From: an uncultured bacterium
GTDB taxonomy: Bacteria; Abyssobacteria; SURF-5
DNA length: 64,000 bases
Assembly (NCBI GenBank): GCA_964453435.1
Contig: CAYVQZ010000003.1
Coordinates: 24,690 to 88,689 of the forward strand
Direction of reading: 5' to 3'
Shown here: one piece after another, positions 1-64,000 of the stretch
Numbering within the stretch: position 1 is the first letter of the stretch
Layout: every line of letters begins with the position of its first letter
Notes under the pieces: generated by a model
Database searches by the model: none
What the model saw: only the letters and a program-made list of their open reading frames with translations
Told to the model about the DNA's origin: nothing
Translations under genes and position numbers: made by a program

Positions 1-2
1 TG

Positions 3-983
3 ATGACAAGCGGCCTTGAGTTCCGTATTCCCGACGAGGACTTTCGGCTGGCCGTTCAGGGCGCAACGCGCATAGGCACGGTTTCCGATGCCTGCCGCCT
101 GCAGTTTTTGGAGTATTGTTCGTCGAGGCAGGTCGATTCACCCGAGGCGGTCGTCGTGCATAACGGTATCCACGTTCCGAGCGGCAACGATGCCGAAACG
201 GTAATGAAGGAGCCGGTCCAACTCCTTGCCATTGGCAACTTGGCCCCCCACAAAGGATACGATTTTCTCATCGAGGCGTTGGGTCTGCTCACATCCCGGG
301 CGCGCGGAGCCGAGCTGACTGTCCTCGGTGATGGAGACTCCCGGTATTTCGCAAGACTTTGGGAGAAGGCCGAAGACACGGGCGTTGCCGAACGCATACA
401 TTTTCTCACGGCTCAGGCAGACACGGGCGGCTGGACACAAGAAGCAGACATCGTAGTGAATCCGTCCGTCGTGGAGAATTTTAGTCTTTCCGTTGCCGAG
501 GCCATGGCATACGCCAAGCCAATCATTGCCACTGACGTCGGCGCAATCCGCGAATTCTTTGTGGATGGGGAGACGGGATTGATTGTGCCGCCGGCGAATC
601 CCGATGCTCTGGCGCAGGCAATTCTTCGATTTATGGAAGACCCCCGGTTCGCGCGTGAATGCGGAGAACGAGCCAGGGACCATATTGCCCGGAACTTTCC
701 TCTGTCAAAACAGGTCGAGCGGATGGAGCGGCATTATCTCGAACTGGCCGACACCGCCACCGGCAAAGATGTTGACTGTCTTCCGCTGCTTGTGGACGGT
801 CTGATTTCCGTAAGCGAGAAAATCGCCGAACTGGAAAATGAAATCGAACGTCGACACGCCTTTCTGTCCGAATACCTTGAGAACGTGGAACGGGACATCA
901 GGACGCTGGAGGGCGTCGTTGATAACTTGCTGCAGAAGTTTCCTCTGAGGCTATACCGGAAAATAACGCGGTTGTTCAAATGA
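3..983 (+). CDS. Glycosyltransferase, GT-B fold / family 4-like, 5'-truncated by window edge, with C-terminal coiled-coil tail
   Basis: The ORF runs off the left edge. The translation has the GT4 C-terminal half (NPSVVENFSLSVAEAMAYAKPIIATDVGAIREFFVDGETGLIV, E-x7-E region). The last ~65 aa are heptad-like (EKIAELENEIERRHAFLSEYLENVERDIRTLEG) and end in LYRKITRLFK. Confidence 0.85.
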   Translation: MTSGLEFRIPDEDFRLAVQGATRIGTVSDACRLQFLEYCSSRQVDSPEAVVVHNGIHVPSGNDAETVMKEPVQLLAIGNLAPHKGYDFLIEALGLLTSRARGAELTVLGDGDSRYFARLWEKAEDTGVAERIHFLTAQADTGGWTQEADIVVNPSVVENFSLSVAEAMAYAKPIIATDVGAIREFFVDGETGLIVPPANPDALAQAILRFMEDPRFARECGERARDHIARNFPLSKQVERMERHYLELADTATGKDVDCLPLLVDGLISVSEKIAELENEIERRHAFLSEYLENVERDIRTLEGVVDNLLQKFPLRLYRKITRLFK

Positions 984-1127
984 AGAACCTGATGCGTCGC
1001 GCATCCCGCGGCGACCCAAAGAGGGCGCAAACCGAGAGTATGAACAGACCAAAATCGGTTCGGATTCTCAACATTGCCGAAACGGTGACAGATAATCGAG
1101 CACGCTGTATGCCAGAAGGATAAAATC

Positions 1128-2471
1128 GTGAGAATCGGAATTGACGGAACTCTGCTTCATAGGAAGGTAACGGGCACGGAAAGATATATCCGGAACATTT
1201 TCTGGAGCCTGTGCCAGTTGGAGTCCGAGCACGAATTCGCTCTCTATAGCCGAACTCCTCTCTACTCTTCCAATGAGCTTCCCAAAAATGCGCAAGAGCG
1301 TTCGTTTCCGTCATCAATCGACATGGTGACGTCGGATTTCTTGCAAGATGAGGGCTGTGCGGTCGACCTCTACCACATGACATGGGTTGGAACACGGTTT
1401 GCGGATTTGCTTCCGCTGTATTTGGCGCCCGCATCGATGCTCACGGTGCTCGACCTGATGCTCTATCGGAATTCCTCCTATTTCGAGACCGACAATCTCC
1501 ACCAGGATTACCGACGACGGTGCGAACTTGCCATCGACCTCGCCGATTTTGTTGTCGCCATTTCACAGCACACAAAATCCGATGTTCTCGCCAATTTCGA
1601 TATCGAGCCGGACAAGGTCAAAGTGATTCTCTTGGCAAGCGACAGTCGATTCGGAAAACTCAATGACTCCCGGAGCATCGAGCGGGTCAAAAAGGAATAC
1701 GGAATCGACAAACCTTTTTTGTTCTATTTGGGGACAGATTACCCTCACAAAAATCACGAGAATCTCCTGTTGGCTTTTCGGTATCTCTTGAAAGAGCGGC
1801 GTCTGTCCGCGCAACTTGTGCTGGCAGGGGCCCGGCGATACTGTAAAGGCTCGGCTCACATAGAGCGTTTGATTTCCGAACTCCAACTGGGCAACCACCT
1901 TATATGGCTGGAGCACATAACGGATGAAGAACTGAATGTCCTGTATAATGCGGCAGAACTGTTTGTGTATCCTTCGCTGGATGAGGGATTTGGGATTCCC
2001 CTGCTCGAGGCGATGGCCTGCGGCACACCGGTGGTCGCTTCACGGGTCGCCTCCATGCCGGAAGTCGCCGGCGAGGCTGCCGTATACTTCGATCCCGCCG
2101 ACGTGAATGATATGGCGGCGGCAATAGAGCGGGTATGGTCTGACCCTGGTCTGAGACAGGAACTGGTCGAATTGGGCTACAGGCGGAATCGGGAATTCAC
2201 ATGGGAAAAGACCGCCCGGCAAACGCTTGCTCTCTATGAGGAAGCGAAACGGATTGTGAATGGCCGCCGCGACAGCTTTGCTACGGACGGCTATCTAACG
2301 AAGCTGATAGACGAAATGCTGAAGGAATACAAGAGGCTCGAGCAAGATCGCGCCAAATTGGAGAGGTCGCTCGAATTAAGAGAACGGCATTTGCGGATGC
2401 TTCTGGGGACAGGGGCTATTCAAACCTACCGCAAAGCCAGGGACACGATCCGAAGAATCACGGGACGCTGA
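1128..2471 (+). CDS. Glycosyltransferase family 4-like (GT-B) with C-terminal coiled-coil/basic tail
   Basis: GTG start. N-terminus is MRIGIDGTLLHRKVTGTERY. The donor-binding half has VYPSLDEGFGIPLLEAMACGTPVVASRVASMPEVAG. It is a paralogue of 7874..9241. The tail is LKEYKRLEQDRAKLERSLELRERHL...QTYRKARDTIRRITGR. Confidence 0.9.
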   Translation: MRIGIDGTLLHRKVTGTERYIRNIFWSLCQLESEHEFALYSRTPLYSSNELPKNAQERSFPSSIDMVTSDFLQDEGCAVDLYHMTWVGTRFADLLPLYLAPASMLTVLDLMLYRNSSYFETDNLHQDYRRRCELAIDLADFVVAISQHTKSDVLANFDIEPDKVKVILLASDSRFGKLNDSRSIERVKKEYGIDKPFLFYLGTDYPHKNHENLLLAFRYLLKERRLSAQLVLAGARRYCKGSAHIERLISELQLGNHLIWLEHITDEELNVLYNAAELFVYPSLDEGFGIPLLEAMACGTPVVASRVASMPEVAGEAAVYFDPADVNDMAAAIERVWSDPGLRQELVELGYRRNREFTWEKTARQTLALYEEAKRIVNGRRDSFATDGYLTKLIDEMLKEYKRLEQDRAKLERSLELRERHLRMLLGTGAIQTYRKARDTIRRITGR

Positions 2472-2478
2472 AAATAGA

Positions 2479-3762
2479 ATGCCGATTGATTCAACACAAC
2501 TTGGTTCGCCTCCGGCAAGCCTGGTCATCACCAATTACAACGGCCGCCGTTTTCTTGAGAAATACCTCCCGAGCGTTGTCGCGGCCGCTGACCGGTACCG
2601 GGGCGAAACAGAGATAATCGTGGCGGACGATTGCAGCACCGACGACAGCGTCGCCTTCTTGCAGAAACATTATCCCGAGGTTCGCATTGTTTTAAAAGAG
2701 AAAAACTGCGGCTTTTTAAAAAATGCCAATCACGGGGTGAATTGTGCACGACATAAAATTGTAATTCTCCTGAACAATGACGTCAAAACAGAGGAGGACT
2801 TCATATCGCCATTGATAACTCATTTCCAGGACCCAAATGTTTTTTCCGTGAATCCCAAAGGCATCTTGCCAAGACTCGGATATGCCAATGAAAGTTTCAC
2901 CCGTGCTATTTTCAGAAACGGTGTGTTGCACCGCCTGCAGATGGGTATTGAACGAGATGACGATGAATTCTACACCGAACCGCAACCGTGTCTTTATGCA
3001 TGCGGAGGATATGCGGCTTATGACAAGGAAAAATTCCTGCTTCTCGGGGGATTTGACGAACTTTTCGCCCCGAATTTTGCAGAAGACTTCGACCTCGGCT
3101 ACATGGCATGGAAGGCAGGCTGGGAAAATCTCTACGAACCAAGAAGCGTCGTCTACCACGAGAGCCACGCAACCGTGGGAGACGACCCCGCACGCGAGGT
3201 CAGAAATCACATTCTTATCACATGGAAAAACACCGACGATGTTCGGCTATGGCTAAAACACGTCATCTTCTTCGCAGCGATTCATTTCATCGCTGTCATC
3301 TCGCAGAACCCATTTGCCGCATTGCACGCAAGACAATTTCGCTCTGCGCTTTCTCGCTTTCCGACAGCTATGCGGAGCCGGCGGAAAAGGAAGAAGATTC
3401 CCACAAAAAAAACCGACCGAGACATCTTAACCGCGCTGTCTGCTCCTCCTCGCGGGAAAGCGCGCTACCAAAACGCAGTTTATCACGGTCAGAAGCTTGG
3501 TACCCGCCAGGTCGGGAATTTGCTTAGGGAACAAGGTCCCTCAAAGAGCGCGATTACGGAGACTCTGAAACCACAATGGTCAGAATGGCTCGCGACATAT
3601 GCCGGAGACTATGAAGCTCGACTTGAACTCTTTCGCGCTCTTCGAAACGAGAAACAGCAGAGAGAAAGATACCTCAAAAGCCTTTTGGGAGAGCGACTAC
3701 TTCGCACCTATAAATTTTGGAAGCATAATCTTAGGAGAGTTTTGGACCTGATGAAGGCTTGA
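2479..3762 (+). CDS. Glycosyltransferase family 2 (GT-A) with long C-terminal extension ending in coiled-coil/basic tail
   Basis: N-terminal GT2 signature (LVITNYNGRRFLEKYLPSVV...IIVADDCSTDDS...LLNNDV) and a DxD-like FAEDFDLGY. The C-terminal ~150 aa are not GT2-like: a basic stretch RSRRKRKKIPTKK, then ARLELFRALRNEKQQRERYLKSLLGERLLRTYKFWKHNLRRV. Confidence 0.9.
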   Translation: MPIDSTQLGSPPASLVITNYNGRRFLEKYLPSVVAAADRYRGETEIIVADDCSTDDSVAFLQKHYPEVRIVLKEKNCGFLKNANHGVNCARHKIVILLNNDVKTEEDFISPLITHFQDPNVFSVNPKGILPRLGYANESFTRAIFRNGVLHRLQMGIERDDDEFYTEPQPCLYACGGYAAYDKEKFLLLGGFDELFAPNFAEDFDLGYMAWKAGWENLYEPRSVVYHESHATVGDDPAREVRNHILITWKNTDDVRLWLKHVIFFAAIHFIAVISQNPFAALHARQFRSALSRFPTAMRSRRKRKKIPTKKTDRDILTALSAPPRGKARYQNAVYHGQKLGTRQVGNLLREQGPSKSAITETLKPQWSEWLATYAGDYEARLELFRALRNEKQQRERYLKSLLGERLLRTYKFWKHNLRRVLDLMKA

Positions 3763-3802
3763 TACAGACCGGCAGGGCTTGCTTCACGGAGTAAGAAAAC
3801 AA

Positions 3803-6058
3803 TTAAAAATAGCCAACAGCCCGTAACTGTTTCCTTAACTCTTCGTCGAGTTCCGTATTCTGATGTTTCTGCTTTCTGTATCTCTTGCTTTCCGCAGCGA
3901 AATCATGAATAGTTGAAAGCATTTCCTCCGCTCTCTCCTCGCCAATGCGGTTGACAGTCTCTGTGGGATCAAGGTGCAAATTATATAACTCGTCTCGGCG
4001 CTCGTCCAGGTTTGTGTGAAGATATGGTTTGATTGAATCTGCATAATGGATATAAACGTAAGAGTTGCGGTACAACGCCACAATGCCCAGTTCCGGCTGT
4101 TCAGTGACAATATCCCGCATCGAACCCATCGCCTTCGCTTTGGTATCGAAGGCGGAAACACCCTGAAATGTTTCCGGGACTGGCAAGCCACAAATATCGA
4201 GGATTGTGGGTGCAATATCAAGAGAGCTTATCCTCTCTTCGGTATATGCGCTGGTTCTCTCCGAAGAACCCGCCGGCAGCTTGAATATGAGAGGGACTCG
4301 CACCTGTTCTTCATAAGGGATATTTCGGTGATACCATGCAGTGAAATCCGAATCATGCACTTCGCCGAACGATTCTCCATGATCGGATGTGAAAACTATC
4401 AATGTATCGCGATACAACCCTTTGGATTTAAGATGGACCAAGAATTCCTCCAATTCTTTGTCGGTCACACTGACGGCTCCGTTATAGAGATTTTTAATAA
4501 ACTTGGAATCTGCTTCGCTGATATCATATTCTCTCAAATTAAAGCCTAACTTCTGCAATACTTTGCCGAAATTTGACATCCTGAACATTCCCTTGTAATC
4601 ATTATCGGAATACAGTTTGTGGTGGTCCCTCACGGCAACGTAATCATGTACCTCATAAGTATGGAGAAAGAGAAAGTGGCGAGTTTCTTCGTGATCGTTT
4701 ATCCAATGCCTAGCCCGATCGAAAATCTCCTTTGCCTCATTGGCTTTTCCCCCGATGTGTCGCTCATAATACGAATCAAACCCTTTGGAAAAGCCAAATC
4801 GAGACGAAATCCAGAGGTCCCCGGTAAACGCTGCGGTTGCATAATCGAAGCTCTGAAATATCTCCGAAAGGGTTGTCAAAGGAAATTCTCGCACTTCCAA
4901 GTTTGCATCATTTATACCGTGATAAGAGGGGTATAAAGAGGTCATTATGGACATGTGAGATGGCAATGTCCAAGTAGCAGGCGCAACTACATTCTTGAAA
5001 AGTATTCCGTCTTTTGCGAGCGCATCGATTCCCGGGGTCGACCTGAAGTGACCATACGCTCCGACATGGTCCGCCCGCAGCGTATCGATGGATATAAGTA
5101 TCACATTCGGGAACGTGGCATCGTTCCGGGCTACCATACGGGGCTGTGTGAATGCAATAAGGTATCCCGGCTCGAGCCAAGGGGGTTCCAAGCATTGCTT
5201 AAGTTTCTGCATCAATTCCACCGGCCTGCACTCAACTTCCACCGTCATTTCCTCTTCGCTCTCCAGACCGAGACCAAAGCGTACTTCTTGCCATGTATCG
5301 ACCATCTGGACTGACGCAGACTTTTTCTCGATGACATTGCCCCCCTCGTCTCTCAGGGTAATACTAACACGAAAATGCTTCTCCCAATCATCCAGAAAAT
5401 CTACAGGACCGACCGCGAGACAAAGCTTTCCTCCCGGGAGCGGCTTAATCTTCTTCGGAAACTTGTATGGCAGGCTTGGATGCCACGGAACCGCCCGCCG
5501 CGTTACATGGTCAATCGTCAAGTTAGCCCATTGTCCGGATTGTTTGTAAGCACGACGATATGATAGTTGATGCACATATAAGAGAAGCACGACGCCGACC
5601 AGAATCAAAAAGAGTCGGCCGCCGGAAAATACATGTTTGCGTTGGCCTGCATCCCACAAGACCTTTGCCAGCGCCACTCCTTGAGCTGCGAGAAACAAGA
5701 GGGAAACGAGAAGCGCCATGTGGCGGAAGCTGCTCTGCCAATCAAAGAACAGAATCTGCCTCGCCAAGGGATACAAGAAAAAAACGACTAGGCTGGCAAA
5801 GGGGAGTGAAAAAGATTTCCGCACTCCCTCCCTCGATTTGGCAAGCAAGTGTGCGAGGACAAAAGATTGCACCTCCCATATTAGATGCGCCGCAAGCGCG
5901 AAAAGAGCCATAAGAATGAGAAGTCGAACGTTTATGAGAGAATCAAAGCCACGCTCGAATTTGCGAAACTGAACGAAAAATCCCACTCCGCACCCGCCGA
6001 GAGCGGTCAAGAGAAAATAATAGGATCCAACCCCCTTTCGCTCTTTCGCCAAACGCAT
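3803..6058 (-). CDS. Membrane-anchored sulfatase-fold (alkaline-phosphatase superfamily) protein, Thr-type, paralogue P1
   Basis: 751 aa. The N-terminal ~170 aa have about five hydrophobic segments. The C-terminal half has sulfatase-family blocks (ISIDTLRADHVGAYGH, VFTSDHGESFG), but the signature reads WTLPSHMSIMTSLYPSYHG instead of C/S-x-P-x-R. The protein ends in LRAVGYF. Confidence 0.85.
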   Translation of the reverse strand: MRLAKERKGVGSYYFLLTALGGCGVGFFVQFRKFERGFDSLINVRLLILMALFALAAHLIWEVQSFVLAHLLAKSREGVRKSFSLPFASLVVFFLYPLARQILFFDWQSSFRHMALLVSLLFLAAQGVALAKVLWDAGQRKHVFSGGRLFLILVGVVLLLYVHQLSYRRAYKQSGQWANLTIDHVTRRAVPWHPSLPYKFPKKIKPLPGGKLCLAVGPVDFLDDWEKHFRVSITLRDEGGNVIEKKSASVQMVDTWQEVRFGLGLESEEEMTVEVECRPVELMQKLKQCLEPPWLEPGYLIAFTQPRMVARNDATFPNVILISIDTLRADHVGAYGHFRSTPGIDALAKDGILFKNVVAPATWTLPSHMSIMTSLYPSYHGINDANLEVREFPLTTLSEIFQSFDYATAAFTGDLWISSRFGFSKGFDSYYERHIGGKANEAKEIFDRARHWINDHEETRHFLFLHTYEVHDYVAVRDHHKLYSDNDYKGMFRMSNFGKVLQKLGFNLREYDISEADSKFIKNLYNGAVSVTDKELEEFLVHLKSKGLYRDTLIVFTSDHGESFGEVHDSDFTAWYHRNIPYEEQVRVPLIFKLPAGSSERTSAYTEERISSLDIAPTILDICGLPVPETFQGVSAFDTKAKAMGSMRDIVTEQPELGIVALYRNSYVYIHYADSIKPYLHTNLDERRDELYNLHLDPTETVNRIGEERAEEMLSTIHDFAAESKRYRKQKHQNTELDEELRKQLRAVGYF

Positions 6059-6342
6059 CCTCCCGTCTCTATTTCTTCCTCATACTGCCTATCATGAAAG
6101 AGGATATGGTCAAATTGGAAAACGCAATGTCAAAAGGTCATGTTGGTGCGACAGCCAGCTATTGGCTTCAGTACTATACGTGCGGGACTCTATTTTTTTC
6201 CTGCTCTGTGAAACCGTATAGGACAGGTTGTTACGACCCGCGTAATTCATGCTTTGACAATGCGGTCATTTTTCAAATTGGTTTGAATGGGATAAAAATC
6301 TGCTCTCAGCATGACTTAACAAAAGAAAGCAGGAGCCTTTGC

Positions 6343-7371
6343 CTAAAAAACGCTTTTAATCCTTGCAAGTGTCTCTTCCATTTGCACAAGCAGTGTCATC
6401 CACTCGATATTATAATAGCGTGGATTCAAAAAATCGGTAAAACCATGCTCCAAGACCCGCTCGACCATATTTTCGGCTGATTCCTTCACCGGCATGGTTG
6501 GCTTGAAGCCGAGCACTGTTTCAATCTTCTGTCCGGTAACTCTATAACTCCGAGCTTTATAATGTGAATAGTCCACATTGATATCGAGTTTCACTCTGTG
6601 TTTGAGTGCCTCGCGTGTATAATGCGCAAGTTCCAAAATGCGGTAGTTTTTGAAAACAAGATTAAAAATTTGTCCTCTTACCTTGTCTTCCGGTGCCTCG
6701 ACGCAGCAGATGTGTGCCTTAGCAACGTCGGTCACATCAACTAATGGACGCCACATTTCTCCGCCGCAAAATACCGTGAGCGTCCCCTTTGTGAGCGCAT
6801 CCTTTACAAATGTGTTCACCACAAGGTCGTACCTCATGCGCGGACTGAACCCATAGACCGTCCCCTGTCTCAGGATTACCGGACAAAAATTTTCGTCGCA
6901 CAAATCGAGCAACATTTTCTCTGCCTCATAGTTTGAAATCGCATAGGCAGCCCGTGGTGCGACCTGAGCGTTTTCGTCATAGAGCAGGTCTTCGGCGAAT
7001 AGGCCGCGGTCATAAATCGAGCATGTTGAAGCAAACGTGAACCGCCTTATCCCCCGTTCCTTGCACGCTTTTGCGAGAACACCAGTGGCCACCGCATTCA
7101 TCTCGTGATTTGCGCTCGGGTTGAATTCGGCGGTAGGGTCATTAGATAAGCCGGCGAGGTGAACCACGGAGTCGATACCGTCAAGCCACTTCGGTTCGAT
7201 ATACCTGATGTCCCCTTGGACCAGGTCGATTTTGTCCCTGCAATCTTTCAGGCCTTCGTCGCCAAAGTAAAGCTTGTCCACTACCCTCACGGCCTCCCCT
7301 TTGGCAAGAAACTCCGCCACTAAAACACATCCAATATATCCCGCACCGCCAGTTACCAAGATCATAATCAA
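6343..7371 (-). CDS. NAD-dependent epimerase/dehydratase (extended SDR) for nucleotide-sugar modification
   Basis: N-terminal Rossmann motif ILVTGGAGYIGCVLV. Catalytic Y-x3-K is in AYAISNYEAEK. The 342 aa length is typical of UDP-sugar 4-epimerase/dehydratase-like SDRs. Confidence 0.85.
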   Translation of the reverse strand: MIMILVTGGAGYIGCVLVAEFLAKGEAVRVVDKLYFGDEGLKDCRDKIDLVQGDIRYIEPKWLDGIDSVVHLAGLSNDPTAEFNPSANHEMNAVATGVLAKACKERGIRRFTFASTCSIYDRGLFAEDLLYDENAQVAPRAAYAISNYEAEKMLLDLCDENFCPVILRQGTVYGFSPRMRYDLVVNTFVKDALTKGTLTVFCGGEMWRPLVDVTDVAKAHICCVEAPEDKVRGQIFNLVFKNYRILELAHYTREALKHRVKLDINVDYSHYKARSYRVTGQKIETVLGFKPTMPVKESAENMVERVLEHGFTDFLNPRYYNIEWMTLLVQMEETLARIKSVF

Positions 7372-7873
7372 GCCTCTATTTGCTTTTTCCTACTCGCCGA
7401 GGTTTTTTCATCTGCTTTTTTTCCAAAGCATATTCATCGCCATAACATGCCGGAAAATTTTATTAAACCAATTTGCGCTCACTTTAGCAGATAAATAAAG
7501 AAAAGTCAAAGATCTGTGATGGCAAAGCATGTTTCTTGAAATCAACATTTTTGACAGCCACTGCTTACCTCGGCCATCCTTGCCCGAACTCATGAATGAA
7601 TCGTGAAGATTCGGACTGTGGCAATATGGCGAACTCTTGCGCATCGAGAGCTTAACGGGTGGAATTGGGGGAAAAAATCATATAGAATAAAGCACACCAA
7701 TGGCCAGGTCCTGCGGCAGAAATCATTCATCCTCAATGCAAGTGTATTTATTAAAATGAATTCCGAGAAGGACCTCTCGCTGATTGTGGTAACGGTCACA
7801 TCCCGCAAGCGAAGCCGCAACTCTCGGACCGCGCCTTTTTTACAACGTCGTTAGACAAGAGGGGAAAAGTTCC

Positions 7874-9241
7874 ATGAAAGTCGGGATCGATGGAAGACTC
7901 TTATTCAGGAACATAACCGGCCAGGAGCGATATGTATGGAACCTGTGTAGCCATTTAAAGAATAGCCCTGGTGCCACGTTTGTGCTCTACACCACCAGTC
8001 CCTTTCCGCAAATCGAACAATTGCGGCCACGTTTTTCGGAAAGCGTTATAGGTGTTGGACCAAAACTCGCCGGTCGAGTTCTCTCCTGTGAGGAAAACAT
8101 CGACCTCTATCACCTCTGTTGGCCGGGCTACACGGTTATGGACAGCTTGCTGCTTCTCCTGATGCCTCGATCCATATACACCCCGCATGACCTTGTTCAA
8201 TATAAGAACCCACAGTATTTCCCGAGCCGATTCGCCCATGAGCGATACAGGCAGATGATTAGCCTGAGTTGCCGCTGGGCGGATAAGGTCATAACTGTCT
8301 CAAACCACTCGAGGCGCGACATCATTGAAACGCTGAAGATTCCTCCTGATAAAGTGAAGGTGATTTATGAAGGGGTGGACCCGAAATTCAAAGTCATCGA
8401 CGACAGGAGCAAGCTCGAGAAGGTTCGCAAGAAGTTCGAACTAAAGGGGAGGTTGATCTTTAATCTGGCAACTGATTATCCACACAAAAACGCCGGAAAT
8501 CTCATACGCGCCTTCAGCGAACTGTCACGGACAGAAGATGAACCGCTCGAGCTCATTATCGCAGGCCAGCGTTATGACCGGAAAGGGTCCGAGGAGATCA
8601 GCCGATTACTCGAGGAGGTTCCTTATCGCGAGAATATTCGGTGGCTCAATCATCTGGCCGACGACGACATCCTGTCGCTTTACAATATCGCCGATGTGTT
8701 CGTGAACCCTTCGCTGTTCGAGGGATTCGGGCTTACGGTGCTCGAGGCGATGGCCTGCGGCGCGCCGGTAGTGGTTTCCGACGCCACCTCGCTTCCGGAG
8801 GTGGCCGGTGACGCCGCGCTGACTGTAGATGCCCGCGATGTTGAAGAAATCGTTCAGGCAGTCAAGGAGCTGCTGCACAATCCCCTTTTGCGAAACAGCC
8901 TCATCGAGAAAGGCTTCAAACAAGTCGAACGATTCAGTTGGGAAAGAACAGCGAGAGAAACCCAGAGCGTATATGAAGACGTTTGCCGAACGACTCCCGC
9001 CCGTGGAACCGACGGACTGCCCGAACCAATGAAGCAATGGCTCCGCCGACATCTGGTCGTGGCCGCGGGGATGGAGGAAGAAATCGGCGTCTTAAGCGCT
9101 CGGATTGACCGTATCGACGCCAGGCTGGCCAGGCTTCGGGCATCCGTCCCCGGCCAAATGTACAGAACCGCGCGGCGCGCGGTTCGCCGAAGCAAGAACG
9201 ACGGTTCCGAGAGCCCGGCGAATAACAAAACGAGGGAATGA
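7874..9241 (+). CDS. Glycosyltransferase family 4-like (GT-B) with C-terminal coiled-coil/basic tail
   Basis: N-terminus is MKVGIDGRLLFRNITGQERY. The donor-binding half has VNPSLFEGFGLTVLEAMACGAPVVVSDATSLPEVAG. It is a paralogue of 1128..2471. The tail is EEEIGVLSARIDRIDARLARLRASVPGQMYRTARRAVRRS. Confidence 0.9.
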   Translation: MKVGIDGRLLFRNITGQERYVWNLCSHLKNSPGATFVLYTTSPFPQIEQLRPRFSESVIGVGPKLAGRVLSCEENIDLYHLCWPGYTVMDSLLLLLMPRSIYTPHDLVQYKNPQYFPSRFAHERYRQMISLSCRWADKVITVSNHSRRDIIETLKIPPDKVKVIYEGVDPKFKVIDDRSKLEKVRKKFELKGRLIFNLATDYPHKNAGNLIRAFSELSRTEDEPLELIIAGQRYDRKGSEEISRLLEEVPYRENIRWLNHLADDDILSLYNIADVFVNPSLFEGFGLTVLEAMACGAPVVVSDATSLPEVAGDAALTVDARDVEEIVQAVKELLHNPLLRNSLIEKGFKQVERFSWERTARETQSVYEDVCRTTPARGTDGLPEPMKQWLRRHLVVAAGMEEEIGVLSARIDRIDARLARLRASVPGQMYRTARRAVRRSKNDGSESPANNKTRE

Positions 9242-9367
9242 AATCCCATGAGCAGGTCGAAGGCGCTGTCGCTGATTGTCTCGCTTCTTTCGGTTCGGGC
9301 CGGTCTCATTTCCCACGCGCGTGAGAATACTTAGGACAGTTGGGTGTGGTCAGCCGCGGAATATTCA

Positions 9368-9397
9368 TTGACATCCACATTTCGCGTTGAGTAGAAT
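9368..9397 (+). promoter_or_regulatory. Candidate sigma-70-type promoter for P2
   Basis: TTGACA (9368-9373), an 18-nt spacer, then TAGAAT (9392-9397). This lies ~55 nt upstream of the ATG at 9452. It is a pattern match only. Confidence 0.4.
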
Positions 9398-9451
9398 TTT
9401 TTTGCTGAAAAGCATTGAGAAAGGCACATCGAAAGGCCGGAGCTTTTTTCG

Positions 9452-11692
9452 ATGAGAGGAAAAACATTCCGTAGCTCATATTGTTACCTGGCGATTATAG
9501 TCGGCGGTTCAGGAGTCGGCTTCCTTGTCCAGTGCCGAAAATTCGAGGGCGGATTCGACTCCCTTCTGAATGTGCGGCTGTTCATCCTCATGGCTTTTTT
9601 TTCGTTGGCGACATACCTTGCATGGGAACTTGAATCTCTTGTTCTCGCACGCTTGTTTGCCCTATCGCGACAGGAGGTCAAAAAGTGGTTTTCCCTGAGC
9701 TTTCTGGCGCTTGCCATGTGCTTCCTGTACCCCTTGGCGCGACGCCTTGTATTTACAAATTGGCAGACCGGCTTCCGATACATGGCGCTTTCTGTTTTCC
9801 TGTTGTTTCTGGTGGCGCAGACGATTGCGTTCGCCCGCATTATGCGGATTGCGAGGAAACGGAGAGAGACATTTTACTGGGGACACCTCATCATGATTGT
9901 GCTCTGCATGGCAGGGCTTTATTCGATTCATCAGATGTCCTACTCTCGCGCCCACAGTGGAACATGGTCTGACGTGACGATTGACCATGTCACTCGGCGC
10001 GCCGTTATTTGGTGTGCGGGCAAGCCATACAGATTTTTCCACAATGTCAAACACCGCCCCGAAGCGGAGTTTTGTTTCGCTGTCGGTCCTGTGAAGATGT
10101 CCGGCGCACAGAACGAACAGTTTCGGCTTGAACTCACGTTGAGAAACAAAGACGGCGCTCGCATCGAGAAAAAATCTCTCACAATGCAAATGGGCGACCA
10201 GTGGGAGGAAGTGAGTTTTGAAATCGGGGTGAAGCAAGAGAACGAAATCTCGGCGGAAATTCGCTTCACCCCCGCGGGAGTCCTGCAGAAAATGCAACAA
10301 CTGGTGGCGGGGCTACCCTGGCGCGAGCCGGAAGGATTGATCGCATTCACTCAGCCTCGAATGGTGGCGCGACAGAGTAACGCTTTCCCGAATGTTGTTC
10401 TCATATCGATTGACACATTGCGCGCCGATCATGTCGGAGCATACGGGCATTTCAGGGCAACGCCGGGGATCGATATGCTCGCGAAGGACGGCATGGTTTT
10501 CACTAACGTAATTTCGGCGGCCACGTGGACGCTGCCTTCTCATATGTCAATGATGACTTCCTTATATCCCGCATATCATGGTTTGAACAAATATGAATCT
10601 CAGGTATCGAATCTGCCCTATGAGACTCTGGCTGGTGTATTCCAAGCTAATGGATACGCATGCGCGGCCTTCACCGGAGCAGCGCTTGTTTCTTCGAAAT
10701 ACGGGTTCTCGAAGGGTTTTGACTCATATTATGAGGAGAAGAAGCTCGGAAGGGAAGCGAACGAGGCGGAGGAAGTTTTCCGTCGGACGACGGAGTGGAT
10801 GGGAAAGCACGGACGGAGGCGGTTTTTTCTCTTTGTGCACACATTCGAGGCGCATGATTATCCGGCGGTAAAAGAAGCCCACAGTATATTCACAGACCCT
10901 GCCTACCAAGGTATCTTTCAGGAACCCTTCCTGTGGGTTCTCGAGAGGTTTCGCGTGTGGTGGAAGGGGAGTTACGATACGGTCTCGTACGGAATCACAG
11001 AAGAAGATGTCACACATGTAAAGGACCTATACGACGGTGGAATCAGAGTCACGGACAGAGAATTGCAGAAATTTCTGATTTTTCTCCGCACGCGGGACCT
11101 ATATGAGAATACACTTATTGTTCTTACCTCCGACCACGGCGAATCATTTGGAGACCCACACAACAACGCGAGCATTACGGCATGGAATCATATCAATATT
11201 CCGTACAGGGAACAAGTATGGGTGCCACTGGTGATGAAGCCACCCTCCACCCTGGGAATTTCCCAGGGAATGTCATTCGACGAGCGGATAAGCTCGCTTG
11301 ATATCGCGCCGAGTATATTAGAAATTTGCGGCCTATCAATTCCCGAACAGTTCATGGGTATTCCTGTTGTGGATGCGCTGCTCGAGGGGAACTATGATTC
11401 GAAACGGAGCCTTTTCGCGGAGGAACCACTGTGGGGCGCTGTCGCGCTGTATACCGACACCACGGCGTACATACATTATCCCGACCGCGATCGCGACGAC
11501 GAACTCTACGACATGCAGAATGACCCGAATCAAACACGAAACCTCATCGACACGGTCCAAGCGAAGCCGGAGCTGGAAATCCTCAAGCAACACCTCCGCG
11601 AGGGCACAGGTTACAGAGAAGAAATGCTGGAGACGGTTGAGGAGATGGACGCGGAGCTTGAGAAGAATTTGAGAGCCCTCGGTTACCTGTGA
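9452..11692 (+). CDS. Membrane-anchored sulfatase-fold protein, Thr-type, paralogue P2
   Basis: 746 aa, collinear with P1 and roughly 60% identical by eye. It has the same N-terminal motif GSGVGFLVQCRKFEGGFDSLLNVRL. The signature is WTLPSHMSMMTSLYPAYHG, with the Thr codon at 10529-10531. The protein ends in LRALGYL. Confidence 0.85.
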   Translation: MRGKTFRSSYCYLAIIVGGSGVGFLVQCRKFEGGFDSLLNVRLFILMAFFSLATYLAWELESLVLARLFALSRQEVKKWFSLSFLALAMCFLYPLARRLVFTNWQTGFRYMALSVFLLFLVAQTIAFARIMRIARKRRETFYWGHLIMIVLCMAGLYSIHQMSYSRAHSGTWSDVTIDHVTRRAVIWCAGKPYRFFHNVKHRPEAEFCFAVGPVKMSGAQNEQFRLELTLRNKDGARIEKKSLTMQMGDQWEEVSFEIGVKQENEISAEIRFTPAGVLQKMQQLVAGLPWREPEGLIAFTQPRMVARQSNAFPNVVLISIDTLRADHVGAYGHFRATPGIDMLAKDGMVFTNVISAATWTLPSHMSMMTSLYPAYHGLNKYESQVSNLPYETLAGVFQANGYACAAFTGAALVSSKYGFSKGFDSYYEEKKLGREANEAEEVFRRTTEWMGKHGRRRFFLFVHTFEAHDYPAVKEAHSIFTDPAYQGIFQEPFLWVLERFRVWWKGSYDTVSYGITEEDVTHVKDLYDGGIRVTDRELQKFLIFLRTRDLYENTLIVLTSDHGESFGDPHNNASITAWNHINIPYREQVWVPLVMKPPSTLGISQGMSFDERISSLDIAPSILEICGLSIPEQFMGIPVVDALLEGNYDSKRSLFAEEPLWGAVALYTDTTAYIHYPDRDRDDELYDMQNDPNQTRNLIDTVQAKPELEILKQHLREGTGYREEMLETVEEMDAELEKNLRALGYL

Positions 11693-11873
11693 TGAATCAC
11701 TTAAATAGAGAAATGCTTGACAGCGCTCCTGGGGGCCGATTGCTGTTGGCTTTGCGCACTGCAAAGAAGCGCCACCGTGCACGGCGTAATTGTGCGGGCA
11801 GAATCGATAAAACAGTGTTTCGTACCGGCAGACCAAGGAAAACGAGAAGCGGGCACAGGGGCGGGGGGAAATT

Positions 11874-14135
11874 TTGATGCGTCCCGACGGAGCGCCGATG
11901 GCGCGCGGAGCCGAGCATGCGAAGTGTTTAATCACCGCTCTGTTGGCCGGCGCGGCCCTTGGATTTGTTGTTCAGTACCGCAAATATGAGAAGGGGAACG
12001 ACACGCTGGTGAACTGGTCGCTGCCCATTCTCATTATTACGTTTGCGGTTTGCCTTGTGTGCGGGTGGATGCTGTGGACGCGCGTTCTGCAACATGTCTC
12101 TTCCAGATCGTCTCTAGAAGCGCACAAGGCCGCATCAAAACCGTTTCTTCCGGCAATCCTGCTCTTTCTGTACCCCCTTTTCGGATTCATGCCTGTGGAA
12201 ATACGATTTAAGGTTGCCGTTCTCGGCGCCGGAGCGGCAGGCATGTTGGTAGCGGCCGTGGACCTGATAAGGAACCGCAACGGATTAAGAGCAATCAGCG
12301 CTCGGCAGATGGTGGCGCTTTCACTGCTCTTTCCGGCATCCGCAGGCTCTGCCGTTGCCGGAAATATTGTGCACAATCTCCAGAAGAATCTGGCTTGCGC
12401 GCGGACAGAGGTTCGAGAATTGAATGCTCTATCCCGTGACCTCGAAGACCTGTCGATTGAACGCAATATTCGAAGCGTCTTCACGGTGAACAGGCAGACC
12501 GCTTTCAACCTTCAGGCCCAATTAAAACAGAAGCCGTTTCTCGTGTTCAGTTTGGCATCGAGGAATCCGGACCATGCACCGGATTACTATCGCGTGCGCA
12601 TCGATGTGGAAACGGAAACGGGTGAAGAAGAGTTTTTGATTGACGCGGTATCAGCGGATAAATGGGATGATTTCATCTATGACTTGGGCAATTTTGAAAA
12701 TCAGGCGGCGGGCTTTCGCTTTCGGGTGTTTATTAACCAATCGCTTCCACGACACGGCTTATTGACTCCTGCGTGGAATTGGCAAAAGGAAAAGTGCTTC
12801 AACCTGGCAATGACACCACCTCGAATCATTCATGGACTTGCTTCGGACAAAGATTTTAATGTCGTTCTAATCAGCTTGGACACCCTTCGGGCCGACCATC
12901 TCTCCGTTTACGGTTATTCGCGAGACACCAGCCCGAATCTGGCGCAATTAGCTGAAGAGGGAATTGTCTTCACCAATTTCTTCAGCCCCTCCACGTGGAC
13001 ATTGCCCGCGCATGTTTCGCTTTTTACTTCTCTTTATCCCTCTGCCCACCGTGTCCACAACCCCCAGAAGGAGGTCAAGAGTCTGAATTTCCAGACGCTG
13101 GCCCACCTTCTCCGCGGCGGTGGCTATTATACCGTCGCGTTCACCGATTCCGGATTCGTGGGTTCGGCATACAAATTTCACCACGGCTTCGACCAGTTCG
13201 ACGAAAGGGGATATGGCATCGAGGAAAATGTCGATAAGGCGTGTCATTGGGTAAGAAATAGCGGAGGGCTCAAGTTTTTCTTATTTTTGCATACATTCGA
13301 AATCCACGATTACTTCTTCCTGCGACCCGAGCACCGAAATCCATACGCGTCGCATTACGATGGCAGAATCAAAGACAGTTTCCGCGATTTCGCGACCCAG
13401 CCGAAAGTCAGAAAAGCATTCGAGCTGCGTCCTGAAGACATCCAATTTATGATTGACCTCTACGATGGAGCTATTCGATATACGGATGAGGCGCTCCGGA
13501 AGTTCTTTGAATGTCTAAAGCATACAACTGTGTATGATGACACGATGATACTTGTTCTCTCCGACCACGGAGAGTCATTCAACGAATTTCACAATAACGG
13601 CAGGTCCGTGGCGTGGCATCACGGCGGGCTTCCCTACGAGAGCATGATACACGTTCCCATGGTCATGAAACCACCGCTCCATTTGGGGGTCGAGCAAAAG
13701 GTTCTCGAGGGACCGTATTCGCTCATCGACATCATGCCGACTCTCGCAGAACTTCTGAACCTGCAGCCTGAAAACCAAGTGCAGGGGGTCTCCTTTGCGT
13801 CTGCTCTCTTTGGGAGAGAAAGCGGCGAAAGCCGTCCGGTTATCTCGCTGCCCGCCCAGGAACGGTTGAATGCCGTTTTGGGCGTGAGAACAAACGATCT
13901 TAAATATATCGCGCACGGCAGCGGGCGAAAAGAATTATATAACCTGAGGAACGACAAGCGGGAACAGGTCAACCTGGCGGATGATGAAAACTTCGAAAGT
14001 GAGCTGCAAACCTTTTCGGCGATTCTCGACTCTTACCTGGAAGACTGTGAAGGTTTTGACAGGCACGCGGAGTTTGGAGAAGAAATACCCGAAAATGTGA
14101 GGGCCGAACTGAAAGCTCTTGGATATCTTCAATAA
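11874..14135 (+). CDS. Membrane-anchored sulfatase-fold protein, Thr-type, paralogue P3
   Basis: The ORF opens TTG-ATG (ATG at 11877, preceded by GGGGGGA). It has about five N-terminal hydrophobic segments (AGAALGFVVQYRKYE motif). Other blocks are LISLDTLRADHLSVYGY, WTLPAHVSLFTSLYPSAHRV and VLSDHGESF. The protein ends in LKALGYLQ. Confidence 0.85.
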   Translation: MMRPDGAPMARGAEHAKCLITALLAGAALGFVVQYRKYEKGNDTLVNWSLPILIITFAVCLVCGWMLWTRVLQHVSSRSSLEAHKAASKPFLPAILLFLYPLFGFMPVEIRFKVAVLGAGAAGMLVAAVDLIRNRNGLRAISARQMVALSLLFPASAGSAVAGNIVHNLQKNLACARTEVRELNALSRDLEDLSIERNIRSVFTVNRQTAFNLQAQLKQKPFLVFSLASRNPDHAPDYYRVRIDVETETGEEEFLIDAVSADKWDDFIYDLGNFENQAAGFRFRVFINQSLPRHGLLTPAWNWQKEKCFNLAMTPPRIIHGLASDKDFNVVLISLDTLRADHLSVYGYSRDTSPNLAQLAEEGIVFTNFFSPSTWTLPAHVSLFTSLYPSAHRVHNPQKEVKSLNFQTLAHLLRGGGYYTVAFTDSGFVGSAYKFHHGFDQFDERGYGIEENVDKACHWVRNSGGLKFFLFLHTFEIHDYFFLRPEHRNPYASHYDGRIKDSFRDFATQPKVRKAFELRPEDIQFMIDLYDGAIRYTDEALRKFFECLKHTTVYDDTMILVLSDHGESFNEFHNNGRSVAWHHGGLPYESMIHVPMVMKPPLHLGVEQKVLEGPYSLIDIMPTLAELLNLQPENQVQGVSFASALFGRESGESRPVISLPAQERLNAVLGVRTNDLKYIAHGSGRKELYNLRNDKREQVNLADDENFESELQTFSAILDSYLEDCEGFDRHAEFGEEIPENVRAELKALGYLQ
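12909..12985. repeat. 77-nt block identical to 15387..15463 (inside P3)
   Basis: Hand alignment: tacggttattcgcgagacaccagcccgaatctggcgcaattagctgaagagggaattgtcttcaccaatttcttcag is identical in both paralogues. The flanking sequence diverges. Confidence 0.9.
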
Positions 14136-14369
14136 CATCTTGAGCTACGGCGAGGCGCTTTATTTACGGTATTAGGCGGTTGCTTTTTTTATGTCTCGGT
14201 CTGCCAGCGCTCGTGGCAGTGGCATATGACGCCAGGGCGGACTCGAAGAACCGGATGTCGACCAAGTTCTACGGAACAGAATTTCGCACAGACCGGACAG
14301 GCGGGTATAAAGGTGGGGGAAAACTTGATTCACAGAGGTAGTTCGTCGGTGGCGCGCAGAGTGGAGCGC

Positions 14370-16625
14370 ATGAAATATTCCTCAGCTGTTTTGCTGGCCG
14401 GCGCGGCCCTCGGATTTGTTGTTCAGTACCGCAAATACGAACAGGGAATTGATGGGTTGTTCGATTGGTCTTTCCTTCCGCTTCTGCTGGCCTCAATCGC
14501 CGCCACGGCTTTTGCCTGGGGCTTTTGGTATACGGTCCTGGTGTATGCTTTCAAGAGAAGCGCTGATGAGGCGAAAGAATCGGCAACCATGGTATTTGTC
14601 CCGCTGTACCTGCTGTTCCTTTATCCCCTGTGCACACCCCTGAAAATGAAAGGGATATATTACATTGCGGGAACGATTGTTTTTGCCATCAGCGCTCTTG
14701 TCGCCGTAGCAGACCTGGCTCAAAGACGGGCAGGCGTCTCAAAGAAAATCTCTTTTCATCATTTATCGCTGATACTCCTCCTTTTCCTCGGGACCGCAGG
14801 CGCCATTCTTCTGGGAAATGCGTTCCATAATTTGGTTCGCCAGTTGGAACACGCGCGTTCGGAAAAGACCGAAACGCGGACCACGCTCACAGGCGTCAAG
14901 CTCGATTCTCAAGTAAGACCCGCTCTGAATGTCGGCAACGGAATCACATTCAAAACGGTTGAAGAACTCCAAGAGAACCCGTTTCTTGTTTTTAGTGTCG
15001 GCTCTGAACAGCAAAGCGCCTATCAAAGCCTGTCCATTACCATATCCGCAGAATCAGCCACTCATCAGACTTCCTATCGAATTCCAATGGACAGCGCATT
15101 TGAAGGGATTGGAGAAGTATGGAAAGACTTCATCTGGGACCTGAATGAATTCAAAAATCAGGAAGCCCGCCTTTCTCTTGGCCTTGGCATAAACAGGTTG
15201 AAGAGACTTTTTCAAATATTTGCACGAAAAAGAACGTTTTTCATCCCCGCCTGGAATTACATCCCTGATCGGTATTTGCTTTCCCTCTACGTGGCGCCTC
15301 CCCGGGTAATTCACAGTCCTGAAAAAGAAGAATTCAATATTTTGCTGATATCCTTGGACACCCTGCGGGCAGACCACCTTTCCGTATACGGTTATTCGCG
15401 AGACACCAGCCCGAATCTGGCGCAATTAGCTGAAGAGGGAATTGTCTTCACCAATTTCTTCAGTCCCTCCACCTGGACATTGCCCGCGCATATGTCGCTG
15501 TTCAGCTCTCTCTATCCGTCCGCGCATCGAGTGCATAACAAAGAACAATCAATTCGAGAACTGGACTTTCCGACTCTCCCGCAACTGTTAAAGACAGTGG
15601 GCTATTATAATGTGGCTTTGACTGACGGGGGTTTTGTTGGCTCGACATACGGATTCCACCTCGGTTTTGACTCGTATTACCAAAAAGGCGAGGATTTTGG
15701 CGTTCGAATCGGAAAGGCGATAGAATGCCTTAAGGAATACAGGGCCCTCAAATTCTTTCTCTTTCTTCACACATATGAGATACACAGTTATGTCACCATG
15801 AAGAACGTGCACCAATCCTATTATGCCAATGCGTACAATGGCGAAATTCGAGGTCACTTTCAAGACCTCGTGCGGCAGTTGGCTTTGGAGCAAGGCAGGT
15901 TATCCTCTAAAGACACGCAGTTTATCAAGGACATTTATGACGGGGCAATCCGTTACACCGACGAATGCCTGGGAGAACTGTTTCGCGCTTTGAAGGACAT
16001 CGGGCTTTATGACAACACGCTGATCATTGTCACCTCGGACCACGGTGAAGCATTTGGTCAAGAGCATGGGAATAGAGAATTCATTGAATGGGGGCATGGC
16101 AGGATACCGTATGAAACCCAAATTCATGTGCCTCTTATCGTGAAGATGCCGAAATCGTGGGGGGAGTATGAAGGACACATTTCCTCTGAACAGTCTCTGC
16201 TCGATATTGTGCCCACACTGGCGGATATTCTCGACATAAAGATATCGCACAAAGTTCAAGGGAGGTCGTGGCTGCCGCTCCTGAAAGAAGACGGTTTGCT
16301 GGACAGGCGAGCGTTGTTTGCCCTGCAAGCTCCTCACCACAGCCTGAATACTGCGATATCGGTACGACACGAGGGGCGCAAATATATTGTCTCAGATTAT
16401 GGTTCCGCCAGGCAGCGAGAGGAGCTGTATGACCTGGTGAACGACCCGACAGAGTTAAATAATATAGTTGACGTTCCGGATGTGGCTGAGGAGCGCCGCC
16501 GGCTGTCAGAGGCGGTCGACTCCTACCTTAAAGATTGTGCAGAATTCGGCAATCGGGTGAAGGTCGGAAACGAAATATCGGAAGAGGTAAAGGCGGAACT
16601 GAAGGCTCTTGGTTACCTGCAATAG
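14370..16625 (+). CDS. Membrane-anchored sulfatase-fold protein, Thr-type, paralogue P4
   Basis: The track ORF starts at 14226. The ATG at 14370 (MKYSSAVLLAGAALGFVVQYRKYE) aligns with the P3 N-terminus, and the upstream 48 codons are Arg/Ser/Thr-rich with no paralogue match. Motifs are WTLPAHMSLFSSLYPSAHRV and VTSDHGEAFG. The protein ends in LKALGYLQ. Confidence 0.8.
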   Translation: MKYSSAVLLAGAALGFVVQYRKYEQGIDGLFDWSFLPLLLASIAATAFAWGFWYTVLVYAFKRSADEAKESATMVFVPLYLLFLYPLCTPLKMKGIYYIAGTIVFAISALVAVADLAQRRAGVSKKISFHHLSLILLLFLGTAGAILLGNAFHNLVRQLEHARSEKTETRTTLTGVKLDSQVRPALNVGNGITFKTVEELQENPFLVFSVGSEQQSAYQSLSITISAESATHQTSYRIPMDSAFEGIGEVWKDFIWDLNEFKNQEARLSLGLGINRLKRLFQIFARKRTFFIPAWNYIPDRYLLSLYVAPPRVIHSPEKEEFNILLISLDTLRADHLSVYGYSRDTSPNLAQLAEEGIVFTNFFSPSTWTLPAHMSLFSSLYPSAHRVHNKEQSIRELDFPTLPQLLKTVGYYNVALTDGGFVGSTYGFHLGFDSYYQKGEDFGVRIGKAIECLKEYRALKFFLFLHTYEIHSYVTMKNVHQSYYANAYNGEIRGHFQDLVRQLALEQGRLSSKDTQFIKDIYDGAIRYTDECLGELFRALKDIGLYDNTLIIVTSDHGEAFGQEHGNREFIEWGHGRIPYETQIHVPLIVKMPKSWGEYEGHISSEQSLLDIVPTLADILDIKISHKVQGRSWLPLLKEDGLLDRRALFALQAPHHSLNTAISVRHEGRKYIVSDYGSARQREELYDLVNDPTELNNIVDVPDVAEERRRLSEAVDSYLKDCAEFGNRVKVGNEISEEVKAELKALGYLQ
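15387..15463. repeat. 77-nt block identical to 12909..12985 (inside P4)
   Basis: Same alignment as above. Confidence 0.9.
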
Positions 16626-16686
16626 CGCCTCTGAATACAGTGGTCACTTGCTTCGCAGCGGGAAAACCAACCGCTTTTCAGAACCG

Positions 16687-17430
16687 CTACCCCTTGTTGT
16701 TTTCGCTTTTGGTTTCATTCACGAAGGCTCTCCTTTTCAGTTCACGAACCTCCGCATCCGACAGCAGCCGGTAGCTTCCGGTTGTGACTCCTTTGAGGCC
16801 GATGCCCGCAAAGTTCTCGCGCCGTAATTTCAGCACGGGATGGCCGACCGCTTCGCACATTCGTTTTATCTGCCTCTTTCGGCCCTCGCGAAGCGTGATT
16901 TCAAGAACAGAGCTCCGCGGATTTGACCGCACGAGCCGCACTCTGGCAGGCGCCGTGACGACTCCGCCGATGTGCAAACCTCGTGCCAGGGAACGTAACG
17001 ACTTCCGTGTCAGTTTTCCCGCGACCTCTGCGCGGTAGGTTTTTTCCACTCCGAATCGAGGATGCGTGAGGCGGTGGCACAGAGCCCCGTCATTCGTCAT
17101 CAGCAGCGCGCCTTCGGTATCCATATCGAGTCGCCCCACCGGATAAAGGCGAGCGGGCAAGTCCTTCACGAGGTCCGTCACAGTGCGGCGTCCATGGGTA
17201 TCGGTCACGGAAGTCACAAATCCCGCCGGCTTGTTCAAAACTACGTATACCTTTTTCTCGGATTCGACCTTCTTGCCGTCGACTTTCACGATGTCTCTCG
17301 CCGGGTCTACCTTCACGCCGAGTTCGGTGAGGACACGGTCATTCACCGAGACATGCCCCTGCTTTATCAGTTCCTCGGAACGACGACGCGAGGCCACTCC
17401 CGCAAGCGCAAGAAATCGCTGGAGTCTCAT
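16687..17430 (-). CDS. rluB: 23S rRNA pseudouridine synthase, RsuA/RluB family
   Basis: N-terminal S4 domain (MRLQRFLALAGVASRRRSEELIKQGHVSVN) and catalytic block YPVGRLDMDTEGALLMTNDG. It overlaps the scpB stop by 4 nt. Confidence 0.9.
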   Translation of the reverse strand: MRLQRFLALAGVASRRRSEELIKQGHVSVNDRVLTELGVKVDPARDIVKVDGKKVESEKKVYVVLNKPAGFVTSVTDTHGRRTVTDLVKDLPARLYPVGRLDMDTEGALLMTNDGALCHRLTHPRFGVEKTYRAEVAGKLTRKSLRSLARGLHIGGVVTAPARVRLVRSNPRSSVLEITLREGRKRQIKRMCEAVGHPVLKLRRENFAGIGLKGVTTGSYRLLSDAEVRELKRRAFVNETKSENNKG

Positions 17431-18113
17431 TGGTCGGGATTAAGGGTCCGGAGCTCTTCAATGGAGGGAAGGTCGCTCAGCGCCTTCAGTCCGAAATGGA
17501 GGAGAAATTCATTGGTGGTCCCATATGTCGCGGGCTTCCCGATCACGTCTTTGAAGCCGACGATTTCCACGAGGTTTTTTTCCAGCAGGGTTCTGAGCGT
17601 GCTATCGACGTTGACGCCGCGGATCGCTTCGATTTCGGCTCGTGTGACCGGTTGTTTGTACGCGATGACCGCCAGCGTCTCCAAAGCTGCCTGGGAAAGC
17701 TTTGACGCTTTGACCTTTGGCGCATAAAACTTTCGCACCCATGGCGCATACTCGGGCCGCGTCGAGAGAACGTAACCGCCCGCCACCTGACGAACAGTGA
17801 ACGGGAACCCATGCTGGTCGAGCCGTTCTTGAATCCAGCCGAGAATCTCCTCGATCCTCTTGTTGTCGGGACCTTCGAGCACCTCGCCGATGCGCGAAGC
17901 GGAAAGGGGCCGGTCGCTCACCAGCAGGAGAACCTCCACGATGGAGCGAAGCTGCTCCTCGGGCAATCCTTCGGCGGAAAGTTTCTCAGAGGGGGCGGTA
18001 TCTTCCGGCGGCGCAGGTGTTCCCTCGTGGTCGTTTTCGGGCGCCGTCTCTTCAGGCTCCGCGGCGGGCGGACCCTGAATCGGCTCCATTAATTCATCGT
18101 ATTCTTCTGTCAT
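17427..18113 (-). CDS. scpB: Segregation and condensation protein B
   Basis: Winged-helix ScpB blocks (IVEVLLLVSDRPLSASRI; AALETLAVIAYKQPVTRAEIEAIRGV) follow an acidic, Pro-rich N-terminal extension of ~55 aa. Confidence 0.85.
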   Translation of the reverse strand: MTEEYDELMEPIQGPPAAEPEETAPENDHEGTPAPPEDTAPSEKLSAEGLPEEQLRSIVEVLLLVSDRPLSASRIGEVLEGPDNKRIEEILGWIQERLDQHGFPFTVRQVAGGYVLSTRPEYAPWVRKFYAPKVKASKLSQAALETLAVIAYKQPVTRAEIEAIRGVNVDSTLRTLLEKNLVEIVGFKDVIGKPATYGTTNEFLLHFGLKALSDLPSIEELRTLNPDQ

Positions 18114-18128
18114 GGCGCACTCAATTTC

Positions 18129-19148
18129 CTATCCGAGAGTTCGTCCCATTGCTGCAACGAGCGGTTTGATCTCGGTCATCAAGGTGAAGTATCGTTTGGG
18201 CAACAGGGATTGAAAGCCGTCGGAAAACGCTTGCTCCGGGTGCGGATGCACCTCGATCATCAGCCCGTCCGCTCCTGCGGCAATCGAGGCTTTTGCCATG
18301 GGCAAAACCAAGTCCCACCGCCCGGTTCCATGGCTTGGGTCCACGATAAGCGGCAAATGACTCATCGCCTTGATCACAGGGACCGAATTCAAATCAAGGG
18401 TGCTGCGAGTGGCGGTCTCGAAGGTGCGTATGCCTCGCTCGCACAGGATAAGGCGATAGTTTCCCTCTGACAATATGTATTCGGCGGACATCAGGAATTC
18501 TTGAACGGTAGACATCATGCCCCTCTTTAAGAGGATGGGTTTTTCCACTTTCCCGAGACTCTTGAGCAGGGCAAAATTCTGCATGTTTCTTGCGCCCACC
18601 TGCAAGATGTCTGCGTATTCCGCCACAAGCTCCACATTGTGGCCGTCCATCACCTCCGTTATCACCTTCAGGCCGGTCCTCTCCCTCGCTTCCGCCAACA
18701 GCTTCAAGCCCTCCTTCTCCAGACCCTGGAAGCTGTAGGGCGACGTTCTTGGTTTGAAGGCGCCGCCCCGGAGAATCTTCGCGCCGCCCTGTTTCACGAT
18801 CTCCGCTATGTCCAATATCTGGTCCCGCGATTCCACGCTGCATGGCCCGGCAATTATCTGGACCTCGCGCCCACCGAGAACGACGCCGTCGATGTTTATT
18901 TCCGTGTTTTCCTGCTTCAGTTCTCGGCTGACAAGCTTGAACGGCTTCAAGATAGGGACAACATCCTCCACGCCCGGCAACGTACGGAGCGATTCGAGGC
19001 GGGCTTTGCCCCGCTCGTCTCCCACCGCTCCGACGACGGTGCGTTCGATTCCTCGTATGAGATGGGCTTTGTACCCGAGGTTCTCAATCACTTCCACCAC
19101 GTGGCCCAGATTCTCCTCGTTTGCGTCACGCTTCATCACGATAATCAT
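18129..19148 (-). CDS. aroF: 3-deoxy-7-phosphoheptulonate (DAHP) synthase, type I-beta, with N-terminal ferredoxin-like regulatory domain
   Basis: The catalytic core has [45 protein letters not shown] and DPSH. The first ~70 aa ([31 protein letters not shown]) resemble the regulatory domain of Thermotoga-type DAHPS. Confidence 0.9.
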
Positions 19149-19226
19149 TGAGTACTATGCCTTTTTCTTTTTATCTAAAATTGAGTTTTTGCCTGAATTA
19201 TCGCGCCCTAGTATATCGAGCGGCAT

Positions 19227-19245
19227 GTTTTCTTGTCAAGAAAAC
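19227..19245. promoter_or_regulatory. Perfect 19-bp palindrome, candidate operator upstream of DAHP synthase
   Basis: GTTTTCTTG-T-CAAGAAAAC has 9-bp arms around one central base. It lies ~80 nt upstream of the aroF start at 19148 (minus strand). Confidence 0.35.
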
Positions 19246-19349
19246 ACGGTCGCAGAAAACATTATGCCCGAACATATGCGTGTCGCGGCCGCGCGTTGCG
19301 GCGCCCTGCTTGCGCGTAACTGTCCCACGATTGCCCGGCGAAGGGGACT

Positions 19350-19447
19350 GTGAATCTGTCCCACGGTTGTATATTTTGCCGAACAACGAGCTTTGGGGGC
19401 TGTCCCCGACGCGGAACACCTTCAGCATGAATCGTGGGACAGTCTCC
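19350..19447 (+). repeat. Conserved intergenic element, copy A
   Basis: It aligns by hand with 63641..63739. Shared blocks: GTGAATCTGTCC; CGAA(C)AACGAGC; GGGG-GCTGT-CCCC versus GGGT-GCTGT-ACCC; CCTTCAGC; GGGAC(A/T)GTC. Confidence 0.6.
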
Positions 19448-19567
19448 ATGGCTCCCTGCGCAGGAGTTTTCGGCTTCGCGGAAAAGGCGTCGTTGACCGA
19501 ATCGAGCGACGGTATTAAGCGCTTCTGCGCCGTTGCCAGTCATCCCTGAAATTTTTTAGAGATTTCT

Positions 19568-20254
19568 TCATCTCTTGTACGCGAGAATGAACAACTGTTT
19601 TCCCAAGATTCGGTGGGCGCAAGGAATCTTCAGATATGCTTTCACGAAGACTCTTCCTTTTGGATATTTGCTGCGGAATGTGTACGGCAGGAAACGTCCT
19701 TTCAGGATACCGATTTCGAAGCCGGAAGTTATGATAGCCTCGCGCATGCTCTCCTCGCTGAGAGCGATTTGATGGTCGAAGTAGTCCCAGTATTGCATGT
19801 ACAGATATTTGACATTCGGCTGTATGACGATAAGTTTTCCATTTGGGACAAGTATCCTCCTGATTTCCGCCAGGGTATCAATTATGGATTGGCGGCTGGG
19901 CAGGTGTTCGAAGAAATTCGACGCAAAAACGACGTCGATGGTTGAGTCCTCGATATCTATCGTGTTTTCATCTCGCGGGTGCATCACGGTTACGCCTTGC
20001 GCGGCGTACTTCTCCGTATCCGGATTGATGTCAACGGCATACTTTTGTCCGCAGTTGATGTTGTTAATGAACTCGCAGGTGCCTGCGCCCAGGTCGACCA
20101 CCGAATCGGAAGCCCCGATGAATTTTTGGAGAAAATCGCTGCAGATAACCTGCCAGACCTGGTTTTTCTGCTTCAGGGCGCGGGCATCGAATCGCTCGCG
20201 GTAAATTGCCACGAGGTTGGTCAGATTCGATGGGCGATTTTTGGTCTCTCCCAT
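19568..20254 (-). CDS. Class I SAM-dependent methyltransferase
   Basis: Motif I is SVVDLGAGTCEF. Acidic post-I residue is in YAVDINPD. Length is 228 aa. It is the last gene of a 4-gene minus-strand operon. Confidence 0.8.
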   Translation of the reverse strand: MGETKNRPSNLTNLVAIYRERFDARALKQKNQVWQVICSDFLQKFIGASDSVVDLGAGTCEFINNINCGQKYAVDINPDTEKYAAQGVTVMHPRDENTIDIEDSTIDVVFASNFFEHLPSRQSIIDTLAEIRRILVPNGKLIVIQPNVKYLYMQYWDYFDHQIALSEESMREAIITSGFEIGILKGRFLPYTFRSKYPKGRVFVKAYLKIPCAHRILGKQLFILAYKR

Positions 20255-20257
20255 GCG

Positions 20258-21583
20258 TTATTCCTTTTGAATGATCCCGGCAAGGGTTTTCGCCAACCCG
20301 ATCATCCCGCTGAGCGTTCGATCGGAGGGATACAATTGTGTGGAATCGATAAGGTAGAGTCCTTCGATGGGCGATTTTTGTTCGGGCACAACCTGAGAGA
20401 AATCCGTGGTGCAGATTGCCTGCGCGTAGGGGTCCCGAAAAACCCGCCAGTCGGCTATTGAAACAGGATTGAATCCGGAAGAAATAAGCCGCATGCATGA
20501 GGAGTATTCCCGTAAAAGCTCGTGGTCGCGGCAGGAATACCGTTCGTTGGTGGTTTCGAGATAAAAGGGGATGTAGGCAATCTTTCTCCCCTGGAGATCG
20601 GGCCGGGGATTCAGATTCGTGTATTCAATTACGCCGTTGAACGGGATGCGCCGGTCGTTGACATTGACCCAGAAACTGTCGGTTATGGGCCGGGCCAGCT
20701 TGAGGATCATGCACACGACACCTATGTATTTCACTTGTTCGAGGCGGCGGCGATAATCGGCGCATTCCGACGGAAGCATGCGGCACAACAACGGCAGCGC
20801 GACGGTTGAAACCACCGCATCGAAATTCAGCGTGCGGCCATCGCATTTCAAGCCGGTGGCCCTGCCATTGTTGACAAGGAGGGAACTCACCGCCGAGGCC
20901 AGTTTTATCTCCCCGCCGCGGCTCAGAATTTCTTCGGCAAGCATGTCAATCAGCATTTTTGAGCCGCCCGCCAGGTAGCCCAGTTCCTCCCGTTGCCTCA
21001 AACCTTTTCGCGATTTTGCCACACGGTGGATGCGATGCCACATCCACGACGCGGAGATGTCGTCGGCGTATTCGCCGAATTTGATTTTCAAGAGGGGTCT
21101 CCAGATTACGTCATACGCTTGTTCGCCGATATGGCGTGTTAGCCAGACGCTGGCGGGCTCCTTTTCGAGCTCTTGCCAGTTCTTGATCGATCTCGCATAC
21201 ATGATGTTAAAGCCGAATCGGAGTCTCGCCGCGAGACTGATTGGTTTAAAGAACAGGAGGTCGAAAGGGGAACCGAACGGATAGAGGTTGCCATCGCAGA
21301 AGAAGCTCATTTTGGTGGGGCGCCAGCGCAGTTTCTGATCGAGGCCGAGTTCCTTGCAGAGTTCGAGCAGGTCGTGATCGCCCAGGCAAATAAAATGATA
21401 ATACTTTTCAATGAAACTGCCGCCGAAATCGAACGAACCGGCAAGGCCGCCAAGTGTGTGGTCACGTTCGATGACGGTCACTTTGTGGCCCTGCTTTGAG
21501 AGGAAATATCCGGCGCTGAGACCGGAAATGCCGCCTCCGATAATCGCCAGATTCAATTTGCCGGCGTTGCTGCCTATCGCCAT
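20258..21583 (-). CDS. FAD/NAD(P)-binding oxidoreductase (amine-oxidase / phytoene-desaturase-like fold)
   Basis: Dinucleotide-binding motif LAIIGGGISGLSAGYFLSKQGHKVTVIERDHTLGG. The likely start is the ATG at 21583 (MAIGSNAG), which overlaps the upstream stop (caATGGcgaTAG). The track ORF extends to 21682. Confidence 0.8.
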   Translation of the reverse strand: MAIGSNAGKLNLAIIGGGISGLSAGYFLSKQGHKVTVIERDHTLGGLAGSFDFGGSFIEKYYHFICLGDHDLLELCKELGLDQKLRWRPTKMSFFCDGNLYPFGSPFDLLFFKPISLAARLRFGFNIMYARSIKNWQELEKEPASVWLTRHIGEQAYDVIWRPLLKIKFGEYADDISASWMWHRIHRVAKSRKGLRQREELGYLAGGSKMLIDMLAEEILSRGGEIKLASAVSSLLVNNGRATGLKCDGRTLNFDAVVSTVALPLLCRMLPSECADYRRRLEQVKYIGVVCMILKLARPITDSFWVNVNDRRIPFNGVIEYTNLNPRPDLQGRKIAYIPFYLETTNERYSCRDHELLREYSSCMRLISSGFNPVSIADWRVFRDPYAQAICTTDFSQVVPEQKSPIEGLYLIDSTQLYPSDRTLSGMIGLAKTLAGIIQKE

Positions 21584-22638
21584 TGTTCGCCGTACCCGGT
21601 GTTGTTGATTATGCTGTCCCTCATCCTCCTGCCGCGAACCAGATAATACCAGCCGTAGTACCAGAGTCGCGCGCCCCAGCAACAGATTTGGAATATGGGG
21701 GTATCAAAAAAGAGCCATTTCATGAACGATTTTCTCAAGGCGAGTTCAACCCACGATACCAGGTTGTGACGCGCCGGCTTGAAGTTCAGATTGAGCGATA
21801 GGTCGTCGTCACCGACAACATCGATTTGGTCCGGATTTCCGACACCGAGCTCGAGCGAGTGACAGTTCTGTATGTGACGTATATCCAAAGGGTCGAAGCC
21901 CTGTATTTTTGCGGCGACGGTGTCCAGGGCCACGAAATCTCCCGATGCGAGAATGCGGTCGACCACTCGGGGCTCTCCGGACTTTGGGCTGTCACCCTCT
22001 AAGCCGACCGTCGCATCCATTACGGCAAACTTTGGGGTTACGGCGTTATTGATGTCGGCCAGCGCCTCGTTGAGCACCAGATGGTAATTATGCCTGAGTT
22101 TCGGCAGACATCCCCATTGGTTTTTGATCGCTCCCGTGATTGTAGTCTTGTTATGGGTCTTGAGCACGGGAATGGTAATGAGCTTCGTTCGGAGAAGAAT
22201 TTCGGGAACGCGAATTTCGTCGAATGCCATCCCGTTCGGCATTGGAACGGACCGGAATTCCATGTTGGTCATATTGACCCATGTCGCGCCGTATTGTCGG
22301 CAGACCACGTCGATGCGGGTTTGTCGGAGAGCCTTTTCGACATCGACCACCACCTGGTCCGACTCAACAACAAAAATGGAGCCAACATGCTCTTTGATCG
22401 TCTGTATGACTCCCTCGACGACCCATGGACTAGTCACCGCGCCGGGCAGGAACAGGTCCCATCCGAGATTCACCTTCAACGAAACATCGGCTCCCGGCGA
22501 AATAAAATCTTTCCAGCGAGCGAGTTCCATCGCTTCCCTGACAGCGTCATGGACTCCGTTCTTGATCCGAATTATGCTGACAGTCGATTTTGGGGTATCC
22601 AAGATGACCACATTTCTCCTTTGTCGTTTCGCATGCAC
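21574..22638 (-). CDS. DUF362-like protein
   Basis: The layout resembles DUF362 proteins (VSLKVNLG...; VPVLKTHNKTTITGAIKNQWGCLP; MDATVGLEGDSPKSGEP). It has a hydrophobic, Trp/Tyr-rich C-terminal tail. This assignment is from memory of the family and needs an HMM check. Confidence 0.6.
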   Translation of the reverse strand: MHAKRQRRNVVILDTPKSTVSIIRIKNGVHDAVREAMELARWKDFISPGADVSLKVNLGWDLFLPGAVTSPWVVEGVIQTIKEHVGSIFVVESDQVVVDVEKALRQTRIDVVCRQYGATWVNMTNMEFRSVPMPNGMAFDEIRVPEILLRTKLITIPVLKTHNKTTITGAIKNQWGCLPKLRHNYHLVLNEALADINNAVTPKFAVMDATVGLEGDSPKSGEPRVVDRILASGDFVALDTVAAKIQGFDPLDIRHIQNCHSLELGVGNPDQIDVVGDDDLSLNLNFKPARHNLVSWVELALRKSFMKWLFFDTPIFQICCWGARLWYYGWYYLVRGRRMRDSIINNTGYGEQWR

Positions 22639-23453
22639 TCACGAATATGAACGGGACGGTTGCTGATGACGACATCGACTCCAAGGTCGAACAGGTTTGC
22701 CGCATCAGTCGCCTCGTCGACGGTCCAAGTGACAACAAACCAGCGTTTGGCGCCTGCTTTTTGCACCAATTTGCCCGTTACGAGAGGATAGCGCGGGTGG
22801 ACTCCGTCGATTCGAATGATATGCGCTGCCCAAGCGCGCTTCAAGTGGACGGGCTGGTTGTCGGAAAAGAGGAGCCCAACCTTGAGCCGGGGGTCAATTC
22901 CAATGACACGCCTTATGGAAAAGGGGTTGAAGGAGGAAAGTATCACGGATGACTGCAATCCCATTTTTCGGATAATTTCGACCACTTTCCCCTCGAGACC
23001 GTTATTGGTGATGGAACGACTCTTCAATTCGACGTTTACAAGCATCCGGCCGCCAAGGAGTTCAAGAACTTCCTCGAGTGTCGGGATTTTTTGACCGCGG
23101 TAGCGCCCGCCGAAATGAGCGCCTGCATCCAATTCCCGAAGCTCTTCGAACGACAATTCGCTCACAAAACCCGTCCCGTCGGTCAGCTTATCGACACGGT
23201 CGTCATGAAACACGACAACTCGGCCGGTTTTGCACAGGCGAGCATCGAGTTCCACCCCGTCGAGGGCGAGCTCCACGGCCCGTTGAAAACCCGCAAGAGT
23301 ATTCTCGGGGGCCTCGTGCGGCGCCCCCCTGTGTCCGAAAATGAGTTTTTCGCGTCCCAATCGCTGCAACATTGTATCGCGGAGCAAATCGTACGAATGC
23401 GGCCGGGTCCCGAAACGACGTTTATGATAGCACCCGAACTTTTTATGCGTCAA
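22572..23453 (-). CDS. Glycerophosphodiester phosphodiesterase (GDPD family)
   Basis: GDPD N-terminal catalytic block FGHRGAPHEAPENTLAGFQRAVELALDGVELDARL. An alternative start is at 23372 (MLQRLGREKLIFGHRG). The 3' end overlaps the next ORF as called. Confidence 0.85.
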   Translation of the reverse strand: MTHKKFGCYHKRRFGTRPHSYDLLRDTMLQRLGREKLIFGHRGAPHEAPENTLAGFQRAVELALDGVELDARLCKTGRVVVFHDDRVDKLTDGTGFVSELSFEELRELDAGAHFGGRYRGQKIPTLEEVLELLGGRMLVNVELKSRSITNNGLEGKVVEIIRKMGLQSSVILSSFNPFSIRRVIGIDPRLKVGLLFSDNQPVHLKRAWAAHIIRIDGVHPRYPLVTGKLVQKAGAKRWFVVTWTVDEATDAANLFDLGVDVVISNRPVHIRECMRNDKGEMWSSWIPQNRLSA

Positions 23454-23534
23454 GGCTGTCTGATGTCGTCTGACGCAGTTTCATGGACGGCGATGCTGCT
23501 CGCCTTGCCGGGAAAAGAGCGTACGGATGACGAA

Positions 23535-25157
23535 TCAGGTCGCTTTCCTTGACTGTTCCAGCGCCGCCCGCGCGAAGTGATAAAACATCTTGGATGGTTT
23601 GTCAAGCGTTGATGTGAGTTCGGGATGGAACTGGCTGGCCATGAAGAAGGGGTGCTCTTTGAGTTCCACTATCTGCATAATAGGCTTGCCGCGGGCTTTC
23701 CCGGAAAAAACCAGGCCCGCTTTCTCCATCTGCTTAATGTACTTCGGATTCACTTCGTTCCGGTGGCGGAATCTTTTCCGGGTTTTGTTCCCGTACATCT
23801 CATAAGCGCGAGTGCCCTTCTTCACTACCACATCGTGCCCCCCGAGCCGCATCGTCCCGCCCTTGTAAGTGATTCCGATTTGTTCCGGCAGGTAGTCGAT
23901 CACGAGGTGTTTGGCGTCTTCCCGAATCTCGCGACTGTTTGCATCCTTGATTCCACAGACGTTTCTGGCATATTCAATAACGGCAAGCTGCAAACCGTAG
24001 CAGAGTCCGAGATACGGGAGCTTGTTCTCCCGCGCATATTTGACAACCGATATTTTGCCTTCCGCGCCGCGCGGTCCGAATCCGCCGGCGACGATAACGC
24101 CATTGACGCCGTCGAGCGCATTGTCCACGGCGACTTTTCCGCGCTCAATATCGGTTGTTTCGACCCATTTCTTGTTCACTTTGCAGTTCAAGTGAGCCGC
24201 GCTATGAACGAGCGCCTCCTCGATGCTGATATAGGAGTCGGCCAATTCGGTGTACTTTCCGCATATCGCGATGGTGATTTCCTGCTTTGGGTGCTTAATA
24301 TGGCTTACGAGTTTTTTCCATTCCCCGAGCCGATTGGGGATTCTGATTCCGAGTTGTTTCCCGAGAACGCGCCGAAGTCCTTCTTGTTCAAAAATGAGCG
24401 GCAATTCGTAAACGGTATCGAGATATGGATCGCTTATCACATTCTGTTGAGGCACATTGCAGAGCCAATGGATTTTCAGTTTGGTACGGTCGGTCAACTT
24501 TTCCCTCGAGCGGCCGATTATGATTTGGGGGAAAATGCCTCGCTCTCGAAGAAAGAGAATGCTCTGCTGGATGGGTTTTGTTTTTTGCTGTCCCAGTTCA
24601 TCGAGGACGGGAACAAGGCCGAGGTGGACATACACGATGTCTTTCGGCCCGACGTCCGCGCTCAGCTCGCGAACCGCCTCGAGGAACCACAGGTTCTCGA
24701 TGTCACCGACCGTCCCGCCTATCTCGACGAGCACGACGTCAGCTTTTTCTTTTCGGGCGATCCGCTTCAAGCGTTTTCGAATTTCTCCCGTGACGTGAGG
24801 TATAACCTGCACGGTCCTTCCGAGAAAGTCGCCGCGCCGTTCTTTCTCCACAAGGGCCTGAAAGATTTTCCCGGATGTGAGGTTCCACTCGGATTTGCAG
24901 TGAATGTTCAAAAACCTCTCGTAATGTCCGAAATCAAGGTCTACTTCCCCGCCGTCGTCGAGCACGAAGACCTCGCCGTGCTCGATGGGGTTCATCGTGC
25001 CGGGGTCAACGTTCAGATAGCCGTCACACTTAATCAGGACGACTCGGTAGGTCGGAACAAGCAGTCTGGCAATGGAGGCTGAAACGACCCCTTTGCCCAA
25101 GCCGGATAACACGCCGCCGGTCACAACGATCCACTTCGTATTTGTCATGAAGAACAC
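23535..25157 (-). CDS. pyrG: CTP synthase
   Basis: The N-terminal synthase domain has VVTGGVLSGLGKGVVSASIARLL. The C-terminal GATase has the LGLCYGLQ Cys nucleophile and FRHRNEVN. Length is 540 aa. Confidence 0.95.
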   Translation of the reverse strand: MFFMTNTKWIVVTGGVLSGLGKGVVSASIARLLVPTYRVVLIKCDGYLNVDPGTMNPIEHGEVFVLDDGGEVDLDFGHYERFLNIHCKSEWNLTSGKIFQALVEKERRGDFLGRTVQVIPHVTGEIRKRLKRIARKEKADVVLVEIGGTVGDIENLWFLEAVRELSADVGPKDIVYVHLGLVPVLDELGQQKTKPIQQSILFLRERGIFPQIIIGRSREKLTDRTKLKIHWLCNVPQQNVISDPYLDTVYELPLIFEQEGLRRVLGKQLGIRIPNRLGEWKKLVSHIKHPKQEITIAICGKYTELADSYISIEEALVHSAAHLNCKVNKKWVETTDIERGKVAVDNALDGVNGVIVAGGFGPRGAEGKISVVKYARENKLPYLGLCYGLQLAVIEYARNVCGIKDANSREIREDAKHLVIDYLPEQIGITYKGGTMRLGGHDVVVKKGTRAYEMYGNKTRKRFRHRNEVNPKYIKQMEKAGLVFSGKARGKPIMQIVELKEHPFFMASQFHPELTSTLDKPSKMFYHFARAALEQSRKAT

Positions 25158-25245
25158 CGAATAAGGCTAGAGGAACACCATATATCGGTACATAATGTAG
25201 CATACGTCCGACATCTTGTCAAAATCGGAGATATGCAGAAAAAAA

Positions 25246-25274
25246 TTGACCTGAAGGCCGCACTCATGTATGAT
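25246..25274 (+). promoter_or_regulatory. Candidate sigma-70-type promoter for the radical SAM gene
   Basis: TTGACC (25246-25251), a 17-nt spacer, then TATGAT (25269-25274). This lies ~65 nt upstream of the TTG start at 25340, which is preceded by GGAGAGAGG. Confidence 0.45.
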
Positions 25275-25339
25275 GAATTAACCGTTTTTTTCCTCCTTGA
25301 GAATGCACTGACAATTGAAGTTCACGGAGAGAGGCTACA

Positions 25340-26833
25340 TTGAAAAAAATAATTTTTGTCGAACCGAAGGCGCCCGGTTTTCACATATTCAGCAAGTGGA
25401 GTCTGCCCCGGCTTGGAACGGTGATGCTGGCAACAATACTCCGGGACCTCGGGCACGACGTCAAGGTCTATATCGAGGAAATTCAGAAAGCGGACAAGGA
25501 AGAACTGCGCGGCGCCGACCTTGTTGGCATCTCGACTATCACGTCGACCGCTCCCCGGGCGTATGCGCTGGGAGACGAACTGCGCGCCAGCGGCGTTCCC
25601 GTGGCAATGGGAGGGGCGCATCCCACATTTCTTTCCGATGAAGCAATGGAGCATGCCGACTTCGTCGTTCGCGGTGAAGGCGAGGAAGCCATTGTCGAAC
25701 TCCTCGAAGCTCTTGACGGGAAACGGGGCCTGCATACGATTGCGGGGCTCACCTATCGGGACAACGGCGCCGTAATCCATAATCCGGCGCGGCGGTTGTG
25801 TCCCGACCTCAACTCGCATCCGTCGCCCGACCTTTCGCTGATCGCGGGGTTCGGCTCGGGCACACGCAGTTTTTTCAGACACAACCCCATCATTCCGGTG
25901 TTGACATCGAGGGGCTGCCCATTCAACTGCAAGTTCTGTTCGGTGACTACGATGTTCGGCCGCAAGTACCGTTTCCGTTCTCCCGAGAAGGTGCTCGAGG
26001 ATATTCGTCCCTACGCGGGCAGGACAATCTTCTTCTATGACGACAATTTTGCCGCGAATAAACAACGGACAAAGGCGTTGTTGCGGCTGATGATCGAGGA
26101 GGGCGTCACACCGCAATGGACGGCCCAAGTGCGCGTGGAGGTGGCGAAGGACGAAGAATTGCTCGACCTGATGGAGCGCTCGAATTGTTTCGCGGTGTAT
26201 GTGGGAATCGAATCCATCAATCCTCAGACGCTTGAATTGTACTCGAAGGGACAGACGCTCGAAGATATCACGGAGAGCATACGGAAATTTCACGAACACG
26301 GAATCCGTATACATGGGATGTTTGTTTTGGGGTCCGACGAAGACGACGTGCGCATCATCCGGGAAACGGCGAAGTTCGCAAAACGGGTGAAGATCGACTC
26401 GGTCCAGTTCATGATTCTTACGCCGATTCCGGGGTCCGAGATTTTCGCGGAATTCTGCAAGGAAAAGAAGATATTCACCTATGACTGGACGTTCTATGAT
26501 GGGCACCACGTCGTGTTCAAACCGAAGAAAATGGTTCCCATCGTGCTTCAGAAAGAAGCGGTGCGCGCCATGAAGAAATTCTTCTCGCGGGCGCAGATGC
26601 TCAAGGGGCTGTTCCGAGGCGACTTGCACGGAGCAATGTTGAGAGGATACGGGAATCGAATCATCAAGAAGTGGGAGCGATTCAACAAGGATTTCTACTA
26701 CAACCTGAAGCATGAATTATATGGTGAATTGAACTCGCAGCTCAGCAAGATCACCGGGAAGTTCCGGCAACCGGATTTCATACGATTGAACACTCAGGAC
26801 GAGGACCAGCAGGCTATTTCCGACAAGGTTTGA
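25340..26833 (+). CDS. B12-binding-domain radical SAM protein (class B-like), function unknown
   Basis: The N-terminal Rossmann-like B12-binding domain has IIFVEPKAPG...LVGISTITSTAPRAY. The radical SAM cluster motif is TSRGCPFNCKFCSV. Length is 497 aa. Confidence 0.85.
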   Translation: MKKIIFVEPKAPGFHIFSKWSLPRLGTVMLATILRDLGHDVKVYIEEIQKADKEELRGADLVGISTITSTAPRAYALGDELRASGVPVAMGGAHPTFLSDEAMEHADFVVRGEGEEAIVELLEALDGKRGLHTIAGLTYRDNGAVIHNPARRLCPDLNSHPSPDLSLIAGFGSGTRSFFRHNPIIPVLTSRGCPFNCKFCSVTTMFGRKYRFRSPEKVLEDIRPYAGRTIFFYDDNFAANKQRTKALLRLMIEEGVTPQWTAQVRVEVAKDEELLDLMERSNCFAVYVGIESINPQTLELYSKGQTLEDITESIRKFHEHGIRIHGMFVLGSDEDDVRIIRETAKFAKRVKIDSVQFMILTPIPGSEIFAEFCKEKKIFTYDWTFYDGHHVVFKPKKMVPIVLQKEAVRAMKKFFSRAQMLKGLFRGDLHGAMLRGYGNRIIKKWERFNKDFYYNLKHELYGELNSQLSKITGKFRQPDFIRLNTQDEDQQAISDKV

Positions 26834-26948
26834 CTCCAAAAACGATTGCCCACGAAACGGGCCTTCATATGGCCGCAGCAAAAGTCCGAAATGGCGACAT
26901 TTTGGGCTTTTTCTTTTTTCGGACTGATGGCGAGGGGAGGTTCTCTCG

Positions 26949-29774
26949 ATGAAAAGCAGGCATCTGGTGGTGGTCCCGCATACCCACTGGGACCGGGAAT
27001 GGTACATGCCCTTTGAAGAGTTTCGCAAACGGCTTGTCGCCATGATGGACCGCTTGTTGCGCACGCTGGAAAGCGACAGCGATTTCCGGTACTTCGAGCT
27101 CGACGGGCAAACAATCGTTCTGTCCGATTATCTGGAAATCAGGCCGGACCAGGAGAAGAAGCTCAAAAAATTGATTCGGCAGGGCCGTATTCGGATAGGG
27201 CCCTGGTATGTGCAGCCGGACGAATTTTTGGTGAGCGGCGAAGCGCTCATTCGAAATCTTCGGCGGGGAATCAGGCATGCCAGAGAGTTCGGTAAGCCTT
27301 CCATGGTCGGCTACCTGCCGGACCAGTTCGGTCACATAGCTCAAATGCCACAGATTCTGGCCGGCTTCGGCGTTCGCTCGGCTGTCGTCTGGCGTGGTGT
27401 CGGCGACAGCGTTGACCAGAGCCAATTTCTGTGGGAATCTCCCGACGGCACACGCCTGTTCACGGTATATCTGGCCGATTCATATGGAAACGGCGCCTTT
27501 CTCCCCCTCGAACCGGCAAAGCTGCGATCCCGTTTGCTCGACCTGATAACGAGGCAGGAAGGATATTCTATCATCAGAAGCCTCTTGATAATGAATGGAT
27601 TGGATCACCTGGAACCGCAAGACGGCCTGCCGATAGCGCTGGAGAAGGCGGTAAGCGAGATGGAAGGCGTCACCTGCGAGATGGGCAACCTGGAGGTATA
27701 CATTCGGCAGGCGAGGGAGCAAGCCAATGCCCTGCCGACTCACCGGGGAGAATTTCGGAGTTCGCAGCGCGCGCCGCTCATTCCCAACGTTGCCTCCGCA
27801 CGGATTGCCCAGAAACAGCGGGATTTCGAGAATTGTCGATTACTCGAAAAATACGTTGAACCGCTCTGCGCGTGGGCGGAGCTCCTTGGCGACACCAGGC
27901 CCTATCGCGGTTTTATCGATTACGCATGGCGCATTACGCTGAACAATCACCCGCACGACAGCATTTGCGGATGCAGTGTGGATGCTGTTCACAGGGAGAT
28001 GGAAACACGATTTGACAAAGCGCGTCAGGTGGGAGAAACTCTCCGGAACGACGCTCTCTCCTTCCTCGCCTCCCACTCGGACTCTTCCTGCCTTCCGGCG
28101 GACGAACCCGTGCTATGCGTATACAATCCCCTGTCGGCTCGCACCCATGTTATCGACGTAGTGGCGGACCTCAAAGACCCTGACATGGCACGCTCCGTCC
28201 GAGATGCCGGCGGGCGCATTCTGGCGCTCCAGAAACAGGCGGGCGAACGCGAACTTTTTATTGCCATGCAGGATTCAGCCGAATCGATTCGAGCGATGGT
28301 TGCCGGTATCGAAAGCAGAGAATTGTTAGGTCTCTATATCAACGATATTTTCTGGCGGCGCGAGGGCAAAACACTCAAACTGACCTTGATCATGGGCCGT
28401 GCCGAAACGGGAGAGGTCGACTTCGAACAGAGGAGGGCTCAACTTCTCGAGGTGTTGAGCGACCCGTCTGTCGAAACAGTCGATGTGAAAGGAGTCGCCG
28501 GCGCGAGAACAAGGTTGAGTTTCTGTGCGGACGACCTGTCACCCGCGGGTTTGACCCTCTTTTCGCTGTCCTCGGCCGAATCGCTCCCACATGAAGCCGA
28601 GAAAATGCTGACAGTCTCTCCGGATATAATAGAAAACGATTTCTATCTTGTCACGATACGCCGCGACGGCGTCATTGATATTCTGGATAAGCAATCGGAT
28701 ATGAAGTTTCCTCGGTGCCTCCAATTTATAGACGAGGGAGACCGCGGGGACAGCTACACGTTCGATGAAGTTCCCGGAAGTAAACCAATCGATTCTTCAA
28801 GCAGCGCAGCGGACGTTTCCATCGAGGAAACCGGGCCGGTTCGGGCGAGCGTAAGAATCGAGATACGGCTGAATATTCCCGAGAAACTTGTGGAATCGAG
28901 AGATGCACGGTATGAGAATCAGGTATCCAACCGGATAATAACATACGTCTCACTGTATCGAAGTCTTAAACGCATTGATTTTCGAACGGAGGTGAACAAC
29001 CAGTGCGAGGACCACAGGTTGAGGGTCCGTTTTAACGCCCCGTTCGCGGCTCCGGTCGCGCATGTTGAGAGCGCTTTCGCGACGGTGATCCGTCCGTCGA
29101 AGGTTGAAGAATTCGGAAACCACTTTGAGAAACCGACCGGAACCGGCCCCCAGAAAACGTTCTCCTGTGTGGAGAACGGAAATTATGGCATGGCTCTCTT
29201 TAATCGCGGCATCCCGGAAATCGAACCACTGGCGGAAGAGAATAGCACGTCGCTTTTTCTGACGCTTATTCGGTCGGTCGGCTGGCTTTCCCGCGATGAC
29301 CTGGTGGCGCGGCCGGCTGCGGCCGGGCCGCAATTGCCGGCCCTCGGAGCCCAATCGAAGGGACGCCACACTTTCGAATACGCATTCACAAGCTATGAGG
29401 GAAATTACGTGGACGCCGATATTGTAAACCAGGCGCATGCGTACGCCTTTCCACCAATTGCAACAATAACAAACAGACACGAGGGAGCGCTCATGAGCGG
29501 GACGTCCCTGGCTACTTCAAGCAATCCGGCGGTGATAATCAGCGCACTGGAGAAGCCCGGTCCCGGGAAGACCTACTCGGTCAGGCTATATAACATAACC
29601 GACAAGGGTCAAAAAACGAACGTCGCTTTCTGGGGGAAAAATGCCACGGCATGCGAGGTGGACCTGCTGGGCAGACAAAGCAAGAGAAAGCGACCTCTCA
29701 TGGAAGGTGACAAAATGCAAGTGTCGTTTCGACGGGCAGAGATTAAGACATTTCATGTGATGCTGGGGCAATGA
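26949..29774 (+). CDS. Glycoside hydrolase family 38 (alpha-mannosidase / mannosylglycerate-hydrolase-like)
   Basis: GH38 N-terminal metal-site block VVVPHTHWDREWY and the block NNHPHDSICGCS. Length is 941 aa. Confidence 0.85.
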   Translation: MKSRHLVVVPHTHWDREWYMPFEEFRKRLVAMMDRLLRTLESDSDFRYFELDGQTIVLSDYLEIRPDQEKKLKKLIRQGRIRIGPWYVQPDEFLVSGEALIRNLRRGIRHAREFGKPSMVGYLPDQFGHIAQMPQILAGFGVRSAVVWRGVGDSVDQSQFLWESPDGTRLFTVYLADSYGNGAFLPLEPAKLRSRLLDLITRQEGYSIIRSLLIMNGLDHLEPQDGLPIALEKAVSEMEGVTCEMGNLEVYIRQAREQANALPTHRGEFRSSQRAPLIPNVASARIAQKQRDFENCRLLEKYVEPLCAWAELLGDTRPYRGFIDYAWRITLNNHPHDSICGCSVDAVHREMETRFDKARQVGETLRNDALSFLASHSDSSCLPADEPVLCVYNPLSARTHVIDVVADLKDPDMARSVRDAGGRILALQKQAGERELFIAMQDSAESIRAMVAGIESRELLGLYINDIFWRREGKTLKLTLIMGRAETGEVDFEQRRAQLLEVLSDPSVETVDVKGVAGARTRLSFCADDLSPAGLTLFSLSSAESLPHEAEKMLTVSPDIIENDFYLVTIRRDGVIDILDKQSDMKFPRCLQFIDEGDRGDSYTFDEVPGSKPIDSSSSAADVSIEETGPVRASVRIEIRLNIPEKLVESRDARYENQVSNRIITYVSLYRSLKRIDFRTEVNNQCEDHRLRVRFNAPFAAPVAHVESAFATVIRPSKVEEFGNHFEKPTGTGPQKTFSCVENGNYGMALFNRGIPEIEPLAEENSTSLFLTLIRSVGWLSRDDLVARPAAAGPQLPALGAQSKGRHTFEYAFTSYEGNYVDADIVNQAHAYAFPPIATITNRHEGALMSGTSLATSSNPAVIISALEKPGPGKTYSVRLYNITDKGQKTNVAFWGKNATACEVDLLGRQSKRKRPLMEGDKMQVSFRRAEIKTFHVMLGQ

Positions 29775-30457
29775 TTCCCATACGTGACAAGAATCCGACC
29801 GACCTTTTTCCGCTGGTCACGATTTCCCTAATAATCGCGAATATCGTGGCTTTCACCTACGAACTTCTGCAACTGCTCCATGGAACGCAATATTTCGAAG
29901 CGTTCATCAGAACCTACGCGATCGTGCCGAGGGCGTTCATAGCGAACCCGCTGGCGCCCGCGCAGCTGACTTCAATGTTCACGAGCATGTTCCTCCACGG
30001 CGGCGTGCTTCACCTGGGGGGAAACATGCTGTTTCTGTGGATTTTCGGGAATAATGTGGAAGACTATCTCGGGCACTTCAAATTTGCGCTCTTCTACCTT
30101 GCGTGCGGGGTGGGTGCCACGTTGACTCACGTCGTTACTCAAACGAATTCACCGATACCCGTAATCGGGGCCAGCGGAGCGATTTCAGGGGTTCTGGGCG
30201 CATATTTACTGCTTTTCCCGAGAGCGCGCGTGCTGACGGTGGTGCCCGTAATCGTTTTTTTGTACTTTATCGAGGTGCCCGCCTTCTTCTTCCTCGGCGT
30301 GTACATCATTTTTCAAATCTTGTATGGCATTTCCGATTCACCTGACGCAGCACAGAACATAGCCTGGTTTGCTCACATCGGAGGGTTCTTCGCGGGGATT
30401 CTTCTGCTTTTCTTCTTCCGCAAACGGCGTGGTTTCCGCAAACGTGTGCCGTACTGA
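29771..30457 (+). CDS. Rhomboid-family intramembrane serine protease
   Basis: HGGVLHLGGNMLFLWIFG, catalytic GASGAISGVLGAY, and HIGGFFAGI. There are multiple hydrophobic helices. The start overlaps the GH38 stop (ATGA). Confidence 0.9.
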   Translation: MIPIRDKNPTDLFPLVTISLIIANIVAFTYELLQLLHGTQYFEAFIRTYAIVPRAFIANPLAPAQLTSMFTSMFLHGGVLHLGGNMLFLWIFGNNVEDYLGHFKFALFYLACGVGATLTHVVTQTNSPIPVIGASGAISGVLGAYLLLFPRARVLTVVPVIVFLYFIEVPAFFFLGVYIIFQILYGISDSPDAAQNIAWFAHIGGFFAGILLLFFFRKRRGFRKRVPY

Positions 30458-30469
30458 CCGCCCGGCGAG

Positions 30470-31966
30470 TCAGGCGCGCCCGTAGGTTTCGGTCATCGAG
30501 CGGAGTTTTTCGGTCACGCCGGGAGTCAGGTGGTCGGCCCGAAGGCGCCACTGCCAATTGCCCTGCTGGGTAGCGGGAAGGTTCATTCGGGCTTCGCCCC
30601 CCAGCCCGAGGATATCCTGTATCGGGAAAATGGCGGTGTTCGCCACAGACATCATGACAAGCCGTATTAATTCCCAATGCAATTGCTCGGCTGCGACCTC
30701 ACGTCCGAGATACTCAAAAAGTCGTTTCTTTTCATCCGCTGTCGCTGTTTTTTCGAACCATCCGCGGACAGTGTCGTTGTCATGCGTGCCCGTATACGCG
30801 ATGCAATTTTTCGTCAGGTTATGAGGGATGTACGGATTTTGCGGCATGTCGCTGCCGAATGCGAACAGCAGCAGCTTCATGCCGGGAAAACCGAAGTGGC
30901 TCATGACTTCCCGCACGTCGGGAGTAATGATTCCGAGGTCTTCCGCGACGATGGGCAACTGCGTGAATTTCCGTTCGAGATGGCGGAAGAAGTCCATGGC
31001 CGGAGCTTCAACCCATCGTCCGTTCATAGCGGTTTTCTCGGTGGCGGGAACTTCCCAAAAAGCGACAAGTCCTCGAAAATGGTCGATTCGGACATAGTCG
31101 AAAAGCTCGATGTTATGCGCTATTCGTTTGACCCACCAGTCGTATTCCTGCTCCTTCAGAACATCCCAGCGGTAAATGGGATTCCCCCACAATTGACCGG
31201 TCTGACTGAAATAATCGGGCGGCACACCGGCAACCACATAGGGCCGTTTCTCCTCGTCCAGCTTGAACAGCTCGGGATGGCTCCAGACCTCCACGCTGTC
31301 GTGGTCCACATAAATCGGGATATCCCCGAAAAGCCGAATGCCCTTGGCGTTGCAATATTGCTTCAGCGCCGTCCATTGTTTGAAAAAGACAAACTGCAGG
31401 AATTTCTCCTTCTCGATTCGGTCGGCGAACTCTTTCTCGACCGAACGGACAGCCTCGGGCCGCCTGTCTCGCAGCTCTTTTGGCCATTCGCTCCACGCTC
31501 TCCCTTCGAAATTCGACTTGAGAGTCATGAACAGCGCAAACTCGTGAAGCCAGTGTGAATGCTTCGAGAGAAACCGGTCGTATTCGGGGTCCTTCCCCCC
31601 GTTCTTGAAACGGTCATAAGCTTGCGCCAGAAGCCTTTTCTTGTATTCGGCCACAGAGGAAAAATCCACCCGCTCGGGAGGAAAATCCGGCGTCCCTTCC
31701 AACTCGCTCATCCCGAGAAGCCCCTCCTGCGCCAACAGTTCGGGGCTGATCAGGAGAGGATTGAACGCGAAAGCGGAGGTGCTGTGATAGGGAGAATTGT
31801 AATGAATAAGGTCGGTTGGGTTGAGCGGGAGAATTTGCCATATGGTTTGTCTGGCTTCCGACAGGAAATCGACCCATCGACAGGCGGACGGGCCAAGATC
31901 ACCGATTCCGAAAGGTGAAGGCAGGGATGTCATATGGAGCAGAATGCCGCTTCCTCGAGTTCTCAT
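30470..31966 (-). CDS. malQ: 4-alpha-glucanotransferase (amylomaltase, GH77)
   Basis: The N-terminus GILLHMTSLPSPFGIGDLG and the block VRIDHFRGL are typical of GH77. Confidence 0.9.
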   Translation of the reverse strand: MRTRGSGILLHMTSLPSPFGIGDLGPSACRWVDFLSEARQTIWQILPLNPTDLIHYNSPYHSTSAFAFNPLLISPELLAQEGLLGMSELEGTPDFPPERVDFSSVAEYKKRLLAQAYDRFKNGGKDPEYDRFLSKHSHWLHEFALFMTLKSNFEGRAWSEWPKELRDRRPEAVRSVEKEFADRIEKEKFLQFVFFKQWTALKQYCNAKGIRLFGDIPIYVDHDSVEVWSHPELFKLDEEKRPYVVAGVPPDYFSQTGQLWGNPIYRWDVLKEQEYDWWVKRIAHNIELFDYVRIDHFRGLVAFWEVPATEKTAMNGRWVEAPAMDFFRHLERKFTQLPIVAEDLGIITPDVREVMSHFGFPGMKLLLFAFGSDMPQNPYIPHNLTKNCIAYTGTHDNDTVRGWFEKTATADEKKRLFEYLGREVAAEQLHWELIRLVMMSVANTAIFPIQDILGLGGEARMNLPATQQGNWQWRLRADHLTPGVTEKLRSMTETYGRA

Positions 31967-34765
31967 TCAATTCACCTCGCTGATGAGTAAAGCAACGGGA
32001 AAATGTTCAAAGACCTTTCCAATATTGAGTTCGCCTTCTCCTGTCACTCGCTGTTTTGTGATCGCGTTTCTCCACATCCGAGGAGCTTCGGCGGGAATTG
32101 CGAGCTGCGTATTCGACCACGTTTCCTCGCCGAGCGGAAGGGCCCCTTCTTTGACAAGCGAGGCCAAGAACCGAGGGACGACTGTCAACGCCCATCTCTC
32201 CACATGGTTTCTCGCAAAGGCGACCACGTTCTCCCTGTGCTTTCCGCTGACCTCGAGGGGAATATACTTTCCCGACCGGAAGATTTCAACATTATCTTTT
32301 CGGGCTTGAAGAGCCTGGTGGGTCAGAAAAAGCTTGACCCGTCCGTCTTCCCTGGCCTGCAACAACTCTTGAATGAGGGCAATGATATCCGAGCGAATCC
32401 CCTTTCGTATTTCTTCGAGGAGATTCCTTCTCCGAAAAAAATCGACCGGCCGCCGGTTGTCGGGGTCCACGAGGCTGAAATCCCACAGTTCTGTTCCTTG
32501 GTAGAAATCCGGAATCCCGGGAGAGGCGATTTTCAAAAGAACCTGAGACAGCGAATTAAAGACCCCGTAATGAGCGACTTTTTTTTGAAATGGTAGAAAG
32601 TCCTGAAGGAACGGATTCCTATCCGCGGGGTTTAGAATCTCGGAAACAAATGAAAGGAAGGCCTCTTCATACGCGAGGTCGGGCTTCAACCATGCGGTGT
32701 GTACTTTTGCCTCTCTCACGGCTTTGATGACATAAGCTTTGATTCGCTTGACAAATTCGGGGTGCTCGGTTTCATTGAAAGGAAACGCCCCGAGCAAGGT
32801 TTGATATAGAAAATATTCATCGTTTTTGTCGGGGACGCTCACGCCATCGAGCCTCTTTTTTCTCTTGCGGTTGAGTCTGCTCCACGATTTCAGGTTTTTC
32901 TCCCATTCTTTTGGGATTTCCGAGAGCACATTGATCCTGGCCCGCACATCCTCACCGCGTTTTGTGTCGTGTGTCGAGGTGGCGTTCAGGGAGTACGGCC
33001 ACAAGCGTCCCCTGTTCTCGTTGAACTCATGGAATTCGTTCGTCGAACGGCCAAACGTTTCGGGACTGCTTCCGACCTCGTTCAGAGAGATAAGCCTGTT
33101 ATATACGTACAACGTCGTGTCTTCGAATCCTTTTGCCATCAGCGGAGCGGTAAATTGCTGAAACCTCATAACGAAGTGGAGACACTGCTCCTGCTCATCC
33201 GCAGAGAGATAATCCTTCAATTCCAGGAGGAGCAGTCGTCCGATGTACGCGATTTCATTCAAGAGCGAGGGGTTGTCCCGCATTGCCCTCGCCACTGCCG
33301 TCTCGGTAAATGCGCGGTCTGTTTGCCGGGCGCCATTGGCGCCGCAGTAGGTTCTGTAGACGGGAAATCGGGACATGATTTCGATGAGCGCGTTCTTGAG
33401 TCCGTAAATAGTGATGTCGCTTCCATACCGGTCTCGGCTCGAAATGCCTTTTATGAGATTCGCAAGGTTGTCGATATCGCCGGCCATTAAATTCGTGATG
33501 ATAAGCTTTTTCTTCTCGATGAGAAGTTCGTCGTATGGCGTTTTCATGTCGGCGAAATTGAGGTATATCCTCGTAAAGTCGCGTTGATTCGCCTGCTCAC
33601 AAAAGATGCCGTTGACGCGGTTCAGGAAATCGTAACCCGTTGTGCCCTGCACGGGCCAGGAGGTCGGCAGCTCCTCTCCGGGATCGAGTATCTTCTCCAC
33701 CACGAAGTAGCTATCCGGTGCGCGCTCCCTCATTCTGAACAGGTAGGCAGTGGGATCGTAGAGCCCGTCGATGTGATCGATTCGCAACCCGCTGAAACGG
33801 CCCTTTCCCACCAGGTCGAAAACGAGAGAATGCACATGGTCGAACACTTGGGCGTCCTCGACCCGCAGTGAGATGATCTCGTTGATGTTGAAAAATCGCC
33901 GGTAGTTGATTTCCTCGGCGGCGACTTTCCAGAAGGACAACCTGAACAGTTGCTCGGCGAGGAGCGAATCAAGGAGTGTGAAGCTTTCCGGTTTGCCCCG
34001 TATGCCGTTAAAGGTTTCCAGGTTCCTTTCAATGAAAGCCTTTATCTCCGGATTCTGCGTGTACAGTTCCCACAGAGCTCTCTTGACAAAACGGGTCTGG
34101 TTGTATCGTTCACTCGCATCTTCGCCGACGGGCAATGTTTTGAGCACATAGAGCACGCCGAGAAGCTTTATAAAGTCGGGATGATTTTCCCCCAGTTCCC
34201 TCCTGAGCGTGGTGAGGTCATGCGTGAAAAAGCGACCGTAAGACTCGATTTTCAGAGGGAAAACAGTATCGTAGTAGCTAACGGTTAAGCCATTGGCATC
34301 GTAGCGCAGCCGGATGTCGCCGTTTTCCAGGGCCTCGCCGTAGAACGTGCCGAGGAATGGAGACAGGAGGCGATCCCTGATGCTCTCATACGGGTGATTC
34401 CACTGGATGTCGAAGAAACCGAAAAACCGAGAGCTTGGCCCGTTTTCCAATACGTCCCAAAGCATTGCGTTTTCATGATGGAAGGCCAGGTGATTTGGCA
34501 CGATGTCCTGGAGCCATCCCAAACCGCGTTTCTCCAGCTCCCCGGCGAGTTCATCGAAATCCTCGCGGGAACCCAACTCCGGGTTCAACTGATTTGGGTC
34601 GACGACATCGTATCCGTGCGGGCTTCCCTGCCGTGGCTTGAAAATTGGTGAAGCATAAAGGTGCGTAATCCCCAAATCGGAGAGGTATCCTGCAATATCG
34701 CCGGCCTTGCGGAATCCGAAATCGGGATTCAGTTGTATTCGATACGTTGAAATCGGGGTGAACAC
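31967..34765 (-). CDS. treY: Malto-oligosyltrehalose synthase
   Basis: N-terminus is TYRIQLNPDFGFRKAGDIAGYLSDLGITHLYASPIFKPRQGSPHGYDVVD. Length is 932 aa. LRIDHIDGL is present. Confidence 0.9.
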   Translation of the reverse strand: MFTPISTYRIQLNPDFGFRKAGDIAGYLSDLGITHLYASPIFKPRQGSPHGYDVVDPNQLNPELGSREDFDELAGELEKRGLGWLQDIVPNHLAFHHENAMLWDVLENGPSSRFFGFFDIQWNHPYESIRDRLLSPFLGTFYGEALENGDIRLRYDANGLTVSYYDTVFPLKIESYGRFFTHDLTTLRRELGENHPDFIKLLGVLYVLKTLPVGEDASERYNQTRFVKRALWELYTQNPEIKAFIERNLETFNGIRGKPESFTLLDSLLAEQLFRLSFWKVAAEEINYRRFFNINEIISLRVEDAQVFDHVHSLVFDLVGKGRFSGLRIDHIDGLYDPTAYLFRMRERAPDSYFVVEKILDPGEELPTSWPVQGTTGYDFLNRVNGIFCEQANQRDFTRIYLNFADMKTPYDELLIEKKKLIITNLMAGDIDNLANLIKGISSRDRYGSDITIYGLKNALIEIMSRFPVYRTYCGANGARQTDRAFTETAVARAMRDNPSLLNEIAYIGRLLLLELKDYLSADEQEQCLHFVMRFQQFTAPLMAKGFEDTTLYVYNRLISLNEVGSSPETFGRSTNEFHEFNENRGRLWPYSLNATSTHDTKRGEDVRARINVLSEIPKEWEKNLKSWSRLNRKRKKRLDGVSVPDKNDEYFLYQTLLGAFPFNETEHPEFVKRIKAYVIKAVREAKVHTAWLKPDLAYEEAFLSFVSEILNPADRNPFLQDFLPFQKKVAHYGVFNSLSQVLLKIASPGIPDFYQGTELWDFSLVDPDNRRPVDFFRRRNLLEEIRKGIRSDIIALIQELLQAREDGRVKLFLTHQALQARKDNVEIFRSGKYIPLEVSGKHRENVVAFARNHVERWALTVVPRFLASLVKEGALPLGEETWSNTQLAIPAEAPRMWRNAITKQRVTGEGELNIGKVFEHFPVALLISEVN

Positions 34766-34816
34766 GGCTTTGTCCTTTGTTGTATTCGATGAAAGCGGCT
34801 TCGTTCAGCCTTTTGT

Positions 34817-37321
34817 TTAGCTCTTCATTGAAGAAGGTTGTGGTGCAGGCGCCTTTGGTAATTTTGTCCACAGTTTCTCGCTGAGGGCGGAGAAATGTTC
34901 GATTAATTCACGCGCAGTTTCGTTACCTTTTTTCGCCTCCGACTGAAATTCGTCGTATTTCGTCTGAACTACCTCATAAAAGATATTCTGCACTCTCCAG
35001 AGGTTGATGGCAAAAGGGACCGCCGTGAGCAAACTCAGGAGGGATTCCAGCCTGCGGGCAATAGACAAGTCTGAAGGGTTTGACAGAAGCATTTGGGCCA
35101 CGCGCTCGATGTTTTTCCTCAGTGCGTATTCCAGCGCTCCGGCGTCGAGGGTTACTCCCGTGAGGTCGGTCTCCTTCAGCAGGCTCTCGACTTCGTCGAT
35201 GTCCAATTCCTCTTTCTCGAAGGCCCTGCGAAGGCTGCTGTTCAGGACGAAATCGGCGGCAGAGTACAACGGTCGAGGTATGGGAATGGCCGAATCCTTC
35301 AGGAACCGCATCATTGGCTCATTCCGCCTGTACAATTGGCGATAAACCGCCGCGGCTTCGCTCAGCGCCGATTCCAATATTCTGTCGAGGATTCTTCGTT
35401 GCTCATCTCGGAACAACGATTGAAGCGAATAGGTCGATGAGCCGAAATGCTTGTCAAGCATCCGGAGCGTATCGGGAAAATTCGCGCGGTCAAATGCGGA
35501 TGAGACCTCCGCAACCATTTCGCGGAAAGCCTTTTCCCCCTGGAACACGCGCACGCCGCAATTCAGATTGTGGCCGCCGAAATGGAGAACTCCGAAGCAC
35601 AGGCACGCCGACTCTCTCGTTATTTCCGAAGCGATCCTGGCACGCCCGAGAGCCAGAACGGAATACCCTATCTCCGTTTTCTGGTGGAACTCCCGGTCAA
35701 CGGTAAAACAGAAGATCGAAGCCCGCTCGTCATAGTCATGGAAAACCGAACTGATGGCGTAATGGGCGGCTACTTTCTGCAAATCGACCATCGCAGGTCG
35801 CACGAACTTCTCGTAAGTTCTTGAGCCGTCTCCGTGTTGAGGAATATTGCTCTTCGCTTGCTCGAGCAATCCGAGAAACGCCTTTTCCAAGCTATCGCCG
35901 AACAACTCATGTGCGAGCTGAATGGCTCTGCCGGCATATTGCATGACCTGCACGGTCTCGATCCCCGAACTGTCGTCGAAGAACCACCCGCAACTCGTGT
36001 ACATAAGCATGAGATGCCGCTGAAGTTCAAGTGCTTTGAGAACCGTTTCCTTCTCGGATTCGTTCAGCGGCCTCGCCGCATGGTGTGTGAGAAACCGGTC
36101 GAGGGTGTTTTCCGACCTGTCCAATATAAGCCGGATGTAGTCATTGCGAGCGGCCCATGGATCATTCAGAAACTCCGAGGCCTTCCGTTCAAAGCGGGGC
36201 GCCAGGCTGTCTCGCAAATAGTCGAAGCCTTCCCTGAGAGACGCCCTCCACGCCTGCTGCCATCCCGGATGCCCGCCCGTGTTGCAACCGCAGTTGCTCC
36301 TCCATCGCTCGATCCCGTGAACACAGCTCCAGGAACTGTTCTCGAATATCTCGACCTCGCAGGTGGGAGGGTGTTTTTCGAGATATTCGGCATAATTCGT
36401 GAGGCGGGCCAGCTTCTTCGACTCGATGTAATTCAAGGCGTACGCCAGCGCCATGTCGCCAAACCGATGGTGATGTCCGTAGGTTTCGCCGTCCGTGGCG
36501 ATATGAACAATCTGGGGCCATTCGCGCTTATCCGAAAAGCCTCCGAGCAGCCTCCGCGCAAAGGTTTCTCCTCTGCTCAGCAGTTTTTCGAAGGCGACAG
36601 CCCGGGAAATGGGGCCATCGTAAAAGAACAGGGAAATCGTCCTGCCCGACGGAAGCTTCAACAAATAGGGCATCGTGGGATCGATTCTTTCCCCTCTGAT
36701 ATCCTCCCATTCTTCCTGTATCAGAGGCCTGATTCGACTCGCTTGTCGCGGCGCAAGTATTGTGAAGAGGATGTCCTGTTCTGCGAGAATGTCGAGCGTC
36801 TCGAGGTCCACGGCGGTTTCGGGCAGCCACATGCCTTCCGGCCTGCGCTTGAATCGGCGCTCGAAATCATGGATTCCCCACAAAACCTGTGTGTGCTTGT
36901 CCCTCCGATTGGCCAACGGAAGAATCATGTGGTTATAGGCCTGCGCCAGCGCCGAGCCGTGGCCGGAGAAATTTCGCTGACTTTCCTGGTCGGCGGTCAA
37001 TATGGCTTGATAGAGGTCCGGCGTTTTCGCCTCCACCCACGCCAGCAACGTGGGACCAAAGTTGAAGCTTATTTTCTGATAATTGTTCACGATCTGGGCG
37101 ATTCGGTCATTCTCGTCCAAGATACGAGAGGTGGCGTTTGTCGCATAACATTCAGAGGTAATTCGCTCGTTCCAATCATGGTAGGGAAAGGCCGAGTCCT
37201 GTAGTTCGATCGCCTCCAGCCACGGGTTCTCACGCGGGGGCTGATAGAAATGCGCGTGGATGCATATGTATCGGTCCATGAATTCAATACCTCGCTTCCC
37301 GAACGAAGAAAACGCACTCAT
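34817..37321 (-). CDS. GH57-family glycoside hydrolase with long C-terminal (DUF3536-like) domain
   Basis: GH57 blocks CIHAHFYQPPRENPW and HIATDGETYGHHH. Length is 834 aa. The probable true start is the ATG at 37279 (MDRYICIH), 4 nt after the treZ stop. Confidence 0.8.
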   Translation of the reverse strand: MSAFSSFGKRGIEFMDRYICIHAHFYQPPRENPWLEAIELQDSAFPYHDWNERITSECYATNATSRILDENDRIAQIVNNYQKISFNFGPTLLAWVEAKTPDLYQAILTADQESQRNFSGHGSALAQAYNHMILPLANRRDKHTQVLWGIHDFERRFKRRPEGMWLPETAVDLETLDILAEQDILFTILAPRQASRIRPLIQEEWEDIRGERIDPTMPYLLKLPSGRTISLFFYDGPISRAVAFEKLLSRGETFARRLLGGFSDKREWPQIVHIATDGETYGHHHRFGDMALAYALNYIESKKLARLTNYAEYLEKHPPTCEVEIFENSSWSCVHGIERWRSNCGCNTGGHPGWQQAWRASLREGFDYLRDSLAPRFERKASEFLNDPWAARNDYIRLILDRSENTLDRFLTHHAARPLNESEKETVLKALELQRHLMLMYTSCGWFFDDSSGIETVQVMQYAGRAIQLAHELFGDSLEKAFLGLLEQAKSNIPQHGDGSRTYEKFVRPAMVDLQKVAAHYAISSVFHDYDERASIFCFTVDREFHQKTEIGYSVLALGRARIASEITRESACLCFGVLHFGGHNLNCGVRVFQGEKAFREMVAEVSSAFDRANFPDTLRMLDKHFGSSTYSLQSLFRDEQRRILDRILESALSEAAAVYRQLYRRNEPMMRFLKDSAIPIPRPLYSAADFVLNSSLRRAFEKEELDIDEVESLLKETDLTGVTLDAGALEYALRKNIERVAQMLLSNPSDLSIARRLESLLSLLTAVPFAINLWRVQNIFYEVVQTKYDEFQSEAKKGNETARELIEHFSALSEKLWTKLPKAPAPQPSSMKS

Positions 37322-39131
37322 GAGGTTGGAGGTTCAGTTTTTCGCGTCCGGTGGAAACGATGTTGTCCGGAATGTTGCTGCCCGGCCCTTGCCACCGTGG
37401 TTCCGATGAATCCAATTGTTTGCTCCACGAACCCGCGGGCAACTCGAGCTCGGCCGTTTTTCGGGTTGCGCCGAAATGAAGCGCCAGCAGACCCTCACAA
37501 TTTCCTTTCCAGCGGCGTACGGTCAGGACATCGGTTGATTGATATTCGAAAACCTCCATGTGCTCCTTTCTCAGGCAAGTCAACGCCGGCACGGTCTTTC
37601 TAAGACGAATCAATTCCTTGTAGAAATCGAACAGGACGGCGTGGCGTCCCTCGCGCCGCAGATTGTGATTCAGGCGGGTGCCGACGAATGTTTGCTCATC
37701 CTGAGGGTCAGGGGGTTGGCCCCGCCATTGGAACTGGGCAAATTCCTCTTGTCTGCCCTTTCGCACCGCCTCCACAAGTTCGGGGTCCAAATGGCTCACG
37801 AAATACGGGAAGCGGGCCGTCTCGGCGTACTCTTCCCCCATGAACAGCAACGGAATAGAAGGCGAAAGCAATACCGCTGTGGCTGCCAGCTTCAGGGCTT
37901 CAAAGGGCACCAGCTCGCTCAGGCGCTCGCCCATCATTCGGTTTCCGACCTGGTCGTGGTTCTGGTTGAAGACCACAAACCGGTTTGGATCGATATCGCG
38001 AGAGGAATTGCCGTGGCGTCGACGCCGAAATCGCGAATACCTGCCCGAGTAGACGTAGCCCTCGCGAAAAGCCGTTGCCAGGTCCGTCAATTCCCCAAAA
38101 TCCTGGTAATAGCCGTCTTCCTCTTCTGTGAGCAACGCATGCAAGGCATGATGGAAGTCGTCGTTCCACTGGGCGTCCAGACCAAGCCCCCCGAATTCTC
38201 TCGACCGAATGATTCCGGCGTCGTTCAAATCGCTTTCCGCAATAAGGTAGACTTTTCGGCCCAGACGCTCAGCATGCGCACGCACGGCAAGCGCAAGCTG
38301 TTCGAGGAACGGCTGCGCCGAAAAGTCCAGTATGGCGTGCACCGCGTCAATGCGCAGCGCATCGATGTGAAATTCCGCAATCCAATAGATTGCATTTTCG
38401 ATGAAGAAGTGGCGAACGCCGTCGCTGTATTCGCCGTCGTAATTTACCGCTGCTCCCCACGGGGTCTTGTATCGGTCGGTGAAATACGGGCCATAATCCC
38501 GGAGATAGTTTCCTTCAGGCCCCAGGTGATTGTACACCACGTCCAGGACAACCGCCAGCCCCTTTGCGTGGGCCGCGTTCACGAGCCGCTTCAGCCCTGC
38601 GGGTCCGCCATACGAATTCTGAACGGCAAACGGGTAAGCACCGTCATAGCCCCAATTACGACTGCCCGGAAACTGAGCGACCGGCATAAGTTCTATCGCG
38701 GTTATGTCCAGTTCCTTCAAGTATTCGAGGCGCCGGATAACGGCGTCGAAGACGCCCTCTTGCGAGAAGGTTCCCACATGGACCTCATAGAGTATGTACT
38801 CATCGATGGAAAGGCCGGTCCACCGACCGTCGGTCCAGTCAAATCGGGGATCAATTACCTGCGACGGCTTATGAACGCCTTCCGGTTGAAAACGGGAGGC
38901 CGGGTCGGGACGCTCGATGTTCTCATCCAGCCGGTACAGGTATCGTGTTCCCGGATTCACGCCGTCAACAACCGCCTCATGATAGCCCCATTCGTTATTG
39001 CTCAATGGAACGAGGCGCTCGCGGGGGGCGAGGAGGCGCACCTCGACCCTGTGTGCGAGAGGAGCCCACACGCGAAAGCAACAGCGATTCCCTCCCAGGT
39101 AGTTCGCCCCAAGGCTGACAATCGAGTTCAT
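37284..39131 (-). CDS. treZ: Malto-oligosyltrehalose trehalohydrolase
   Basis: GH13 blocks [27 protein letters not shown] and [10 protein letters not shown]. The N-terminal CBM48-like region has FRVWAP. Confidence 0.9.
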
Positions 39132-41056
39132 ATGTCCTCGCCTTCGCCCTTCAAGAAGAGCGCACCGAGCGGGGGCAGGCTGAGATTCAGGGCATAAGGC
39201 CGTCCGTGGACTTGAACCGGCGCCGCCTCGACTCCTCCCATATTTCCGAAGCCGCTCCCTCCGTACTGCGACGAGTCGCTGTTTAACGCCTCTTTCCAGA
39301 AGCCTCCATGCGGCGCGCCTACCCGGTAATTCTGGCGCGGCACCGGTGTAAAATTCATGACAACAATCACATTATCAGCCGGTGAACGCCCCTTCCTCAG
39401 CAGACTGAGGATGGACTGCTCGGAGTCGTTGCAATCTATCCACTCGAATCCCGCAGGCTCAAAGTCCAATTCGTGGAGCGCCGGCTCGTTTTTGTAAAGG
39501 CTGTTCAAGTCTTCGACCCAGTGTTTCAGTCCCTGATGAGCGGGATAATCCAGCAGGTTCCACTGCAGTCCCTGTTCGTGATACCACTCGTCCCATTGGC
39601 CGAACTCTCCACCCATGAAAAGCAATTTCTTGCCCGGCTGAGAATACATGTATCCGTAAAGTAGTCGCAGGTTCGCAAATTTCTGCCAATCATCGCCCGG
39701 CATCTTTCTCAAGAGAGACCCTTTGCCGTGGACGATCTCATCGTGTGAGAGCGGCAGGACGAAATTTTCGTGGAACGCATACAGCAGGCGGAAAGTCAGC
39801 CGGTTGTGATGGAACTTTCGAAAAACGGGGTCTTTCGACATGTAGTCGAGCGTGTCGTGCATCCACCCCATGTCCCACTTCATGCCGAAGCCTAAACCTC
39901 CGACGTAGGTTGGTGTGGAGACCATCGGCCACGCCGTGGACTCCTCTGCGATGGTCTGGGCCTCGGGAAAGTTTTTGTAGATTTCTTCGTTGAACCGACG
40001 CAGAAACGCTATGGCCTCGAGGTTCTCGTTTCCGCCGTATTTGTTTGGAATCCATTCTCCCTGTCTGCGCGAATAGTCGAGATAAAGCATCGAGGCGACA
40101 GCATCCACGCGGAGGCCGTCGGCATGGTACACATCGAGCCAGAAGAGGGCGCTGCTCAGGAGAAAGCTCTGCACTTCGTCGCGCCCGTAATTGAACACGA
40201 GGCTGTTCCAATCGGGGTGAATGCCTTGTCGGGGGTCGCTGTGTTCATACAGGTGCGTGCCGTCGAAGTAGCCAAGGCCGTGTTCATCGCTCGGGAAATG
40301 AGAAGGCACCCAATCCAGAATCACGCCGATGCCATGCTGGTGAAGGCAATCGATCAGATACATGAAATCCTGGGGGGAGCCATAGCGGCTTGTGGGCGCG
40401 AAGTAACCGAGGCTCTGATATCCCCACGAGCCGTAAAACGGATGTTCCATGACCGGCAGCAATTCCACGTGGGTGTATCCCATGTTCTTCACATACTCCG
40501 CCAGTCTGGGAGCGAGTTCCCGGTAGGAGAGCGACCTGTTTTCCTCCTGGGGCAATCGCATCCATGACCCGACATGAACTTCGTAGGTAGCGAGCGCCGA
40601 ATCGGTCGAATTGTTTCTGCCGCGGTTCTTCATCCATTCTTCATCGCCCCAGGAATAATTCAGGTCCCAGATTATTGAGGCTGTATTGGGGGAAACCTCA
40701 TTGCAGAATGCGAAAGGGTCGGACTTATCGACTCGATAGTTGTTGAATCGTGAGACGATATGATATTTGTATTTTGTTCCGGTGGCGATTGCCGGGATAA
40801 ATCCTTCCCAGATGCCTGAAGCGCCTCGCGCTCGCAATGGATGGCTCGATTTATTCCAATCGTTGAAGTCACCTATGACGGAGACCTTTTCGGCGTTTGG
40901 CGCCCATAGGGCGAACAGGGTTCCTGTCACTTCGTTCTTTTCGCGCATAACGTGCGCGCCCAGTTTATTGTACAGGCGAAAGTGACTGCCCTCGTTGAAC
41001 AGGTATAGGTCGTCCTCCGTCAAGAGGGAAATATCGTATCGCATAAATCCTCCCAT
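39128..41056 (-). CDS. glgB: 1,4-alpha-glucan branching enzyme
   Basis: [34 protein letters not shown], and [22 protein letters not shown]. Confidence 0.95.
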
Positions 41057-41102
41057 TTTGTTTGCTCGGTTTGTGAATCCTTTCAGATACTTGTTTCGGC
41101 TA

Positions 41103-44100
41103 TCATCCTTCGGTTTGCAGAAGTTGTTGAATGCCGCGAAGCGGAATCTTCACCCAGTCCGGCCTGTTGTTCAATTCGTAACCGAGCTCATAGATGGATT
41201 TCTCGAGCAGATATGTGTCAAGCAGCATTTTGACCTCCTCCTTCTCGGTGGGAAGGAAACCATCCCGAGCGGCGAAACTCATGTACGACTTGAGAAAGGC
41301 TACGCAAACCCATGCGTGCCAGGCGCCCGCAACATGTTCCAAATATTCGAAATCTTCTTCGCGAAGAATTCCGCTGTCGCGCAGTTGATACAGGGCGGAA
41401 TACGCGGCATAGTGGAACGACCGCAACATGCCGGCGACGTCTCGCAACGGTGAGCGCTTGATTCGGCGTTCGCTCAGAGGGCGCGCGGGCTCTCCCTCGA
41501 AATCGATTATGACAAAATCATTCCCCGTGTACAGCACCTGTCCAAGGTGGTAATCTCCGTGACACCGTATTCGCATAGCCGTTATTTTCTTTTCGAGAAC
41601 CCTTTGAAACCGCTCCAGAATATCTGTCTCGGCCGCCAGAACCGACTGCGCCTCGTCCCGCAGTCCTTCCGGAAGATGCTTCATCCTTCTGCGTAAAAGC
41701 TGACACACTTTTCCGGTAAGGCTGCGAAAGGACTGATAGAGTGACCGTTGATACAACTTTGTAAATGATTCGGGCGCGAAGTCGGAGTCTTCTTTATCCG
41801 TTGCAAGCGCGAGGTGCAGCTCGGCGGTGCGCTGGCCCAAAAGGTAAGCGGACCTCCCGTATGGTCCGACGAGCTCGATGACATTGTCGGACGGGTCCTC
41901 CTGAATGAGGTCCATGAACGCCCGCTCGGGAACATCGAGCTTATCGACTCTGTGGGCCAGGACGTTTTCGAACGTCTGGTTCAGAACGTCTTTGGTGTAT
42001 TCCCAAGCGTCACCCTGGTTTGACACATACCCGTGCAGAATGGCGAGGGTCACAGGTTCGGCCCGTCTTCTCCCGAGTTCGATATGCCCGGCGACCGGCG
42101 GGATGTGCTCGAATTTCTTTTGGGTAAGGAACTTGCCGATCTGAAGGTCGGGATTTATGCCGGGCTCGAGACGCCGGATGAGCTTCAGGATAAGACGCTC
42201 TCCGAAAACAACGGATGTGTTGCTCTGCTCGGCTCTCATGACGGACGGCTCGAGCGGGGATTCGCCGGAACGCAAAATTCGCCGCAGCAGCGGAGTGGAA
42301 GCGGCGACTATTTCTCCTTCTGTGTCCTTCCGGCGGCGGCGCTTCGTTATCGCCTGCAGAAGCGCCTCACAGAATCCTTTGTCCGCCACGGCATCATAGA
42401 GGATTCCACTTGTCTTTCCATCTTTCGTCTCCAGGCGAGCCACGACGGAGAAGGGGGCTTCTTCCATGAGCTTCTCTGCCTGCTCTCCTTCGGCGAACGT
42501 GAGAGGAAGCAGATACGTTTCCGCGTCTCCGTCAAGATAATCGACGTTCAGAAAGACAAAATACGCCGGATGGAGATCTCCCGGCATGGGAAGCGCGTCT
42601 TTGACTGTCACAGCCTTAAGGGGGCGTCCTTTTCCGCCAAACCAGCGGCACACCTGCAGGTAATCGGGCAGGGTCGCCTGGAGCGCGGCCTTTTGTCTGC
42701 CGCGGAACACGGTCTGCCATTCTCCCGCAATGGAAAGAGAGGGCAAGCGGGAAACATATGTGGAGACGTCAATGTTTTCAGTCGCGACACGCTGCGGCCG
42801 CAGCGAGAACCAGTAGAAAGTGTGTGGCCCGAGGGTGAGAAGATACGGCAAATCGCCTATTTGCGGAAACTCCGTTTGACCGAACAGTTCGACGGGAACC
42901 ATGCCTTTGTATGCGTGCAAGTCCAATTCGACGTACTGGACAAACCTCGACAGGTTCGCCACGACAAGAATGCATTCGTCATCATGACAGCGGATGAAGG
43001 CCAATATTTTCCTGTTTTCCGGGTGCAGGAATTCTATGGAGCCCCGTCCGAAGGCCTTGTGTTGCTTTCTCATGGCGATGATGCGTTTCATCCACCAGAG
43101 CAAAGAATGGGGGTTACTCTGCTGCGCTTCGACGTTGATTGCGTCGAAGTGGTATTCGGGTTCAATGATGACGGGCAGATACAATTTCTGCGGACTTGAC
43201 GAGGAGAACCCGGCGTTGCGGTCGGAACTCCACTGCATAGGGGTTCGCACGCCGTTCCGGTCACCGAGGTACACGTTATCTCCCATTCCGATTTCGTCGC
43301 CATAATAGATAACGGGTGTCCCTGGCAGCGAGTAGAGCAACCCGTGCATGATCTCGATTCGTTTGCGGTCATTCCCGAGGAGAGGCGCCAGCCGCCTGCG
43401 GATACCCAGATTGATCCTCATTTGGGAGTCCTGAGCGTAGACCCGGTACATGTAATCGCGTTCCTCATCGGTGACCATTTCCAAAGTGAGTTCATCGTGA
43501 TTGCGCAGAAACAGCGCCCACTGACAAGAATCGGGGATAGCCGGTGTCTGTTCCAGGATGTCGATAATGGGAAAGCGGTCTTCCATACGAAGCGCCATGA
43601 ACAGGCGCGGCATGAGCGGGAAATGAAAAGCCATATGGCATGCATCGTCGTCGCCGAAATAGGCAACGGCGTCTTCCGGCCATTGATTCGCCTCGGCGAG
43701 AATCATTCGGTTTGTAAACCTCTCGTCGACGTGAGCCCGCAGCTTTTTCAGGAAGTCATACGTCTCAGCCAAGTTTTCGCAGTTTGTCCCTTCCCGCTCA
43801 TAGAGATAGGGCACGGCATCCAGCCGCAGGCCGTCCACCCCCGTTTGGAACCAGAAATCAATGACCCGAAGGATTGCCCTCTGCACCTCGGGATTATCGT
43901 AATTCAGGTCTGGCTGGTGAGAATAGAACCGGTGCCAATAGTATGCTTTCGCGACAGGGTCCCACGTCCAGTTCGACGACTCGAAGTCTTTGAAAATGAT
44001 GCGCGCCTCTTTGTAGCGGTCCGGCGTTTCGCTCCACACGTAGAAATCGCGCCAGCGGCTTCCCCTCCTGGCGCGACGGGCCCGCTGATACCACGGATGC

Positions 44101-44456
44101 TGGTCGGAGGTGTGGTTCACGACCAGTTCGGTGATGACACGCAGGCCGCGCCTGTGGGCCTCCCGCAAAAACGCCCTGAAGTCGCGTATTGTTCCATACG
44201 ATGGATGGATCCCCCGATAGTAGGATATGTCATAGCCGTCATCCTTCAAAGGCGACGGGCAGAACGGCAGCAGCCAGATTGCGCCGACACCCAGGTCGTG
44301 AAGGTAGTCAAGTTTTTCGATCAGCCCCTTGAAATCACCTATGCCGTCGCCGTCGCTGTCCCGAAACGCTTTGACATGCAGTTCATAAATCACGCTGTCT
44401 TTGTACCACAGGGGATCGTCTTCCAATGCCGTTAATTCGGCCTTTCGGTCGGCCAT
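41103..44456 (-). CDS. treS: Trehalose synthase fused to maltokinase (TreS-Pep2/Mak)
   Basis: The N-terminal GH13 TreS has [29 protein letters not shown] and [10 protein letters not shown]. The C-terminal ~450 aa are kinase-like and carry [25 protein letters not shown]. Total length is 1117 aa. Confidence 0.9.
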
Positions 44457-44471
44457 ATCAACTCCTGAGTT

Positions 44472-46529
44472 CTACATGAAATAATCGAAGTCACGCTCGG
44501 TTCGAATCCGCCGCCTCACTTTGAAGATGTGAGCCGGCGCCACTTGGGGATTGACCTCCACGTAATTACTCGAGCCGTACCAGAGGTAGCGCGAATCGCT
44601 CAACAGGTCGTGCACTTGATAGGGTTGATGTAGGTCAAACCCGAAGGAGGAAACAGGGAGTTCGAGCCACCCCGCATGCGTGTGATGGGGGTCCAGATTC
44701 ACGACCACCAGGATAATGTTGGTCAAGTCGTCGGTGTGCTTGCTGTAACATATCAGTTGTTCGCTGTCTATCTCATGAAATTCGAGATTCGCGTCGCTTT
44801 GCAGCGCGATGTTTTCGCGGCGTATCCGGTTCACGCGCCTGATGATTCCCCTGAGACTGTCGGAACGCTCGATGTCCCAGTGCCTGACTTGATACTTTTC
44901 GGAATCCAGATACTCCTCGCTCCCAAACTCGCGGGCCCGGTTCTCGCACAGTTCGAAGGCAGGCCCGTAGACTCCATAATTGGAGCCGAGCGTTGCGGCA
45001 AGTATCAGGCGGGCGATGAAAGCCGGCCGTCCTCCCATCTGGAGATATTCCGTTAGAATATCCGGTGTGTTTGGCCACAGGTTAGGCCGGAAATATTCCC
45101 GCACCCCGGAATCCGAGAGGTGCGTGAAATATTCCATAAGTTCCCACTTCGTATTCCGCCAGGCGAAATACGTGTAGGACTGGCTAAATCCCGACTTGGC
45201 AAGTCGATACATCACCTTGGGGCGGGTGAACGCCTCAGAGAGAAAAACAGTCTCCGGATAGTCTCTTTTCACCCCCTCGATGAGCCATTCCCAAAAAGGA
45301 AGCGGCTTTGTATGTGGATTGTCCACTCGGAAGACACGGATACCTTTATCGATCCAGAAAAGCACGACACTCTTCAGCTCTTCCCAGAGCTCCTTCCAGT
45401 TATCGGTCTCAAAACAGAATGGGTAGATGTCTTCATACTTTTTGGGCGGATTCTCGGCGTACTGAATGGAGCCGTCCGGACGGAGCAGAAACCACTCCGG
45501 ATGCTCTTTTACATAGGGATGGTCCGGGGTACACTGAAACGCAATGTCGATCGCAACCTCGATGCCGTACTCACGGGCTTTGCGCACAAGGCTCACCATG
45601 TCGTTTATGGCGCCGAGTTGGGGATGCACGGCCATGTGTCCTCCTTCGGCGGAGCCAATCGCCCACGGACTACCCGGGTCATCCGGTTCGGCAACCGGCG
45701 CATTATTCTTCCCCTTCCGGTTTGTCTCGCCGATGGGATGTATGGGTGGCAGATAAAGCACATCGAATCCCATTCCCGCAATGTAAGGCAGGCGAGCCTC
45801 GCAATCTTTCAGGGTTCCGTGCGTACCGGGTTCGGGAGCGCAGGACCGCGGAAACATTTCGTACCAGGCGCTGAAACGCGCCCTCTCTCGGTCCACAACC
45901 ACTTGAAGCTCCTTGTACGTCGTCGCGAATGAGATGGCCTGATAGTCTGACATCAGGGATGCCAATTCATCGCTGAAGGCGACCTCCGCAACGCTGTCCG
46001 GCCGGTCGCCAGAGCGCAGCAATCCCGCATATTCGCGGAGCTTGTCCCCGGCTGACCTCGGGGCGCGCAACGCCGCTTGTTCGACCATCTCGGCGCCGAA
46101 AAGGAGATCAACCGAGACTTCGAGGCCGGCTTCGACTTTCTTCTCGAGCCCGCGCCGCCATGTCTTGAATCCGTCAACGCACGCCCGCACCGTGTATACA
46201 TATCTGCCGATATAGGCGACTTCGAAGCAACCACGCCATCGGTCATTCAGCAAAAAATGCATCGGCGTCTCGCTCCAGCTCGAGGCCGATTCCGTTCGGT
46301 AAAGCAGCGAACAGGAAAGAGAGTCGTTGCTGTCCGCAAAAATGTCGGCTTCGACAACCACTTGCTCGCCGACCGCTCGCTTTATGGGAAAACGGCCACA
46401 ATCGATTTCTGGTGTAACTCCCTCTATTACGACACGCTTACGACCTTCTTCCGGCGCCATATCCTCCCTTCCTTTTTTGAATCCGCTTCGACCGGCGCAT
46501 AACGACGATTTCATTGAAGTATAGCACAC
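44472..46529 (-). CDS. glgE: Alpha-1,4-glucan:maltose-1-phosphate maltosyltransferase
   Basis: FSAWYEMFPRS, GFDVLYLPPIHPIG and FRVDNPHTKP. The probable start is the ATG at 46460 (MAPEEGRKRVVIE). Confidence 0.9.
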   Translation of the reverse strand: MCYTSMKSSLCAGRSGFKKGREDMAPEEGRKRVVIEGVTPEIDCGRFPIKRAVGEQVVVEADIFADSNDSLSCSLLYRTESASSWSETPMHFLLNDRWRGCFEVAYIGRYVYTVRACVDGFKTWRRGLEKKVEAGLEVSVDLLFGAEMVEQAALRAPRSAGDKLREYAGLLRSGDRPDSVAEVAFSDELASLMSDYQAISFATTYKELQVVVDRERARFSAWYEMFPRSCAPEPGTHGTLKDCEARLPYIAGMGFDVLYLPPIHPIGETNRKGKNNAPVAEPDDPGSPWAIGSAEGGHMAVHPQLGAINDMVSLVRKAREYGIEVAIDIAFQCTPDHPYVKEHPEWFLLRPDGSIQYAENPPKKYEDIYPFCFETDNWKELWEELKSVVLFWIDKGIRVFRVDNPHTKPLPFWEWLIEGVKRDYPETVFLSEAFTRPKVMYRLAKSGFSQSYTYFAWRNTKWELMEYFTHLSDSGVREYFRPNLWPNTPDILTEYLQMGGRPAFIARLILAATLGSNYGVYGPAFELCENRAREFGSEEYLDSEKYQVRHWDIERSDSLRGIIRRVNRIRRENIALQSDANLEFHEIDSEQLICYSKHTDDLTNIILVVVNLDPHHTHAGWLELPVSSFGFDLHQPYQVHDLLSDSRYLWYGSSNYVEVNPQVAPAHIFKVRRRIRTERDFDYFM

Positions 46530-46641
46530 ACCTGCCGGTCGCTTCTAATGAAACGGTCCCCAGACAATCGCTCGCAACGCGGCAAAACGGGCAATCTTGG
46601 GACTCTTTCATAGCGCCTCCTGCGCACGCTTCAGAATCGGC

Positions 46642-47700
46642 TTATTGAGCGATTTGCCGGAATTCTGCGCGCATCTTCGGCAAACTGTCGGGATAGTTTC
46701 TCTGCACAAACTCGATGAGTTTCTCTCTCACGATGCATCGGAGCTCCCAGGCGCTCGATGAATCCGAGGCGCTCACAAGAGCTCGCAGCTCCACTGTTCT
46801 TTCCGTGCTGTTCGTTACCTGCAGCACGCATACCTTGCCGTCCCACTTGTCCGAGCTTTTCACAATCTGGTGCAACTGCTCCCGTATTTCCCCGGTCGGA
46901 ACGGTATAGTCGACATAAAGAAAAACTGCGCCAAGCAGGTCGGCGGAGACGCGGGTCCAGTTCTGGAACGGTTTTTCGAGAAAATAAGTGATCGGCACGA
47001 CCAAGCGTCTCAGGTCCCAGATGCGAACAACCACATATGTGAGCGTAATTTCCTCGATTCGTCCCCACTCGTTTTCGACTATGACAACGTCATCGATACG
47101 AATGGGACCGGTCATGGCAATCTGAAAGCCGGCCAAAAGCGTCGCGATCGTTCTCTGTGCCGCAAAACCGATGATGATACCCGCAATACCCGCCGAGGCC
47201 AGGATGCTGGTACCCAGTTGCCGGACTTTGTCAAACGTCATCAAGACAACAGCCAAGGCGAGCACTCCTACCACAACCATAACCACTCTTTTCAGCATCT
47301 GAATCTGTGTATGAATTTTCCGGGCTTGAAGATTGTCTTTCACGTCGACCCTGTACTGACTGAGAATGATGTCTTCCCCAACATACGCCAGCTTGATGAT
47401 AAGCCAGGCGACGGAAAGGATCAGGACGACGCTGAACGCCTGGTTGAGAAACACCCCGATGTTGGGAGAAACCGCAACCAGCGGCAGCAAAAGGTGAATG
47501 ACAACAAGGGGGATAATCACTCGCGACGGTGCGCGACAGTGCTTTACGAATGACGTGCCGAGAGTCGACTTGGTTCTTTCCGAAACTGTCCGAAAAATTT
47601 TGAAAATAACATAGTGGGCTATCAACCCCAAAACGACTGCCACACCGAGAATAACGACCGGTCGTAACAACTCTTCCCAATCCAAGAGCAGGTCTTTCAT
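46642..47700 (-). CDS. Mechanosensitive ion channel, MscS family
   Basis: The pore helix and beta-domain block is GIIIGFAAQRTIATLLAGFQIAMTGPIRIDDVVIVENEWGRIEEITLTYVVVRIWD. Several N-terminal TM segments are present. Confidence 0.9.
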   Translation of the reverse strand: MKDLLLDWEELLRPVVILGVAVVLGLIAHYVIFKIFRTVSERTKSTLGTSFVKHCRAPSRVIIPLVVIHLLLPLVAVSPNIGVFLNQAFSVVLILSVAWLIIKLAYVGEDIILSQYRVDVKDNLQARKIHTQIQMLKRVVMVVVGVLALAVVLMTFDKVRQLGTSILASAGIAGIIIGFAAQRTIATLLAGFQIAMTGPIRIDDVVIVENEWGRIEEITLTYVVVRIWDLRRLVVPITYFLEKPFQNWTRVSADLLGAVFLYVDYTVPTGEIREQLHQIVKSSDKWDGKVCVLQVTNSTERTVELRALVSASDSSSAWELRCIVREKLIEFVQRNYPDSLPKMRAEFRQIAQ

Positions 47701-48132
47701 TTTTCTCTCTCCTTGATATTTCTCCCGTCTTTCCGAGCGCCCTTATAATCAATACGCGTCAACACTCTTCTTCCGAGCGGTTTGCTTAAACTTATCGAAT
47801 TTCCAATTCGAACGCAAACAGGGCAAAGAAGGTAACGAAATGAATTCCCTGCGGGAAAAGGCAAGCGGGAACATCCTGCCAATTGGATTGCGGTTGCCAT
47901 CGGGGGTTGGGACCAACTACTCGACAAACTTGACACTTCCGCGCCGGGCTCGATAGAATGAACCATCGGAAGCCATCAGCCCCCGCTGATTCTATCTTAA
48001 ATAGAATTTAATTATTGAAAACAACCACTCTCCGGTTTTTTCCGGGCGCCTTGATCAGGGTAACGGGAGATAGCGATCAATCGTCAACAATACATTCTCA
48101 TAGTCGATGCCGATAAGCACTCGCAAAATCGA

Positions 48133-49425
48133 ATGAAGGCCGCATTGCGAGACGAAAACACCGCCTGTGATTGCGTTGCGGATTTCCTGTCGGCTGTGAA
48201 AATGCTTTCGAAGAAGACATACGACCTGGTTCTCACCGAGCTGAGCCTTCCGGACAGGGCCGGGCAAGAACTTGTCAAGTTGATAGCCGAGAAAAGCCCT
48301 TCCACTCAGATTCTTGTTGTCACATCTTCCGGCGATTCCCGTAAAGTCAGCGAATGCATGGAAATAGGGGCCTTCAATTATCTGCGCAAACCCTTCAAGC
48401 CCGGTCAGCTTCGGTTTCTGGCCAAGACGGCCTTCGACACGCAGCCGCCGAAAAGCGAAAACCTGTTTCTCGAGGGAAGGGAGGCCTTCAGCCAAACAGA
48501 CAACCTGGTTGGGAGAAGCCGGGCCATGCAGAAGGTATACGGACAGATACGCCTTGCGGCGAGCACCGATATTGATGTCCTCCTCACCGGGGAAAGCGGT
48601 ACGGGCAAAGAACTTGTGGCCCGCTCCATTCACCGCGAGAGCAAGCGGTGTGAGGGACCATTCATCGCGGTGAACACGGGCGCCATCGAGTCCAACCTGA
48701 TTTCCAGCGAACTGTTCGGACATGTGAGAGGCGCGTTCACCGGCGCCAGGAACACCCGGAAGGGAATGTTCGAGATGGCGCATGGCGGCACCCTGTTTCT
48801 CGATGAACTCAGCACAATGGACGAACAGACCCAGATAAGCCTTCTTCGCGTATTGGATAACAAGGTGATCACTCGCGTCGGCGGCTCCAAACCAATAAAG
48901 GTGGATGTGCGGATAATAGCCGCCTCAAATGCAATTCTGGAACAAGAGGTTGAATCCGCCCGTTTTCGGGAGGATGTGTATCATCGCCTGAACGTATTCA
49001 CGGTCCACATGCCGCCTCTGCGCAAGCGCACATCCGACATCAAGATTCTTGCCGCCGTCTTCGTCGACCAGTTTTCCCGCGAATTCAATAAGAATATCCG
49101 GGGCATTTCAGAAGAGGCGCTCGCGCTTCTGGAAAATTACGCGTGGCCCGGCAATGTGCGAGAATTGAAAAACTCGATTCAACGGGCTGTGTTGTTGGCT
49201 GAGAGCGATATGATCATTCCGTCCGTGCTGCCGGACCGGTTGCACAGGAAACGTGATGTCTCAACAGGGGTTGCGCTGAAAGTCGGGATGACATTGGAAG
49301 AGGCGGAGCGCGCTCTGATTGCGGCAACGCTTTCGCACGTGAACGGGAACAAGAAGAAGGCTTCGGAGATTTTGGGGATAAGCCGCAAGTGCATGTATAA
49401 CAAGATTAGCAAGTACGCCCTTTGA
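48133..49425 (+). CDS. Sigma-54-dependent transcriptional activator (NtrC/Fis family) with atypical receiver domain
   Basis: The AAA+ core has GESGTGKELVARSIH, GAFTGA and TLFLDE. The C-terminal Fis-type HTH has ASEILGISRKCMYNKI. The coordinate is the first canonical start, but the in-frame upstream codons (48064-48132) encode the receiver beta-1 strand ILIVDAD (see findings). Confidence 0.9.
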   Translation: MKAALRDENTACDCVADFLSAVKMLSKKTYDLVLTELSLPDRAGQELVKLIAEKSPSTQILVVTSSGDSRKVSECMEIGAFNYLRKPFKPGQLRFLAKTAFDTQPPKSENLFLEGREAFSQTDNLVGRSRAMQKVYGQIRLAASTDIDVLLTGESGTGKELVARSIHRESKRCEGPFIAVNTGAIESNLISSELFGHVRGAFTGARNTRKGMFEMAHGGTLFLDELSTMDEQTQISLLRVLDNKVITRVGGSKPIKVDVRIIAASNAILEQEVESARFREDVYHRLNVFTVHMPPLRKRTSDIKILAAVFVDQFSREFNKNIRGISEEALALLENYAWPGNVRELKNSIQRAVLLAESDMIIPSVLPDRLHRKRDVSTGVALKVGMTLEEAERALIAATLSHVNGNKKKASEILGISRKCMYNKISKYAL

Positions 49426-49704
49426 TTGTATATTTATTACACAGAACTCTCGAACATCGCGCCGCCGGTTGTTTTTTCCGTTATATCAGCGATTTTTGAC
49501 AGGCCAAAAAATCGGGGATGTGAAGAATGTGCTCATTTTTTTCGGATATATCGATTATGAGTATTATTTATACATACTACCCCATAATTTTCCCGCATTA
49601 ACGCCGTTCCAACTCTCCTTCCGCAGGATTTTCAACTTTTTCAAAATTAGAACCTCTTTCTTTTCACAGGGTTAGCAGAGGGGCTTCTTAAGAGACCCGC
49701 TCTT

Positions 49705-49720
49705 TGGCGCCATCCGTGCA
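49705..49720 (+). promoter_or_regulatory. Candidate sigma-54 (-24/-12) promoter
   Basis: TGGCGC-CATCC-GTGCA matches consensus TGGCAC-N5-TTGCW with correct GG/GC spacing. It lies ~98 nt upstream of the ATG at 49818 and directly downstream of the sigma-54 activator gene. Confidence 0.65.
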
Positions 49721-49817
49721 CCTTAGAGAGGGAACCTGCCATTCGAAGATTTTTTCCGTAACGGCGCACATCAAGCGCTTTGGTGTGGATTTGAGAGGAT
49801 ATTAAGGCTGGAAACGT

Positions 49818-50180
49818 ATGCCAAAGAAAATAATTCTTTTGCTCAAATCAGGAATAAAATTTGAAAACATGCTCAAGGATTACTTGAGCCAGGAGGGTTT
49901 TGAAGTTGATACCGCGGAAACCGTGGCCGAAGTCCTTTATTATCTCAAGAGGTCGCCTCATTTTCTCCTGGTCGTTGAGCAGGACACATACGAGATGGAC
50001 TGTCTGGAACTTTTTCTAAATGCTCGAGATATTCAATCGAACATCAAAGTTGTTTTCCTCGGTTCGGGTGATCCAAAAAGCAAAGACGAGATAATGAAGC
50101 TCGGAGGAATCTACCTCGATTCCCCCGTTCGGGCGGAAGTCTTCCGGGAAATCATAAACGACGTTCGTAAGGTCAAGTGA
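49818..50180 (+). CDS. Single-domain receiver-like protein with degenerate phospho-acceptor pocket
   Basis: 120 aa with CheY-like periodicity. KIILLLKSG replaces the DD pocket. FLLVVEQDTYEMDCLELFL aligns Glu with the phospho-acceptor Asp. The conserved Lys position reads LDSPV. Confidence 0.65.
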   Translation: MPKKIILLLKSGIKFENMLKDYLSQEGFEVDTAETVAEVLYYLKRSPHFLLVVEQDTYEMDCLELFLNARDIQSNIKVVFLGSGDPKSKDEIMKLGGIYLDSPVRAEVFREIINDVRKVK

Positions 50181-50280
50181 TTACCGGAAGATTGTTCGGT
50201 ATTGAGACTCGGTCTGAGTTCGCCTGGTTGGAACGTGAGGAAAAATCGGCGGAATTCAGAAACAAAGAGGAGATAAAACA

Positions 50281-50967
50281 ATGACAGAAAACGGGCTAAT
50301 CAAGGAACTCCACGCAAACGTGGTCCTCGGCCGGATAGACCGGAATGAAGATTTGTATGAGGAATTAGCCGGACGCCCCGGCGTAACCGAGTTGACCGCC
50401 CAGTGTGTGGAAAAAGGCGTGCCCACGAAACGGATTCTGGACGAGGGCCTGATCAGCGCGATGGATGAAGTCGGCGCGAAGTATGAATCGGGAGAATATT
50501 ACCTGCCGGACTTGATCGCATCGGCCGACGCCATGATAGCCGGCATGGAGATTCTCAAGCCTCTGTTACTGGAGGCTCAAATCCAATCGCGCGGCAAAGT
50601 CATCCTGGCCACCGTGGAAGGCGATGAACATGATATTGGGAAAAATCTTGTGGGCATTATGCTTCGAGCCGCCGGTTTCGAAGTAATCGATTTGGGAACG
50701 CGAGTTCCGGCGGGAGACATTGTGGAAGCGGTGGAAGAACATAAACCGAACGTGCTCGGATTGAGCGCGCTTTTGACATCCACCATGCCGCGCATGAAAG
50801 AGGTCATCGAAGCGTTGGAACGAAACAATCTCCGGAACGGCATGCGGGTGATGGTGGGCGGAGCTCCCGTTTCAAAGGAGTACGCGGATTCCATCGGAGC
50901 AGATGCATATGGAGAGGATGCGTTTGAGGCAGTAGAGCGGGCCAATGAATTGGTGGTTGTATCATGA
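50281..50967 (+). CDS. Corrinoid (B12)-binding protein, methyltransferase-cognate type
   Basis: An N-terminal helical cap is followed by a Rossmann B12 domain with the DxHxxG motif (GDEHDIGKNLV), SxL (LGLSALLTS) and GG (MVGGAPV). Confidence 0.9.
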   Translation: MTENGLIKELHANVVLGRIDRNEDLYEELAGRPGVTELTAQCVEKGVPTKRILDEGLISAMDEVGAKYESGEYYLPDLIASADAMIAGMEILKPLLLEAQIQSRGKVILATVEGDEHDIGKNLVGIMLRAAGFEVIDLGTRVPAGDIVEAVEEHKPNVLGLSALLTSTMPRMKEVIEALERNNLRNGMRVMVGGAPVSKEYADSIGADAYGEDAFEAVERANELVVVS

Positions 50968-51599
50968 TACGAACAGATGCCGACAGTTCAGGACTTGTGG
51001 TTATCGATTCGTTTGACATTCGGACCACGCCGAAATCGGTGCTCAAGAGGATGGGCAGGGGGGTCAGCGAGACCAAATGGGCAGGCGCCGTTTCAAGAGT
51101 ATTTGAACAATATTGGCCGCGAATTCAACCGCGCGGCGTGTTTCGCGTTACCATCTGCCATCCTGACGGAGATTCAATCGGCATCGGCAAAAACCTGGGC
51201 TTCAGAAGCGGATTTTTGCAGGAACGCCTCCCCTATCCGCGACTTTCGGCGATTTTTCTGGTAACCATCGGGGCTGAGTTGGAAGAAGGAATACGCGAGG
51301 AGATGCGAAAGGGCAGGAATCGCAGAGCATACATCTTGGACTGTCTCGGCTCCAACGCGGCCGAAGCGACCGCCGCGGCCATTCATCGAGCGGTCGAGGA
51401 ACAGCTTGACGTTCCAATGAGCCGATACAGCCCCGGCTATAACGATTGGGACATTGCCGAGCAACGAATTCTCTTTGATTTTCTTGGGCGGGACACGGCG
51501 AAGGAAGTGGGAGTTCGCTTGACGCACGATTTCATGATGACGCCGCAGAAGTCAGTCAGCGGCATTATCCTGCCCAGAATGGAACAAAACCCGAATTGA
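50964..51599 (+). CDS. MetH-type (vitamin B12-dependent methionine synthase) activation-domain-like protein, stand-alone
   Basis: The C-terminal block RYSPGYNDWDIAEQRILFDFLG...GVRLTHDFMMTPQKSVSGIILP matches the reactivation-domain signature as I recall it. The start overlaps the upstream stop (ATGA). Confidence 0.7.
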   Translation: MIRTDADSSGLVVIDSFDIRTTPKSVLKRMGRGVSETKWAGAVSRVFEQYWPRIQPRGVFRVTICHPDGDSIGIGKNLGFRSGFLQERLPYPRLSAIFLVTIGAELEEGIREEMRKGRNRRAYILDCLGSNAAEATAAAIHRAVEEQLDVPMSRYSPGYNDWDIAEQRILFDFLGRDTAKEVGVRLTHDFMMTPQKSVSGIILPRMEQNPN

Positions 51600-51687
51600 T
51601 TCCTATCATTCAATCCGCGTTTTCACGCTCACAGAAAACCTCGCGCAGGACGTAAGAAAAGTTGAAAGAAATGAGAGGACAGGAACT

Positions 51688-53184
51688 TTGGAACGAGCGA
51701 TTTCGAGACAGAGGTTTTTGGTAGCTGCGAGAAAAGGAATTGCAGGAGGAGCCTACAAGCCTCTGAGCGATTCCGACCTCGATAAGGTCTGCGACACCAG
51801 TTTCAGGCTCTTGGAGGAGGTCGGCGCTCTGGTGCACGAGCCCACGGCGCTCGACCTTTTCGAAAAGGCCGGGGCCAGGGTGGACCGCGCGTCCGCTGTC
51901 GTCAAGATTCCGCGCCAACTGGTGAAATCTTCCCTCAAAAGTTTACCCTCGAAGGTGACACTGTTCGGGCGAGATGAATCACACGACCTTCACCTCGAGG
52001 ATGCGCGCGTGTATGTGGGAACCGGCGGGACCGCGCTCAACGTTCTCGATTTCGGAGCCCATGAAGTTCGGCCGGCGCAACTGAGCGACCTCCGGTCCAT
52101 CTGCAAATTGGTTGACGCGCTCGACCACGTCCATTTCATCGTGATTCCCACCTATCCCAACGAGTTGGACGTCGCTTGCGTTGACGTCAATCGTTTTTTC
52201 ACGGCGTTGAGTCAAAGCTCCAAACACGTAATGGGCGGTATTTATACGCTTGAGGGTCTGCGCCAGGTCATACGCCTCGCGGAAATAATAGCCGGCGGTC
52301 CGGACGCGTTGCGAGAAAGACCGTTCATATCGGTGATCACATGTGTTATGAGTCCGCTGCGGCTTGACAGCCATTACGCGCATTTGATGATCGAGACAGC
52401 CAAGGCGGGAATACCCGTCTGTGTGCCCGCCGAGCCGCTGGCGGGCGCAACCTCGCCGATTACTCTGGCCGGCACTCTGGCGATGCAAGTTGCCGACAGC
52501 TTGGTCGGCGTCGTGTTGACACAGATAGTCAATCCGGGCACCCCGGTGATTTTCGGGTCGGTTGCCACAACGACCGACCTGCGGGACATGAAATACCTTG
52601 GGGCCTCCATCGAGAGCGGACTCTTAAACGCGGCGGGAGCCCAGGTGGCCCAGCATCTTCGGATTCCCTATTATGCGACCGCCGGAATGAGCGACGCGAA
52701 GACCATTGACGCTCAGTGCGGATACGAGGCCGCTCTCACGTTGCTGCTCACTGCGCTCTCGGGAGCCAACTACATCCACGACGCGGCCGGACTCATGGAG
52801 TTTGCGAACACGGTGAGCCTCGAGAAATACGTTATCGACGACGACATCATCGGCATGGTGATGCGGGCCGTCGAGGGGATTCGAGTGAACAAAGACACGC
52901 TGGCCTTCGACGCCATTCGAAGGGTTGGACCCGGCGGCAATTTCCTCGCGGAGCGGCACACGGCGAAACACATGAGGAAAGAGCACTACATGCCGACAGT
53001 CGCCGATCGCTCCCGGCGCGACCAGTGGCTCGCCGCAGGCACGAAAGACGCATACGCGCGAGCACACGAGAGGGCGATGCTGTTGCTCGAGTCCCACACG
53101 CCCGCGGCTCTGTCGAACGATGCCCTCTCGCGAATACGGGCAGAGTTTTCGGAAGTCCTTGCGGACGGCAACGAGGAGAGCTGA
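51688..53184 (+). CDS. MttB-family (trimethylamine methyltransferase superfamily) corrinoid methyltransferase, non-pyrrolysine, paralogue 1
   Basis: TTG start, 498 aa. The N-terminal block is LSDSDLDKVCDTSFRLLEEVGALVHEPTALDLFEKAGARVD. It also has GTGGTALNVLD and the C-terminal GPGGNFLAERHT. There is no in-frame stop. Confidence 0.85.
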   Translation: MERAISRQRFLVAARKGIAGGAYKPLSDSDLDKVCDTSFRLLEEVGALVHEPTALDLFEKAGARVDRASAVVKIPRQLVKSSLKSLPSKVTLFGRDESHDLHLEDARVYVGTGGTALNVLDFGAHEVRPAQLSDLRSICKLVDALDHVHFIVIPTYPNELDVACVDVNRFFTALSQSSKHVMGGIYTLEGLRQVIRLAEIIAGGPDALRERPFISVITCVMSPLRLDSHYAHLMIETAKAGIPVCVPAEPLAGATSPITLAGTLAMQVADSLVGVVLTQIVNPGTPVIFGSVATTTDLRDMKYLGASIESGLLNAAGAQVAQHLRIPYYATAGMSDAKTIDAQCGYEAALTLLLTALSGANYIHDAAGLMEFANTVSLEKYVIDDDIIGMVMRAVEGIRVNKDTLAFDAIRRVGPGGNFLAERHTAKHMRKEHYMPTVADRSRRDQWLAAGTKDAYARAHERAMLLLESHTPAALSNDALSRIRAEFSEVLADGNEES

Positions 53185-53994
53185 GTGATTGTTATAGGAG
53201 AGAAAATCAACGCCACGCGAAAATCCGTGAAGCACGCGTTGAAAGAGAAGAATCTGGATTTCATACGACAGCTCTGCGGCGAACAGGATTCGGCCGGAGC
53301 GGACTATATCGATGTGAACGTCGGCGCCGGCGAAGACGACGTCGACTTCGAGACAAGAACAATGGTGTGGCTTGTGAAGGCGCTCGAAGAGGTAACAGAA
53401 AAACCTCTTTGCATCGACAGCGCAAATCCGGCCGTGATCGAGGCTGGCGTGAAGGCCTGCACGCGGGCAAAGCCCATGATTAATTCAGTGAACGGAACAG
53501 ATTCGAGAATGGACGCCATCTTCCCGCTTGCCTCCGAGTGCGGATGCCCCGTCATTGCGCTCGCCATGAACGAGGAGGGAATACCGGCCACACCCGAAGA
53601 ACGCGTCTCCATTTGCAGGCAAATTCTGGAACGCGCCAGTTCGTATGAGATTCCGAACGAAAACCTCTTATTCGACCCGCTCGTGCTGCCACTGTCCACG
53701 GGAGAACAACAAGGAACGATAACTCTCGACACGATTTCCCTTCTGAAAAGCTCACTGGACGGAGTGCGAACCGTGGTGGGCCTGAGCAACATATCGTTCG
53801 GGCTGCCTCACCGCTCGCTCATCAACGGAGCGTTCCTCGTATTGGCGATCGGGCGTGGGGCCGACGCGGCGATTTTCGACCCCACGAACGCGAAACTGCT
53901 CTCGCAACTGCGGGCCGCAGAGGTGGTAGCGGGCAGTGACCGCAGATGCCGGCGCTACACCCGCGCTCACAACACCGGCCAATTGACTGATTAA
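53185..53994 (+). CDS. Pterin-binding methyltransferase (methylcorrinoid:tetrahydrofolate methyltransferase, MtgA/AcsE/MetH pterin-domain-like)
   Basis: The GTG start immediately follows the upstream TGA. Motifs are IGEKINATRKSV, DYIDVNVG, CIDSANP, INSVNG and GLSNISFGLP. Confidence 0.85.
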   Translation: MIVIGEKINATRKSVKHALKEKNLDFIRQLCGEQDSAGADYIDVNVGAGEDDVDFETRTMVWLVKALEEVTEKPLCIDSANPAVIEAGVKACTRAKPMINSVNGTDSRMDAIFPLASECGCPVIALAMNEEGIPATPEERVSICRQILERASSYEIPNENLLFDPLVLPLSTGEQQGTITLDTISLLKSSLDGVRTVVGLSNISFGLPHRSLINGAFLVLAIGRGADAAIFDPTNAKLLSQLRAAEVVAGSDRRCRRYTRAHNTGQLTD

Positions 53995-54002
53995 GGAGAA
54001 CC

Positions 54003-55535
54003 ATGAGAGGTGTTATGTCCCGAAAAATGAAGACAGAGACGATTCAAAGGCAGGGAGTTCTCGTTGACCCGTACAGACGATTGACGAGTCGACAAATCAG
54101 GGCCATACATGAGGCTTCCCTCGATATCCTTTGGGAAGTCGGAATAACGTGCAACAACCCGAGGATTATCGAGTTGTTGGCCGCGAACGGAGCGGCGATT
54201 GACAGAAAGAACGGCGAAACGGTGGCGAAGCTTCCCGCAAAGCTCGTCGCGCAAGCCGTGGAAAGTTCTCCCCGCGCCGTCGTGCTCGGCGCGCGCAACC
54301 CCGATAATCGTTTGATTCTTGATGCGCGGGAACCACGAGTGAGATTTGGCACAGGCTCGGAGACGAATATATGGCTGAGCCTGGAATGGGAGAACAACAC
54401 TATCCCCGGCTTCCGCGAGCATCGGGGAACTCTCGAGCGACTCTGCAAGTCCGCCCGTTTGTGCGACCACTTGGAGTCGGTCGATTTTTTCATCCGGAAC
54501 GTGAACATTCAAGACGAGAACATAGACGATGATAACAAGGATGTCAACGTCTTCTTTGGCAGCCTCAGCAATATAACCAAGCATGTAATGGCAGGTATTA
54601 ATAATGTGGAAAAACTGGCGGACGTGGTTCGAATGGCCGAACTCATAACAGGCGGCGCCGATGCTTTTCGGGCCAACCCGATTATTTCTTTCATCACCTG
54701 CGTCATCAAGAGTCCGTTGCAGTTGGTCGATGACACGGCGGACAAGTTGGTGGCGATAGCCGAGCGGGGCATACCGCTTGTTATCTCTTCGTCTCCCCAG
54801 GGCGGCGCAACGGGGCCGATTGACGAGGGGGACATGGTCGCGATGATTAACGCCGAAATCCTTGCCGGCGTCCTCCTTGCCCAGCTTGTCCGGCCGGCGG
54901 CGCCGGTGCTGTATGGCGCTGTGCCCGCGCGAGCGCGAATGGACACCCTGCACAACATGTATGGAGCGCCCGAGACGAACCAGTACAACATTGACTGCGT
55001 TCAGATGGCGCGATTCTACGATATTCCGTGCTATTCGACCGCCGGGGTGAGCGACGCCGCGATACCGGGCATTCAAACGACGATGGAGAAGATGTTGTCC
55101 CATCTGAGCGTAACGATGAGCGGACCCCAGTACCTGCACTATGCCTTCGGCCTGCTCGACAAAACCAACATCTTCTGTCCGGCGCAGGCAGTGCTCGACG
55201 ACGCGCACATCGCAGCGGTCAAGCATTTCTGCCGCAAGCCGGAAATAACCAAAACAAGCCTGAACAAAGGCGTCGCTCAGCTCAAACAGGTGATGGATTC
55301 CTCTCACAAACTTTTCGCGAGATACGCCCGGAAGGGAATGCGGTCAGGCGCTATCTCCCGACCCTACCCGTTCGAAGCCGCCGCGCTCGAGGACACGACA
55401 CTGTTCCAGGCCGATTCCGTCGCGCGCGAACTGATGGAAAAGACCGTGGAACCGATTCCCGACGATGTCGTGGAGAGAATCTTCGCGGCGCTCCCGGGAA
55501 TCGTGTCCCAACTGAAGCCGGCGCTGAGAGAATGA
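54003..55535 (+). CDS. MttB-family corrinoid methyltransferase, non-pyrrolysine, paralogue 2
   Basis: AAGGAG RBS, 510 aa. It is collinear with paralogue 1 (IRAIHEASLDILWEVGITCNNPRIIELLAANGAAID; STAGVSDA) but only ~30% identical by eye. Confidence 0.85.
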   Translation: MRGVMSRKMKTETIQRQGVLVDPYRRLTSRQIRAIHEASLDILWEVGITCNNPRIIELLAANGAAIDRKNGETVAKLPAKLVAQAVESSPRAVVLGARNPDNRLILDAREPRVRFGTGSETNIWLSLEWENNTIPGFREHRGTLERLCKSARLCDHLESVDFFIRNVNIQDENIDDDNKDVNVFFGSLSNITKHVMAGINNVEKLADVVRMAELITGGADAFRANPIISFITCVIKSPLQLVDDTADKLVAIAERGIPLVISSSPQGGATGPIDEGDMVAMINAEILAGVLLAQLVRPAAPVLYGAVPARARMDTLHNMYGAPETNQYNIDCVQMARFYDIPCYSTAGVSDAAIPGIQTTMEKMLSHLSVTMSGPQYLHYAFGLLDKTNIFCPAQAVLDDAHIAAVKHFCRKPEITKTSLNKGVAQLKQVMDSSHKLFARYARKGMRSGAISRPYPFEAAALEDTTLFQADSVARELMEKTVEPIPDDVVERIFAALPGIVSQLKPALRE

Positions 55536-56803
55536 GTGGTGATTCCATGGATTCCGGTTCCGCATACACCGAAGCCGTCAACACGGGTCAGTACCAGAAA
55601 GACCAGGGCCTGGTTAAAAAGTACGACAACGTCCGCATCTACTGGGAAGATGAAATAACGCGACATTTTGTTCGCCCGCACATCGAGCGGATGACGATGG
55701 AAAAAGAGCAGCGCCTCGAGCGGTTGCGGATTCTCGATTTGGGATGCGGCAGCGGTGACGGGTTCGAGTTGCTCAAAGGCGTTCGCCGGAAAGACAACAA
55801 TCTCACGACACAGGAGATCTACGCCATCAACGGCGAAGACCTCGGCCTCTATCTCGGGTTGGACAACAATGCGGCCCTTATTGAACAGGCAAAACAGGTC
55901 CACGGGAGTAATCGCAAGCTCGACTTCGTTCAGGGCGACTTCTCAGAACTCACGAAAACCGTGAAGGATTACGGACCCTTCGACCTTTTCTTCAGCTCGT
56001 ACGGAACGATGTCTCATTGCACTGATGAACAGTTTGTCGAGCTAATGGTACAGATCGCCGAACTGTGCGGAGACTATGGGCTGGTCGTGTGCGATTGGCT
56101 CGGGCGCTACGTGTACGCGTGGCAGAACCTGTGGGACAGCGACCTTTCGCAAAGCCAATTCATGGATTACCGTATTTCCTATATCTACCCGGATGACATG
56201 AGGGACAAACTGCAAATAGAGAGTTTCCCGCTCAAGCTCATGAGCCCCGATGAGGTCCACCGGCTTATCGAGAAGGCAAACGAGAAAGCGGAAAAGCAAT
56301 TCGACCTGCTCAGGCTTGCGGACCGCTCCATCTTTGTCAGTCGCCATATGGACACCGGCGACTATAACAGTAGCTGCCAGCCGATACGGCGCCGCGTTAA
56401 TTCGCTGCATGAAGACTTTCTCCGCACGCCGCTCGAACAATTGATTATCGACTATTATCCAAAGCCCGGATTCGCCGAGGTCAACTCCTACCTCGAACGG
56501 CTTCAAATAAGCTGGAACACGCTGGTGAAATACACGATGTTTCTTTTGGACAATTACGACCGCGACACCGAGACGTTTCGAGAGGACAAACCCCTTTCCG
56601 GCGATTACCCCCGGGTGCTCGCGAAAAATATGCAGGAAATGAAAAAGGTAATCCAGGGCACCGGATGGATACAGACCGGCGACGTGAGGGCGAACATCAT
56701 CGAGCCGCAGCTTGGCTATGCTCTCAGGCAGCTCGAGATCGAGTTGCAGGAAGGACTGGGTGTGGGCCATGGCCTGGTTGCGATACTGGAAGTCCACAAG
56801 TAA
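55532..56803 (+). CDS. Large class I SAM-dependent methyltransferase-like protein (423 aa), function unknown
   Basis: The ATG at 55532 overlaps the MttB-2 stop (ATGA). Motif I is LRILDLGCGSGDGFELL, post-I is LGLDNN, motif II is DFVQGDF, and motif III is FDLFFSSYGTMSHC. The ~200 aa C-terminal region is not recognised. The track ORF start at 55028 lies inside MttB-2 and is rejected. Confidence 0.75.
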   Translation: MSGDSMDSGSAYTEAVNTGQYQKDQGLVKKYDNVRIYWEDEITRHFVRPHIERMTMEKEQRLERLRILDLGCGSGDGFELLKGVRRKDNNLTTQEIYAINGEDLGLYLGLDNNAALIEQAKQVHGSNRKLDFVQGDFSELTKTVKDYGPFDLFFSSYGTMSHCTDEQFVELMVQIAELCGDYGLVVCDWLGRYVYAWQNLWDSDLSQSQFMDYRISYIYPDDMRDKLQIESFPLKLMSPDEVHRLIEKANEKAEKQFDLLRLADRSIFVSRHMDTGDYNSSCQPIRRRVNSLHEDFLRTPLEQLIIDYYPKPGFAEVNSYLERLQISWNTLVKYTMFLLDNYDRDTETFREDKPLSGDYPRVLAKNMQEMKKVIQGTGWIQTGDVRANIIEPQLGYALRQLEIELQEGLGVGHGLVAILEVHK

Positions 56804-56818
56804 CCCCTTTTTCCATTC

Positions 56819-57985
56819 ATGATAGAACTGAAAGACGTTTCAAAGGTCTATCCTGACAATCAGCCCGCCGTAAAGAACTTCTCTCTCACCGTGGCAGACG
56901 GAGAGACCGTCGTTCTCATCGGCTCGAGCGGATGCGGGAAGACAACGACACTGAAAATGATCAACAGGCTCATCGAGCCCACCTCCGGCGAGATATATAT
57001 CAACGCAGAAAACATACTCAAGCTGAGCCCCGTTGCCCTGCGTCGCGACATCGGTTACGTCATCCAGCAGATCGGACTGTTCCCGCACATGACAATCAGA
57101 GAAAACGTCGAAATCGTGCCATCCCTTCTGGGCTGGCCGGAAGACCGCCGCCGCAGCCGCTCCCACGAGTTGATGAGCCTTGTGGGCCTGGCGCCCGACG
57201 TGTACTCCGACCGCTTCCCCCATGAGTTAAGTGGCGGACAGCAGCAACGGGTGGGGGTCGCCAGGGCGCTTGCGGCCGACCCGCCGACTCTCCTGATGGA
57301 CGAGCCGTTCGGCGCGCTGGACCCGATCACCCGGCGCGACATCCAGGAGGAATTTCAAACTCTGAAACGGGAAATCAAAAAGACAATCGTCTTTGTCACT
57401 CACGACATTATTGAAGCGGTGACTCTCGGAGACCGAATCGCGGTCATGAATAAGGGGAAATTGATTCAGTTGGGGTCCGCACACGAAATACTGTCTCATC
57501 CCGCCAATCCGATGGTCGAAAAAATCATCGGCCACCAGCGGTTTCAGCTCACCTTGAGCTCGGAGAACATCGAGACAGCGGCGGACACCGACATCGCGAC
57601 GGTCTCGGCAAAATTCCTTGAAAAACCGGTGGAAGACGCGCGTAATCTTATGAGAAAACGCCGGACCGGGATATTGCCCGTAGTTGACGAACAAGAACGG
57701 GTAGTCGGTGTGTTGACGGATGAACGCTTGTCGCGCGCGAATGAGAACGAAACCCTCAACGAGGTGATTCAGCCGCCTCCGCACACAATCGATAGCGACA
57801 CCAGCCTCCTTACGGCGCTCAATCTGATGATTGAAAAAGACGTGCAGATGTCCGTGCTGGTAAACAGGGATGGAAAGTTCGGGGGAATTCTGTCACGAAA
57901 GAGCCTGCTCGGAACAATCGCAAACTTATTCGATGCCGAGGGCTCGGACAGCGCCAAAACGAAGAGAGTTACGGGGAAACCATGA
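56819..57985 (+). CDS. Osmoprotectant (betaine/choline/carnitine-type) ABC transporter ATP-binding protein with C-terminal tandem CBS domains
   Basis: Walker A is GSSGCGKTT, signature is LSGGQQQRV, and Walker B is LLMDEPFGALD. The ~130 aa C-terminal CBS-like region has ILPVVDEQERVVGVLTDE and VLVNRDGKFGGILSR. Confidence 0.9.
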   Translation: MIELKDVSKVYPDNQPAVKNFSLTVADGETVVLIGSSGCGKTTTLKMINRLIEPTSGEIYINAENILKLSPVALRRDIGYVIQQIGLFPHMTIRENVEIVPSLLGWPEDRRRSRSHELMSLVGLAPDVYSDRFPHELSGGQQQRVGVARALAADPPTLLMDEPFGALDPITRRDIQEEFQTLKREIKKTIVFVTHDIIEAVTLGDRIAVMNKGKLIQLGSAHEILSHPANPMVEKIIGHQRFQLTLSSENIETAADTDIATVSAKFLEKPVEDARNLMRKRRTGILPVVDEQERVVGVLTDERLSRANENETLNEVIQPPPHTIDSDTSLLTALNLMIEKDVQMSVLVNRDGKFGGILSRKSLLGTIANLFDAEGSDSAKTKRVTGKP

Positions 57986-59523
57986 CCGAGTATTTCGAGT
58001 TTTTTCTATCCCGTTCGCCGGAAATCGCCTGGCTCACGGTCGAGCACATACGGATAACCCTGGTCTCGGTGGCGCTGGCGGTGCTGCTCGGCGTGCCGAC
58101 CGGAATCATCCTCGTGAGAATCCGGCGGCTGGCCACGCCTGTCATTGGGGCGACGAGCGTAATCCAGACGATTCCGAGCCTCGCCCTTCTCGGTTTCATG
58201 ATTCCCTTGCTCGGAATCGGCGTCAAACCGGCCATCGTGGCGCTGTTTCTTTACGCTCTGCTGCCAATAGTCAGAAACACATATACGGGGGTCGACCAGG
58301 TGGACCCGGCGCTGATAGAGGCCGGCATCGGGATGGGAATGACGAACCGTCAAATGCTGCGGAGGGTGCAAATTCCGCTTTCATTGCCCGTGATAATGGC
58401 GGGAGTCAGAACCTCGACAGTCATCAATGTGGGCGTAGCCACGCTGTGCGCGCTCATCGGCGCCGGCGGGCTTGGCGAGCTTATCTTCCGCGGAATCGCG
58501 ATGGTGAACAGCCAGATGATTATTGCGGGAGCCCTGCCGGCCGCCCTCTTGGCGCTCGTTTTCGACGGAGTACTCGGACTCATCGAGAAAGGGCTCATGG
58601 CGAGGAAACGCTTTTCGCCGAAGCTCCTGGCGGGTGTCGGTTTCTCGAGCTTGCTCTTCCTCGCGGCTCTTATCCCGTCCGAGTACGCGAAAAAAGATGC
58701 GCGGAAAATCACAATCGGGTCCAAGGAATTCACCGAACAAATTATCCTGGGTGAGATCATGGCCCAGTTGATTGAATCAAACACCGACGTGTCCGTGACC
58801 AGAAAGTTCGGACTGGGCGGCACTATGGTCTGTTTCAACGCCTTGACAAATGGCGACATCGACGTGTATCCCGAATACACCGGCACCGGCTTGACGGCGA
58901 TCCTGGCCCGGCAGGCAATCTCGGACCCGAAAGAGGTGTTTCGTATCGTAAGCGAGGAGTTCGAGCGCGAATACAACCTGGTCTGGCTGAGTCCGTTCGG
59001 TTTTAACAACACGTATGCGCTCGCCATGAGAGAACAACACGCCGAAAAGCTCGGAATCGAGAAAATAAGCGATTTGGCCGGGCATGGGCAAAGACTGCGG
59101 CCGGGCTTCACCCAGGAATTCCTCGAACGGCCCGACGGGTATCCGGGCCTCAGGCGGCATTACGGTCTGGCCTTCGCCCGCGAACCCAAGGGAATGGACC
59201 CCGGAATCATGTATATCGCGCTCAGGGAAAGAGATGTCGATCTTATTTGTGCATTCGCCACGGACGGGCGCATTCCGGCTTTCAACTTGCGGGTTCTCGA
59301 GGATGACAAGCACTATTTTCCTCCGTATTATGCAGCCCCCCTCGTGCGCGGGGAGACGCTTGCTCGCATCCCCGAACTGAGCGGCGTTTTGGGCAAGCTG
59401 GCCGGCCTCATCGACGACGCAAAGATGGCCGAACTGAATTATGAGGTGGACGAGCAGGGACGGTCGCCCGAGGCGGTCGCTTCCGCCTTTCTCCAAGAGG
59501 CGGGGTTGACCACAAACGGATGA
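57982..59523 (+). CDS. Osmoprotectant ABC transporter, fused permease and substrate-binding protein (OpuB/C/F-type)
   Basis: The N-terminal ~210 aa permease has IQTIPSLALLGFMIPLLGIG and EAGIGMGMT. The C-terminal OpuAC-like binding domain has ITIGSKEFTEQIILGEI and DIDVYPEYTGTGL. The start overlaps the ATPase stop (ATGA). Confidence 0.9.
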   Translation: MTEYFEFFLSRSPEIAWLTVEHIRITLVSVALAVLLGVPTGIILVRIRRLATPVIGATSVIQTIPSLALLGFMIPLLGIGVKPAIVALFLYALLPIVRNTYTGVDQVDPALIEAGIGMGMTNRQMLRRVQIPLSLPVIMAGVRTSTVINVGVATLCALIGAGGLGELIFRGIAMVNSQMIIAGALPAALLALVFDGVLGLIEKGLMARKRFSPKLLAGVGFSSLLFLAALIPSEYAKKDARKITIGSKEFTEQIILGEIMAQLIESNTDVSVTRKFGLGGTMVCFNALTNGDIDVYPEYTGTGLTAILARQAISDPKEVFRIVSEEFEREYNLVWLSPFGFNNTYALAMREQHAEKLGIEKISDLAGHGQRLRPGFTQEFLERPDGYPGLRRHYGLAFAREPKGMDPGIMYIALRERDVDLICAFATDGRIPAFNLRVLEDDKHYFPPYYAAPLVRGETLARIPELSGVLGKLAGLIDDAKMAELNYEVDEQGRSPEAVASAFLQEAGLTTNG

Positions 59524-59554
59524 ACGGTGAACGTACTTTGCAGACGGAAAGGAG

Positions 59555-61051
59555 TTGCAGATGAGCGGCATCATAGCGATATATGGTCCCGACGCGGAGA
59601 ACGAGAAGGAACTCGCCGAAGAAATGCTTTCGAGAATAAGGCATCGCGGGCCGAGTTTCGCCAATATCTTTTCTGACACCGGCGTAATCCTGGGTTTTGT
59701 GGGAAAAGGAACGCCTTCGGAATCCTCCGGTTTGCCGTATCGGGACAAGAACGGCTCTCAGGCGGTTACATGTGACGCCGAGATATACAATGCCGACACG
59801 CTTCTGTCGGCCTCGCAAACGGATGCGTCCTTCGAAGCCAACAGCGCACGGGCAATCGTGAATGCGTATAAGCAGGACGGCGAAACCTTTGTGAGGAATC
59901 TCGACGGCCAGTTCAGTTTCGTCCTTTTCGACAACGGCGACCTTGTCGCGGCGCGGGACCCTCTCGGTGTCATTCCCCTTTATACTGCTGAACGAGACGG
60001 ACTGAAATTATTCTCATCGGAACTGAAATGCCTGAGCGGGCTGGCATCGAACATACAAGAATTTCCCCCGGGAAGGCTATTCCATTCCCGGTCGGGTTTC
60101 CGCCGATATTGCAGCCTGGAGCCGGAAATCTCGGAGAATCAATCCGTTGATTCGCTGTGCGCACAATTGAGGGAGTTGCTCGAGGTTGCGGTTCGAAAGC
60201 GGCTGGAGTGCTGCGACAAGAAAAAAGGAGTGTTCTTGAGCGGAGGGGTGGACAGCAGCGTTATCGCGGCGGTGGTGAGCAAGTTCCTGCCGGGAGTCGA
60301 TTCCTTCACCGTCGGCATGGAGAACGGCGAAGATGTTCCGAATGCCCGACTCGTGGCAAAGCATTTGGGGACGAATTCCCATGTACATATTTTTGAGATC
60401 GCTGAGGTTCTCGAAGTCCTTCCGAAGGTACTATATCACCTCGAATCGTTCGACGCGCCGCTGGTGCGCAGCGCGACCGCAAACTACATAGCGAGTGGTA
60501 TGGCGTCACAGGTTGTCGACACGATATTAATCGGGGAAGGCGGAGATGAGAACTTCGGAGGGTACCATCATGTGAAAAGGTTCAAATCGCCCGAAGAACA
60601 GCAGAAAGAGTTCATAAACCTTATGTTGGCTCTTCACAACATGGGCTTCATGAGAACCGACCGAATGAACTGGGCGCATTCCTTAAATGTGAGAGCACCG
60701 TTTTTCGACTCGGCGGTCGTGAACCTGGCCATGAGCATTCATCCCAAGCTGAAACTGTACGGTGATGAACAAATCGAGAAATGGATTTTGCGGAAAGCGT
60801 TCGAAGACTATCTTCCCGAGGAGGTCGTCTGGCGTCCCAAGAAGCAGTTTGCGCGCGGCTCCGGCTCCGATGACCTTCTCACGCGACATGCGGAAAGCGA
60901 AATCAGCGATTCGGACTTCGACAATGGCAAAAGACGTTACCCCGACATCGAGTTCCGCTGGAAAGAGGAATGGTGGTACTTCACGATTTTCAGGGAGCGC
61001 TTCGGCGACGACCCCTCAACGCTGTCCACGGTGGGCCGCTGGTACGAGTAG
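59555..61051 (+). CDS. Asparagine-synthetase-B-like protein lacking the N-terminal Cys nucleophile (Ser2)
   Basis: A strong RBS (AAAGGAG) lies 6 nt before the ATG. The N-terminus is MSGIIAIYG instead of MCG. The PP-loop VFLSGGVDSSVIAAV is intact. Length is 498 aa. Confidence 0.85.
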   Translation: MQMSGIIAIYGPDAENEKELAEEMLSRIRHRGPSFANIFSDTGVILGFVGKGTPSESSGLPYRDKNGSQAVTCDAEIYNADTLLSASQTDASFEANSARAIVNAYKQDGETFVRNLDGQFSFVLFDNGDLVAARDPLGVIPLYTAERDGLKLFSSELKCLSGLASNIQEFPPGRLFHSRSGFRRYCSLEPEISENQSVDSLCAQLRELLEVAVRKRLECCDKKKGVFLSGGVDSSVIAAVVSKFLPGVDSFTVGMENGEDVPNARLVAKHLGTNSHVHIFEIAEVLEVLPKVLYHLESFDAPLVRSATANYIASGMASQVVDTILIGEGGDENFGGYHHVKRFKSPEEQQKEFINLMLALHNMGFMRTDRMNWAHSLNVRAPFFDSAVVNLAMSIHPKLKLYGDEQIEKWILRKAFEDYLPEEVVWRPKKQFARGSGSDDLLTRHAESEISDSDFDNGKRRYPDIEFRWKEEWWYFTIFRERFGDDPSTLSTVGRWYE

Positions 61052-61204
61052 CATGTGGCCGGTGGGCGCAGCATGAGTGGCAACGAGAGTGTTCAAATCG
61101 TCGCGACAAGAATTCATCATAATCACGAATCATAAATACGGCAGGCCGCGCCGACAGTTGACGGAGGGGCCCGCAGTTCGCCGATTGGAAAGGAGCATCG
61201 AACA

Positions 61205-62686
61205 GTGTGTGGAATAGCAGGAGTATGGGGCGAAGAGAATCCTTATCTTGTCCGGAAAATGTTGTCGAAGCTCACGCACCGGGGCCCGGACGATGAGGGA
61301 ATACATTGCGACCACAACATCACGCTCGGGCACACCCGGTTGTCGATTATCGATGTTCAGAGGGGACGCCAGCCCTTGTTCAACGAAGACAAGAGTATCG
61401 TTCTGGTCTGCAACGGCGAGATATACAATCACAATGCCCTCCGCAACGAATTGGCGCACCACACGTTTCAAACGCGCAGCGACTCCGAAGTGATACTCCA
61501 CCTGTACGAGGACCTGGGTCCCGCGTGCGTTGAAAAACTGGACGGCATGTTCAGTTTCGTGCTCTGCGACGGCGCCGACATGATGGTTGCGCGCGATCCT
61601 CTCGGCATCAAGCCGCTCTACTACAGCGAGCATCTCGGCCGGTGGTATTTCGCTTCGGAAATCAAGGCTGTGATGGGGCTTGTCGAGGATATTGCGGAAT
61701 TCCCGAACGGTCACTATTACTATTCTCCTTCCGGTTTCCACAGGTACTATTCATTGCCGCGCCACCCACCGAAAATCGCCGATGTCGATGAGGCCGTTGT
61801 CGGCGTGAGAAAACTGTTTGAGAAGGCGGTCGTCAAGCGACTCATGGCGGATGTTCCGCTGGGAGTCTTGCTGAGCGGCGGATTAGACAGCAGCCTGGTG
61901 AGCGCCGTCGCCTCGAAACACAAGAAGAATATGAATTCTTTCAGCGTAGGCGTTGAAGGAAGCGCCGACATCGAGGCCGCCCGGCTCATGGCCGACTTTC
62001 TGGATGTCAACCATCATGAATATGTCTACACGATAGACGAGATGCTCGATATCCTGCCGACCGTCATCTATTATCTCGAATCGTACGACGCGCCGCTGGT
62101 GCGAAGCGCGATACCCACGTATTTCGTGTCGAGACTCGCGCGTCGGTATGTGAAGGTCATTCTCAGCGGCGAGGGCTCGGACGAACTGTTCAGCGGATAC
62201 CACTATTACAAGAAGTGTCCGGAAGATTTGCTTCATGACGAACTCGTGCGGAGCGTTGACGGTTTGCACAATATCAATCTGCAGCGCCTGGACCGCCTGT
62301 CCATGGCTCACTCGCTAGAAGCGCGCGTGCCGTTTCTCGACATCGACTTCGTGGAATATGCGTTGCAGCTCAGCGCTTCCTTGAAGATCGACCGGCAAAC
62401 CGGTACCGAGAAATGGATTCTGAGAAAAGCCTTCGAGGGGGTGCTTCCCGATGAGATCGTGTGGAGAGTGAAGACACAATTCGCGAAGGGCTGCGGCTCC
62501 GCCGGGCTGATTGAAAATCATGTGGAAAACCTTATTTCTGACAGGGAATACCGGGAAACGCTCGAGATGGACCCGCATTGCCGCGCGCGTTCCAAGGAAG
62601 AGTTGTTCTACTACCGAATGTTCAAGGAACACTTCGGCAACGAAAGTGTGGTAAAATCGGTCGGCCGTTGGGAAGAGATTTATTAG
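61205..62686 (+). CDS. Asparagine synthetase B-like glutamine amidotransferase (canonical Cys nucleophile)
   Basis: GTG start followed by CGIAGVWG. The PP-loop is VLLSGGLDSSLVSAV. It is a collinear paralogue of 59555..61051. Confidence 0.85.
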   Translation: MCGIAGVWGEENPYLVRKMLSKLTHRGPDDEGIHCDHNITLGHTRLSIIDVQRGRQPLFNEDKSIVLVCNGEIYNHNALRNELAHHTFQTRSDSEVILHLYEDLGPACVEKLDGMFSFVLCDGADMMVARDPLGIKPLYYSEHLGRWYFASEIKAVMGLVEDIAEFPNGHYYYSPSGFHRYYSLPRHPPKIADVDEAVVGVRKLFEKAVVKRLMADVPLGVLLSGGLDSSLVSAVASKHKKNMNSFSVGVEGSADIEAARLMADFLDVNHHEYVYTIDEMLDILPTVIYYLESYDAPLVRSAIPTYFVSRLARRYVKVILSGEGSDELFSGYHYYKKCPEDLLHDELVRSVDGLHNINLQRLDRLSMAHSLEARVPFLDIDFVEYALQLSASLKIDRQTGTEKWILRKAFEGVLPDEIVWRVKTQFAKGCGSAGLIENHVENLISDREYRETLEMDPHCRARSKEELFYYRMFKEHFGNESVVKSVGRWEEIY

Positions 62687-62738
62687 CTTTTAACATGGCC
62701 TTTCGAGCGGATGTCCGCACCCCGAATGATAGACGTCA

Positions 62739-63638
62739 GTGATTGAATCTCACATTATGGCTTACATCGTCATTGTATCCGCTGTCGGCGTCATCGTGAT
62801 TTGGTGGCTGCGCCGAACCATAACCATGGTCGAGGAGCAGCGGCGGAAGCGACTGCAAACGCTGAATCGCTTCGACGCAGCCGTGCACACGGAATCTCCG
62901 CATGAGAATCCCCTCATCCAGGCGCGCAAGCTGGCGCTCGAAAGCCTCAGCAGCCGCTTCAGTATTCTCAGGCGTTTGCTCATTCCGGCGGTCTTCCTGC
63001 TCTGGCTCGTCGCGCTCGCTTACCCCTTCCTCGGGAACGTGCCTGCAAACGTCGTGTCGCTCATGGTGGCGGCCGCCACGGTGATCGTCGGTATCGCCGC
63101 GAAACCCTATGTCGAGAATCTTATCTCCGGAATCGTCATATCGTTTTCGCGCCTTGTGCGCATCGGCGACACCCTGCTGATTGATGGCAATTATGGAACC
63201 GTCGAAGACATCACCATCACGCACACGCTCGTGAAGATATGGGACTGGAGACGGTACATCATTCCGAACTCGCGCATGCTCGAAAAAGAATTCATCAATT
63301 ACTCCATCGTCGACACATACCAGTGGGCGTACGTCGAGTTCTGGGTGGATCATGACGCGGACATCGAGCGGGTCCGGGAGATTGCCGTACGGGCCGCGTC
63401 CTCGAGCGACCATTTCGCAAATTATGAGGCTCCCCGGTTCTGGCTCATGGAGATGGGCAAAGAGGGAATAAAGTGCTGGGTGGCGGCATGGGCGCAATCG
63501 CCCGCAGACGCCTGGCTGCTCAAAAACGAGATTCGCACCGAACTGGTTCGAGAATTGGCACAGGCCGGAATTCGGACCCATACCTATCGGATAGATGGCT
63601 TGGAGGCTTTGAAGGACACTATGGAACCGCGGAAGTGA
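62739..63638 (+). CDS. Mechanosensitive ion channel, small MscS family
   Basis: GIAAKPYVENLISGIVISFSRLVRIGDTLLIDGNYGTVEDITITHTLVKIWDWRRYIIPNS. Length is 299 aa with N-terminal TM segments. Confidence 0.9.
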   Translation: MIESHIMAYIVIVSAVGVIVIWWLRRTITMVEEQRRKRLQTLNRFDAAVHTESPHENPLIQARKLALESLSSRFSILRRLLIPAVFLLWLVALAYPFLGNVPANVVSLMVAAATVIVGIAAKPYVENLISGIVISFSRLVRIGDTLLIDGNYGTVEDITITHTLVKIWDWRRYIIPNSRMLEKEFINYSIVDTYQWAYVEFWVDHDADIERVREIAVRAASSSDHFANYEAPRFWLMEMGKEGIKCWVAAWAQSPADAWLLKNEIRTELVRELAQAGIRTHTYRIDGLEALKDTMEPRK

Positions 63639-63640
63639 CC

Positions 63641-63782
63641 GTGAATCTGTCCGACAATTATGAATGTCAGCGAAAACGAGCGCAGGGTGCTGTACCCAAT
63701 TTCGGAATCGCCCCGTCCTTCAGCGTAGGGGACTGTCCCGGATTTACGGGCACGAAGGCGCCGTAGAATCGGGACTGTCCCC
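63641..63782 (+). repeat. Conserved intergenic element, copy B, plus an extra GAATCG-GGGACTGTCCCC box
   Basis: It starts 2 nt after the MscS stop. It aligns with 19350..19447. It contains the perfect palindrome GGGAC-T-GTCCC twice (63729-63739 and 63771-63781). Confidence 0.6.
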
Positions 63783-64000
63783 GGAGCGACCCGCTTTCCT
63801 TCGCTGAGCGGAGCGACGTCCCGCGCATTCGCGGGATAGATCGGCGGACTGCCCCCGAAGCGCAGGACATGGAATTATCGGACGGACTCACCGTGCGGGT
63901 TTTCCGATTCCATTCACGGCCTTCGGCAAAGGCGTCCTTTTCCCCGGATGAGAGCGATACAGAAGAGCGCGGCGCAGATTCATCTGGCCGTTCTCTTTTT

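What the first reader, a model, noticed from the sequence alone, without database searches (positions are those of the whole stretch)
48064..48330. Sigma-54 activator whose receiver domain has Glu at the phospho-acceptor position and no canonical start codon upstream of its beta-1 strand
Seen in sequence: the first ATG, GTG or TTG of the ORF is at 48133. The same frame is open back to a TAA at 48061 and encodes (R)EIAINRQQYILIVDADKHSQNR, which is the receiver beta-1 strand and acidic pocket. No ATG, GTG or TTG occurs in that stretch. An SD-like GGGAGA (48065-48070) is followed by ATC at 48076. Aligned by hand to NtrC, DLVLTELSLPDRAG matches DVLLSDIRMPGMDG, which puts Glu where the phosphorylated Asp54 sits. 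The conserved Thr (LVVTSS) and Lys (LRKPF) are retained. No histidine kinase gene is in the window. Established knowledge: NtrC D54E is a classic partially constitutive, phosphorylation-independent substitution, and ATC/ATT/ATA are rare bacterial starts. Inference: this is either a phosphorylation-independent activator initiated at a non-canonical codon, or an N-terminally eroded receiver. Either way its control logic is atypical.
Basis: partly seen in the sequence, partly recalled or inferred. Interest (0 to 1): 0.55.

Follow-up and report, generated by a model that had tools for sequence, protein, structure and literature searches.

The report
Kinase-independent sigma-54 activator missing its start
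This is a sigma-54 transcription activator whose phosphorylation site has been replaced by glutamate in all eleven members found of a small gene family, so it probably works without a kinase; this one genome has also lost the normal start codon.

Summary
The activator frame is open from TAA 48061 to TGA 49425. No ATG, GTG or TTG occurs before 48133, yet the receiver's first strand and acidic pocket lie upstream, at 48088-48114. Glu59 (48238-48240) sits where the phosphorylated Asp belongs.

All 11 clade members examined carry Glu there, against Asp in 75 of 76 more distant NtrC-type relatives. The neighbouring acidic-pocket residue is never acidic in the clade. Thr, Tyr and Lys are retained. 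No histidine kinase is encoded in the window or beside any orthologue. This is a conserved pseudo-receiver, a known class.

New here:
- The activator gene is always followed by a conserved sigma-54 promoter and TGTGTA-N5-TACACA dyads.
- The first downstream gene encodes a stand-alone 117-121 aa pseudo-receiver that also has Glu at the acceptor position.
- In the window and three other loci, a glycine-betaine-type corrinoid methyltransferase operon comes next. The window and one of them also show the OpuA transporter genes.

The missing start codon is private to this genome; five orthologues read at DNA level start at ATG or GTG 12-19 codons before beta-1. Three outcomes cannot be separated:
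- weak initiation at ATC 48076, six bases after GGGAG;
- a truncated product from ATG 48133 or TTG 48145;
- a recent pseudogene.

The parts
47930..47959 (+). Sigma-70-like promoter TTGACA-18-TAGAAT (11 of 12 matches). It would give a leader of about 100 nt ahead of the activator frame.
   Evidence: a consensus scan only
48051..48116 (+). Short frame from TTG 48051 to TAA 48114-16 (21 codons), offset by one base from the activator frame. It may be the remnant of the ancestral start if a 1-nt frameshift occurred in the leader.
   Evidence: MAFFT places the orthologue ATGs on this TTG, with 4 surplus nt in the window. Peptide similarity is not significant, p = 0.04-0.15.
48065..48078 (+). Shine-Dalgarno-like GGGAG (48065-69), a 6-nt spacer, then the near-cognate codon ATC (48076-78). 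ATA at 48070-72 lies inside this stretch.
   Evidence: SD-like 4-mers occur at -16 to -8 in 20 of 37 genes of the window, against 13% of random positions.
48064..49425 (+). Open frame of the NtrC-family sigma-54 activator: 453 codons plus stop. First canonical starts are ATG 48133 and TTG 48145.
   Evidence: The database protein P0001 (426 aa) starts at TTG 48145.
48088..48438 (+). Pseudo-receiver domain (residues 9-125). Key residues: D15 (48106), A16 (48109), D17 (48112), Glu59 at the acceptor position (48238-40), T87 (48322-24), Y106 and K109 (48388-90).
   Evidence: Pfam Response_reg E = 4.7e-22; AlphaFold2 secondary structure; gap-free alignment to NtrC1; residue census.
48505..49260 (+). 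AAA+ sigma-54 interaction domain with Walker A GESGTGKE, the GAFTGA loop and Walker B DE, followed by the AAA lid.
   Evidence: Pfam Sigma54_activat E = 3e-66 and AAA_lid_14 E = 2.3e-25. The catalytic columns are invariant across 83 sequences, including the window.
49291..49416 (+). Fis-type HTH_8 DNA-binding domain.
   Evidence: E = 5.9e-12
49427..49443 (.). Putative upstream activator site 1: dyad TGTATA-tttat-TACACA, immediately after the activator's stop codon.
   Evidence: Dyads of the form TGTGTA-N5-TACACA recur at matching positions in the six orthologous intergenic regions.
49558..49574 (.). Putative upstream activator site 2: dyad TGAGTA-ttatt-TATACA.
   Evidence: plus direct reading
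49705..49720 (+). Sigma-54 promoter TGGCGCCATCCGTGCA with GG-N10-GC spacing.
   Evidence: Conserved as TTGGCAyCA-N4-TGCA in all six loci aligned.
49818..50180 (+). Stand-alone pseudo-receiver of 120 aa. It has Glu54 at the acceptor position, no acidic pocket (K-x-G), S-P in place of K-P, and the invariant motif VEQDTYEMDCLELxLN.
   Evidence: AlphaFold2 pLDDT 85.5, (beta-alpha)5 fold, beta-3 at residues 50-54. Foldseek TM 0.84-0.87 to Spo0F and other receivers. Alignment to Spo0F.
50281..59523 (+). Downstream operon: MtgC-like corrinoid protein, MetH-activation-like protein, an MttB-family methyltransferase closest to glycine betaine MtgB, a methyl-THF:corrinoid methyltransferase, a second MttB paralogue, a SAM-methyltransferase-like protein, a ProV-type ATPase and a fused OpuA permease/binding protein.
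   Evidence: The same gene order occurs in L016, L017 and a JGI contig. No terminator-like site on the + strand was found between 49400 and 51700.

Best explanation
The gene encodes an orphan NtrC-family sigma-54 activator from a small clade. The one named member is from Candidatus Hydrogenedentota. In this clade the N-terminal receiver has become a pseudo-receiver. Glu replaces the phosphorylated Asp, and the metal-binding acidic pair is degenerate. Thr, Tyr and Lys, which would stabilise an active-like conformation around a long acidic side chain, are kept.

Inferred mechanism:
- The protein does not depend on a histidine kinase.
- It binds the TGTGTA-N5-TACACA dyads just downstream of its own gene.
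- It uses its intact AAA+ domain (GAFTGA loop) to open the conserved sigma-54 promoter at 49705.
- That promoter drives a stand-alone pseudo-receiver, also with Glu at the acceptor position. In this genome it also drives a glycine-betaine-type corrinoid methyltransferase and OpuA transporter operon.
- The activator has no other sensory domain. Control most likely comes from the small pseudo-receiver feeding back on the activator by protein-protein contact, as PspA does on PspF, or from a ligand bound at one of the two ex-phosphorylation pockets.

What is shown: domain anatomy, residue conservation, synteny, and conservation of the promoter and dyads. What is inferred: kinase independence, the feedback loop and any ligand.

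In this genome alone the ancestral start codon has been lost. The protein is then made at a low level from ATC 48076 (or ATA 48070) behind GGGAG, or made as a form lacking beta-1 and alpha-1 from ATG 48133 or TTG 48145, or not made at all.

The confidence of 0.7 applies to the identity claim: a conserved Asp-less pseudo-receiver activator of the conserved sigma-54 promoter. The feedback or ligand step is much less certain, and the start-codon outcome is unresolved (see the rival explanations).
For: Acceptor and pocket residues.
- The acceptor column is Glu in 7 of 7 full-length clade members of the 83-sequence alignment. It is Asp in 75 of the 76 others.
- Four further clade sequences also carry Glu: P0007, P0139, L016 and L018.
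- The column equivalent to NtrC Asp11 is A, N, T, N, G, N, S in the clade and Asp or Glu in 75 of 76 others. The next column is D, D, D, A, N, D, S. Thr87, Tyr/Phe106 and Lys109 are kept.
- Alignment to the NtrC1 receiver is gap-free, and AlphaFold2 puts Glu59 at the end of beta-3.

No kinase. None is encoded in the window or within the flanks held for L003, L011, L013 and L016, which reach up to 8 kb on each side and less where a contig ends.

The activator looks intact. All AAA+ catalytic columns are invariant and include the window.

The target is conserved. The sigma-54 promoter and two or three dyads are conserved in six loci. The small-protein gene follows the activator in every locus that extends far enough.

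The small protein is a receiver fold with Glu54 at the end of beta-3.

Operon identity rests.

Literature. Glu is the commonest replacement in aspartate-less receivers and can act as a phosphomimetic (PMC4395418, PMC12632262).
Against: No experiment supports kinase independence.
- A Glu substitution alone often fails to activate receivers, for example CheY, PhoB and Spo0A (PMC4395418).
- A distant orphan kinase or another modification of Glu cannot be excluded.

The feedback role of the small pseudo-receiver rests only on gene order and on analogy with PspA/PspF.
- In L003 the pair occurs without the methyltransferase operon next to it, so the link to betaine metabolism is not universal.

The clade is represented by only about 11 sequences, mostly on short metagenomic contigs.

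In this genome the missing start may mean that the gene is no longer expressed.
Confidence: 0.7

Rival explanations
1. A full-length activator is made by initiation at a near-cognate codon. The best candidate is ATC 48076, six bases after GGGAG; ATA 48070 is the alternative. This would give a low, possibly tuned, level of an intact pseudo-receiver activator.
For: - The frame is open and encodes an intact beta-1 and alpha-1, whose similarity to orthologues is normal for that segment.
- GGGAG lies at an optimal distance, in a genome where 20 of 37 genes have an SD-like 4-mer at -16 to -8, against 13% of random positions.
- AUA, AUC, AUU and CUG initiate at about 0.1-3% of AUG in E. coli, and infC and pcnB use AUU (bioRxiv 10.1101/063800).
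- The downstream promoter, the dyads and all AAA+ motifs are intact.
Against: - No orthologue uses a non-canonical start. Five loci have ATG or GTG 12-19 codons before beta-1.
- An SD-like 4-mer at a suitable distance is expected by chance about 13% of the time per site, and there are 2-3 candidate codons.
- Initiation efficiency in this phylum is unknown.
Confidence: 0.35
2. The product is N-terminally truncated. It starts at ATG 48133 or TTG 48145, possibly by re-initiation after the short frame TTG 48051-TAA 48116. Its receiver lacks the central strand beta-1 and most or all of alpha-1, so it cannot fold. The AAA+ and HTH part then acts unregulated or is inactive.
For: - These are the only canonical starts, and the database gene call begins at TTG 48145.
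- GAAGG lies 5 nt before TTG 48145.
- TAA 48114-16 ends 16 nt before ATG 48133.
- MAFFT places the orthologue ATGs on TTG 48051, with a 4-nt surplus in the window, as a 1-nt frameshift would give.
- The predicted linker at residues 126-152 is not helical, so the AAA+ part is a separate module.
Against: - ATG 48133 has no SD-like sequence.
- The 23 upstream codons show no decay.
- The frameshift reading is not statistically supported. Peptide similarity gives p = 0.04-0.15, and a start codon in another frame is expected there by chance.
- Removing beta-1 would leave about 100 residues of unfoldable receiver attached to the activator.
Confidence: 0.3
3. The gene is a recently inactivated pseudogene in this population. 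The start was lost by a point change or a 1-nt indel in the leader, and the operon is now silent or driven otherwise.
For: - There is no canonical start before an essential structural element, and two in-frame stops lie just upstream.
- The anomaly is private to this genome.
- L018 shows that clade genes can be disrupted.
Against: - The 453-codon frame is intact and every catalytic column is conserved.
- The promoter and dyads are intact.
- The same sequence was recovered from two other sequencing runs.
- If this is a pseudogene, it is very young.
Confidence: 0.25
4. It is a conventional phosphorylated response regulator that uses another Asp, such as the clade-invariant D54 or D64, or it is a sequencing artefact.
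For: D54 and D64 are invariant in the clade. Orphan regulators can have distant kinases.
Against: - D54 (start of beta-3) and D64 (the LPD loop) are equally conserved in canonical receivers such as NtrC1, where they are not phosphorylated.
- The model puts Glu59, and no Asp, at the end of beta-3.
- The acidic pair needed for Mg-dependent phosphotransfer is degenerate.
- Eleven independent sequences share Glu, and three assemblies agree on the window sequence.
Confidence: 0.05

Closest known systems
NtrC (GlnG) and its D54E substitution; NtrC-family activators such as Aquifex NtrC1, AtoC and ZraR
   Same: The architecture is the same: REC, AAA+ with a GAFTGA loop, and HTH_8. NtrC1 is the best solved-structure match, aligning without gaps over 127 residues. 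Glu at the acceptor position is the residue that partly activates NtrC without phosphorylation (Klose et al. 1993, as cited in PMC4395418).
   Different: Here the Glu is natural and conserved, the acidic pocket is degenerate, and no kinase partner is present. The protein scores below the cut-off of every NCBIfam equivalog, for example ntrC 398 against 558.6. The REC-AAA+ linker contains Pro-Pro and is predicted non-helical, unlike the NtrC1 and DctD coiled coil.
FleQ / FlrA: sigma-54 activators with an aspartate-less receiver-like domain
   Same: Both are NtrC-type AAA+ activators whose N-terminal receiver fold is not phosphorylated. Their activity is set by partner proteins or ligands (FleN and c-di-GMP; PMC12632262).
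   Different: The window protein matches Pfam Response_reg and the Pfam FleQ family was not among its matches. It keeps Thr, Tyr and Lys and has Glu at the acceptor position. No FleN-like gene is adjacent. The target is a methyltransferase operon, not flagellar genes.
Aspartate-less or pseudo-receiver domains in general (ChxR, RitR, plant PRRs, fungal Rim15)
   Same: They have the receiver fold but lack the acceptor Asp. Glu is the commonest replacement (26% of such domains), the second acidic residue is often lost, and Lys is often kept (PMC4395418, PMC12632262).
   Different: Most characterised bacterial cases are OmpR- or NarL-type. Here two such domains, one on an AAA+ activator and one stand-alone, are genetically coupled through a sigma-54 promoter.
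PspF-PspA (also HrpS-HrpV)
   Same: In both, a sigma-54 activator without a kinase input has a target operon whose first gene encodes a small protein that could feed back on the activator. This comparison rests on established knowledge, not on a test made here.
   Different: PspF has no receiver domain, and PspA is a coiled-coil ESCRT-III-like protein rather than a receiver fold. Any interaction in the present case is untested.
Genes with AUU, AUC or AUA starts (infC, pcnB)
   Same: A near-cognate codon preceded by an SD-like sequence is the only way to make the full-length protein. Such codons give low expression (bioRxiv 10.1101/063800).
   Different: In infC the AUU is conserved and autoregulatory. 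Here orthologues use ATG or GTG, so the feature is not conserved.

Membership tests
NtrC-family bacterial enhancer-binding protein (sigma-54 activator) | AAA+ sigma-54 interaction domain with Walker A, Walker B and the GAFTGA loop | tested here: met
   Pfam PF00158 E = 3e-66. GESGTGKE, GAFTGA and DE lie in invariant columns.
NtrC-family bacterial enhancer-binding protein (sigma-54 activator) | C-terminal Fis-type HTH, plus a target with a -24/-12 promoter and upstream dyads | tested here: met
   HTH_8 E = 5.9e-12. TGGC-N8-TGCA is conserved in six loci, with 2-3 TGTGTA-N5-TACACA dyads. Binding and activation were not tested.
NtrC-family bacterial enhancer-binding protein (sigma-54 activator) | Membership of a named equivalog (NtrC, AtoC, ZraR, LuxO and others) | tested here: not met
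   All NCBIfam equivalog scores fall below their curated cut-offs.
Canonical two-component response regulator | Phospho-acceptor Asp at the end of beta-3 | tested here: not met
   Glu59 in the window and in all clade members.
Canonical two-component response regulator | Acidic pair after beta-1 for Mg binding | tested here: not met
   The window has D-A-D. The clade column is never acidic at the first functional position and is variable at the second.
Canonical two-component response regulator | Conserved Thr/Ser, Tyr/Phe and Lys | tested here: met
   T87, Y106 and K109 are present.
Canonical two-component response regulator | Cognate histidine kinase | tested here: not met
   No HisKA or HATPase_c domain in the window ORFs or in the flanks held for four orthologous loci. 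A distant kinase cannot be excluded.
Pseudo-receiver / aspartate-less receiver domain | Recognisable receiver fold that lacks the acceptor Asp, conserved among orthologues | tested here: met
   Pfam Response_reg E = 4.7e-22; a (beta-alpha)5 model with pLDDT above 90 over the domain; Glu in 11 of 11 clade members.
Pseudo-receiver / aspartate-less receiver domain | Activity independent of phosphorylation | not testable with these tools
   This needs biochemistry.
FleQ-type activators | N-terminal FleQ domain (PF06490) and a FleN partner | tested here: not met
   PF06490 was not among the Pfam matches; Response_reg matched instead. No FleN-like gene is adjacent.
Genes with a functional non-AUG/GUG/UUG start | The non-canonical codon is conserved in orthologues | tested here: not met
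   Orthologues start at ATG or GTG.
Genes with a functional non-AUG/GUG/UUG start | Mapped N-terminus at the non-canonical codon | not testable with these tools
   This needs proteomics, ribosome profiling or a reporter assay.

The most novel reading that the evidence does not exclude
The activator and the small protein form a phosphorylation-free 'two-pseudo-receiver' switch. A Glu-locked activator is held in check or licensed by a stand-alone Glu-type pseudo-receiver, which is encoded as the first gene of its own target operon. The invariant acidic and aromatic ex-active site of the small protein (VEQDTYEMDC plus GxYLDSP) would sense the substrate, a quaternary amine, or the corrinoid or redox state. 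This would be a previously undescribed way of wiring receiver folds to sigma-54 transcription.
Probability: 0.2. Interest if true: 0.7.

Novelty: new variant of a known kind. Interest (0 to 1): 0.42.

Why it matters
How bacterial pseudo-receivers are switched on and off is an acknowledged open question (PMC12632262). Almost nothing is known about them on AAA+ activators other than FleQ.

This clade offers a compact and testable case:
- an activator with no sensory domain other than a Glu-type pseudo-receiver;
- a defined sigma-54 promoter with clear binding dyads;
- a dedicated stand-alone pseudo-receiver partner;
- a recognisable metabolic output, glycine-betaine-type demethylation and uptake, in an uncultured phylum.

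It would also be a first handle on how MttB-family quaternary-amine operons are regulated. A full-text search for MttB, sigma-54 and glycine betaine together found no paper.

The start-codon loss matters mainly for annotation. The database protein begins inside the receiver domain and hides both beta-1 and the domain's true nature.

Tried and rejected
Searches that gave little or nothing.
- A genome-contig scan with the window's receiver sequence returned only 26-32% identical, unrelated receivers. The peptide patterns chosen were too specific to the window.
- A metagenome-contig scan with the clade alignment added one 5'-truncated clade member, L018.
- A protein search with the receiver alone returned nothing, which looks like a word-index limitation. 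No sister strain with an intact or different start was found.
- The exhaustive representative search showed only two other 50%-identity clusters close to this receiver. It gave no further N-termini.
- Cluster look-ups gave no names or taxonomy for the window.

Ideas tested and not supported.
- Frameshift in the leader. MAFFT aligns the orthologue ATGs to TTG 48051, but the similarity of the frame-shifted peptide to orthologue leaders is not significant, p = 0.04-0.15 against all start-codon-initiated peptides of the window. It is kept only as a possibility.
- Programmed +1 frameshifting. Rejected because no slippery site follows GGGAG (reading).
- Stop-codon recoding. Rejected because TAA is not known to be reassigned in bacteria (own knowledge), and because the MttB-family ORFs in the window are read at full length under table 11.
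- RNA element in the 5' leader or in the intergenic region. No Rfam match was found, and the leader fold has a z-score of -0.03.
- Recent duplication as the origin of the small protein. Rejected because the profile-profile alignment shows only 20% identity.
Full report

Yes. The activator frame has in-frame stops at TGA 48052-54 and TAA 48061-63. It is then open to TGA 49423-25. The first ATG, GTG or TTG in frame is ATG 48133, followed by TTG 48145. The 23 codons before ATG 48133 read REIAINRQQYILIVDADKHSQNR.

The receiver starts upstream of that ATG. Pfam Response_reg aligns from its first profile position at the I of ILIVD, residue 11 counted from 48064. An AlphaFold2 model built on 83 homologues has mean pLDDT 89.9, with receiver blocks at 89-96. 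It places beta-1 at residues 9-14 and alpha-1 at 18-28. Met24 (48133) is therefore inside alpha-1 and Leu28 (48145) is at its end. Translation from either would remove the central strand of the receiver fold.

GGGAG lies at 48065-69 and ATC at 48076, six bases later. ATA 48070 is also in frame. The stretch 47960-48200 is identical in two Logan assemblies made from other sequencing runs. The anomaly is therefore not a random assembly error. The public database protein for this gene, P0001 (426 aa), begins at TTG 48145.

**2. Is Glu really at the acceptor site, and is it conserved?**

HMMER aligns residues 11-137 to the Aquifex NtrC1 receiver (1ZY2, 1NY5) without a single gap. TYDLVLTELSLPD falls on HFNVVLLDLLLPD. 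In the model Glu59 (48238-40) is the last residue of beta-3, which spans residues 55-59.

The closest homologues are 60-73% identical and 455-461 aa long. One is annotated as Candidatus Hydrogenedentota (CP070779). All of them read ...LVLTEL.LPD or a close variant, whereas homologues at about 45% identity have Asp.

A census on the 83-sequence alignment gives these counts:

| Column (window residue) | Clade, 7 sequences | Other 76 sequences |
|---|---|---|
| Acceptor (E59) | Glu in 7 | Asp in 75, Ser in 1 |
| NtrC Asp11 equivalent (A16) | A, N, T, N, G, N, S | Asp or Glu in 75 |
| Next acidic position (D17) | D, D, D, A, N, D, S | Asp or Glu in 75 |
| T87, Y106, K109 | kept (one Ala at 87, one Phe at 106) | kept in nearly all |

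Four further clade sequences also have Glu: P0007, P0139, the L016 gene and the partial L018. That makes 11 of 11.

The receiver family is small. Among 1.84 billion representative proteins, only two other clusters match it closely, at E = 1.8e-46 and 1.6e-38.

The invariant D54 and D64 are the ordinary start-of-beta-3 and LPD residues, which NtrC1 also has. They are not alternative acceptors. This is a conserved pseudo-receiver.

**3. Is a kinase present?**

Pfam scans of all sizeable ORFs in the window found no HisKA or HATPase_c domain. None of the called genes in the flanks held for the orthologous loci L003, L011, L013 and L016 has one either. Those flanks reach up to 8 kb on each side and are shorter where a contig ends.

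**4. What does the activator control?**

The AAA+ domain is intact. Walker A GESGTGKE, GAFTGA, Walker B DE and the conserved arginine columns are invariant across the 83 sequences, window included. HTH_8 is also present.

The 355-457 bp between the activator gene and the next gene were aligned in six loci: the window, L003, L011, L013, L016 and L017. All six contain a sigma-54 promoter of the form TTGGCAyCA-N4-TGCA. In the window it is TGGCGCCATCCGTGCA at 49705-49720, with GG-N10-GC spacing. They also contain two or three dyads of the form TGTGTA-N5-TACACA. In the window these are TGTATA-tttat-TACACA at 49427-43 and TGAGTA-ttatt-TATACA at 49558-74. This is the classical layout of an enhancer-binding protein with its upstream activator sites.

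**5. The small protein behind the promoter.**

The first gene behind the promoter always encodes a 117-121 aa protein. In the window it is 49818-50180, which is 67% identical to the L003 copy. The word-seeded search found only 18 relatives.

It is a receiver fold:
- AlphaFold2 gives pLDDT 85.5 and a (beta-alpha)5 topology.
- Foldseek gives TM-scores of 0.84-0.87 to Spo0F, CheY-like proteins and NtrC1.

It is also a pseudo-receiver:
- Glu54 is at the end of beta-3 (residues 50-54) and aligns to Asp54 of Spo0F.
- K-x-G replaces the acidic pair, and S-P replaces K-P.
- The motif VEQDTYEMDCLELxLN is invariant.

A profile-profile alignment puts its Glu54 on Glu59 of the activator at only 20% identity, so it is not a recent duplicate.

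**6. The operon downstream.**

In the window, L016, L017 and a JGI contig, the small gene is followed by:
- an MtgC-like corrinoid protein;
- a MetH-activation-like protein;
- an MttB-family methyltransferase, whose best solved relative is the Desulfitobacterium glycine betaine methyltransferase (2QNE, 9YCE; E = 3e-81).

L017 ends after the activation-like gene. In the window, L016 and the JGI contig the order continues with a methyl-THF:corrinoid methyltransferase and a second MttB paralogue (cut at the contig end in L016). The window and the JGI contig then show a ProV-type ATPase and an OpuA permease/binding protein. No terminator-like site on the + strand was found between 49400 and 51700. 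In L003 the activator and small-protein pair occurs without that operon beside it. The pair is therefore the conserved core.

**7. Most likely mechanism.**

Shown: the anatomy, the residue conservation, the synteny, and the conservation of the promoter and dyads.

Inferred: the activator works without phosphorylation. Glu together with the retained Thr and Lys could mimic the phosphorylated state. This is the standard hypothesis for Glu-type pseudo-receivers, and it is what NtrC D54E does (PMC4395418, PMC12632262). However, Glu alone is insufficient in several receivers (PMC4395418).

The predicted linker at residues 126-152 (TQPPKSENLFL...) is non-helical and of low confidence. It differs from the coiled-coil linker of NtrC1 and DctD. 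Whether the receiver acts positively, as in NtrC, or negatively, as in NtrC1, cannot be read from the sequence.

The activator has no other sensory domain, so the signal must enter elsewhere. The most economical idea is feedback by the small pseudo-receiver encoded as the first gene of the target operon, analogous to PspA acting on PspF. Ligand binding at one of the two ex-phosphorylation pockets is an alternative or additional route. This step is inference only.

**8. The start codon.**

Orthologues start at ATG (L003, L011, L014; L017 from its gene call) or GTG (L013), 12-19 codons before beta-1. The missing start is therefore private to this genome. Three outcomes remain.

(a) Near-cognate initiation. 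ATC 48076 lies six bases after GGGAG. The genome uses SD sites: 20 of 37 genes have an SD-like 4-mer at -16 to -8, against 13% of random positions. A strong sigma-70-like promoter, TTGACA-18-TAGAAT at 47930-59, would give a leadered mRNA. AUA, AUC and AUU initiate at roughly 0.1-3% of AUG in E. coli (bioRxiv 10.1101/063800). The SD match could still be chance.

(b) A truncated product from ATG 48133, which has no SD, or from TTG 48145, which has GAAGG five bases upstream. It might arise by re-initiation after a 21-codon frame running from TTG 48051 to TAA 48114-16. MAFFT aligns the orthologue ATGs on that TTG with 4 surplus bases in the window, as a 1-nt frameshift in the leader would produce. 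The peptide similarity is not significant, p = 0.04-0.15, and a start codon in another frame is expected there by chance.

(c) A very recent pseudogene. The intact 453-codon frame, the catalytic motifs, the promoter and the dyads argue that any inactivation is young.

I cannot separate these three. My rough weights are 0.35, 0.30 and 0.25.

No Rfam family matches the leader or the intergenic region, and the leader has no unusual fold.

**9. Comparison with known systems.**

By architecture the protein is an NtrC-family enhancer-binding protein. It falls below the cut-off of every named NCBIfam equivalog.

Its receiver fails the defining features of a canonical response regulator: the acceptor Asp, the acidic pair and a partner kinase. 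It meets those of the pseudo-receiver, or aspartate-less receiver, class. In that class Glu is the commonest replacement (26%; PMC4395418).

The best-known sigma-54 activator with such a domain is FleQ. The window protein does not match the FleQ domain family and has no FleN partner.

A full-text search for MttB, sigma-54 and glycine betaine together found no paper.

**10. Verdict.**

The atypical-receiver interpretation is supported and extended: it is a conserved clade feature with a second pseudo-receiver as partner. The non-canonical start remains an open, single-genome question.

The kind of element is known. The new variant is the genetic coupling of two Glu-type pseudo-receivers through a sigma-54 promoter in front of a betaine-type methyltransferase operon. 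Interest is moderate.

Noticed in passing
window 49818-50180; also L003 9742-10095, L011 9767-10120, L016 6229-6594, L017 1770-2123: This stand-alone pseudo-receiver family has Glu at the acceptor position, no acidic pair, Ser-Pro in place of Lys-Pro, and the invariant stretch VEQDTYEMDCLELxLN with a conserved Cys. Only 18 relatives were found by the word-seeded search. The acidic and aromatic ex-active site might bind a cationic ligand or a partner; this was not tested.
   Followed up: partly
window 50281-59523: A quaternary-amine (glycine-betaine-type) demethylation and uptake operon. It encodes an MtgC-like corrinoid protein, a MetH-activation-like protein, two non-pyrrolysine MttB paralogues (the first closest to D. 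hafniense MtgB), a methyl-THF:corrinoid methyltransferase, a SAM-methyltransferase-like protein, and a ProV/OpuA transporter. The gene order is conserved in L016, L017 and a JGI contig.
   Followed up: partly
window 47990-48006: A perfect palindrome, TTCTAT-CTTAA-ATAGAA, lies between the predicted sigma-70 promoter (47930-47959, whose -10 box also contains ATAGAA) and the activator frame. It could be an operator or a small RNA hairpin.
   Followed up: no
window 48051-48116: A 21-codon frame, TTG...TAA, overlaps the receiver's beta-1 region in another frame. It is either the remnant of the ancestral start after a 1-nt frameshift or a chance ORF.
   Followed up: partly
window 3803-6058 (-), 9452-16625 (+): Four paralogous proteins of about 750-800 aa carry a C-terminal sulfatase / type I phosphodiesterase domain. 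Three are in tandem, among glycosyltransferase genes.
   Followed up: no
window 30470-46529 (-): A large alpha-glucan cluster: GH77 4-alpha-glucanotransferase, alpha-amylase-family proteins, GH57/DUF3536, a branching-enzyme-like protein, a TreS-maltokinase fusion (1117 aa) and GlgE maltosyltransferase.
   Followed up: no
window 59555-62686 (+): Two tandem asparagine synthase (glutamine-hydrolysing) paralogues lie directly after the OpuA genes.
   Followed up: no
L018 1-1691: A partial clade member, also with Glu at the acceptor position, has its reading frame broken after 246 codons. This is either a disrupted copy or a low-quality contig.
   Followed up: no
L003 1-8 and 8001-9371: The Hydrogenedentota genome CP070779 encodes a second sigma-54 activator, of GAF type, about 8 kb upstream of the Glu-type activator. 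Sigma-54 regulation is therefore used more widely in that genome.
   Followed up: no

What the first reader, a model, noticed from the sequence alone, without database searches (positions are those of the whole stretch)
49705..56803. MetH-like modular corrinoid methyl-transfer operon built on two divergent non-pyrrolysine MttB paralogues, with a MetH-type reactivation protein instead of RamA
Seen in sequence: seven co-directional, translationally coupled genes follow a sigma-54 promoter. The couplings are ATGA at 50964, TGA-GTG at 53182 and ATGA at 55532. The genes are a pseudo-receiver, a corrinoid protein (DEHDIG / SxL / GG), a stand-alone MetH-activation-like protein (RYSPGYNDW...KSVSGI), MttB-1, a pterin-binding methyltransferase (GLSNISFG), MttB-2, and a 423-aa SAM-methyltransferase-like protein. 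Both MttB ORFs are uninterrupted, with no in-frame TAG. Established knowledge: non-Pyl MttB members are quaternary-amine:corrinoid methyltransferases (MtgB glycine betaine, MtpB proline betaine, MtcB carnitine, MtyB gamma-butyrobetaine). The characterised systems are reactivated by RamA-type ATP-dependent activases. A separate reactivation polypeptide of the MetH type is known for the split MetH of Thermotoga maritima. Inference: the operon looks like MetH with its homocysteine module swapped for MttB, so methyl would flow from substrate to Co to tetrahydrofolate, with SAM-dependent rather than ATP-dependent corrinoid repair. The two paralogues are only ~30% identical by eye, which implies two different and unknown methyl donors. 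This component set and sigma-54 control do not match the described Mtg/Mtp/Mtc operons as I know them.
Basis: partly seen in the sequence, partly recalled or inferred. Interest (0 to 1): 0.75.

Follow-up and report, generated by a model that had tools for sequence, protein, structure and literature searches.

The report
Paired MttB corrinoid methyl-transfer osmolyte cassette
This stretch holds one copy of a widespread, apparently undescribed gene set of sediment bacteria: two vitamin-B12-type amine methyltransferases, a methionine-synthase-style repair protein and a SAM-dependent methyltransferase sit among salt-stress genes, probably to build (less likely to break down) a betaine-like osmolyte.

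Summary
All seven genes, the three start/stop couplings, the quoted motifs and the two uninterrupted MttB ORFs are present. The 211-aa protein is a true MetH activation-domain fold of the stand-alone Thermotoga TM0269 type. No RamA-like gene lies in the window or recurs in about 105 related loci. The sigma-54 site is only a two-mismatch match, no better than chance.

The interpretation needs revision. The operon runs on through an OpuA-type betaine ABC transporter and two asparagine-synthase paralogues. The two MttB paralogues are an ancient, co-conserved pair. The 423-aa SAM methyltransferase is the pair's dedicated partner: in 52 of 52 informative metagenome loci an MttB gene lies directly upstream of it. 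Neighbours are osmostress and SAM-cycle genes (MscS, Trk, OpuA, MetK, AhcY, AsnB, ProA). Both paralogues lack the betaine-binding residues of MtgB and relatives. Both carry an invariant His where Pyl-MttB has its proton-shuttle Tyr.

My best reading (about 0.4) is a hybrid N-methylation pathway. Methyl-THF passes via the corrinoid protein and the two MttB enzymes to an amine, and SAM supplies the final methyl, giving a compatible solute. Catabolic demethylation remains a serious rival. I found no description of this cassette in the searchable literature.

The parts
48133..49425 (+). Sigma-54 enhancer-binding activator (receiver-AAA+-HTH_8). The receiver is N-terminally truncated and has Glu at the phospho-acceptor position.
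   Evidence: Pfam Sigma54_activat 222.8 bits, HTH_8 and Response_reg 66 bits starting at profile position 15. D57->E in the alignment to CheY.
49705..49720 (+). Sigma-54-like -24/-12 element TGGCGCcatccGTGCA. Plausible but not established.
   Evidence: 2 mismatches to the consensus. 21 such sites in the window against 26.7 expected. Position only: intergenic, 98 nt upstream of 49818.
49818..50180 (+). Stand-alone pseudo-receiver (120 aa).
   Evidence: Response_reg 19.3 bits, below the cut-off of 30.2. All five signature residues are replaced. A 117-aa counterpart sits in the same place on a JGI contig.
50281..50967 (+). Corrinoid protein (B12 cap plus B12-binding domain, with DEHDIG, SxL and GG motifs).
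   Evidence: Pfam B12-binding 108.9 and B12-binding_2 59.6 bits. NCBIfam MtgC models score 205 and 183 bits, below their cut-offs of 370 and 310.
50964..51599 (+). Stand-alone MetH activation (AdoMet-binding) protein of the TM0269 type. Proposed SAM-dependent reductive remethylation of Co(II).
   Evidence: Met_synt_B12 41.4 bits. Best PDB sequence hit is 1J6R/TM0269, E 1.6e-6 over residues 41-202. RYSPGY (the RxxxGY motif) and PxKSVSG are invariant in the family. AF2 model pLDDT 91.5. The top 19 PDB fold hits are all MetH activation domains, TM0269 first with TM 0.74/0.79, followed by a cliff to E 0.07.
51688..53184 (+). MttB1: non-Pyl MttB-family TIM-barrel methyltransferase, with Met at the Pyl position.
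   Evidence: MTTB 349.7 bits. 32% identical to MtgB and 34% to Pyl-MttB. Lacks MtgB Y97, R312, H348 and F356. Invariant GTGGT, Y329, H364-D365 and E249 in 69 sequences.
53185..53994 (+). Methyl-tetrahydrofolate:corrinoid methyltransferase (pterin-binding barrel, with the GLSNISFG motif).
   Evidence: Pterin_bind 97.8 bits. NF005719 302.6 bits, above the cut-off of 259.
54003..55535 (+). MttB2: divergent non-Pyl MttB paralogue, with Val at the Pyl position. Always paired with MttB1-type genes.
   Evidence: MTTB 191.3 bits. 33% identical to MttB1 and 25% to MtgB, but 52% to the second MttB of type II cassettes. 112 near-invariant positions in 70 sequences, including H379, E120, E275 and Y344.
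55532..56803 (+). 423-aa class I SAM-dependent methyltransferase with a 220-aa C-terminal domain of unknown fold family. Translationally coupled to MttB2.
   Evidence: Methyltransf_25/31. At least 1648 homologues at about 50% identity. SAM motif I LDLGCGSGDG is invariant. An MttB gene lies within 2.3 kb upstream in 52 of 52 loci. Only generic class I fold matches and no PDB sequence relative.
56819..57985 (+). OpuA/ProV-type ABC ATPase with tandem CBS domains.
   Evidence: TIGR01186 proV 379.6 bits, above the cut-off of 326.6. ABC_tran plus CBS.
57982..59523 (+). Fused permease and OpuAC substrate-binding domain (betaine/choline-type ABC transporter).
   Evidence: OpuAC 235.4 bits and BPD_transp_1 70.3 bits. 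ATGA overlap with the ATPase gene.
59561..61051 (+). AsnB-like adenylating enzyme that lacks the N-terminal catalytic Cys (begins MSG...). The PP-loop SGGVDSS is intact.
   Evidence: Asn_synthase 211.8 bits. AsnB equivalog model 416.7 bits, below the cut-off of 499. Ser or Ala replaces Cys1 in orthologues next to other cassettes.
61205..62686 (+). Canonical glutamine-hydrolysing asparagine synthase B (begins (M)CGIAG).
   Evidence: NF006949 603.1 bits, above the cut-off of 499.
62739..63638 (+). MscS-type mechanosensitive channel (osmostress context).
   Evidence: MS_channel_2nd 58.3 bits and MS_channel_3rd 31.4 bits.
46642..47700 (-). Second MscS-type channel, on the other flank.
   Evidence: MS_channel_2nd 47.4 bits.

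Best explanation
Shown. The locus is one member of a widespread cassette. Its core is an ancient pair of non-pyrrolysine MttB paralogues (B1 and B2) plus a dedicated roughly 420-aa SAM methyltransferase.
- In 'type I' cassettes, as here, the core comes with a corrinoid protein, a methyl-THF:corrinoid methyltransferase and a TM0269-type MetH activation protein.
- The cassette sits among osmostress genes: an OpuA-type transporter, MscS, Trk and trehalose synthesis.
- It also travels with anabolic genes: an AsnB pair or ProA plus a carboxylate-amine ligase, and sometimes MetK and AhcY.

Inferred mechanism. The cassette makes an N-methylated, betaine-type compatible solute by a hybrid route.
1. 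The pterin-binding protein loads methyl from methyl-THF onto Co(I) of the corrinoid protein, as in MetH.
2. B1 and B2 pass it to the amino group of an amine precursor in two successive N-methylations (primary to secondary to tertiary). These steps need acid/base residues but no pyrrolysine.
3. The SAM methyltransferase adds the last, thermodynamically uphill methyl to give the quaternary ammonium.
4. When the cobalt is oxidised to Co(II), the activation protein restores methyl-Co(III) with SAM and a low-potential electron donor, as TM0269 does for TM0268.
5. The AsnB-type enzymes (or ProA and the ligase elsewhere) supply or amidate the backbone. The ABC system imports or recaptures betaines. 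The MscS channels vent them.

The identity of the amine is unknown.
For: - Cassette conservation. 25 of the 80 best TM0269-like loci in species genomes carry ACT-B1-MeTr-B2-CORR, with B1 at 51-59% and B2 at 48-53% identity to the window. They come from Dehalococcoidia, Thermodesulfobacteriota, Fibrobacterota, Eubacteriales and others.
- Pair and methyltransferase. In 52 of 52 metagenome loci with enough upstream DNA, an MttB gene lies within 2.3 kb upstream of the SAM methyltransferase. 41 loci are type I and 27 type II. B1 matches the first and B2 the second MttB of type II cassettes (45% and 52% identity).
- Coupling. ATGA overlap between MttB2 and the methyltransferase.
- Anabolic and osmotic company. 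MetK and AhcY follow the cassette in L086, L087, L099 and L149. MscS and TrkAH flank it. ProA passes its equivalog cut-off at 530 bits, with a YbdK-type ligase beside it. AsnB and a Cys-less AsnB-like enzyme are present here. Here the transporter is OpuA-type with CBS domains, two MscS genes flank the operon, and TreS-Mak/GlgE lie upstream.
- Active sites. Both paralogues lack MtgB's Y97, R312, H348 and F356. R312 is the acid-group clamp kept in MtcB, MtpB, MthB and MtyB (PMC13080624). The corrin-contacting Gly-Thr peptide is kept. Tyr364, the proton shuttle of Pyl-MttB (PMC9842639), is an invariant His in both, followed by an invariant Asp in B1. Met249 is Glu in B1.
- Repair. A MetH-type protein is present instead of the RamA/RamM used by characterised catabolic systems (PMC6855144).
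- Thermodynamics, from established tables recalled from memory. Methylamine methyls are about 23 kJ/mol poorer than methanol, and methanol to methyl-pterin is about neutral. So methyl-THF to amine is downhill, while quaternisation is uphill and needs SAM. That gives two cheap steps plus one SAM step, matching two MttB enzymes plus one SAM methyltransferase.
Against: - Every characterised MttB-family enzyme is a demethylase that loads, not unloads, the corrinoid.
- Adjacent betaine importers and MarR regulators are also typical of catabolic operons.
- Type II cassettes have no corrinoid protein or methyl-THF methyltransferase nearby.
- Several Dehalococcoidia cassettes lack the SAM methyltransferase, and two carry a third MttB instead. 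The 'three methyltransferases for three methyls' pattern is therefore not universal.
- No product, precursor or direction has been measured.
- The thermodynamic figures come from memory, not from a tool.
Confidence: 0.4

Rival explanations
1. Catabolic demethylation. Imported quaternary amines are demethylated by MttB1 and MttB2 onto the corrinoid protein and then to THF. Repair is SAM-dependent. The SAM methyltransferase and AsnB genes are co-located for unrelated reasons.
For: - All characterised family members work this way (PMC13080624, PMC12155760, PMC6855144).
- An OpuA-type importer is in the operon.
- MarR regulators are common in relatives.
- Many carriers are sediment anaerobes that could oxidise or fix methyl-THF.
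Against: - It does not explain the invariable, translationally coupled SAM methyltransferase. It also does not explain MetK/AhcY, ProA or the AsnB pair in the same operons.
- Both paralogues lack the acid-group clamp R312 and the aromatic pair used for glycine betaine.
- It does not explain why the two paralogues are co-inherited as a fixed pair.
Confidence: 0.25
2. Methyl harvesting. The MttB/corrinoid/THF module strips methyl groups from imported betaines to make methyl-THF. A methionine synthase encoded elsewhere, with MetK and AhcY, turns this into SAM for the 423-aa methyltransferase. Methyl groups thus move from an external betaine to a different endogenous product.
For: It keeps the known direction of MttB enzymes while also explaining the importer, the SAM methyltransferase and the MetK/AhcY neighbours.
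Against: - It needs a methionine synthase that is not in any cassette.
- It is energetically roundabout.
- It does not explain the active-site His/Asp/Glu signature or the missing betaine-binding residues.
Confidence: 0.15
3. Nitrogen scavenging from methylated amines. Stepwise demethylation releases ammonia. The Cys-less, ammonia-dependent AsnB-like enzyme (or the carboxylate-amine ligase) assimilates it, under NtrC-type sigma-54 control.
For: A sigma-54 activator lies beside the operon here and in a few type II loci. The AsnB-like enzyme lacks the glutaminase nucleophile.
Against: - Most relatives use MarR.
- The sigma-54 site is chance-level.
- Demethylating non-quaternary amines to THF is uphill (established thermodynamics, from memory).
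- The SAM methyltransferase and MetK/AhcY are left unexplained.
Confidence: 0.07
4. A split methionine synthase in which one MttB paralogue replaces the homocysteine-binding barrel, closing the SAM cycle beside MetK and AhcY.
For: The cassette holds three of the four MetH modules: pterin barrel, B12 domain and activation domain. It sometimes sits next to MetK and AhcY.
Against: - Neither paralogue has a conserved Cys/His zinc site of the kind used by thiol methyltransferases. B1 has no invariant Cys. The two invariant Cys of B2 do not form a recognisable triad.
- Type II cassettes keep the pair without the MetH-like modules.
Confidence: 0.04

Closest known systems
MtgB/MtgC/MtgA glycine betaine:THF methyltransferase system (Desulfitobacterium hafniense; archaeal version in Methanolobus vulcani)
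   Same: An MttB-family TIM barrel without pyrrolysine, a cognate corrinoid protein and a pterin-binding methyl-corrinoid:THF methyltransferase, with a betaine transporter nearby. MtgB is the best PDB match of MttB1 (276 bits).
   Different: - Only 32% (B1) and 25% (B2) identity to MtgB.
- All four glycine-betaine-binding residues are absent.
- Two fixed paralogues instead of one enzyme.
- A MetH-type activation protein instead of RamA/RamM.
- A dedicated SAM methyltransferase and AsnB-type genes.
MthB/MthC/MthA/MthK phosphocholine system of Eubacterium limosum (PMC12155760)
   Same: It is a precedent for an MttB system that needs an accessory, ATP-using enzyme acting on the small-molecule substrate, encoded in the same cluster.
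   Different: The accessory enzyme there is a choline kinase, and MthB keeps the acid-group clamp R312. Here the accessories are a SAM methyltransferase and AsnB-like or GCS2-type ligases, and the clamp is Tyr.
Split cobalamin-dependent methionine synthase TM0268 + TM0269 of Thermotoga maritima (and MetH in general)
   Same: A stand-alone activation protein with the TM0269 fold and the RxxxGY AdoMet motif, a pterin-binding barrel and a B12 domain. About 45 of the 80 closest activation-protein loci are ordinary split-MetH arrangements.
   Different: There is no homocysteine-binding module. Two MttB barrels take its place. The methyl acceptor (or donor) is an unknown amine rather than homocysteine.
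Pyrrolysine-dependent MttB/MttC/RamA trimethylamine system of methanogens
   Same: The family and fold are shared. The Gly-Thr peptide that contacts the corrin ring and Tyr329 are conserved.
   Different: Pyl334 is Met/Ile (B1) or Val (B2). Tyr364 is His. Met249 is Glu in B1. There is no RamA and no methyl-CoM branch.
SAM-only glycine betaine synthesis (GSMT/SDMT), known from Methanohalophilus, Halorhodospira and cyanobacteria
   Same: A salt-stress context and a class I SAM N-methyltransferase candidate. That such clusters carry neighbouring MetK/AhcY genes is recalled from memory. GSMT structures are the top Foldseek hits of the 423-aa protein.
   Different: - It has an extra C-terminal domain.
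- There is one SAM enzyme, not two.
- The corrinoid machinery has no counterpart in those pathways.

Membership tests
MttB superfamily (PF06253 / COG5598) | A significant match to the family profile over the whole TIM barrel. | tested here: met
   MttB1 scores 349.7 bits over residues 22-484. MttB2 scores 191.3 bits over residues 21-437. The cut-off is 25.
MttB superfamily (PF06253 / COG5598) | The corrin-contacting Gly-Thr peptide (Gly110-Thr111 of M. barkeri MttB). | tested here: met
   The motifs GTGGT (B1) and G[TS]GSET (B2) are near-invariant in 69 and 70 sequences. The role of the peptide is taken from PMC9842639.
Pyrrolysine-type trimethylamine methyltransferase (TIGR02369) | An in-frame UAG/pyrrolysine at position 334 and a score above the equivalog cut-off. 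| tested here: not met
   No internal stop codons. Met or Val sits at the Pyl column. Scores of 451.6 and 252.2 bits are below the cut-off of 525.
MtgB glycine betaine methyltransferase | The glycine-betaine-binding residues Y97, F356 (cation-pi) and R312, H348 (carboxylate). | tested here: not met
   In B1 these are Gly/Thr, Ala, Tyr and Asp. In B2 they are Ser/Thr, Thr/Asn, Tyr and Tyr/Cys. The replacements are conserved across orthologues. The residues are defined in PMC13080624.
Acid-group quaternary-amine methyltransferases (MtcB, MtpB, MtyB, MthB) | A conserved Arg equivalent to MtgB R312 that binds the substrate's acidic group. | tested here: not met
   Invariant Tyr at this column in both paralogue groups. 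I could not obtain sequences of these four enzymes, so no phylogeny with them was made.
MetH activation domain / TM0269-type reactivation protein | The sequence family, the fold and the RxxxGY AdoMet-binding motif. | tested here: met
   PF02965 scores 41.4 bits, above the cut-off of 25. 1J6R matches at E 1.6e-6. R154-Y-S-P-G-Y159 is invariant. The top 19 fold hits are all MetH activation domains, with TM 0.74/0.79 to TM0269.
MetH activation domain / TM0269-type reactivation protein | SAM- and reductant-dependent conversion of Co(II) to methyl-Co(III) on the partner corrinoid protein. | not testable with these tools
   This needs purified proteins and UV-visible spectroscopy.
RamA / RACo ATP-dependent corrinoid activase | The presence of such a gene in the transcription unit or the neighbourhood. 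| tested here: not met
   No such domain in 40 window ORFs (TreS-Mak and GlgE). No 500-650-aa family recurs in 27 + 79 related loci. The rest of the genome could not be searched.
Methylotrophic corrinoid protein (TIGR02370-type) | A B12 cap plus Rossmann B12 domain with DxHxxG, SxL and GG motifs. | tested here: met
   Pfam B12-binding_2 and B12-binding. The motifs DEHDIG, SAL and GG are in the translation. TIGR02370 scores 198 bits, just below its cut-off of 215.
Sigma-54-dependent promoter | A GG-N10-GC element close to the consensus, placed upstream of the operon, with a cognate activator. | tested here: inconclusive
   A two-mismatch site at chance frequency. An activator gene is adjacent. 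Relatives do not share it.
Glycine/sarcosine/dimethylglycine N-methyltransferases | Sequence-family membership or a specific structural match including the substrate lid. | tested here: not met
   [not shown]
Asparagine synthase B | An N-terminal catalytic Cys and a score above the equivalog cut-off. | tested here: met
   Met for 61205-62686: CGIAG start, 603 bits against a cut-off of 499. Not met for 59561-61051: MSG start, 417 bits, below 499.

The most novel reading that the evidence does not exclude
MttB-family corrinoid methyltransferases run here in the biosynthetic direction. Two paralogues use methyl-THF-derived methyl-cobalamin to N-methylate an amine twice. A dedicated SAM methyltransferase then performs the uphill quaternisation. 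This would give energy-limited anaerobes a cheap, previously unknown route to a betaine-type compatible solute, with MetH-style SAM-dependent repair of the cobalt.
Probability: 0.4. Interest if true: 0.9.

Novelty: new variant of a known kind. Interest (0 to 1): 0.75.

Why it matters
- Annotation practice. Non-pyrrolysine MttB genes are among the most abundant unexplained methyltransferase genes in sediment and marine metagenomes. They are routinely read as trimethylamine or glycine betaine catabolism, and have even been proposed as methyl sources for mercury methylation (PMC12484752).
- A defined target. This cassette marks out a large, coherent subset of those genes with a fixed partner set. 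That makes the function directly testable.
- If the biosynthetic reading is right. It would be the first MttB-type enzyme used to methylate rather than demethylate. It would be a new, ATP-sparing route to compatible solutes in anaerobes. Many environmental 'methylotrophy' annotations would need re-reading.
- If the catabolic reading is right. It would still be the first MttB system repaired by a MetH-type, SAM-dependent activation protein instead of an ATP-dependent RamA.

Tried and rejected
- MtgB-like glycine betaine specificity for MttB1. Rejected because all four binding residues are replaced.
- Recent lineage-specific duplication of MttB. Rejected because both paralogues have separate orthologue groups across phyla.
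- Hidden pyrrolysine codons. None found.
- RamA just outside the operon. Not found in the window or as a recurrent neighbour.
- A zinc/thiol site that would make an MttB paralogue a homocysteine methyltransferase. No conserved Cys/His triad.
- Conservation of the sigma-54 element in relatives. Not found. L002 has a sigma-70-like promoter, and part of its upstream region is masked with N.
- Taxonomic assignment of the window. The cluster look-up returned no names.
- Phylogeny with MtpB, MtcB, MtyB and MthB. Not possible, because I could not obtain their sequences with these tools. Only MtgB and MttB could be rebuilt, from PDB alignments.
- Literature. Seven full-text searches found no paper linking MttB systems with a MetH-type activation protein or describing this cassette. 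Subscription-only papers are not covered.

Full report
**1. Observation**

Pfam and NCBIfam identify them as follows:
- A weak, sub-threshold receiver (19.3 bits).
- A corrinoid protein (B12-binding 108.9 bits, B12-binding_2 59.6 bits).
- A Met_synt_B12 protein (41.4 bits, residues 154-204 only).
- MttB1 (349.7 bits).
- A pterin-binding methyltransferase. It scores 97.8 bits on Pterin_bind and 302.6 bits on NF005719 'methyltetrahydrofolate:corrinoid/iron-sulfur protein methyltransferase', above the cut-off.
- MttB2 (191.3 bits).
- A class I SAM methyltransferase.

The junctions ATGA at 50964, TGAGTG at 53182 and ATGA at 55532 are real. Neither MttB ORF has an internal stop. The paralogues are 33% identical.

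The receiver has lost all five signature residues. The adjacent sigma-54 activator has a truncated receiver with Glu at the phospho-acceptor site.

The sigma-54 'promoter' is a two-mismatch match. Such matches are no more frequent in the window than in shuffles: 21 found against 26.7 expected. It is plausible by position only.

**2. Extent and surroundings**

The co-directional, tightly spaced genes do not stop at 56803. The following genes come next:
- An OpuA/ProV-type ATPase with CBS domains.
- A fused permease and OpuAC-binding protein, joined to the ATPase gene by a fourth ATGA overlap.
- An AsnB-like enzyme whose N-terminal Cys is replaced by Ser.
- A canonical AsnB.
- An MscS channel.

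Upstream on the other strand lie another MscS, GlgE, a TreS-maltokinase fusion and more glucan/trehalose genes.

No terminator-like site stands out between the genes.

None of 40 window ORFs has a RamA/RACo or flavodoxin domain (for TreS-Mak and GlgE).

**3. The activation protein**

- Its best solved relative by sequence is TM0269, the separate reactivation partner of Thermotoga MetH (E 1.6e-6, 160 residues).
- The RxxxGY AdoMet motif (RYSPGY) and PxKSVSG are invariant in its family.
- An AlphaFold model (pLDDT 91.5) matches only MetH activation domains. There are 19 hits, TM0269 first at TM 0.74/0.79. The next hit is at E 0.07.

The activity itself is inferred.

**4. Comparative genomics changes the picture**

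*Scan with the activation-protein family.* I scanned one genome per species with this family and mapped the window's proteins onto the 80 best loci.
- 25 loci carry the same block: ACT-MttB1-MeTr-MttB2-CORR. They come from Dehalococcoidia, other Chloroflexota, Thermodesulfobacteriota, Bacteriovoracaceae, Fibrobacterota, Eubacteriales and unclassified lineages.
- About 45 loci are ordinary split-MetH arrangements.
- Three loci (L080, L081, L085) pair the activation protein with a different MttB.

*The 423-aa methyltransferase.* It belongs to a very large family. The protein collection holds at least 1648 homologues, and the listed ones are about 50% identical across phyla. The mean column identity is 62%.

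*Metagenome scan with that family.* This gave 80 loci.
- In all 52 with at least 2.2 kb of upstream DNA, an MttB gene lies just upstream.
- Type I (41 loci) reads [MarR]-ACT-B1-MeTr-B2-CORR-MT, usually followed by AsnB-type genes.
- Type II (27 loci) has the MttB pair and the methyltransferase but no corrinoid protein, MeTr or ACT nearby. It often carries ProA (530 bits, above its equivalog cut-off), a YbdK/GCS2 carboxylate-amine ligase, sometimes an SDR or a DUF362-ferredoxin, and an OpuA-type transporter.

*Orthology.* B1 is 45% identical to the first type II MttB. B2 is 52% identical to the second. The pair is therefore ancient.

*SAM-cycle neighbours.* In Desulfoferrobacter-type contigs the operon continues MT-AsnB-AsnB-like-MetK-AhcY and is flanked by MscS and TrkAH. 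MetK and/or AhcY recur in L099, L140, L149 and L161.

*Other recurrent families.* No RamA-sized family recurs.

*The window's variant.* The window differs in having the corrinoid gene first and a sigma-54 activator plus pseudo-receiver in place of MarR. The closest relatives, L003/L006 and a JGI contig, share the transporter and the Cys-less AsnB-like gene.

**5. Active sites**

I rebuilt the MtgB and M. barkeri MttB sequences from PDB alignments and aligned them with about 70 orthologues of each paralogue.

MtgB's glycine-betaine-binding residues are Y97, F356, R312 and H348 (PMC13080624). All are replaced in both groups. R312 is reported to be conserved in MtcB, MtpB, MthB and MtyB as the clamp for the substrate's acidic group. 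Here it is an invariant Tyr, as in Pyl-MttB.

| Position in reference | B1 | B2 |
|---|---|---|
| Pyl334 (MttB) | Met/Ile | Val |
| Gly-Thr peptide that hydrogen-bonds the corrin (PMC9842639) | kept | kept |
| Tyr364, proposed proton shuttle (MttB) | invariant His, followed by invariant Asp | invariant His |
| Met249, which gates the cobalt face (MttB) | Glu | not mapped |

There is no conserved Cys/His zinc triad.

My inference is that both enzymes still dock a corrinoid. Their pockets are not those of the known betaine demethylases, and they carry acid/base residues. Such residues are needed only for amines that bear N-H.

**6. Mechanism**

Any explanation has to cover four facts:
- a fixed pair of MttB enzymes;
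- a translationally coupled SAM methyltransferase;
- recurrent ATP-dependent amide-forming or amino-acid biosynthetic enzymes;
- SAM-cycle and osmostress neighbours.

*Preferred reading (about 0.4): three successive N-methylations of an amine.* The first two are driven by methyl-THF through the corrinoid protein (MeTr, then B1 and B2). The last is driven by SAM.

Standard free-energy tables for methanogenic substrates, recalled from memory and not computed here, put methylamine methyl groups about 23 kJ/mol below methanol. Methanol to methyl-pterin is near zero. So methyl-THF to amine is downhill. Only the tertiary-to-quaternary step needs SAM's potential.

MetH-type repair fits a MetH-like flow of methyl, and it regenerates the on-pathway methyl-Co(III).

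The backbone is unknown. Glycine is the simplest candidate. The AsnB pair or ProA plus ligase hint at an Asp/Asn- or Glu-derived, possibly amidated, solute.

*Weaknesses of this reading:*
- Every characterised family member is a demethylase.
- Type II cassettes lack the corrinoid module.
- Several Dehalococcoidia cassettes lack the SAM methyltransferase, and two have a third MttB.
- The methyltransferase's acceptor cannot be read from its fold.

*Rivals:*
- Methyl harvesting from imported betaines for SAM-dependent synthesis (0.15).
- Nitrogen scavenging (0.07).
- An MttB-for-homocysteine-barrel methionine synthase (0.04).

**7. Comparison with known systems**

The locus works like a MetH-style three-component corrinoid system and contains MttB-family members. 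It fails the tests for MtgB, for the acid-group betaine methyltransferases and for Pyl-MttB. It uses a TM0269-type protein where the characterised systems use RamA/RamM (PMC6855144).

The phosphocholine system MthBCA-MthK (PMC12155760) is the nearest precedent for an accessory small-molecule-modifying enzyme in an MttB cluster.

**8. Novelty**

Seven full-text searches found no description of an MttB system with a MetH-type activation protein. They also found no description of the MttB-pair/420-aa methyltransferase cassette. Subscription literature is not covered.

All parts belong to known families. The combination, its breadth and its likely role are new, so I rate it a new variant of a known kind. 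There is a substantial chance, about 0.4, of a pathway that would be new in kind.

**9. Limits**

- No direction, substrate or product is measured.
- Contexts come from fragmentary metagenome contigs.
- Genome-wide absence of RamA could not be checked.

Noticed in passing
L080, L081, L085 (Neomarinimicrobiota, Calditrichaceae and Phycisphaeraceae genomes): A different arrangement: MttB (about 30% identical to MttB1), then a TM0269-like activation protein, then a corrinoid protein, with no second MttB and no MeTr. MetH-type repair of MttB systems may therefore be more general than this cassette.
   Followed up: no
L088, L089, L126, L138, L142, L151, L153 (type II cassettes): A bona fide ProA sits next to a YbdK/GCS2 carboxylate-amine ligase, sometimes with an SDR, in place of ProB. 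Some loci have a DUF362-4Fe4S protein inserted between the two MttB genes.
   Followed up: partly
window 3803-6058 (-), 9452-11692, 11874-14135, 14226-16625 (+): Four paralogous 750-800-aa sulfatases. The sulfatase domain fills only the C-terminal half, and about 310 N-terminal residues match no Pfam family.
   Followed up: no
window 30470-46529 (-): A long glucan/trehalose block: GH77 4-alpha-glucanotransferase, several alpha-amylase-family enzymes, GH57-DUF3536, a branching enzyme, a TreS-maltokinase fusion and GlgE. It abuts the MscS gene and the cassette, consistent with an osmoadaptation island.
   Followed up: partly
window 16973-16988 (-): The only perfect sigma-54 consensus in the window (TGGCACGAGGTTTGCA). 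It lies inside the pseudouridine-synthase ORF 16687-17430 (-), with no obvious gene downstream of it.
   Followed up: no
window 19568-22638 (-): A small class I methyltransferase, a flavin amine-oxidase-like protein and a DUF362 protein lie in a row. DUF362 also occurs fused to a ferredoxin inside type II cassettes.
   Followed up: no
window 25340-26833 (+): A B12-binding radical SAM protein, unrelated in position to the cassette.
   Followed up: no
L002 13052-13798 (Hydrogenedentota chromosome CP070779): In the closest complete-genome relative, MttB2 is truncated to about 170-250 aa. The SAM methyltransferase, transporter and AsnB genes are absent, which suggests decay of the cassette. Part of the upstream region is masked with N.
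   Followed up: partly
L015 15970-17436 and L020 17607-19106: A third MttB paralogue with a second corrinoid protein follows the cassette in two loci that lack the SAM methyltransferase. Its pocket residues differ from B1, B2 and MtgB.
   Followed up: partly
L165 5899-6477 (-), plus two further loci of the same gene family: A DUF1638 protein recurs near type I cassettes.
   Followed up: no

What the first reader, a model, noticed from the sequence alone, without database searches (positions are those of the whole stretch)
49705..49720. Well-spaced -24/-12 element linking the activator to the corrinoid/MttB array
Seen in sequence: TGGCGC-N5-GTGCA has GG and GC at exactly the consensus spacing. 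It sits in a 392-nt AT-rich intergenic region, ~98 nt upstream of the first gene of the array and 280 nt downstream of the sigma-54 activator gene. An imperfect palindrome GATTTTTG-N6-CAAAAAATC (49491-49513) lies ~200 nt upstream of it, a plausible activator-binding position. Established knowledge: sigma-54 promoters need strict GG-N10-GC geometry and a bound upstream activator. Inference: the whole 49818-63638 array, or at least its first part, is sigma-54 dependent. That would be unusual for quaternary-amine methyltransferase operons.
Basis: partly seen in the sequence, partly recalled or inferred. Interest (0 to 1): 0.5.

Follow-up and report, generated by a model that had tools for sequence, protein, structure and literature searches.

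The report
Conserved sigma-54 promoter before betaine-methyltransferase operon
The short DNA motif is very likely a real sigma-54 promoter, switched on by the neighbouring activator protein through three conserved binding sites, that drives a small regulator-like gene and most likely the glycine-betaine-type methyltransferase and transporter genes behind it; this is an ordinary kind of bacterial switch, here in a little-studied uncultured lineage.

Summary
TGGCGC-N5-GTGCA lies at 49705-49720, in a 392-nt intergenic region (43% GC), 279 nt after the activator gene and 97 nt before the next ATG. On its own the motif is not above chance: the window has 11 two-mismatch matches against about 16 expected. 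Its conservation makes the case. All 10 orthologous loci I recovered (activator 60-74% identical) have exactly one -24/-12 element, 66-99 nt before the same small gene. The core has 0.72 pairwise identity in DNA that has otherwise diverged to 0.28-0.30. The likely activator sites are TGTGTA-N5-TACACA palindromes centred near -140, -180 and -272. The first gene downstream is a 120-aa CheY-like receiver without the phospho-acceptor Asp, not a methyltransferase component. The activator's own receiver also has Glu at that position, and no kinase gene lies nearby. The corrinoid/MttB/pterin-methyltransferase/OpuA genes follow in every locus where the downstream DNA is visible, and I found no promoter or terminator between them. 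I could not check for rpoN. A 2025 survey already predicted sigma-54 control of MttB in Clostridia. Verdict: a real feature and a new member of a known kind.

The parts
47930..47959 (+). Sigma-70-like promoter (TTGACA-18-TAGAAT, 11 of 12) upstream of the activator gene; the likely promoter of the activator
   Evidence: a consensus match only, conservation not examined
48076..49425 (+). NtrC-family sigma-54 activator (receiver + AAA+ with GAFTGA + HTH_8). The first canonical start is ATG 48133 (430 aa). Orthologues are about 456 aa, and the frame stays open and receiver-like back to 48064, so translation may start at ATC 48076, 6 nt after GGGAG.
   Evidence: Pfam; sequence; orthologue alignment (Glu at the phospho-acceptor position, GAFTGA invariant); identical in a second assembly
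49427..49443 (.). Distal activator site UAS1, TGTATATTTATTACACA (1 mismatch from TGTGTA-N5-TACACA), centred at -271 from the GG
   Evidence: an equivalent site is present in 8 of 10 loci (7 of the 8, plus L092), centred -270 to -286, and -316 in L090
49491..49513 (.).
   Evidence: sequence; nothing equivalent at this position in 7 other loci
49519..49535 (.). Middle activator site UAS2, TGTGAAGAATGTGCTCA (degenerate, 3 mismatches), centred at -179
   Evidence: a site at -177 to -182 is found in 7 of 10 loci at up to 3 mismatches
49558..49574 (.). Proximal activator site UAS3, TGAGTATTATTTATACA (2 mismatches), centred at -140
   Evidence: present at -138 to -143 in 10 of 10 loci
49675..49684 (+). 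Degenerate copy (AGGGTTAGCA) of a semi-conserved TTGACTTAta block found 28-37 nt upstream of the TGGC in other loci; role unknown
49705..49720 (+). -24/-12 sigma-54-type promoter element TGGCGCCATCCGTGCA; the predicted transcription start is about 49730-49732
49818..50180 (+). First gene behind the promoter: a 120-aa stand-alone CheY-like receiver lacking the phospho-acceptor Asp (Glu54), the acidic pair and the conserved Lys
   Evidence: No Pfam hit; family of 21 clusters; alignment; AlphaFold2 pLDDT 83.8; Foldseek matches to Spo0F, CheY and NtrC1 receivers with TM 0.80-0.87
50281..50967 (+). Corrinoid (B12-binding) protein, MtgC-like
   Evidence: Pfam PF02310 and PF02607
50964..51599 (+). 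Stand-alone protein similar to the MetH activation domain (putative cobalamin reactivation module)
   Evidence: Pfam PF02965
51688..53184 (+). MttB-family methyltransferase 1, without pyrrolysine; closest solved relative is D. hafniense glycine betaine methyltransferase MtgB
   Evidence: Pfam PF06253; 2QNE/9YCE at E = 3e-81
53185..53994 (+). Pterin-binding methyltransferase (methyl-corrinoid:tetrahydrofolate type, MtgA/MtgD-like)
   Evidence: Pfam PF00809
54003..55535 (+). MttB-family methyltransferase 2 (divergent paralogue)
   Evidence: Pfam; 2QNE at E = 2e-37
55532..56803 (+). 423-aa protein with a weak SAM-methyltransferase-like domain
   Evidence: gene call in L081
56819..59523 (+). OpuA-type glycine betaine ABC transporter (ATPase with CBS domains, then a permease fused to the substrate-binding domain)
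   Evidence: Pfam PF00005, PF00571, PF00528, PF04069
59555..63638 (+). Two asparagine-synthase-like genes and an MscS channel gene on the same strand; possibly the tail of the same transcription unit
   Evidence: Pfam; an AsnB-like gene also follows OpuA on the 16 kb contig carrying P0127

Best explanation
The element at 49705-49720 is a functional sigma-54 (-24/-12) promoter. The activator encoded just upstream probably binds as dimers to three TGTGTA-N5-TACACA palindromes centred about 140, 180 and 272 bp upstream of the GG. It then assembles into an AAA+ ring, loops the intervening DNA, contacts promoter-bound sigma-54 RNA polymerase through its GAFTGA loop, and uses ATP to open the promoter. 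Transcription should start near 49731 and read first through a small Asp-less receiver gene (49818-50180). It most likely continues into the corrinoid protein, MetH-type reactivation module, two MttB-family methyltransferases, pterin-binding methyltransferase and OpuA-type transporter genes. This would put an MtgB-type glycine betaine (or related quaternary amine) demethylation system under sigma-54 control. What is shown: the motif, its conservation, the palindromes and their fixed spacing, the domain make-up of the proteins and the gene order. What is inferred: binding of this activator to these sites, sigma-54 dependence, the extent of the transcript and the substrate. The activator's receiver carries Glu in place of the phospho-acceptor Asp and has no partner kinase gene nearby. 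The input signal is therefore probably not classical phosphotransfer, and the co-conserved small receiver may modulate the activator. That last point is speculation.
For: (1) One and only one GG-N10-GC match at up to 3 mismatches lies on the coding strand in each of 10 of 10 orthologous intergenic regions, 66-99 nt before the ATG of the same small gene: TGGCAT/TGGCAC/TGGCGC-N5-(G/A/C)TGC(A/G). (2) The promoter core has mean pairwise identity 0.72, against 0.30 in the 120-nt spacer and 0.28 downstream. It is a conserved island in diverged DNA. (3) In shuffles, the chance of such a match per locus is 0.06-0.16 anywhere and 0.009-0.023 in the observed distance band. (4) The palindromes sit at fixed offsets: -138 to -143 in 10 of 10 loci, about -180 in 7 of 10, and -270 to -316 in 8 of 10. 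The chance of the observed number at up to 2 mismatches is 0.01 or less in every locus. In the 64 kb window, 2 of only 3 such matches fall in this one intergenic region, against 0.44 expected in the whole window. (5) The activator has the Sigma54_activat domain (E = 3e-66), an invariant GAFTGA loop and an HTH_8 domain. (6) The order activator, promoter, small receiver, corrinoid gene holds in every locus where the downstream DNA can be seen. The full array order is repeated on a 16 kb contig. The one apparent exception, L082, is a 100-N scaffold gap inside a corrinoid gene. (7) No terminator-like, sigma-70-like or second sigma-54-like site lies in the gaps between genes, and the gap between the small receiver and the corrinoid gene shows no conservation beyond the ribosome-binding site. 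(8) The motif is asymmetric: the invariant GG has no mirrored CC.
Against: There is no experimental start-site or expression data. rpoN is not in the window, and I could not search for it in the genome. The window's copy is the weakest of the ten -24 elements (TGGCGC rather than TGGCAY), and its middle palindrome is degenerate (3 mismatches). The window's activator gene has no ATG, GTG or TTG start that would give a complete receiver, so the activator may be altered or defective in this organism. The ten loci share ancestry, so the shuffle probabilities are not independent trials. Co-transcription of the array rests on the absence of signals in simple consensus scans.
Confidence: 0.75

Rival explanations
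1. The sigma-54 promoter is real but serves only the small receiver gene. The corrinoid/MttB/OpuA array would then have its own unrecognised promoter in the 58-170 nt gap behind the small receiver gene, so the methyltransferase genes would not be directly sigma-54 dependent.
For: The unit that is always adjacent is activator, promoter and small receiver. The gap of 100 nt in the window folds into fairly stable hairpins (-27.8 kcal/mol in the window, -38.4 in L086). The small receiver has a weak ribosome-binding site while the corrinoid gene has a strong one, which is compatible with separate expression levels.
Against: The gap has no sigma-70-like or sigma-54-like match and no hairpin followed by a T-run, in the window or in other loci. 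It shows no sequence conservation apart from the ribosome-binding site. The corrinoid gene follows the small receiver in every locus where it can be seen.
Confidence: 0.15
2. The promoter and sites are ancestral and functional in relatives, but the switch is altered or dead in this organism. The activator gene has lost its canonical start codon, and the -24 element and middle palindrome are degenerate. The array would then be silent, or constitutively or otherwise expressed.
For: There is no ATG, GTG or TTG between the stop at 48061-63 and ATG 48133, although the frame encodes the receiver's first strand. Orthologues are about 26 aa longer. The window has TGGCGC where the others have TGGCAY, and its -179 site has 3 mismatches.
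Against: The whole reading frame is intact, with all AAA+ and HTH motifs. A Shine-Dalgarno-like GGGAG lies 6 nt before ATC 48076, so a non-canonical start is plausible. In some NtrC-family activators, loss of the receiver activates rather than kills the protein (from my own knowledge of NtrC1 and DctD). The GG and GC doublets are intact.
Confidence: 0.07
3. The conserved GCAC-N5-GTGC core is a symmetric binding site for some other dimeric regulator, or the match is chance, and a sigma-70 promoter drives the genes.
For: Parts of the motif are self-complementary (GCAC...GTGC; GCAT...ATGC in L086). A semi-conserved TTGACT-like block lies 28-37 nt upstream in several loci. The motif alone is not enriched in the window.
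Against: The invariant TTGG on the left has no mirrored CCAA on the right; only 3-5 of 7 positions are symmetric. No sigma-70-like hit on the + strand lies within the intergenic region upstream of the small gene; the only + strand hit there overlaps the activator's stop codon. The GG-N10-GC geometry is kept in 10 of 10 loci, next to a sigma-54 activator gene and its palindromes.
Confidence: 0.03

Closest known systems
NtrC/DctD/AtoC-type sigma-54 promoters with tandem upstream activator sites (for example glnAp2 and dctA)
   Same: A -24/-12 element with GG-N10-GC. Dyad-symmetric activator sites lie 100-300 bp upstream, two of them about 40 bp (four helical turns) apart. The activator has a receiver, an AAA+ domain with GAFTGA and a Fis-type HTH, and its gene lies next to its target.
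   Different: The receiver has Glu instead of the phospho-acceptor Asp and no kinase gene is adjacent. The first regulated gene is another Asp-less receiver. The target is a corrinoid-dependent methyltransferase system, and the host appears to be an uncultured Hydrogenedentota-type bacterium.
MtgB/MtgC/MtgA glycine betaine:tetrahydrofolate methyl-transfer systems (Desulfitobacterium hafniense; the MtgBCD system of Ruegeria pomeroyi, PMC12478193)
   Same: A non-pyrrolysine MttB-family methyltransferase (best solved match MtgB, E = 3e-81), a corrinoid protein, a pterin-binding methyltransferase and a cobalamin reactivation module, together with a betaine-type transporter.
   Different: There are two MttB paralogues. 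The reactivation module is a stand-alone MetH-type activation domain rather than a RamA/RamQ-type activase. The substrate is not established. None of the papers I read on these systems describes sigma-54 control.
Predicted sigma-54 regulation of MttB (COG5598) in Clostridia (PSSM survey, PMC12316311)
   Same: A computational link between sigma-54 promoters and MttB-family genes.
   Different: That survey covers a different phylum and gives no activator, activator sites or operon anatomy in the passage I read. It also describes MttB as a B12 biosynthesis enzyme. The present case is supported by phylogenetic footprinting of both the promoter and the activator sites.
Aspartate-less receiver domains and the NtrC D54E phosphomimetic (from my own knowledge; no paper was retrieved here)
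   Same: Receiver folds that keep the Thr/Ser and aromatic switch residues but lack the phospho-acceptor Asp. In NtrC, Glu at that position is known to mimic the phosphorylated state.
   Different: Here the Glu is the natural conserved state in both the activator and a separate small receiver encoded behind the promoter. The functional consequence is untested.

Membership tests
Sigma-54 (-24/-12) promoter | GG and GC doublets exactly 10 nt apart, within a match to TGGCAC-N5-TTGCW | tested here: met
   The window has TGGCGC-CATCC-GTGCA, 2 mismatches. The nine other loci have 1-3 mismatches with GG and GC intact.
Sigma-54 (-24/-12) promoter | Located upstream of a gene, on its strand, in non-coding DNA, and conserved in orthologous regions | tested here: met
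   10 of 10 loci, 66-99 nt before the ATG. Core identity is 0.72 against about 0.29 in the flanks.
Sigma-54 (-24/-12) promoter | A cognate enhancer-binding protein with a GAFTGA loop, and upstream binding sites | tested here: met
   The adjacent activator has PF00158 and an invariant GAFTGA. Conserved palindromes lie at -140, -180 and about -272. Actual binding was not tested.
Sigma-54 (-24/-12) promoter | rpoN present in the genome | not testable with these tools
   rpoN is not among the window's genes. The support is indirect only: an intact, conserved activator, and a second GAF-type sigma-54 activator in L082.
Sigma-54 (-24/-12) promoter | Transcription start about 12 nt downstream of the GC, dependent on the activator and ATP | not testable with these tools
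   Needs 5'-end mapping and genetics.
NtrC-family two-component response-regulator activator | AAA+ sigma-54 interaction domain plus a C-terminal Fis-type HTH | tested here: met
   PF00158 at E = 2.7e-66 and PF02954 at E = 6e-12.
NtrC-family two-component response-regulator activator | Receiver domain with a phospho-acceptor Asp | tested here: not met
   All 8 orthologues have Glu (YDLVLTEL) where paralogues have Asp (YDLIITDY). The Thr/Ser, Tyr and Lys switch residues are kept.
NtrC-family two-component response-regulator activator | A partner histidine kinase, usually encoded next to it | tested here: not met
   No kinase gene lies within the flanks of the window, L082, L083, L085 or L088. 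A distant kinase cannot be excluded.
CheY-like single-domain response regulator (the 120-aa first gene) | (beta-alpha)5 receiver fold | tested here: met
   AlphaFold2 pLDDT 83.8 and pTM 0.80 with five strand-helix units. Foldseek TM 0.80-0.87 to Spo0F, CheY and NtrC1 receivers. hhalign probability 96.7% to the activator's receiver.
CheY-like single-domain response regulator (the 120-aa first gene) | Acidic pocket (DD pair and phospho-acceptor Asp) and the conserved Lys | tested here: not met
   The family has an invariant Glu54 in LLIVEQD, Lys or Gly where the DD pair should be, and Ser in YLDSP where Lys is expected. No Pfam hit at E of 0.001 or less.
MtgB-type glycine betaine:corrinoid methyltransferase system | A non-pyrrolysine MttB-family enzyme plus a corrinoid protein plus a methyl-corrinoid:THF methyltransferase | tested here: met
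   PF06253 appears twice as uninterrupted ORFs, with PF02310/PF02607 and PF00809. The best solved relative is MtgB, 2QNE/9YCE.
MtgB-type glycine betaine:corrinoid methyltransferase system | Glycine betaine as the substrate | not testable with these tools
   Only suggested by the adjacent OpuA-type transporter (PF04069) and the similarity to MtgB. MttB-family enzymes use several different quaternary amines.

The most novel reading that the evidence does not exclude
The activator, with its natural phosphomimetic Glu receiver, and the small Asp-less receiver that it induces could form a phosphorylation-independent regulatory circuit. The small receiver might pair with the activator's receiver to shut off or tune ring assembly (feedback). 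Alternatively, one of the two pseudo-receivers might sense the quaternary-amine or cobalamin status directly. Such a pair would be a previously undescribed way of controlling a sigma-54 promoter, confined to a small uncultured lineage (21 protein clusters among 5.8 billion).
Probability: 0.2. Interest if true: 0.55.

Novelty: new member of a known kind. Interest (0 to 1): 0.35.

Why it matters
How bacteria regulate MttB-family quaternary-amine methyltransferase operons is poorly documented. These enzymes matter for osmolyte turnover, for methane precursors in sediments and for trimethylamine balance in the gut. This locus provides a defined promoter, three candidate activator sites and a dedicated activator, all of which can be tested directly with reporter fusions and gel shifts. 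It extends a purely statistical prediction made for Clostridia to a second, uncultured phylum and supplies the actual anatomy. The two receivers without a phospho-acceptor Asp also offer a compact natural system for asking how a sigma-54 activator is controlled without phosphorylation.

Tried and rejected
(1) A genome-collection scan with the activator returned only paralogues of about 40% identity, none with MttB genes nearby. (2) The first metagenome scan, with the small-receiver alignment, gave 600 pattern matches but no true relative. A longer back-translated pattern later found 2 loci. (3) An Rfam scan of 47000-52000 at E of 1 or less found nothing, so no known riboswitch or leader RNA lies in the intergenic region or the 5' UTR. 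(4) MAFFT on the whole intergenic regions misaligned the window's promoter. Promoter-anchored ungapped comparison replaced it. (6) L082 as a locus where the activator and small-receiver pair lacks the array: rejected, because a 100-N scaffold gap interrupts a corrinoid gene there. (7) A symmetric transcription-factor site instead of a -24/-12 element: rejected on asymmetry. (8) IHF: I looked by eye for WATCAANNNNTTR between the proximal site and the promoter and found no consistent match. The semi-conserved TTGACTTAta block remains unexplained. (9) Literature searches for sigma-54 with MttB, MtgB or Hydrogenedentes found nothing specific, apart from the Clostridia survey. Assignment to Hydrogenedentota rests on a 70%-identical orthologue from a MAG of that phylum.

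Full report
OBSERVATION. TGGCGC lies at 49705-49710, followed by CATCC and then GTGCA at 49716-49720. The GG (49706-07) and GC (49718-19) doublets have the canonical sigma-54 spacing. The motif differs from TGGCAC-N5-TTGCA at two positions. It sits in the 392-nt gap (49426-49817; 43% GC against about 53% for the window) between a sigma-54 activator gene and the next gene. It starts 279 nt after the activator's stop codon and ends 97 nt before ATG 49818. The motif alone is not statistically remarkable. The window holds 11 matches at up to two mismatches against 16 expected. A perfect consensus (TGGCACGAGGTTTGCA, 16973-16988, minus strand) lies inside a pseudouridine synthase gene. In shuffles of the intergenic region, a match with GG and GC intact on this strand appears with probability 0.07 anywhere and 0.0085 within 55-110 nt of the ATG.

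GENE CONTEXT. The upstream gene (ORF listed as 48133-49425) has a receiver domain, a Sigma54_activat AAA+ domain (E = 3e-66) and an HTH_8 domain. Downstream, all on the + strand with short gaps, come the following genes:
- a 120-aa ORF with no Pfam hit (49818-50180);
- a corrinoid protein;
- a stand-alone MetH-type activation domain;
- an MttB-family methyltransferase;
- a pterin-binding methyltransferase;
- a second MttB paralogue;
- a methyltransferase-like protein;
- an OpuA-type ABC transporter;
- two asparagine-synthase-like genes;
- an MscS channel.
MttB1 is closest to the D. hafniense glycine betaine methyltransferase MtgB among solved structures (2QNE/9YCE, E = 3e-81). MttB2 is more distant. 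This is the make-up of MtgB/MtgC/MtgA(D)-type betaine demethylation systems (PMC12478193). Rfam finds no known RNA element between 47000 and 52000.

COMPARATIVE TEST. A genome-collection scan with the activator found only paralogues of about 40% identity, with no MttB genes nearby. A protein search showed a sharp orthologue group at 64-74% identity, followed by a drop to 47%. One orthologue is from a Candidatus Hydrogenedentota MAG. Contexts for these orthologues and for homologues of the 120-aa ORF, plus two metagenome contigs found with a back-translated pattern, gave ten loci including the window.

In all ten loci, the activator gene or its 3' end is followed after 280-370 nt by exactly one GG-N10-GC element on the coding strand:
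- window: TGGCGCcatccGTGCA
- L082: TGGCATcatatGTGCA
- L083: TGGCACcatatGTGCA
- L085 and L091: TGGCACccttcGTGCA
- L086: TGGCATtagaaATGCG
- L088: TGGCATcaaatGTGCA
- L089: TGGCACggtatGTGCG
- L090: TGGCACcgtttCTGCA
- L092: TGGCACcaaatGTGCA
Where the start codon is defined (9 of 10 loci; L090's was not assigned), the element lies 66-99 nt before the ATG of the small ORF. In a promoter-anchored alignment of eight loci, the 16-nt core has mean pairwise identity 0.72. The 120-nt spacer upstream has 0.30 and the 5' UTR has 0.28. The element is therefore a conserved island in DNA that has otherwise drifted to near-random similarity. Because the loci share ancestry, the per-locus shuffle probabilities should not simply be multiplied. 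The contrast with the flanks is the stronger argument.

ACTIVATOR SITES. The same regions contain dyad-symmetric TGTGTA-N5-TACACA sites at fixed offsets from the GG. One is centred at -138 to -143 in 10 of 10 loci. One lies near -180 in 7 of 10 at up to three mismatches. One lies just after the activator's stop codon (-270 to -316) in 8 of 10. In the window these are 49558-49574 (2 mismatches), 49519-49535 (3 mismatches, degenerate) and 49427-49443 (1 mismatch). Shuffles reach the observed number of sites at up to two mismatches with probability 0.01 or less in every locus. In the whole 64 kb window, only three such matches exist against 0.44 expected, and two of them are in this intergenic region. 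The two proximal sites are 39-41 bp apart, about four helical turns, as is usual for NtrC-type tandem sites (from my own knowledge). I conclude it is not the activator site. A further semi-conserved block (TTGACTTAta, 28-37 nt upstream of the TGGC; degenerate in the window) remains unexplained.

WHAT THE PROMOTER DRIVES. The gene immediately behind the promoter is always the small ORF (55-73% identity across loci). Its family is tiny: 21 clusters in a 5.8-billion-protein collection. An AlphaFold2 model (pLDDT 83.8, pTM 0.80) has five strand-helix units. It matches Spo0F, CheY and NtrC1 receivers with TM 0.80-0.87. The family has an invariant Glu where the phospho-acceptor Asp should be (LLIVEQD). 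It has no acidic pair, and Ser in place of the conserved Lys. It is therefore an Asp-less stand-alone receiver.

The corrinoid gene follows it in every locus where the downstream DNA can be seen: the window, L086, L087, L088, L089, L090 and the 16 kb contig carrying P0127. That 16 kb contig repeats the full order through OpuA and an AsnB-like gene. L082 looked like an exception, but a corrinoid gene starts there and is cut by a 100-N scaffold gap. Within the window's array, no terminator-like or sigma-70-like site on the + strand falls in a gap between genes. The gap between the small receiver and the corrinoid gene has no second sigma-54 motif and no conservation beyond a strong ribosome-binding site. 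Co-transcription is therefore the simplest reading, but it is inferred, not shown.

THE ACTIVATOR. All eight orthologues carry Glu at the receiver's phospho-acceptor position (YDLVLTEL), where paralogues have Asp (YDLIITDY). They keep the Thr/Ser, Tyr and Lys switch residues and an invariant GAFTGA loop. No histidine kinase gene lies in the flanks of five loci. In NtrC, Asp54 to Glu is a known phosphomimetic (from my own knowledge). This activator may thus be held in an on-like state and controlled in some other way, perhaps by the small receiver it induces. hhalign aligns the small receiver to the activator's receiver, Glu on Glu (probability 96.7%, 18% identity). This is a hypothesis only.

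In the window, the activator's frame has no ATG, GTG or TTG that would include the first receiver strand. The frame nevertheless encodes that strand (…QQYILIVDAD…) after a GGGAG at 48065-69 and ATC at 48076. A second assembly is identical. The start is either non-canonical or the receiver is truncated in this organism.

WHAT COULD NOT BE TESTED. The indirect support is the intact, conserved sigma-54-contact machinery of the activator and a second, GAF-type sigma-54 activator gene in L082. The transcription start, the activator's DNA binding, the extent of the transcript, the inducer and the substrate all need experiments.

COMPARISON WITH KNOWN SYSTEMS AND NOVELTY. The anatomy is that of a standard NtrC-family sigma-54 promoter with tandem upstream sites, and the target is an MtgB-type methyl-transfer system. 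The papers I read on these systems do not describe sigma-54 control. However, a 2025 PSSM survey lists MttB (COG5598) among predicted sigma-54-regulated groups in Clostridia (PMC12316311), so the general link is not new. New here are a footprinted promoter and activator-site architecture in a Hydrogenedentota-type lineage, and the conserved pairing of two Asp-less receivers with it. I rate this as a new member of a known kind, with moderate interest (0.35). The circuit hypothesis is the most novel reading not excluded by the evidence (probability about 0.2).

Noticed in passing
window 48061-48135: The activator gene has no ATG, GTG or TTG start that would include the first strand of its receiver domain, although the frame is open and encodes it (REIAINRQQYILIVDADKHSQNR-M). 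GGGAG at 48065-69 followed by ATC at 48076 suggests a non-canonical start. Orthologues are about 26 aa longer than the ORF called from ATG 48133. The sequence is identical in a second (Logan) assembly.
   Followed up: partly
window 48133-48500 (activator receiver); alignment A3: The phospho-acceptor Asp of the activator's receiver is replaced by Glu in all 8 orthologues, while the Thr/Ser, Tyr and Lys switch residues are kept. No histidine kinase gene lies nearby in any locus.
   Followed up: partly
window 16973-16988 (minus strand): A perfect sigma-54 consensus, TGGCACGAGGTTTGCA, lies inside the coding region of a pseudouridine synthase gene (16687-17430, minus strand) on the same strand. It could be chance or an intragenic sigma-54 site.
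   Followed up: no
window 49675-49684; L082, L086, L088 and L089 at 28-37 nt upstream of their TGGC: A semi-conserved block, TTGACTTAta, lies between the activator sites and the -24 element in most loci and is degenerate in the window. It is not a clean IHF consensus and its role is unknown.
   Followed up: partly
L082 12385-12484 (CP070779.1, Candidatus Hydrogenedentota MAG labelled as complete): A run of exactly 100 N interrupts a corrinoid gene that starts right after the small receiver gene. On the other side is the 3' part of an ACT-domain gene. The methyltransferase array therefore seems to be missing from this assembly at a scaffold join.
   Followed up: partly
window 47930-47959: A near-consensus sigma-70-type promoter (TTGACA-18-TAGAAT, 11 of 12) lies upstream of the activator gene, followed by a small hairpin at 47975-47990.
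   Followed up: no
window 49790-49817 compared with 50262-50280: The small receiver gene has a weak ribosome-binding site, while the corrinoid gene behind it has a strong one (AAGAGGAGA). The same contrast appears in other loci, so different translation levels from one transcript are plausible.
   Followed up: no
window 30470-47700 and 62739-63638: The array is flanked by a large trehalose and alpha-glucan gene cluster (MalQ, amylase-family genes, GH57, GlgB-like, TreS-maltokinase fusion, GlgE) and by two MscS-type channel genes. Together with OpuA this gives the region an osmoadaptation flavour.
   Followed up: no
window 3803-6058 (minus strand) and 9452-16625 (plus strand): Four paralogous proteins of about 750-800 aa have a C-terminal sulfatase domain and an N-terminal part of about 310-370 aa with no Pfam hit. 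Three are in tandem, among glycosyltransferase genes.
   Followed up: no
window 59555-62686: Two tandem asparagine-synthase-like genes follow the OpuA transporter. An AsnB-like gene also follows OpuA on the 16 kb contig carrying P0127, so this unexpected association with the methyltransferase array is conserved.
   Followed up: no
window 25340-26833: A B12-binding radical SAM gene on the + strand overlaps a longer-looking minus-strand ORF (25322-26713) that has no Pfam hit. The + strand reading is probably the real gene.
   Followed up: no
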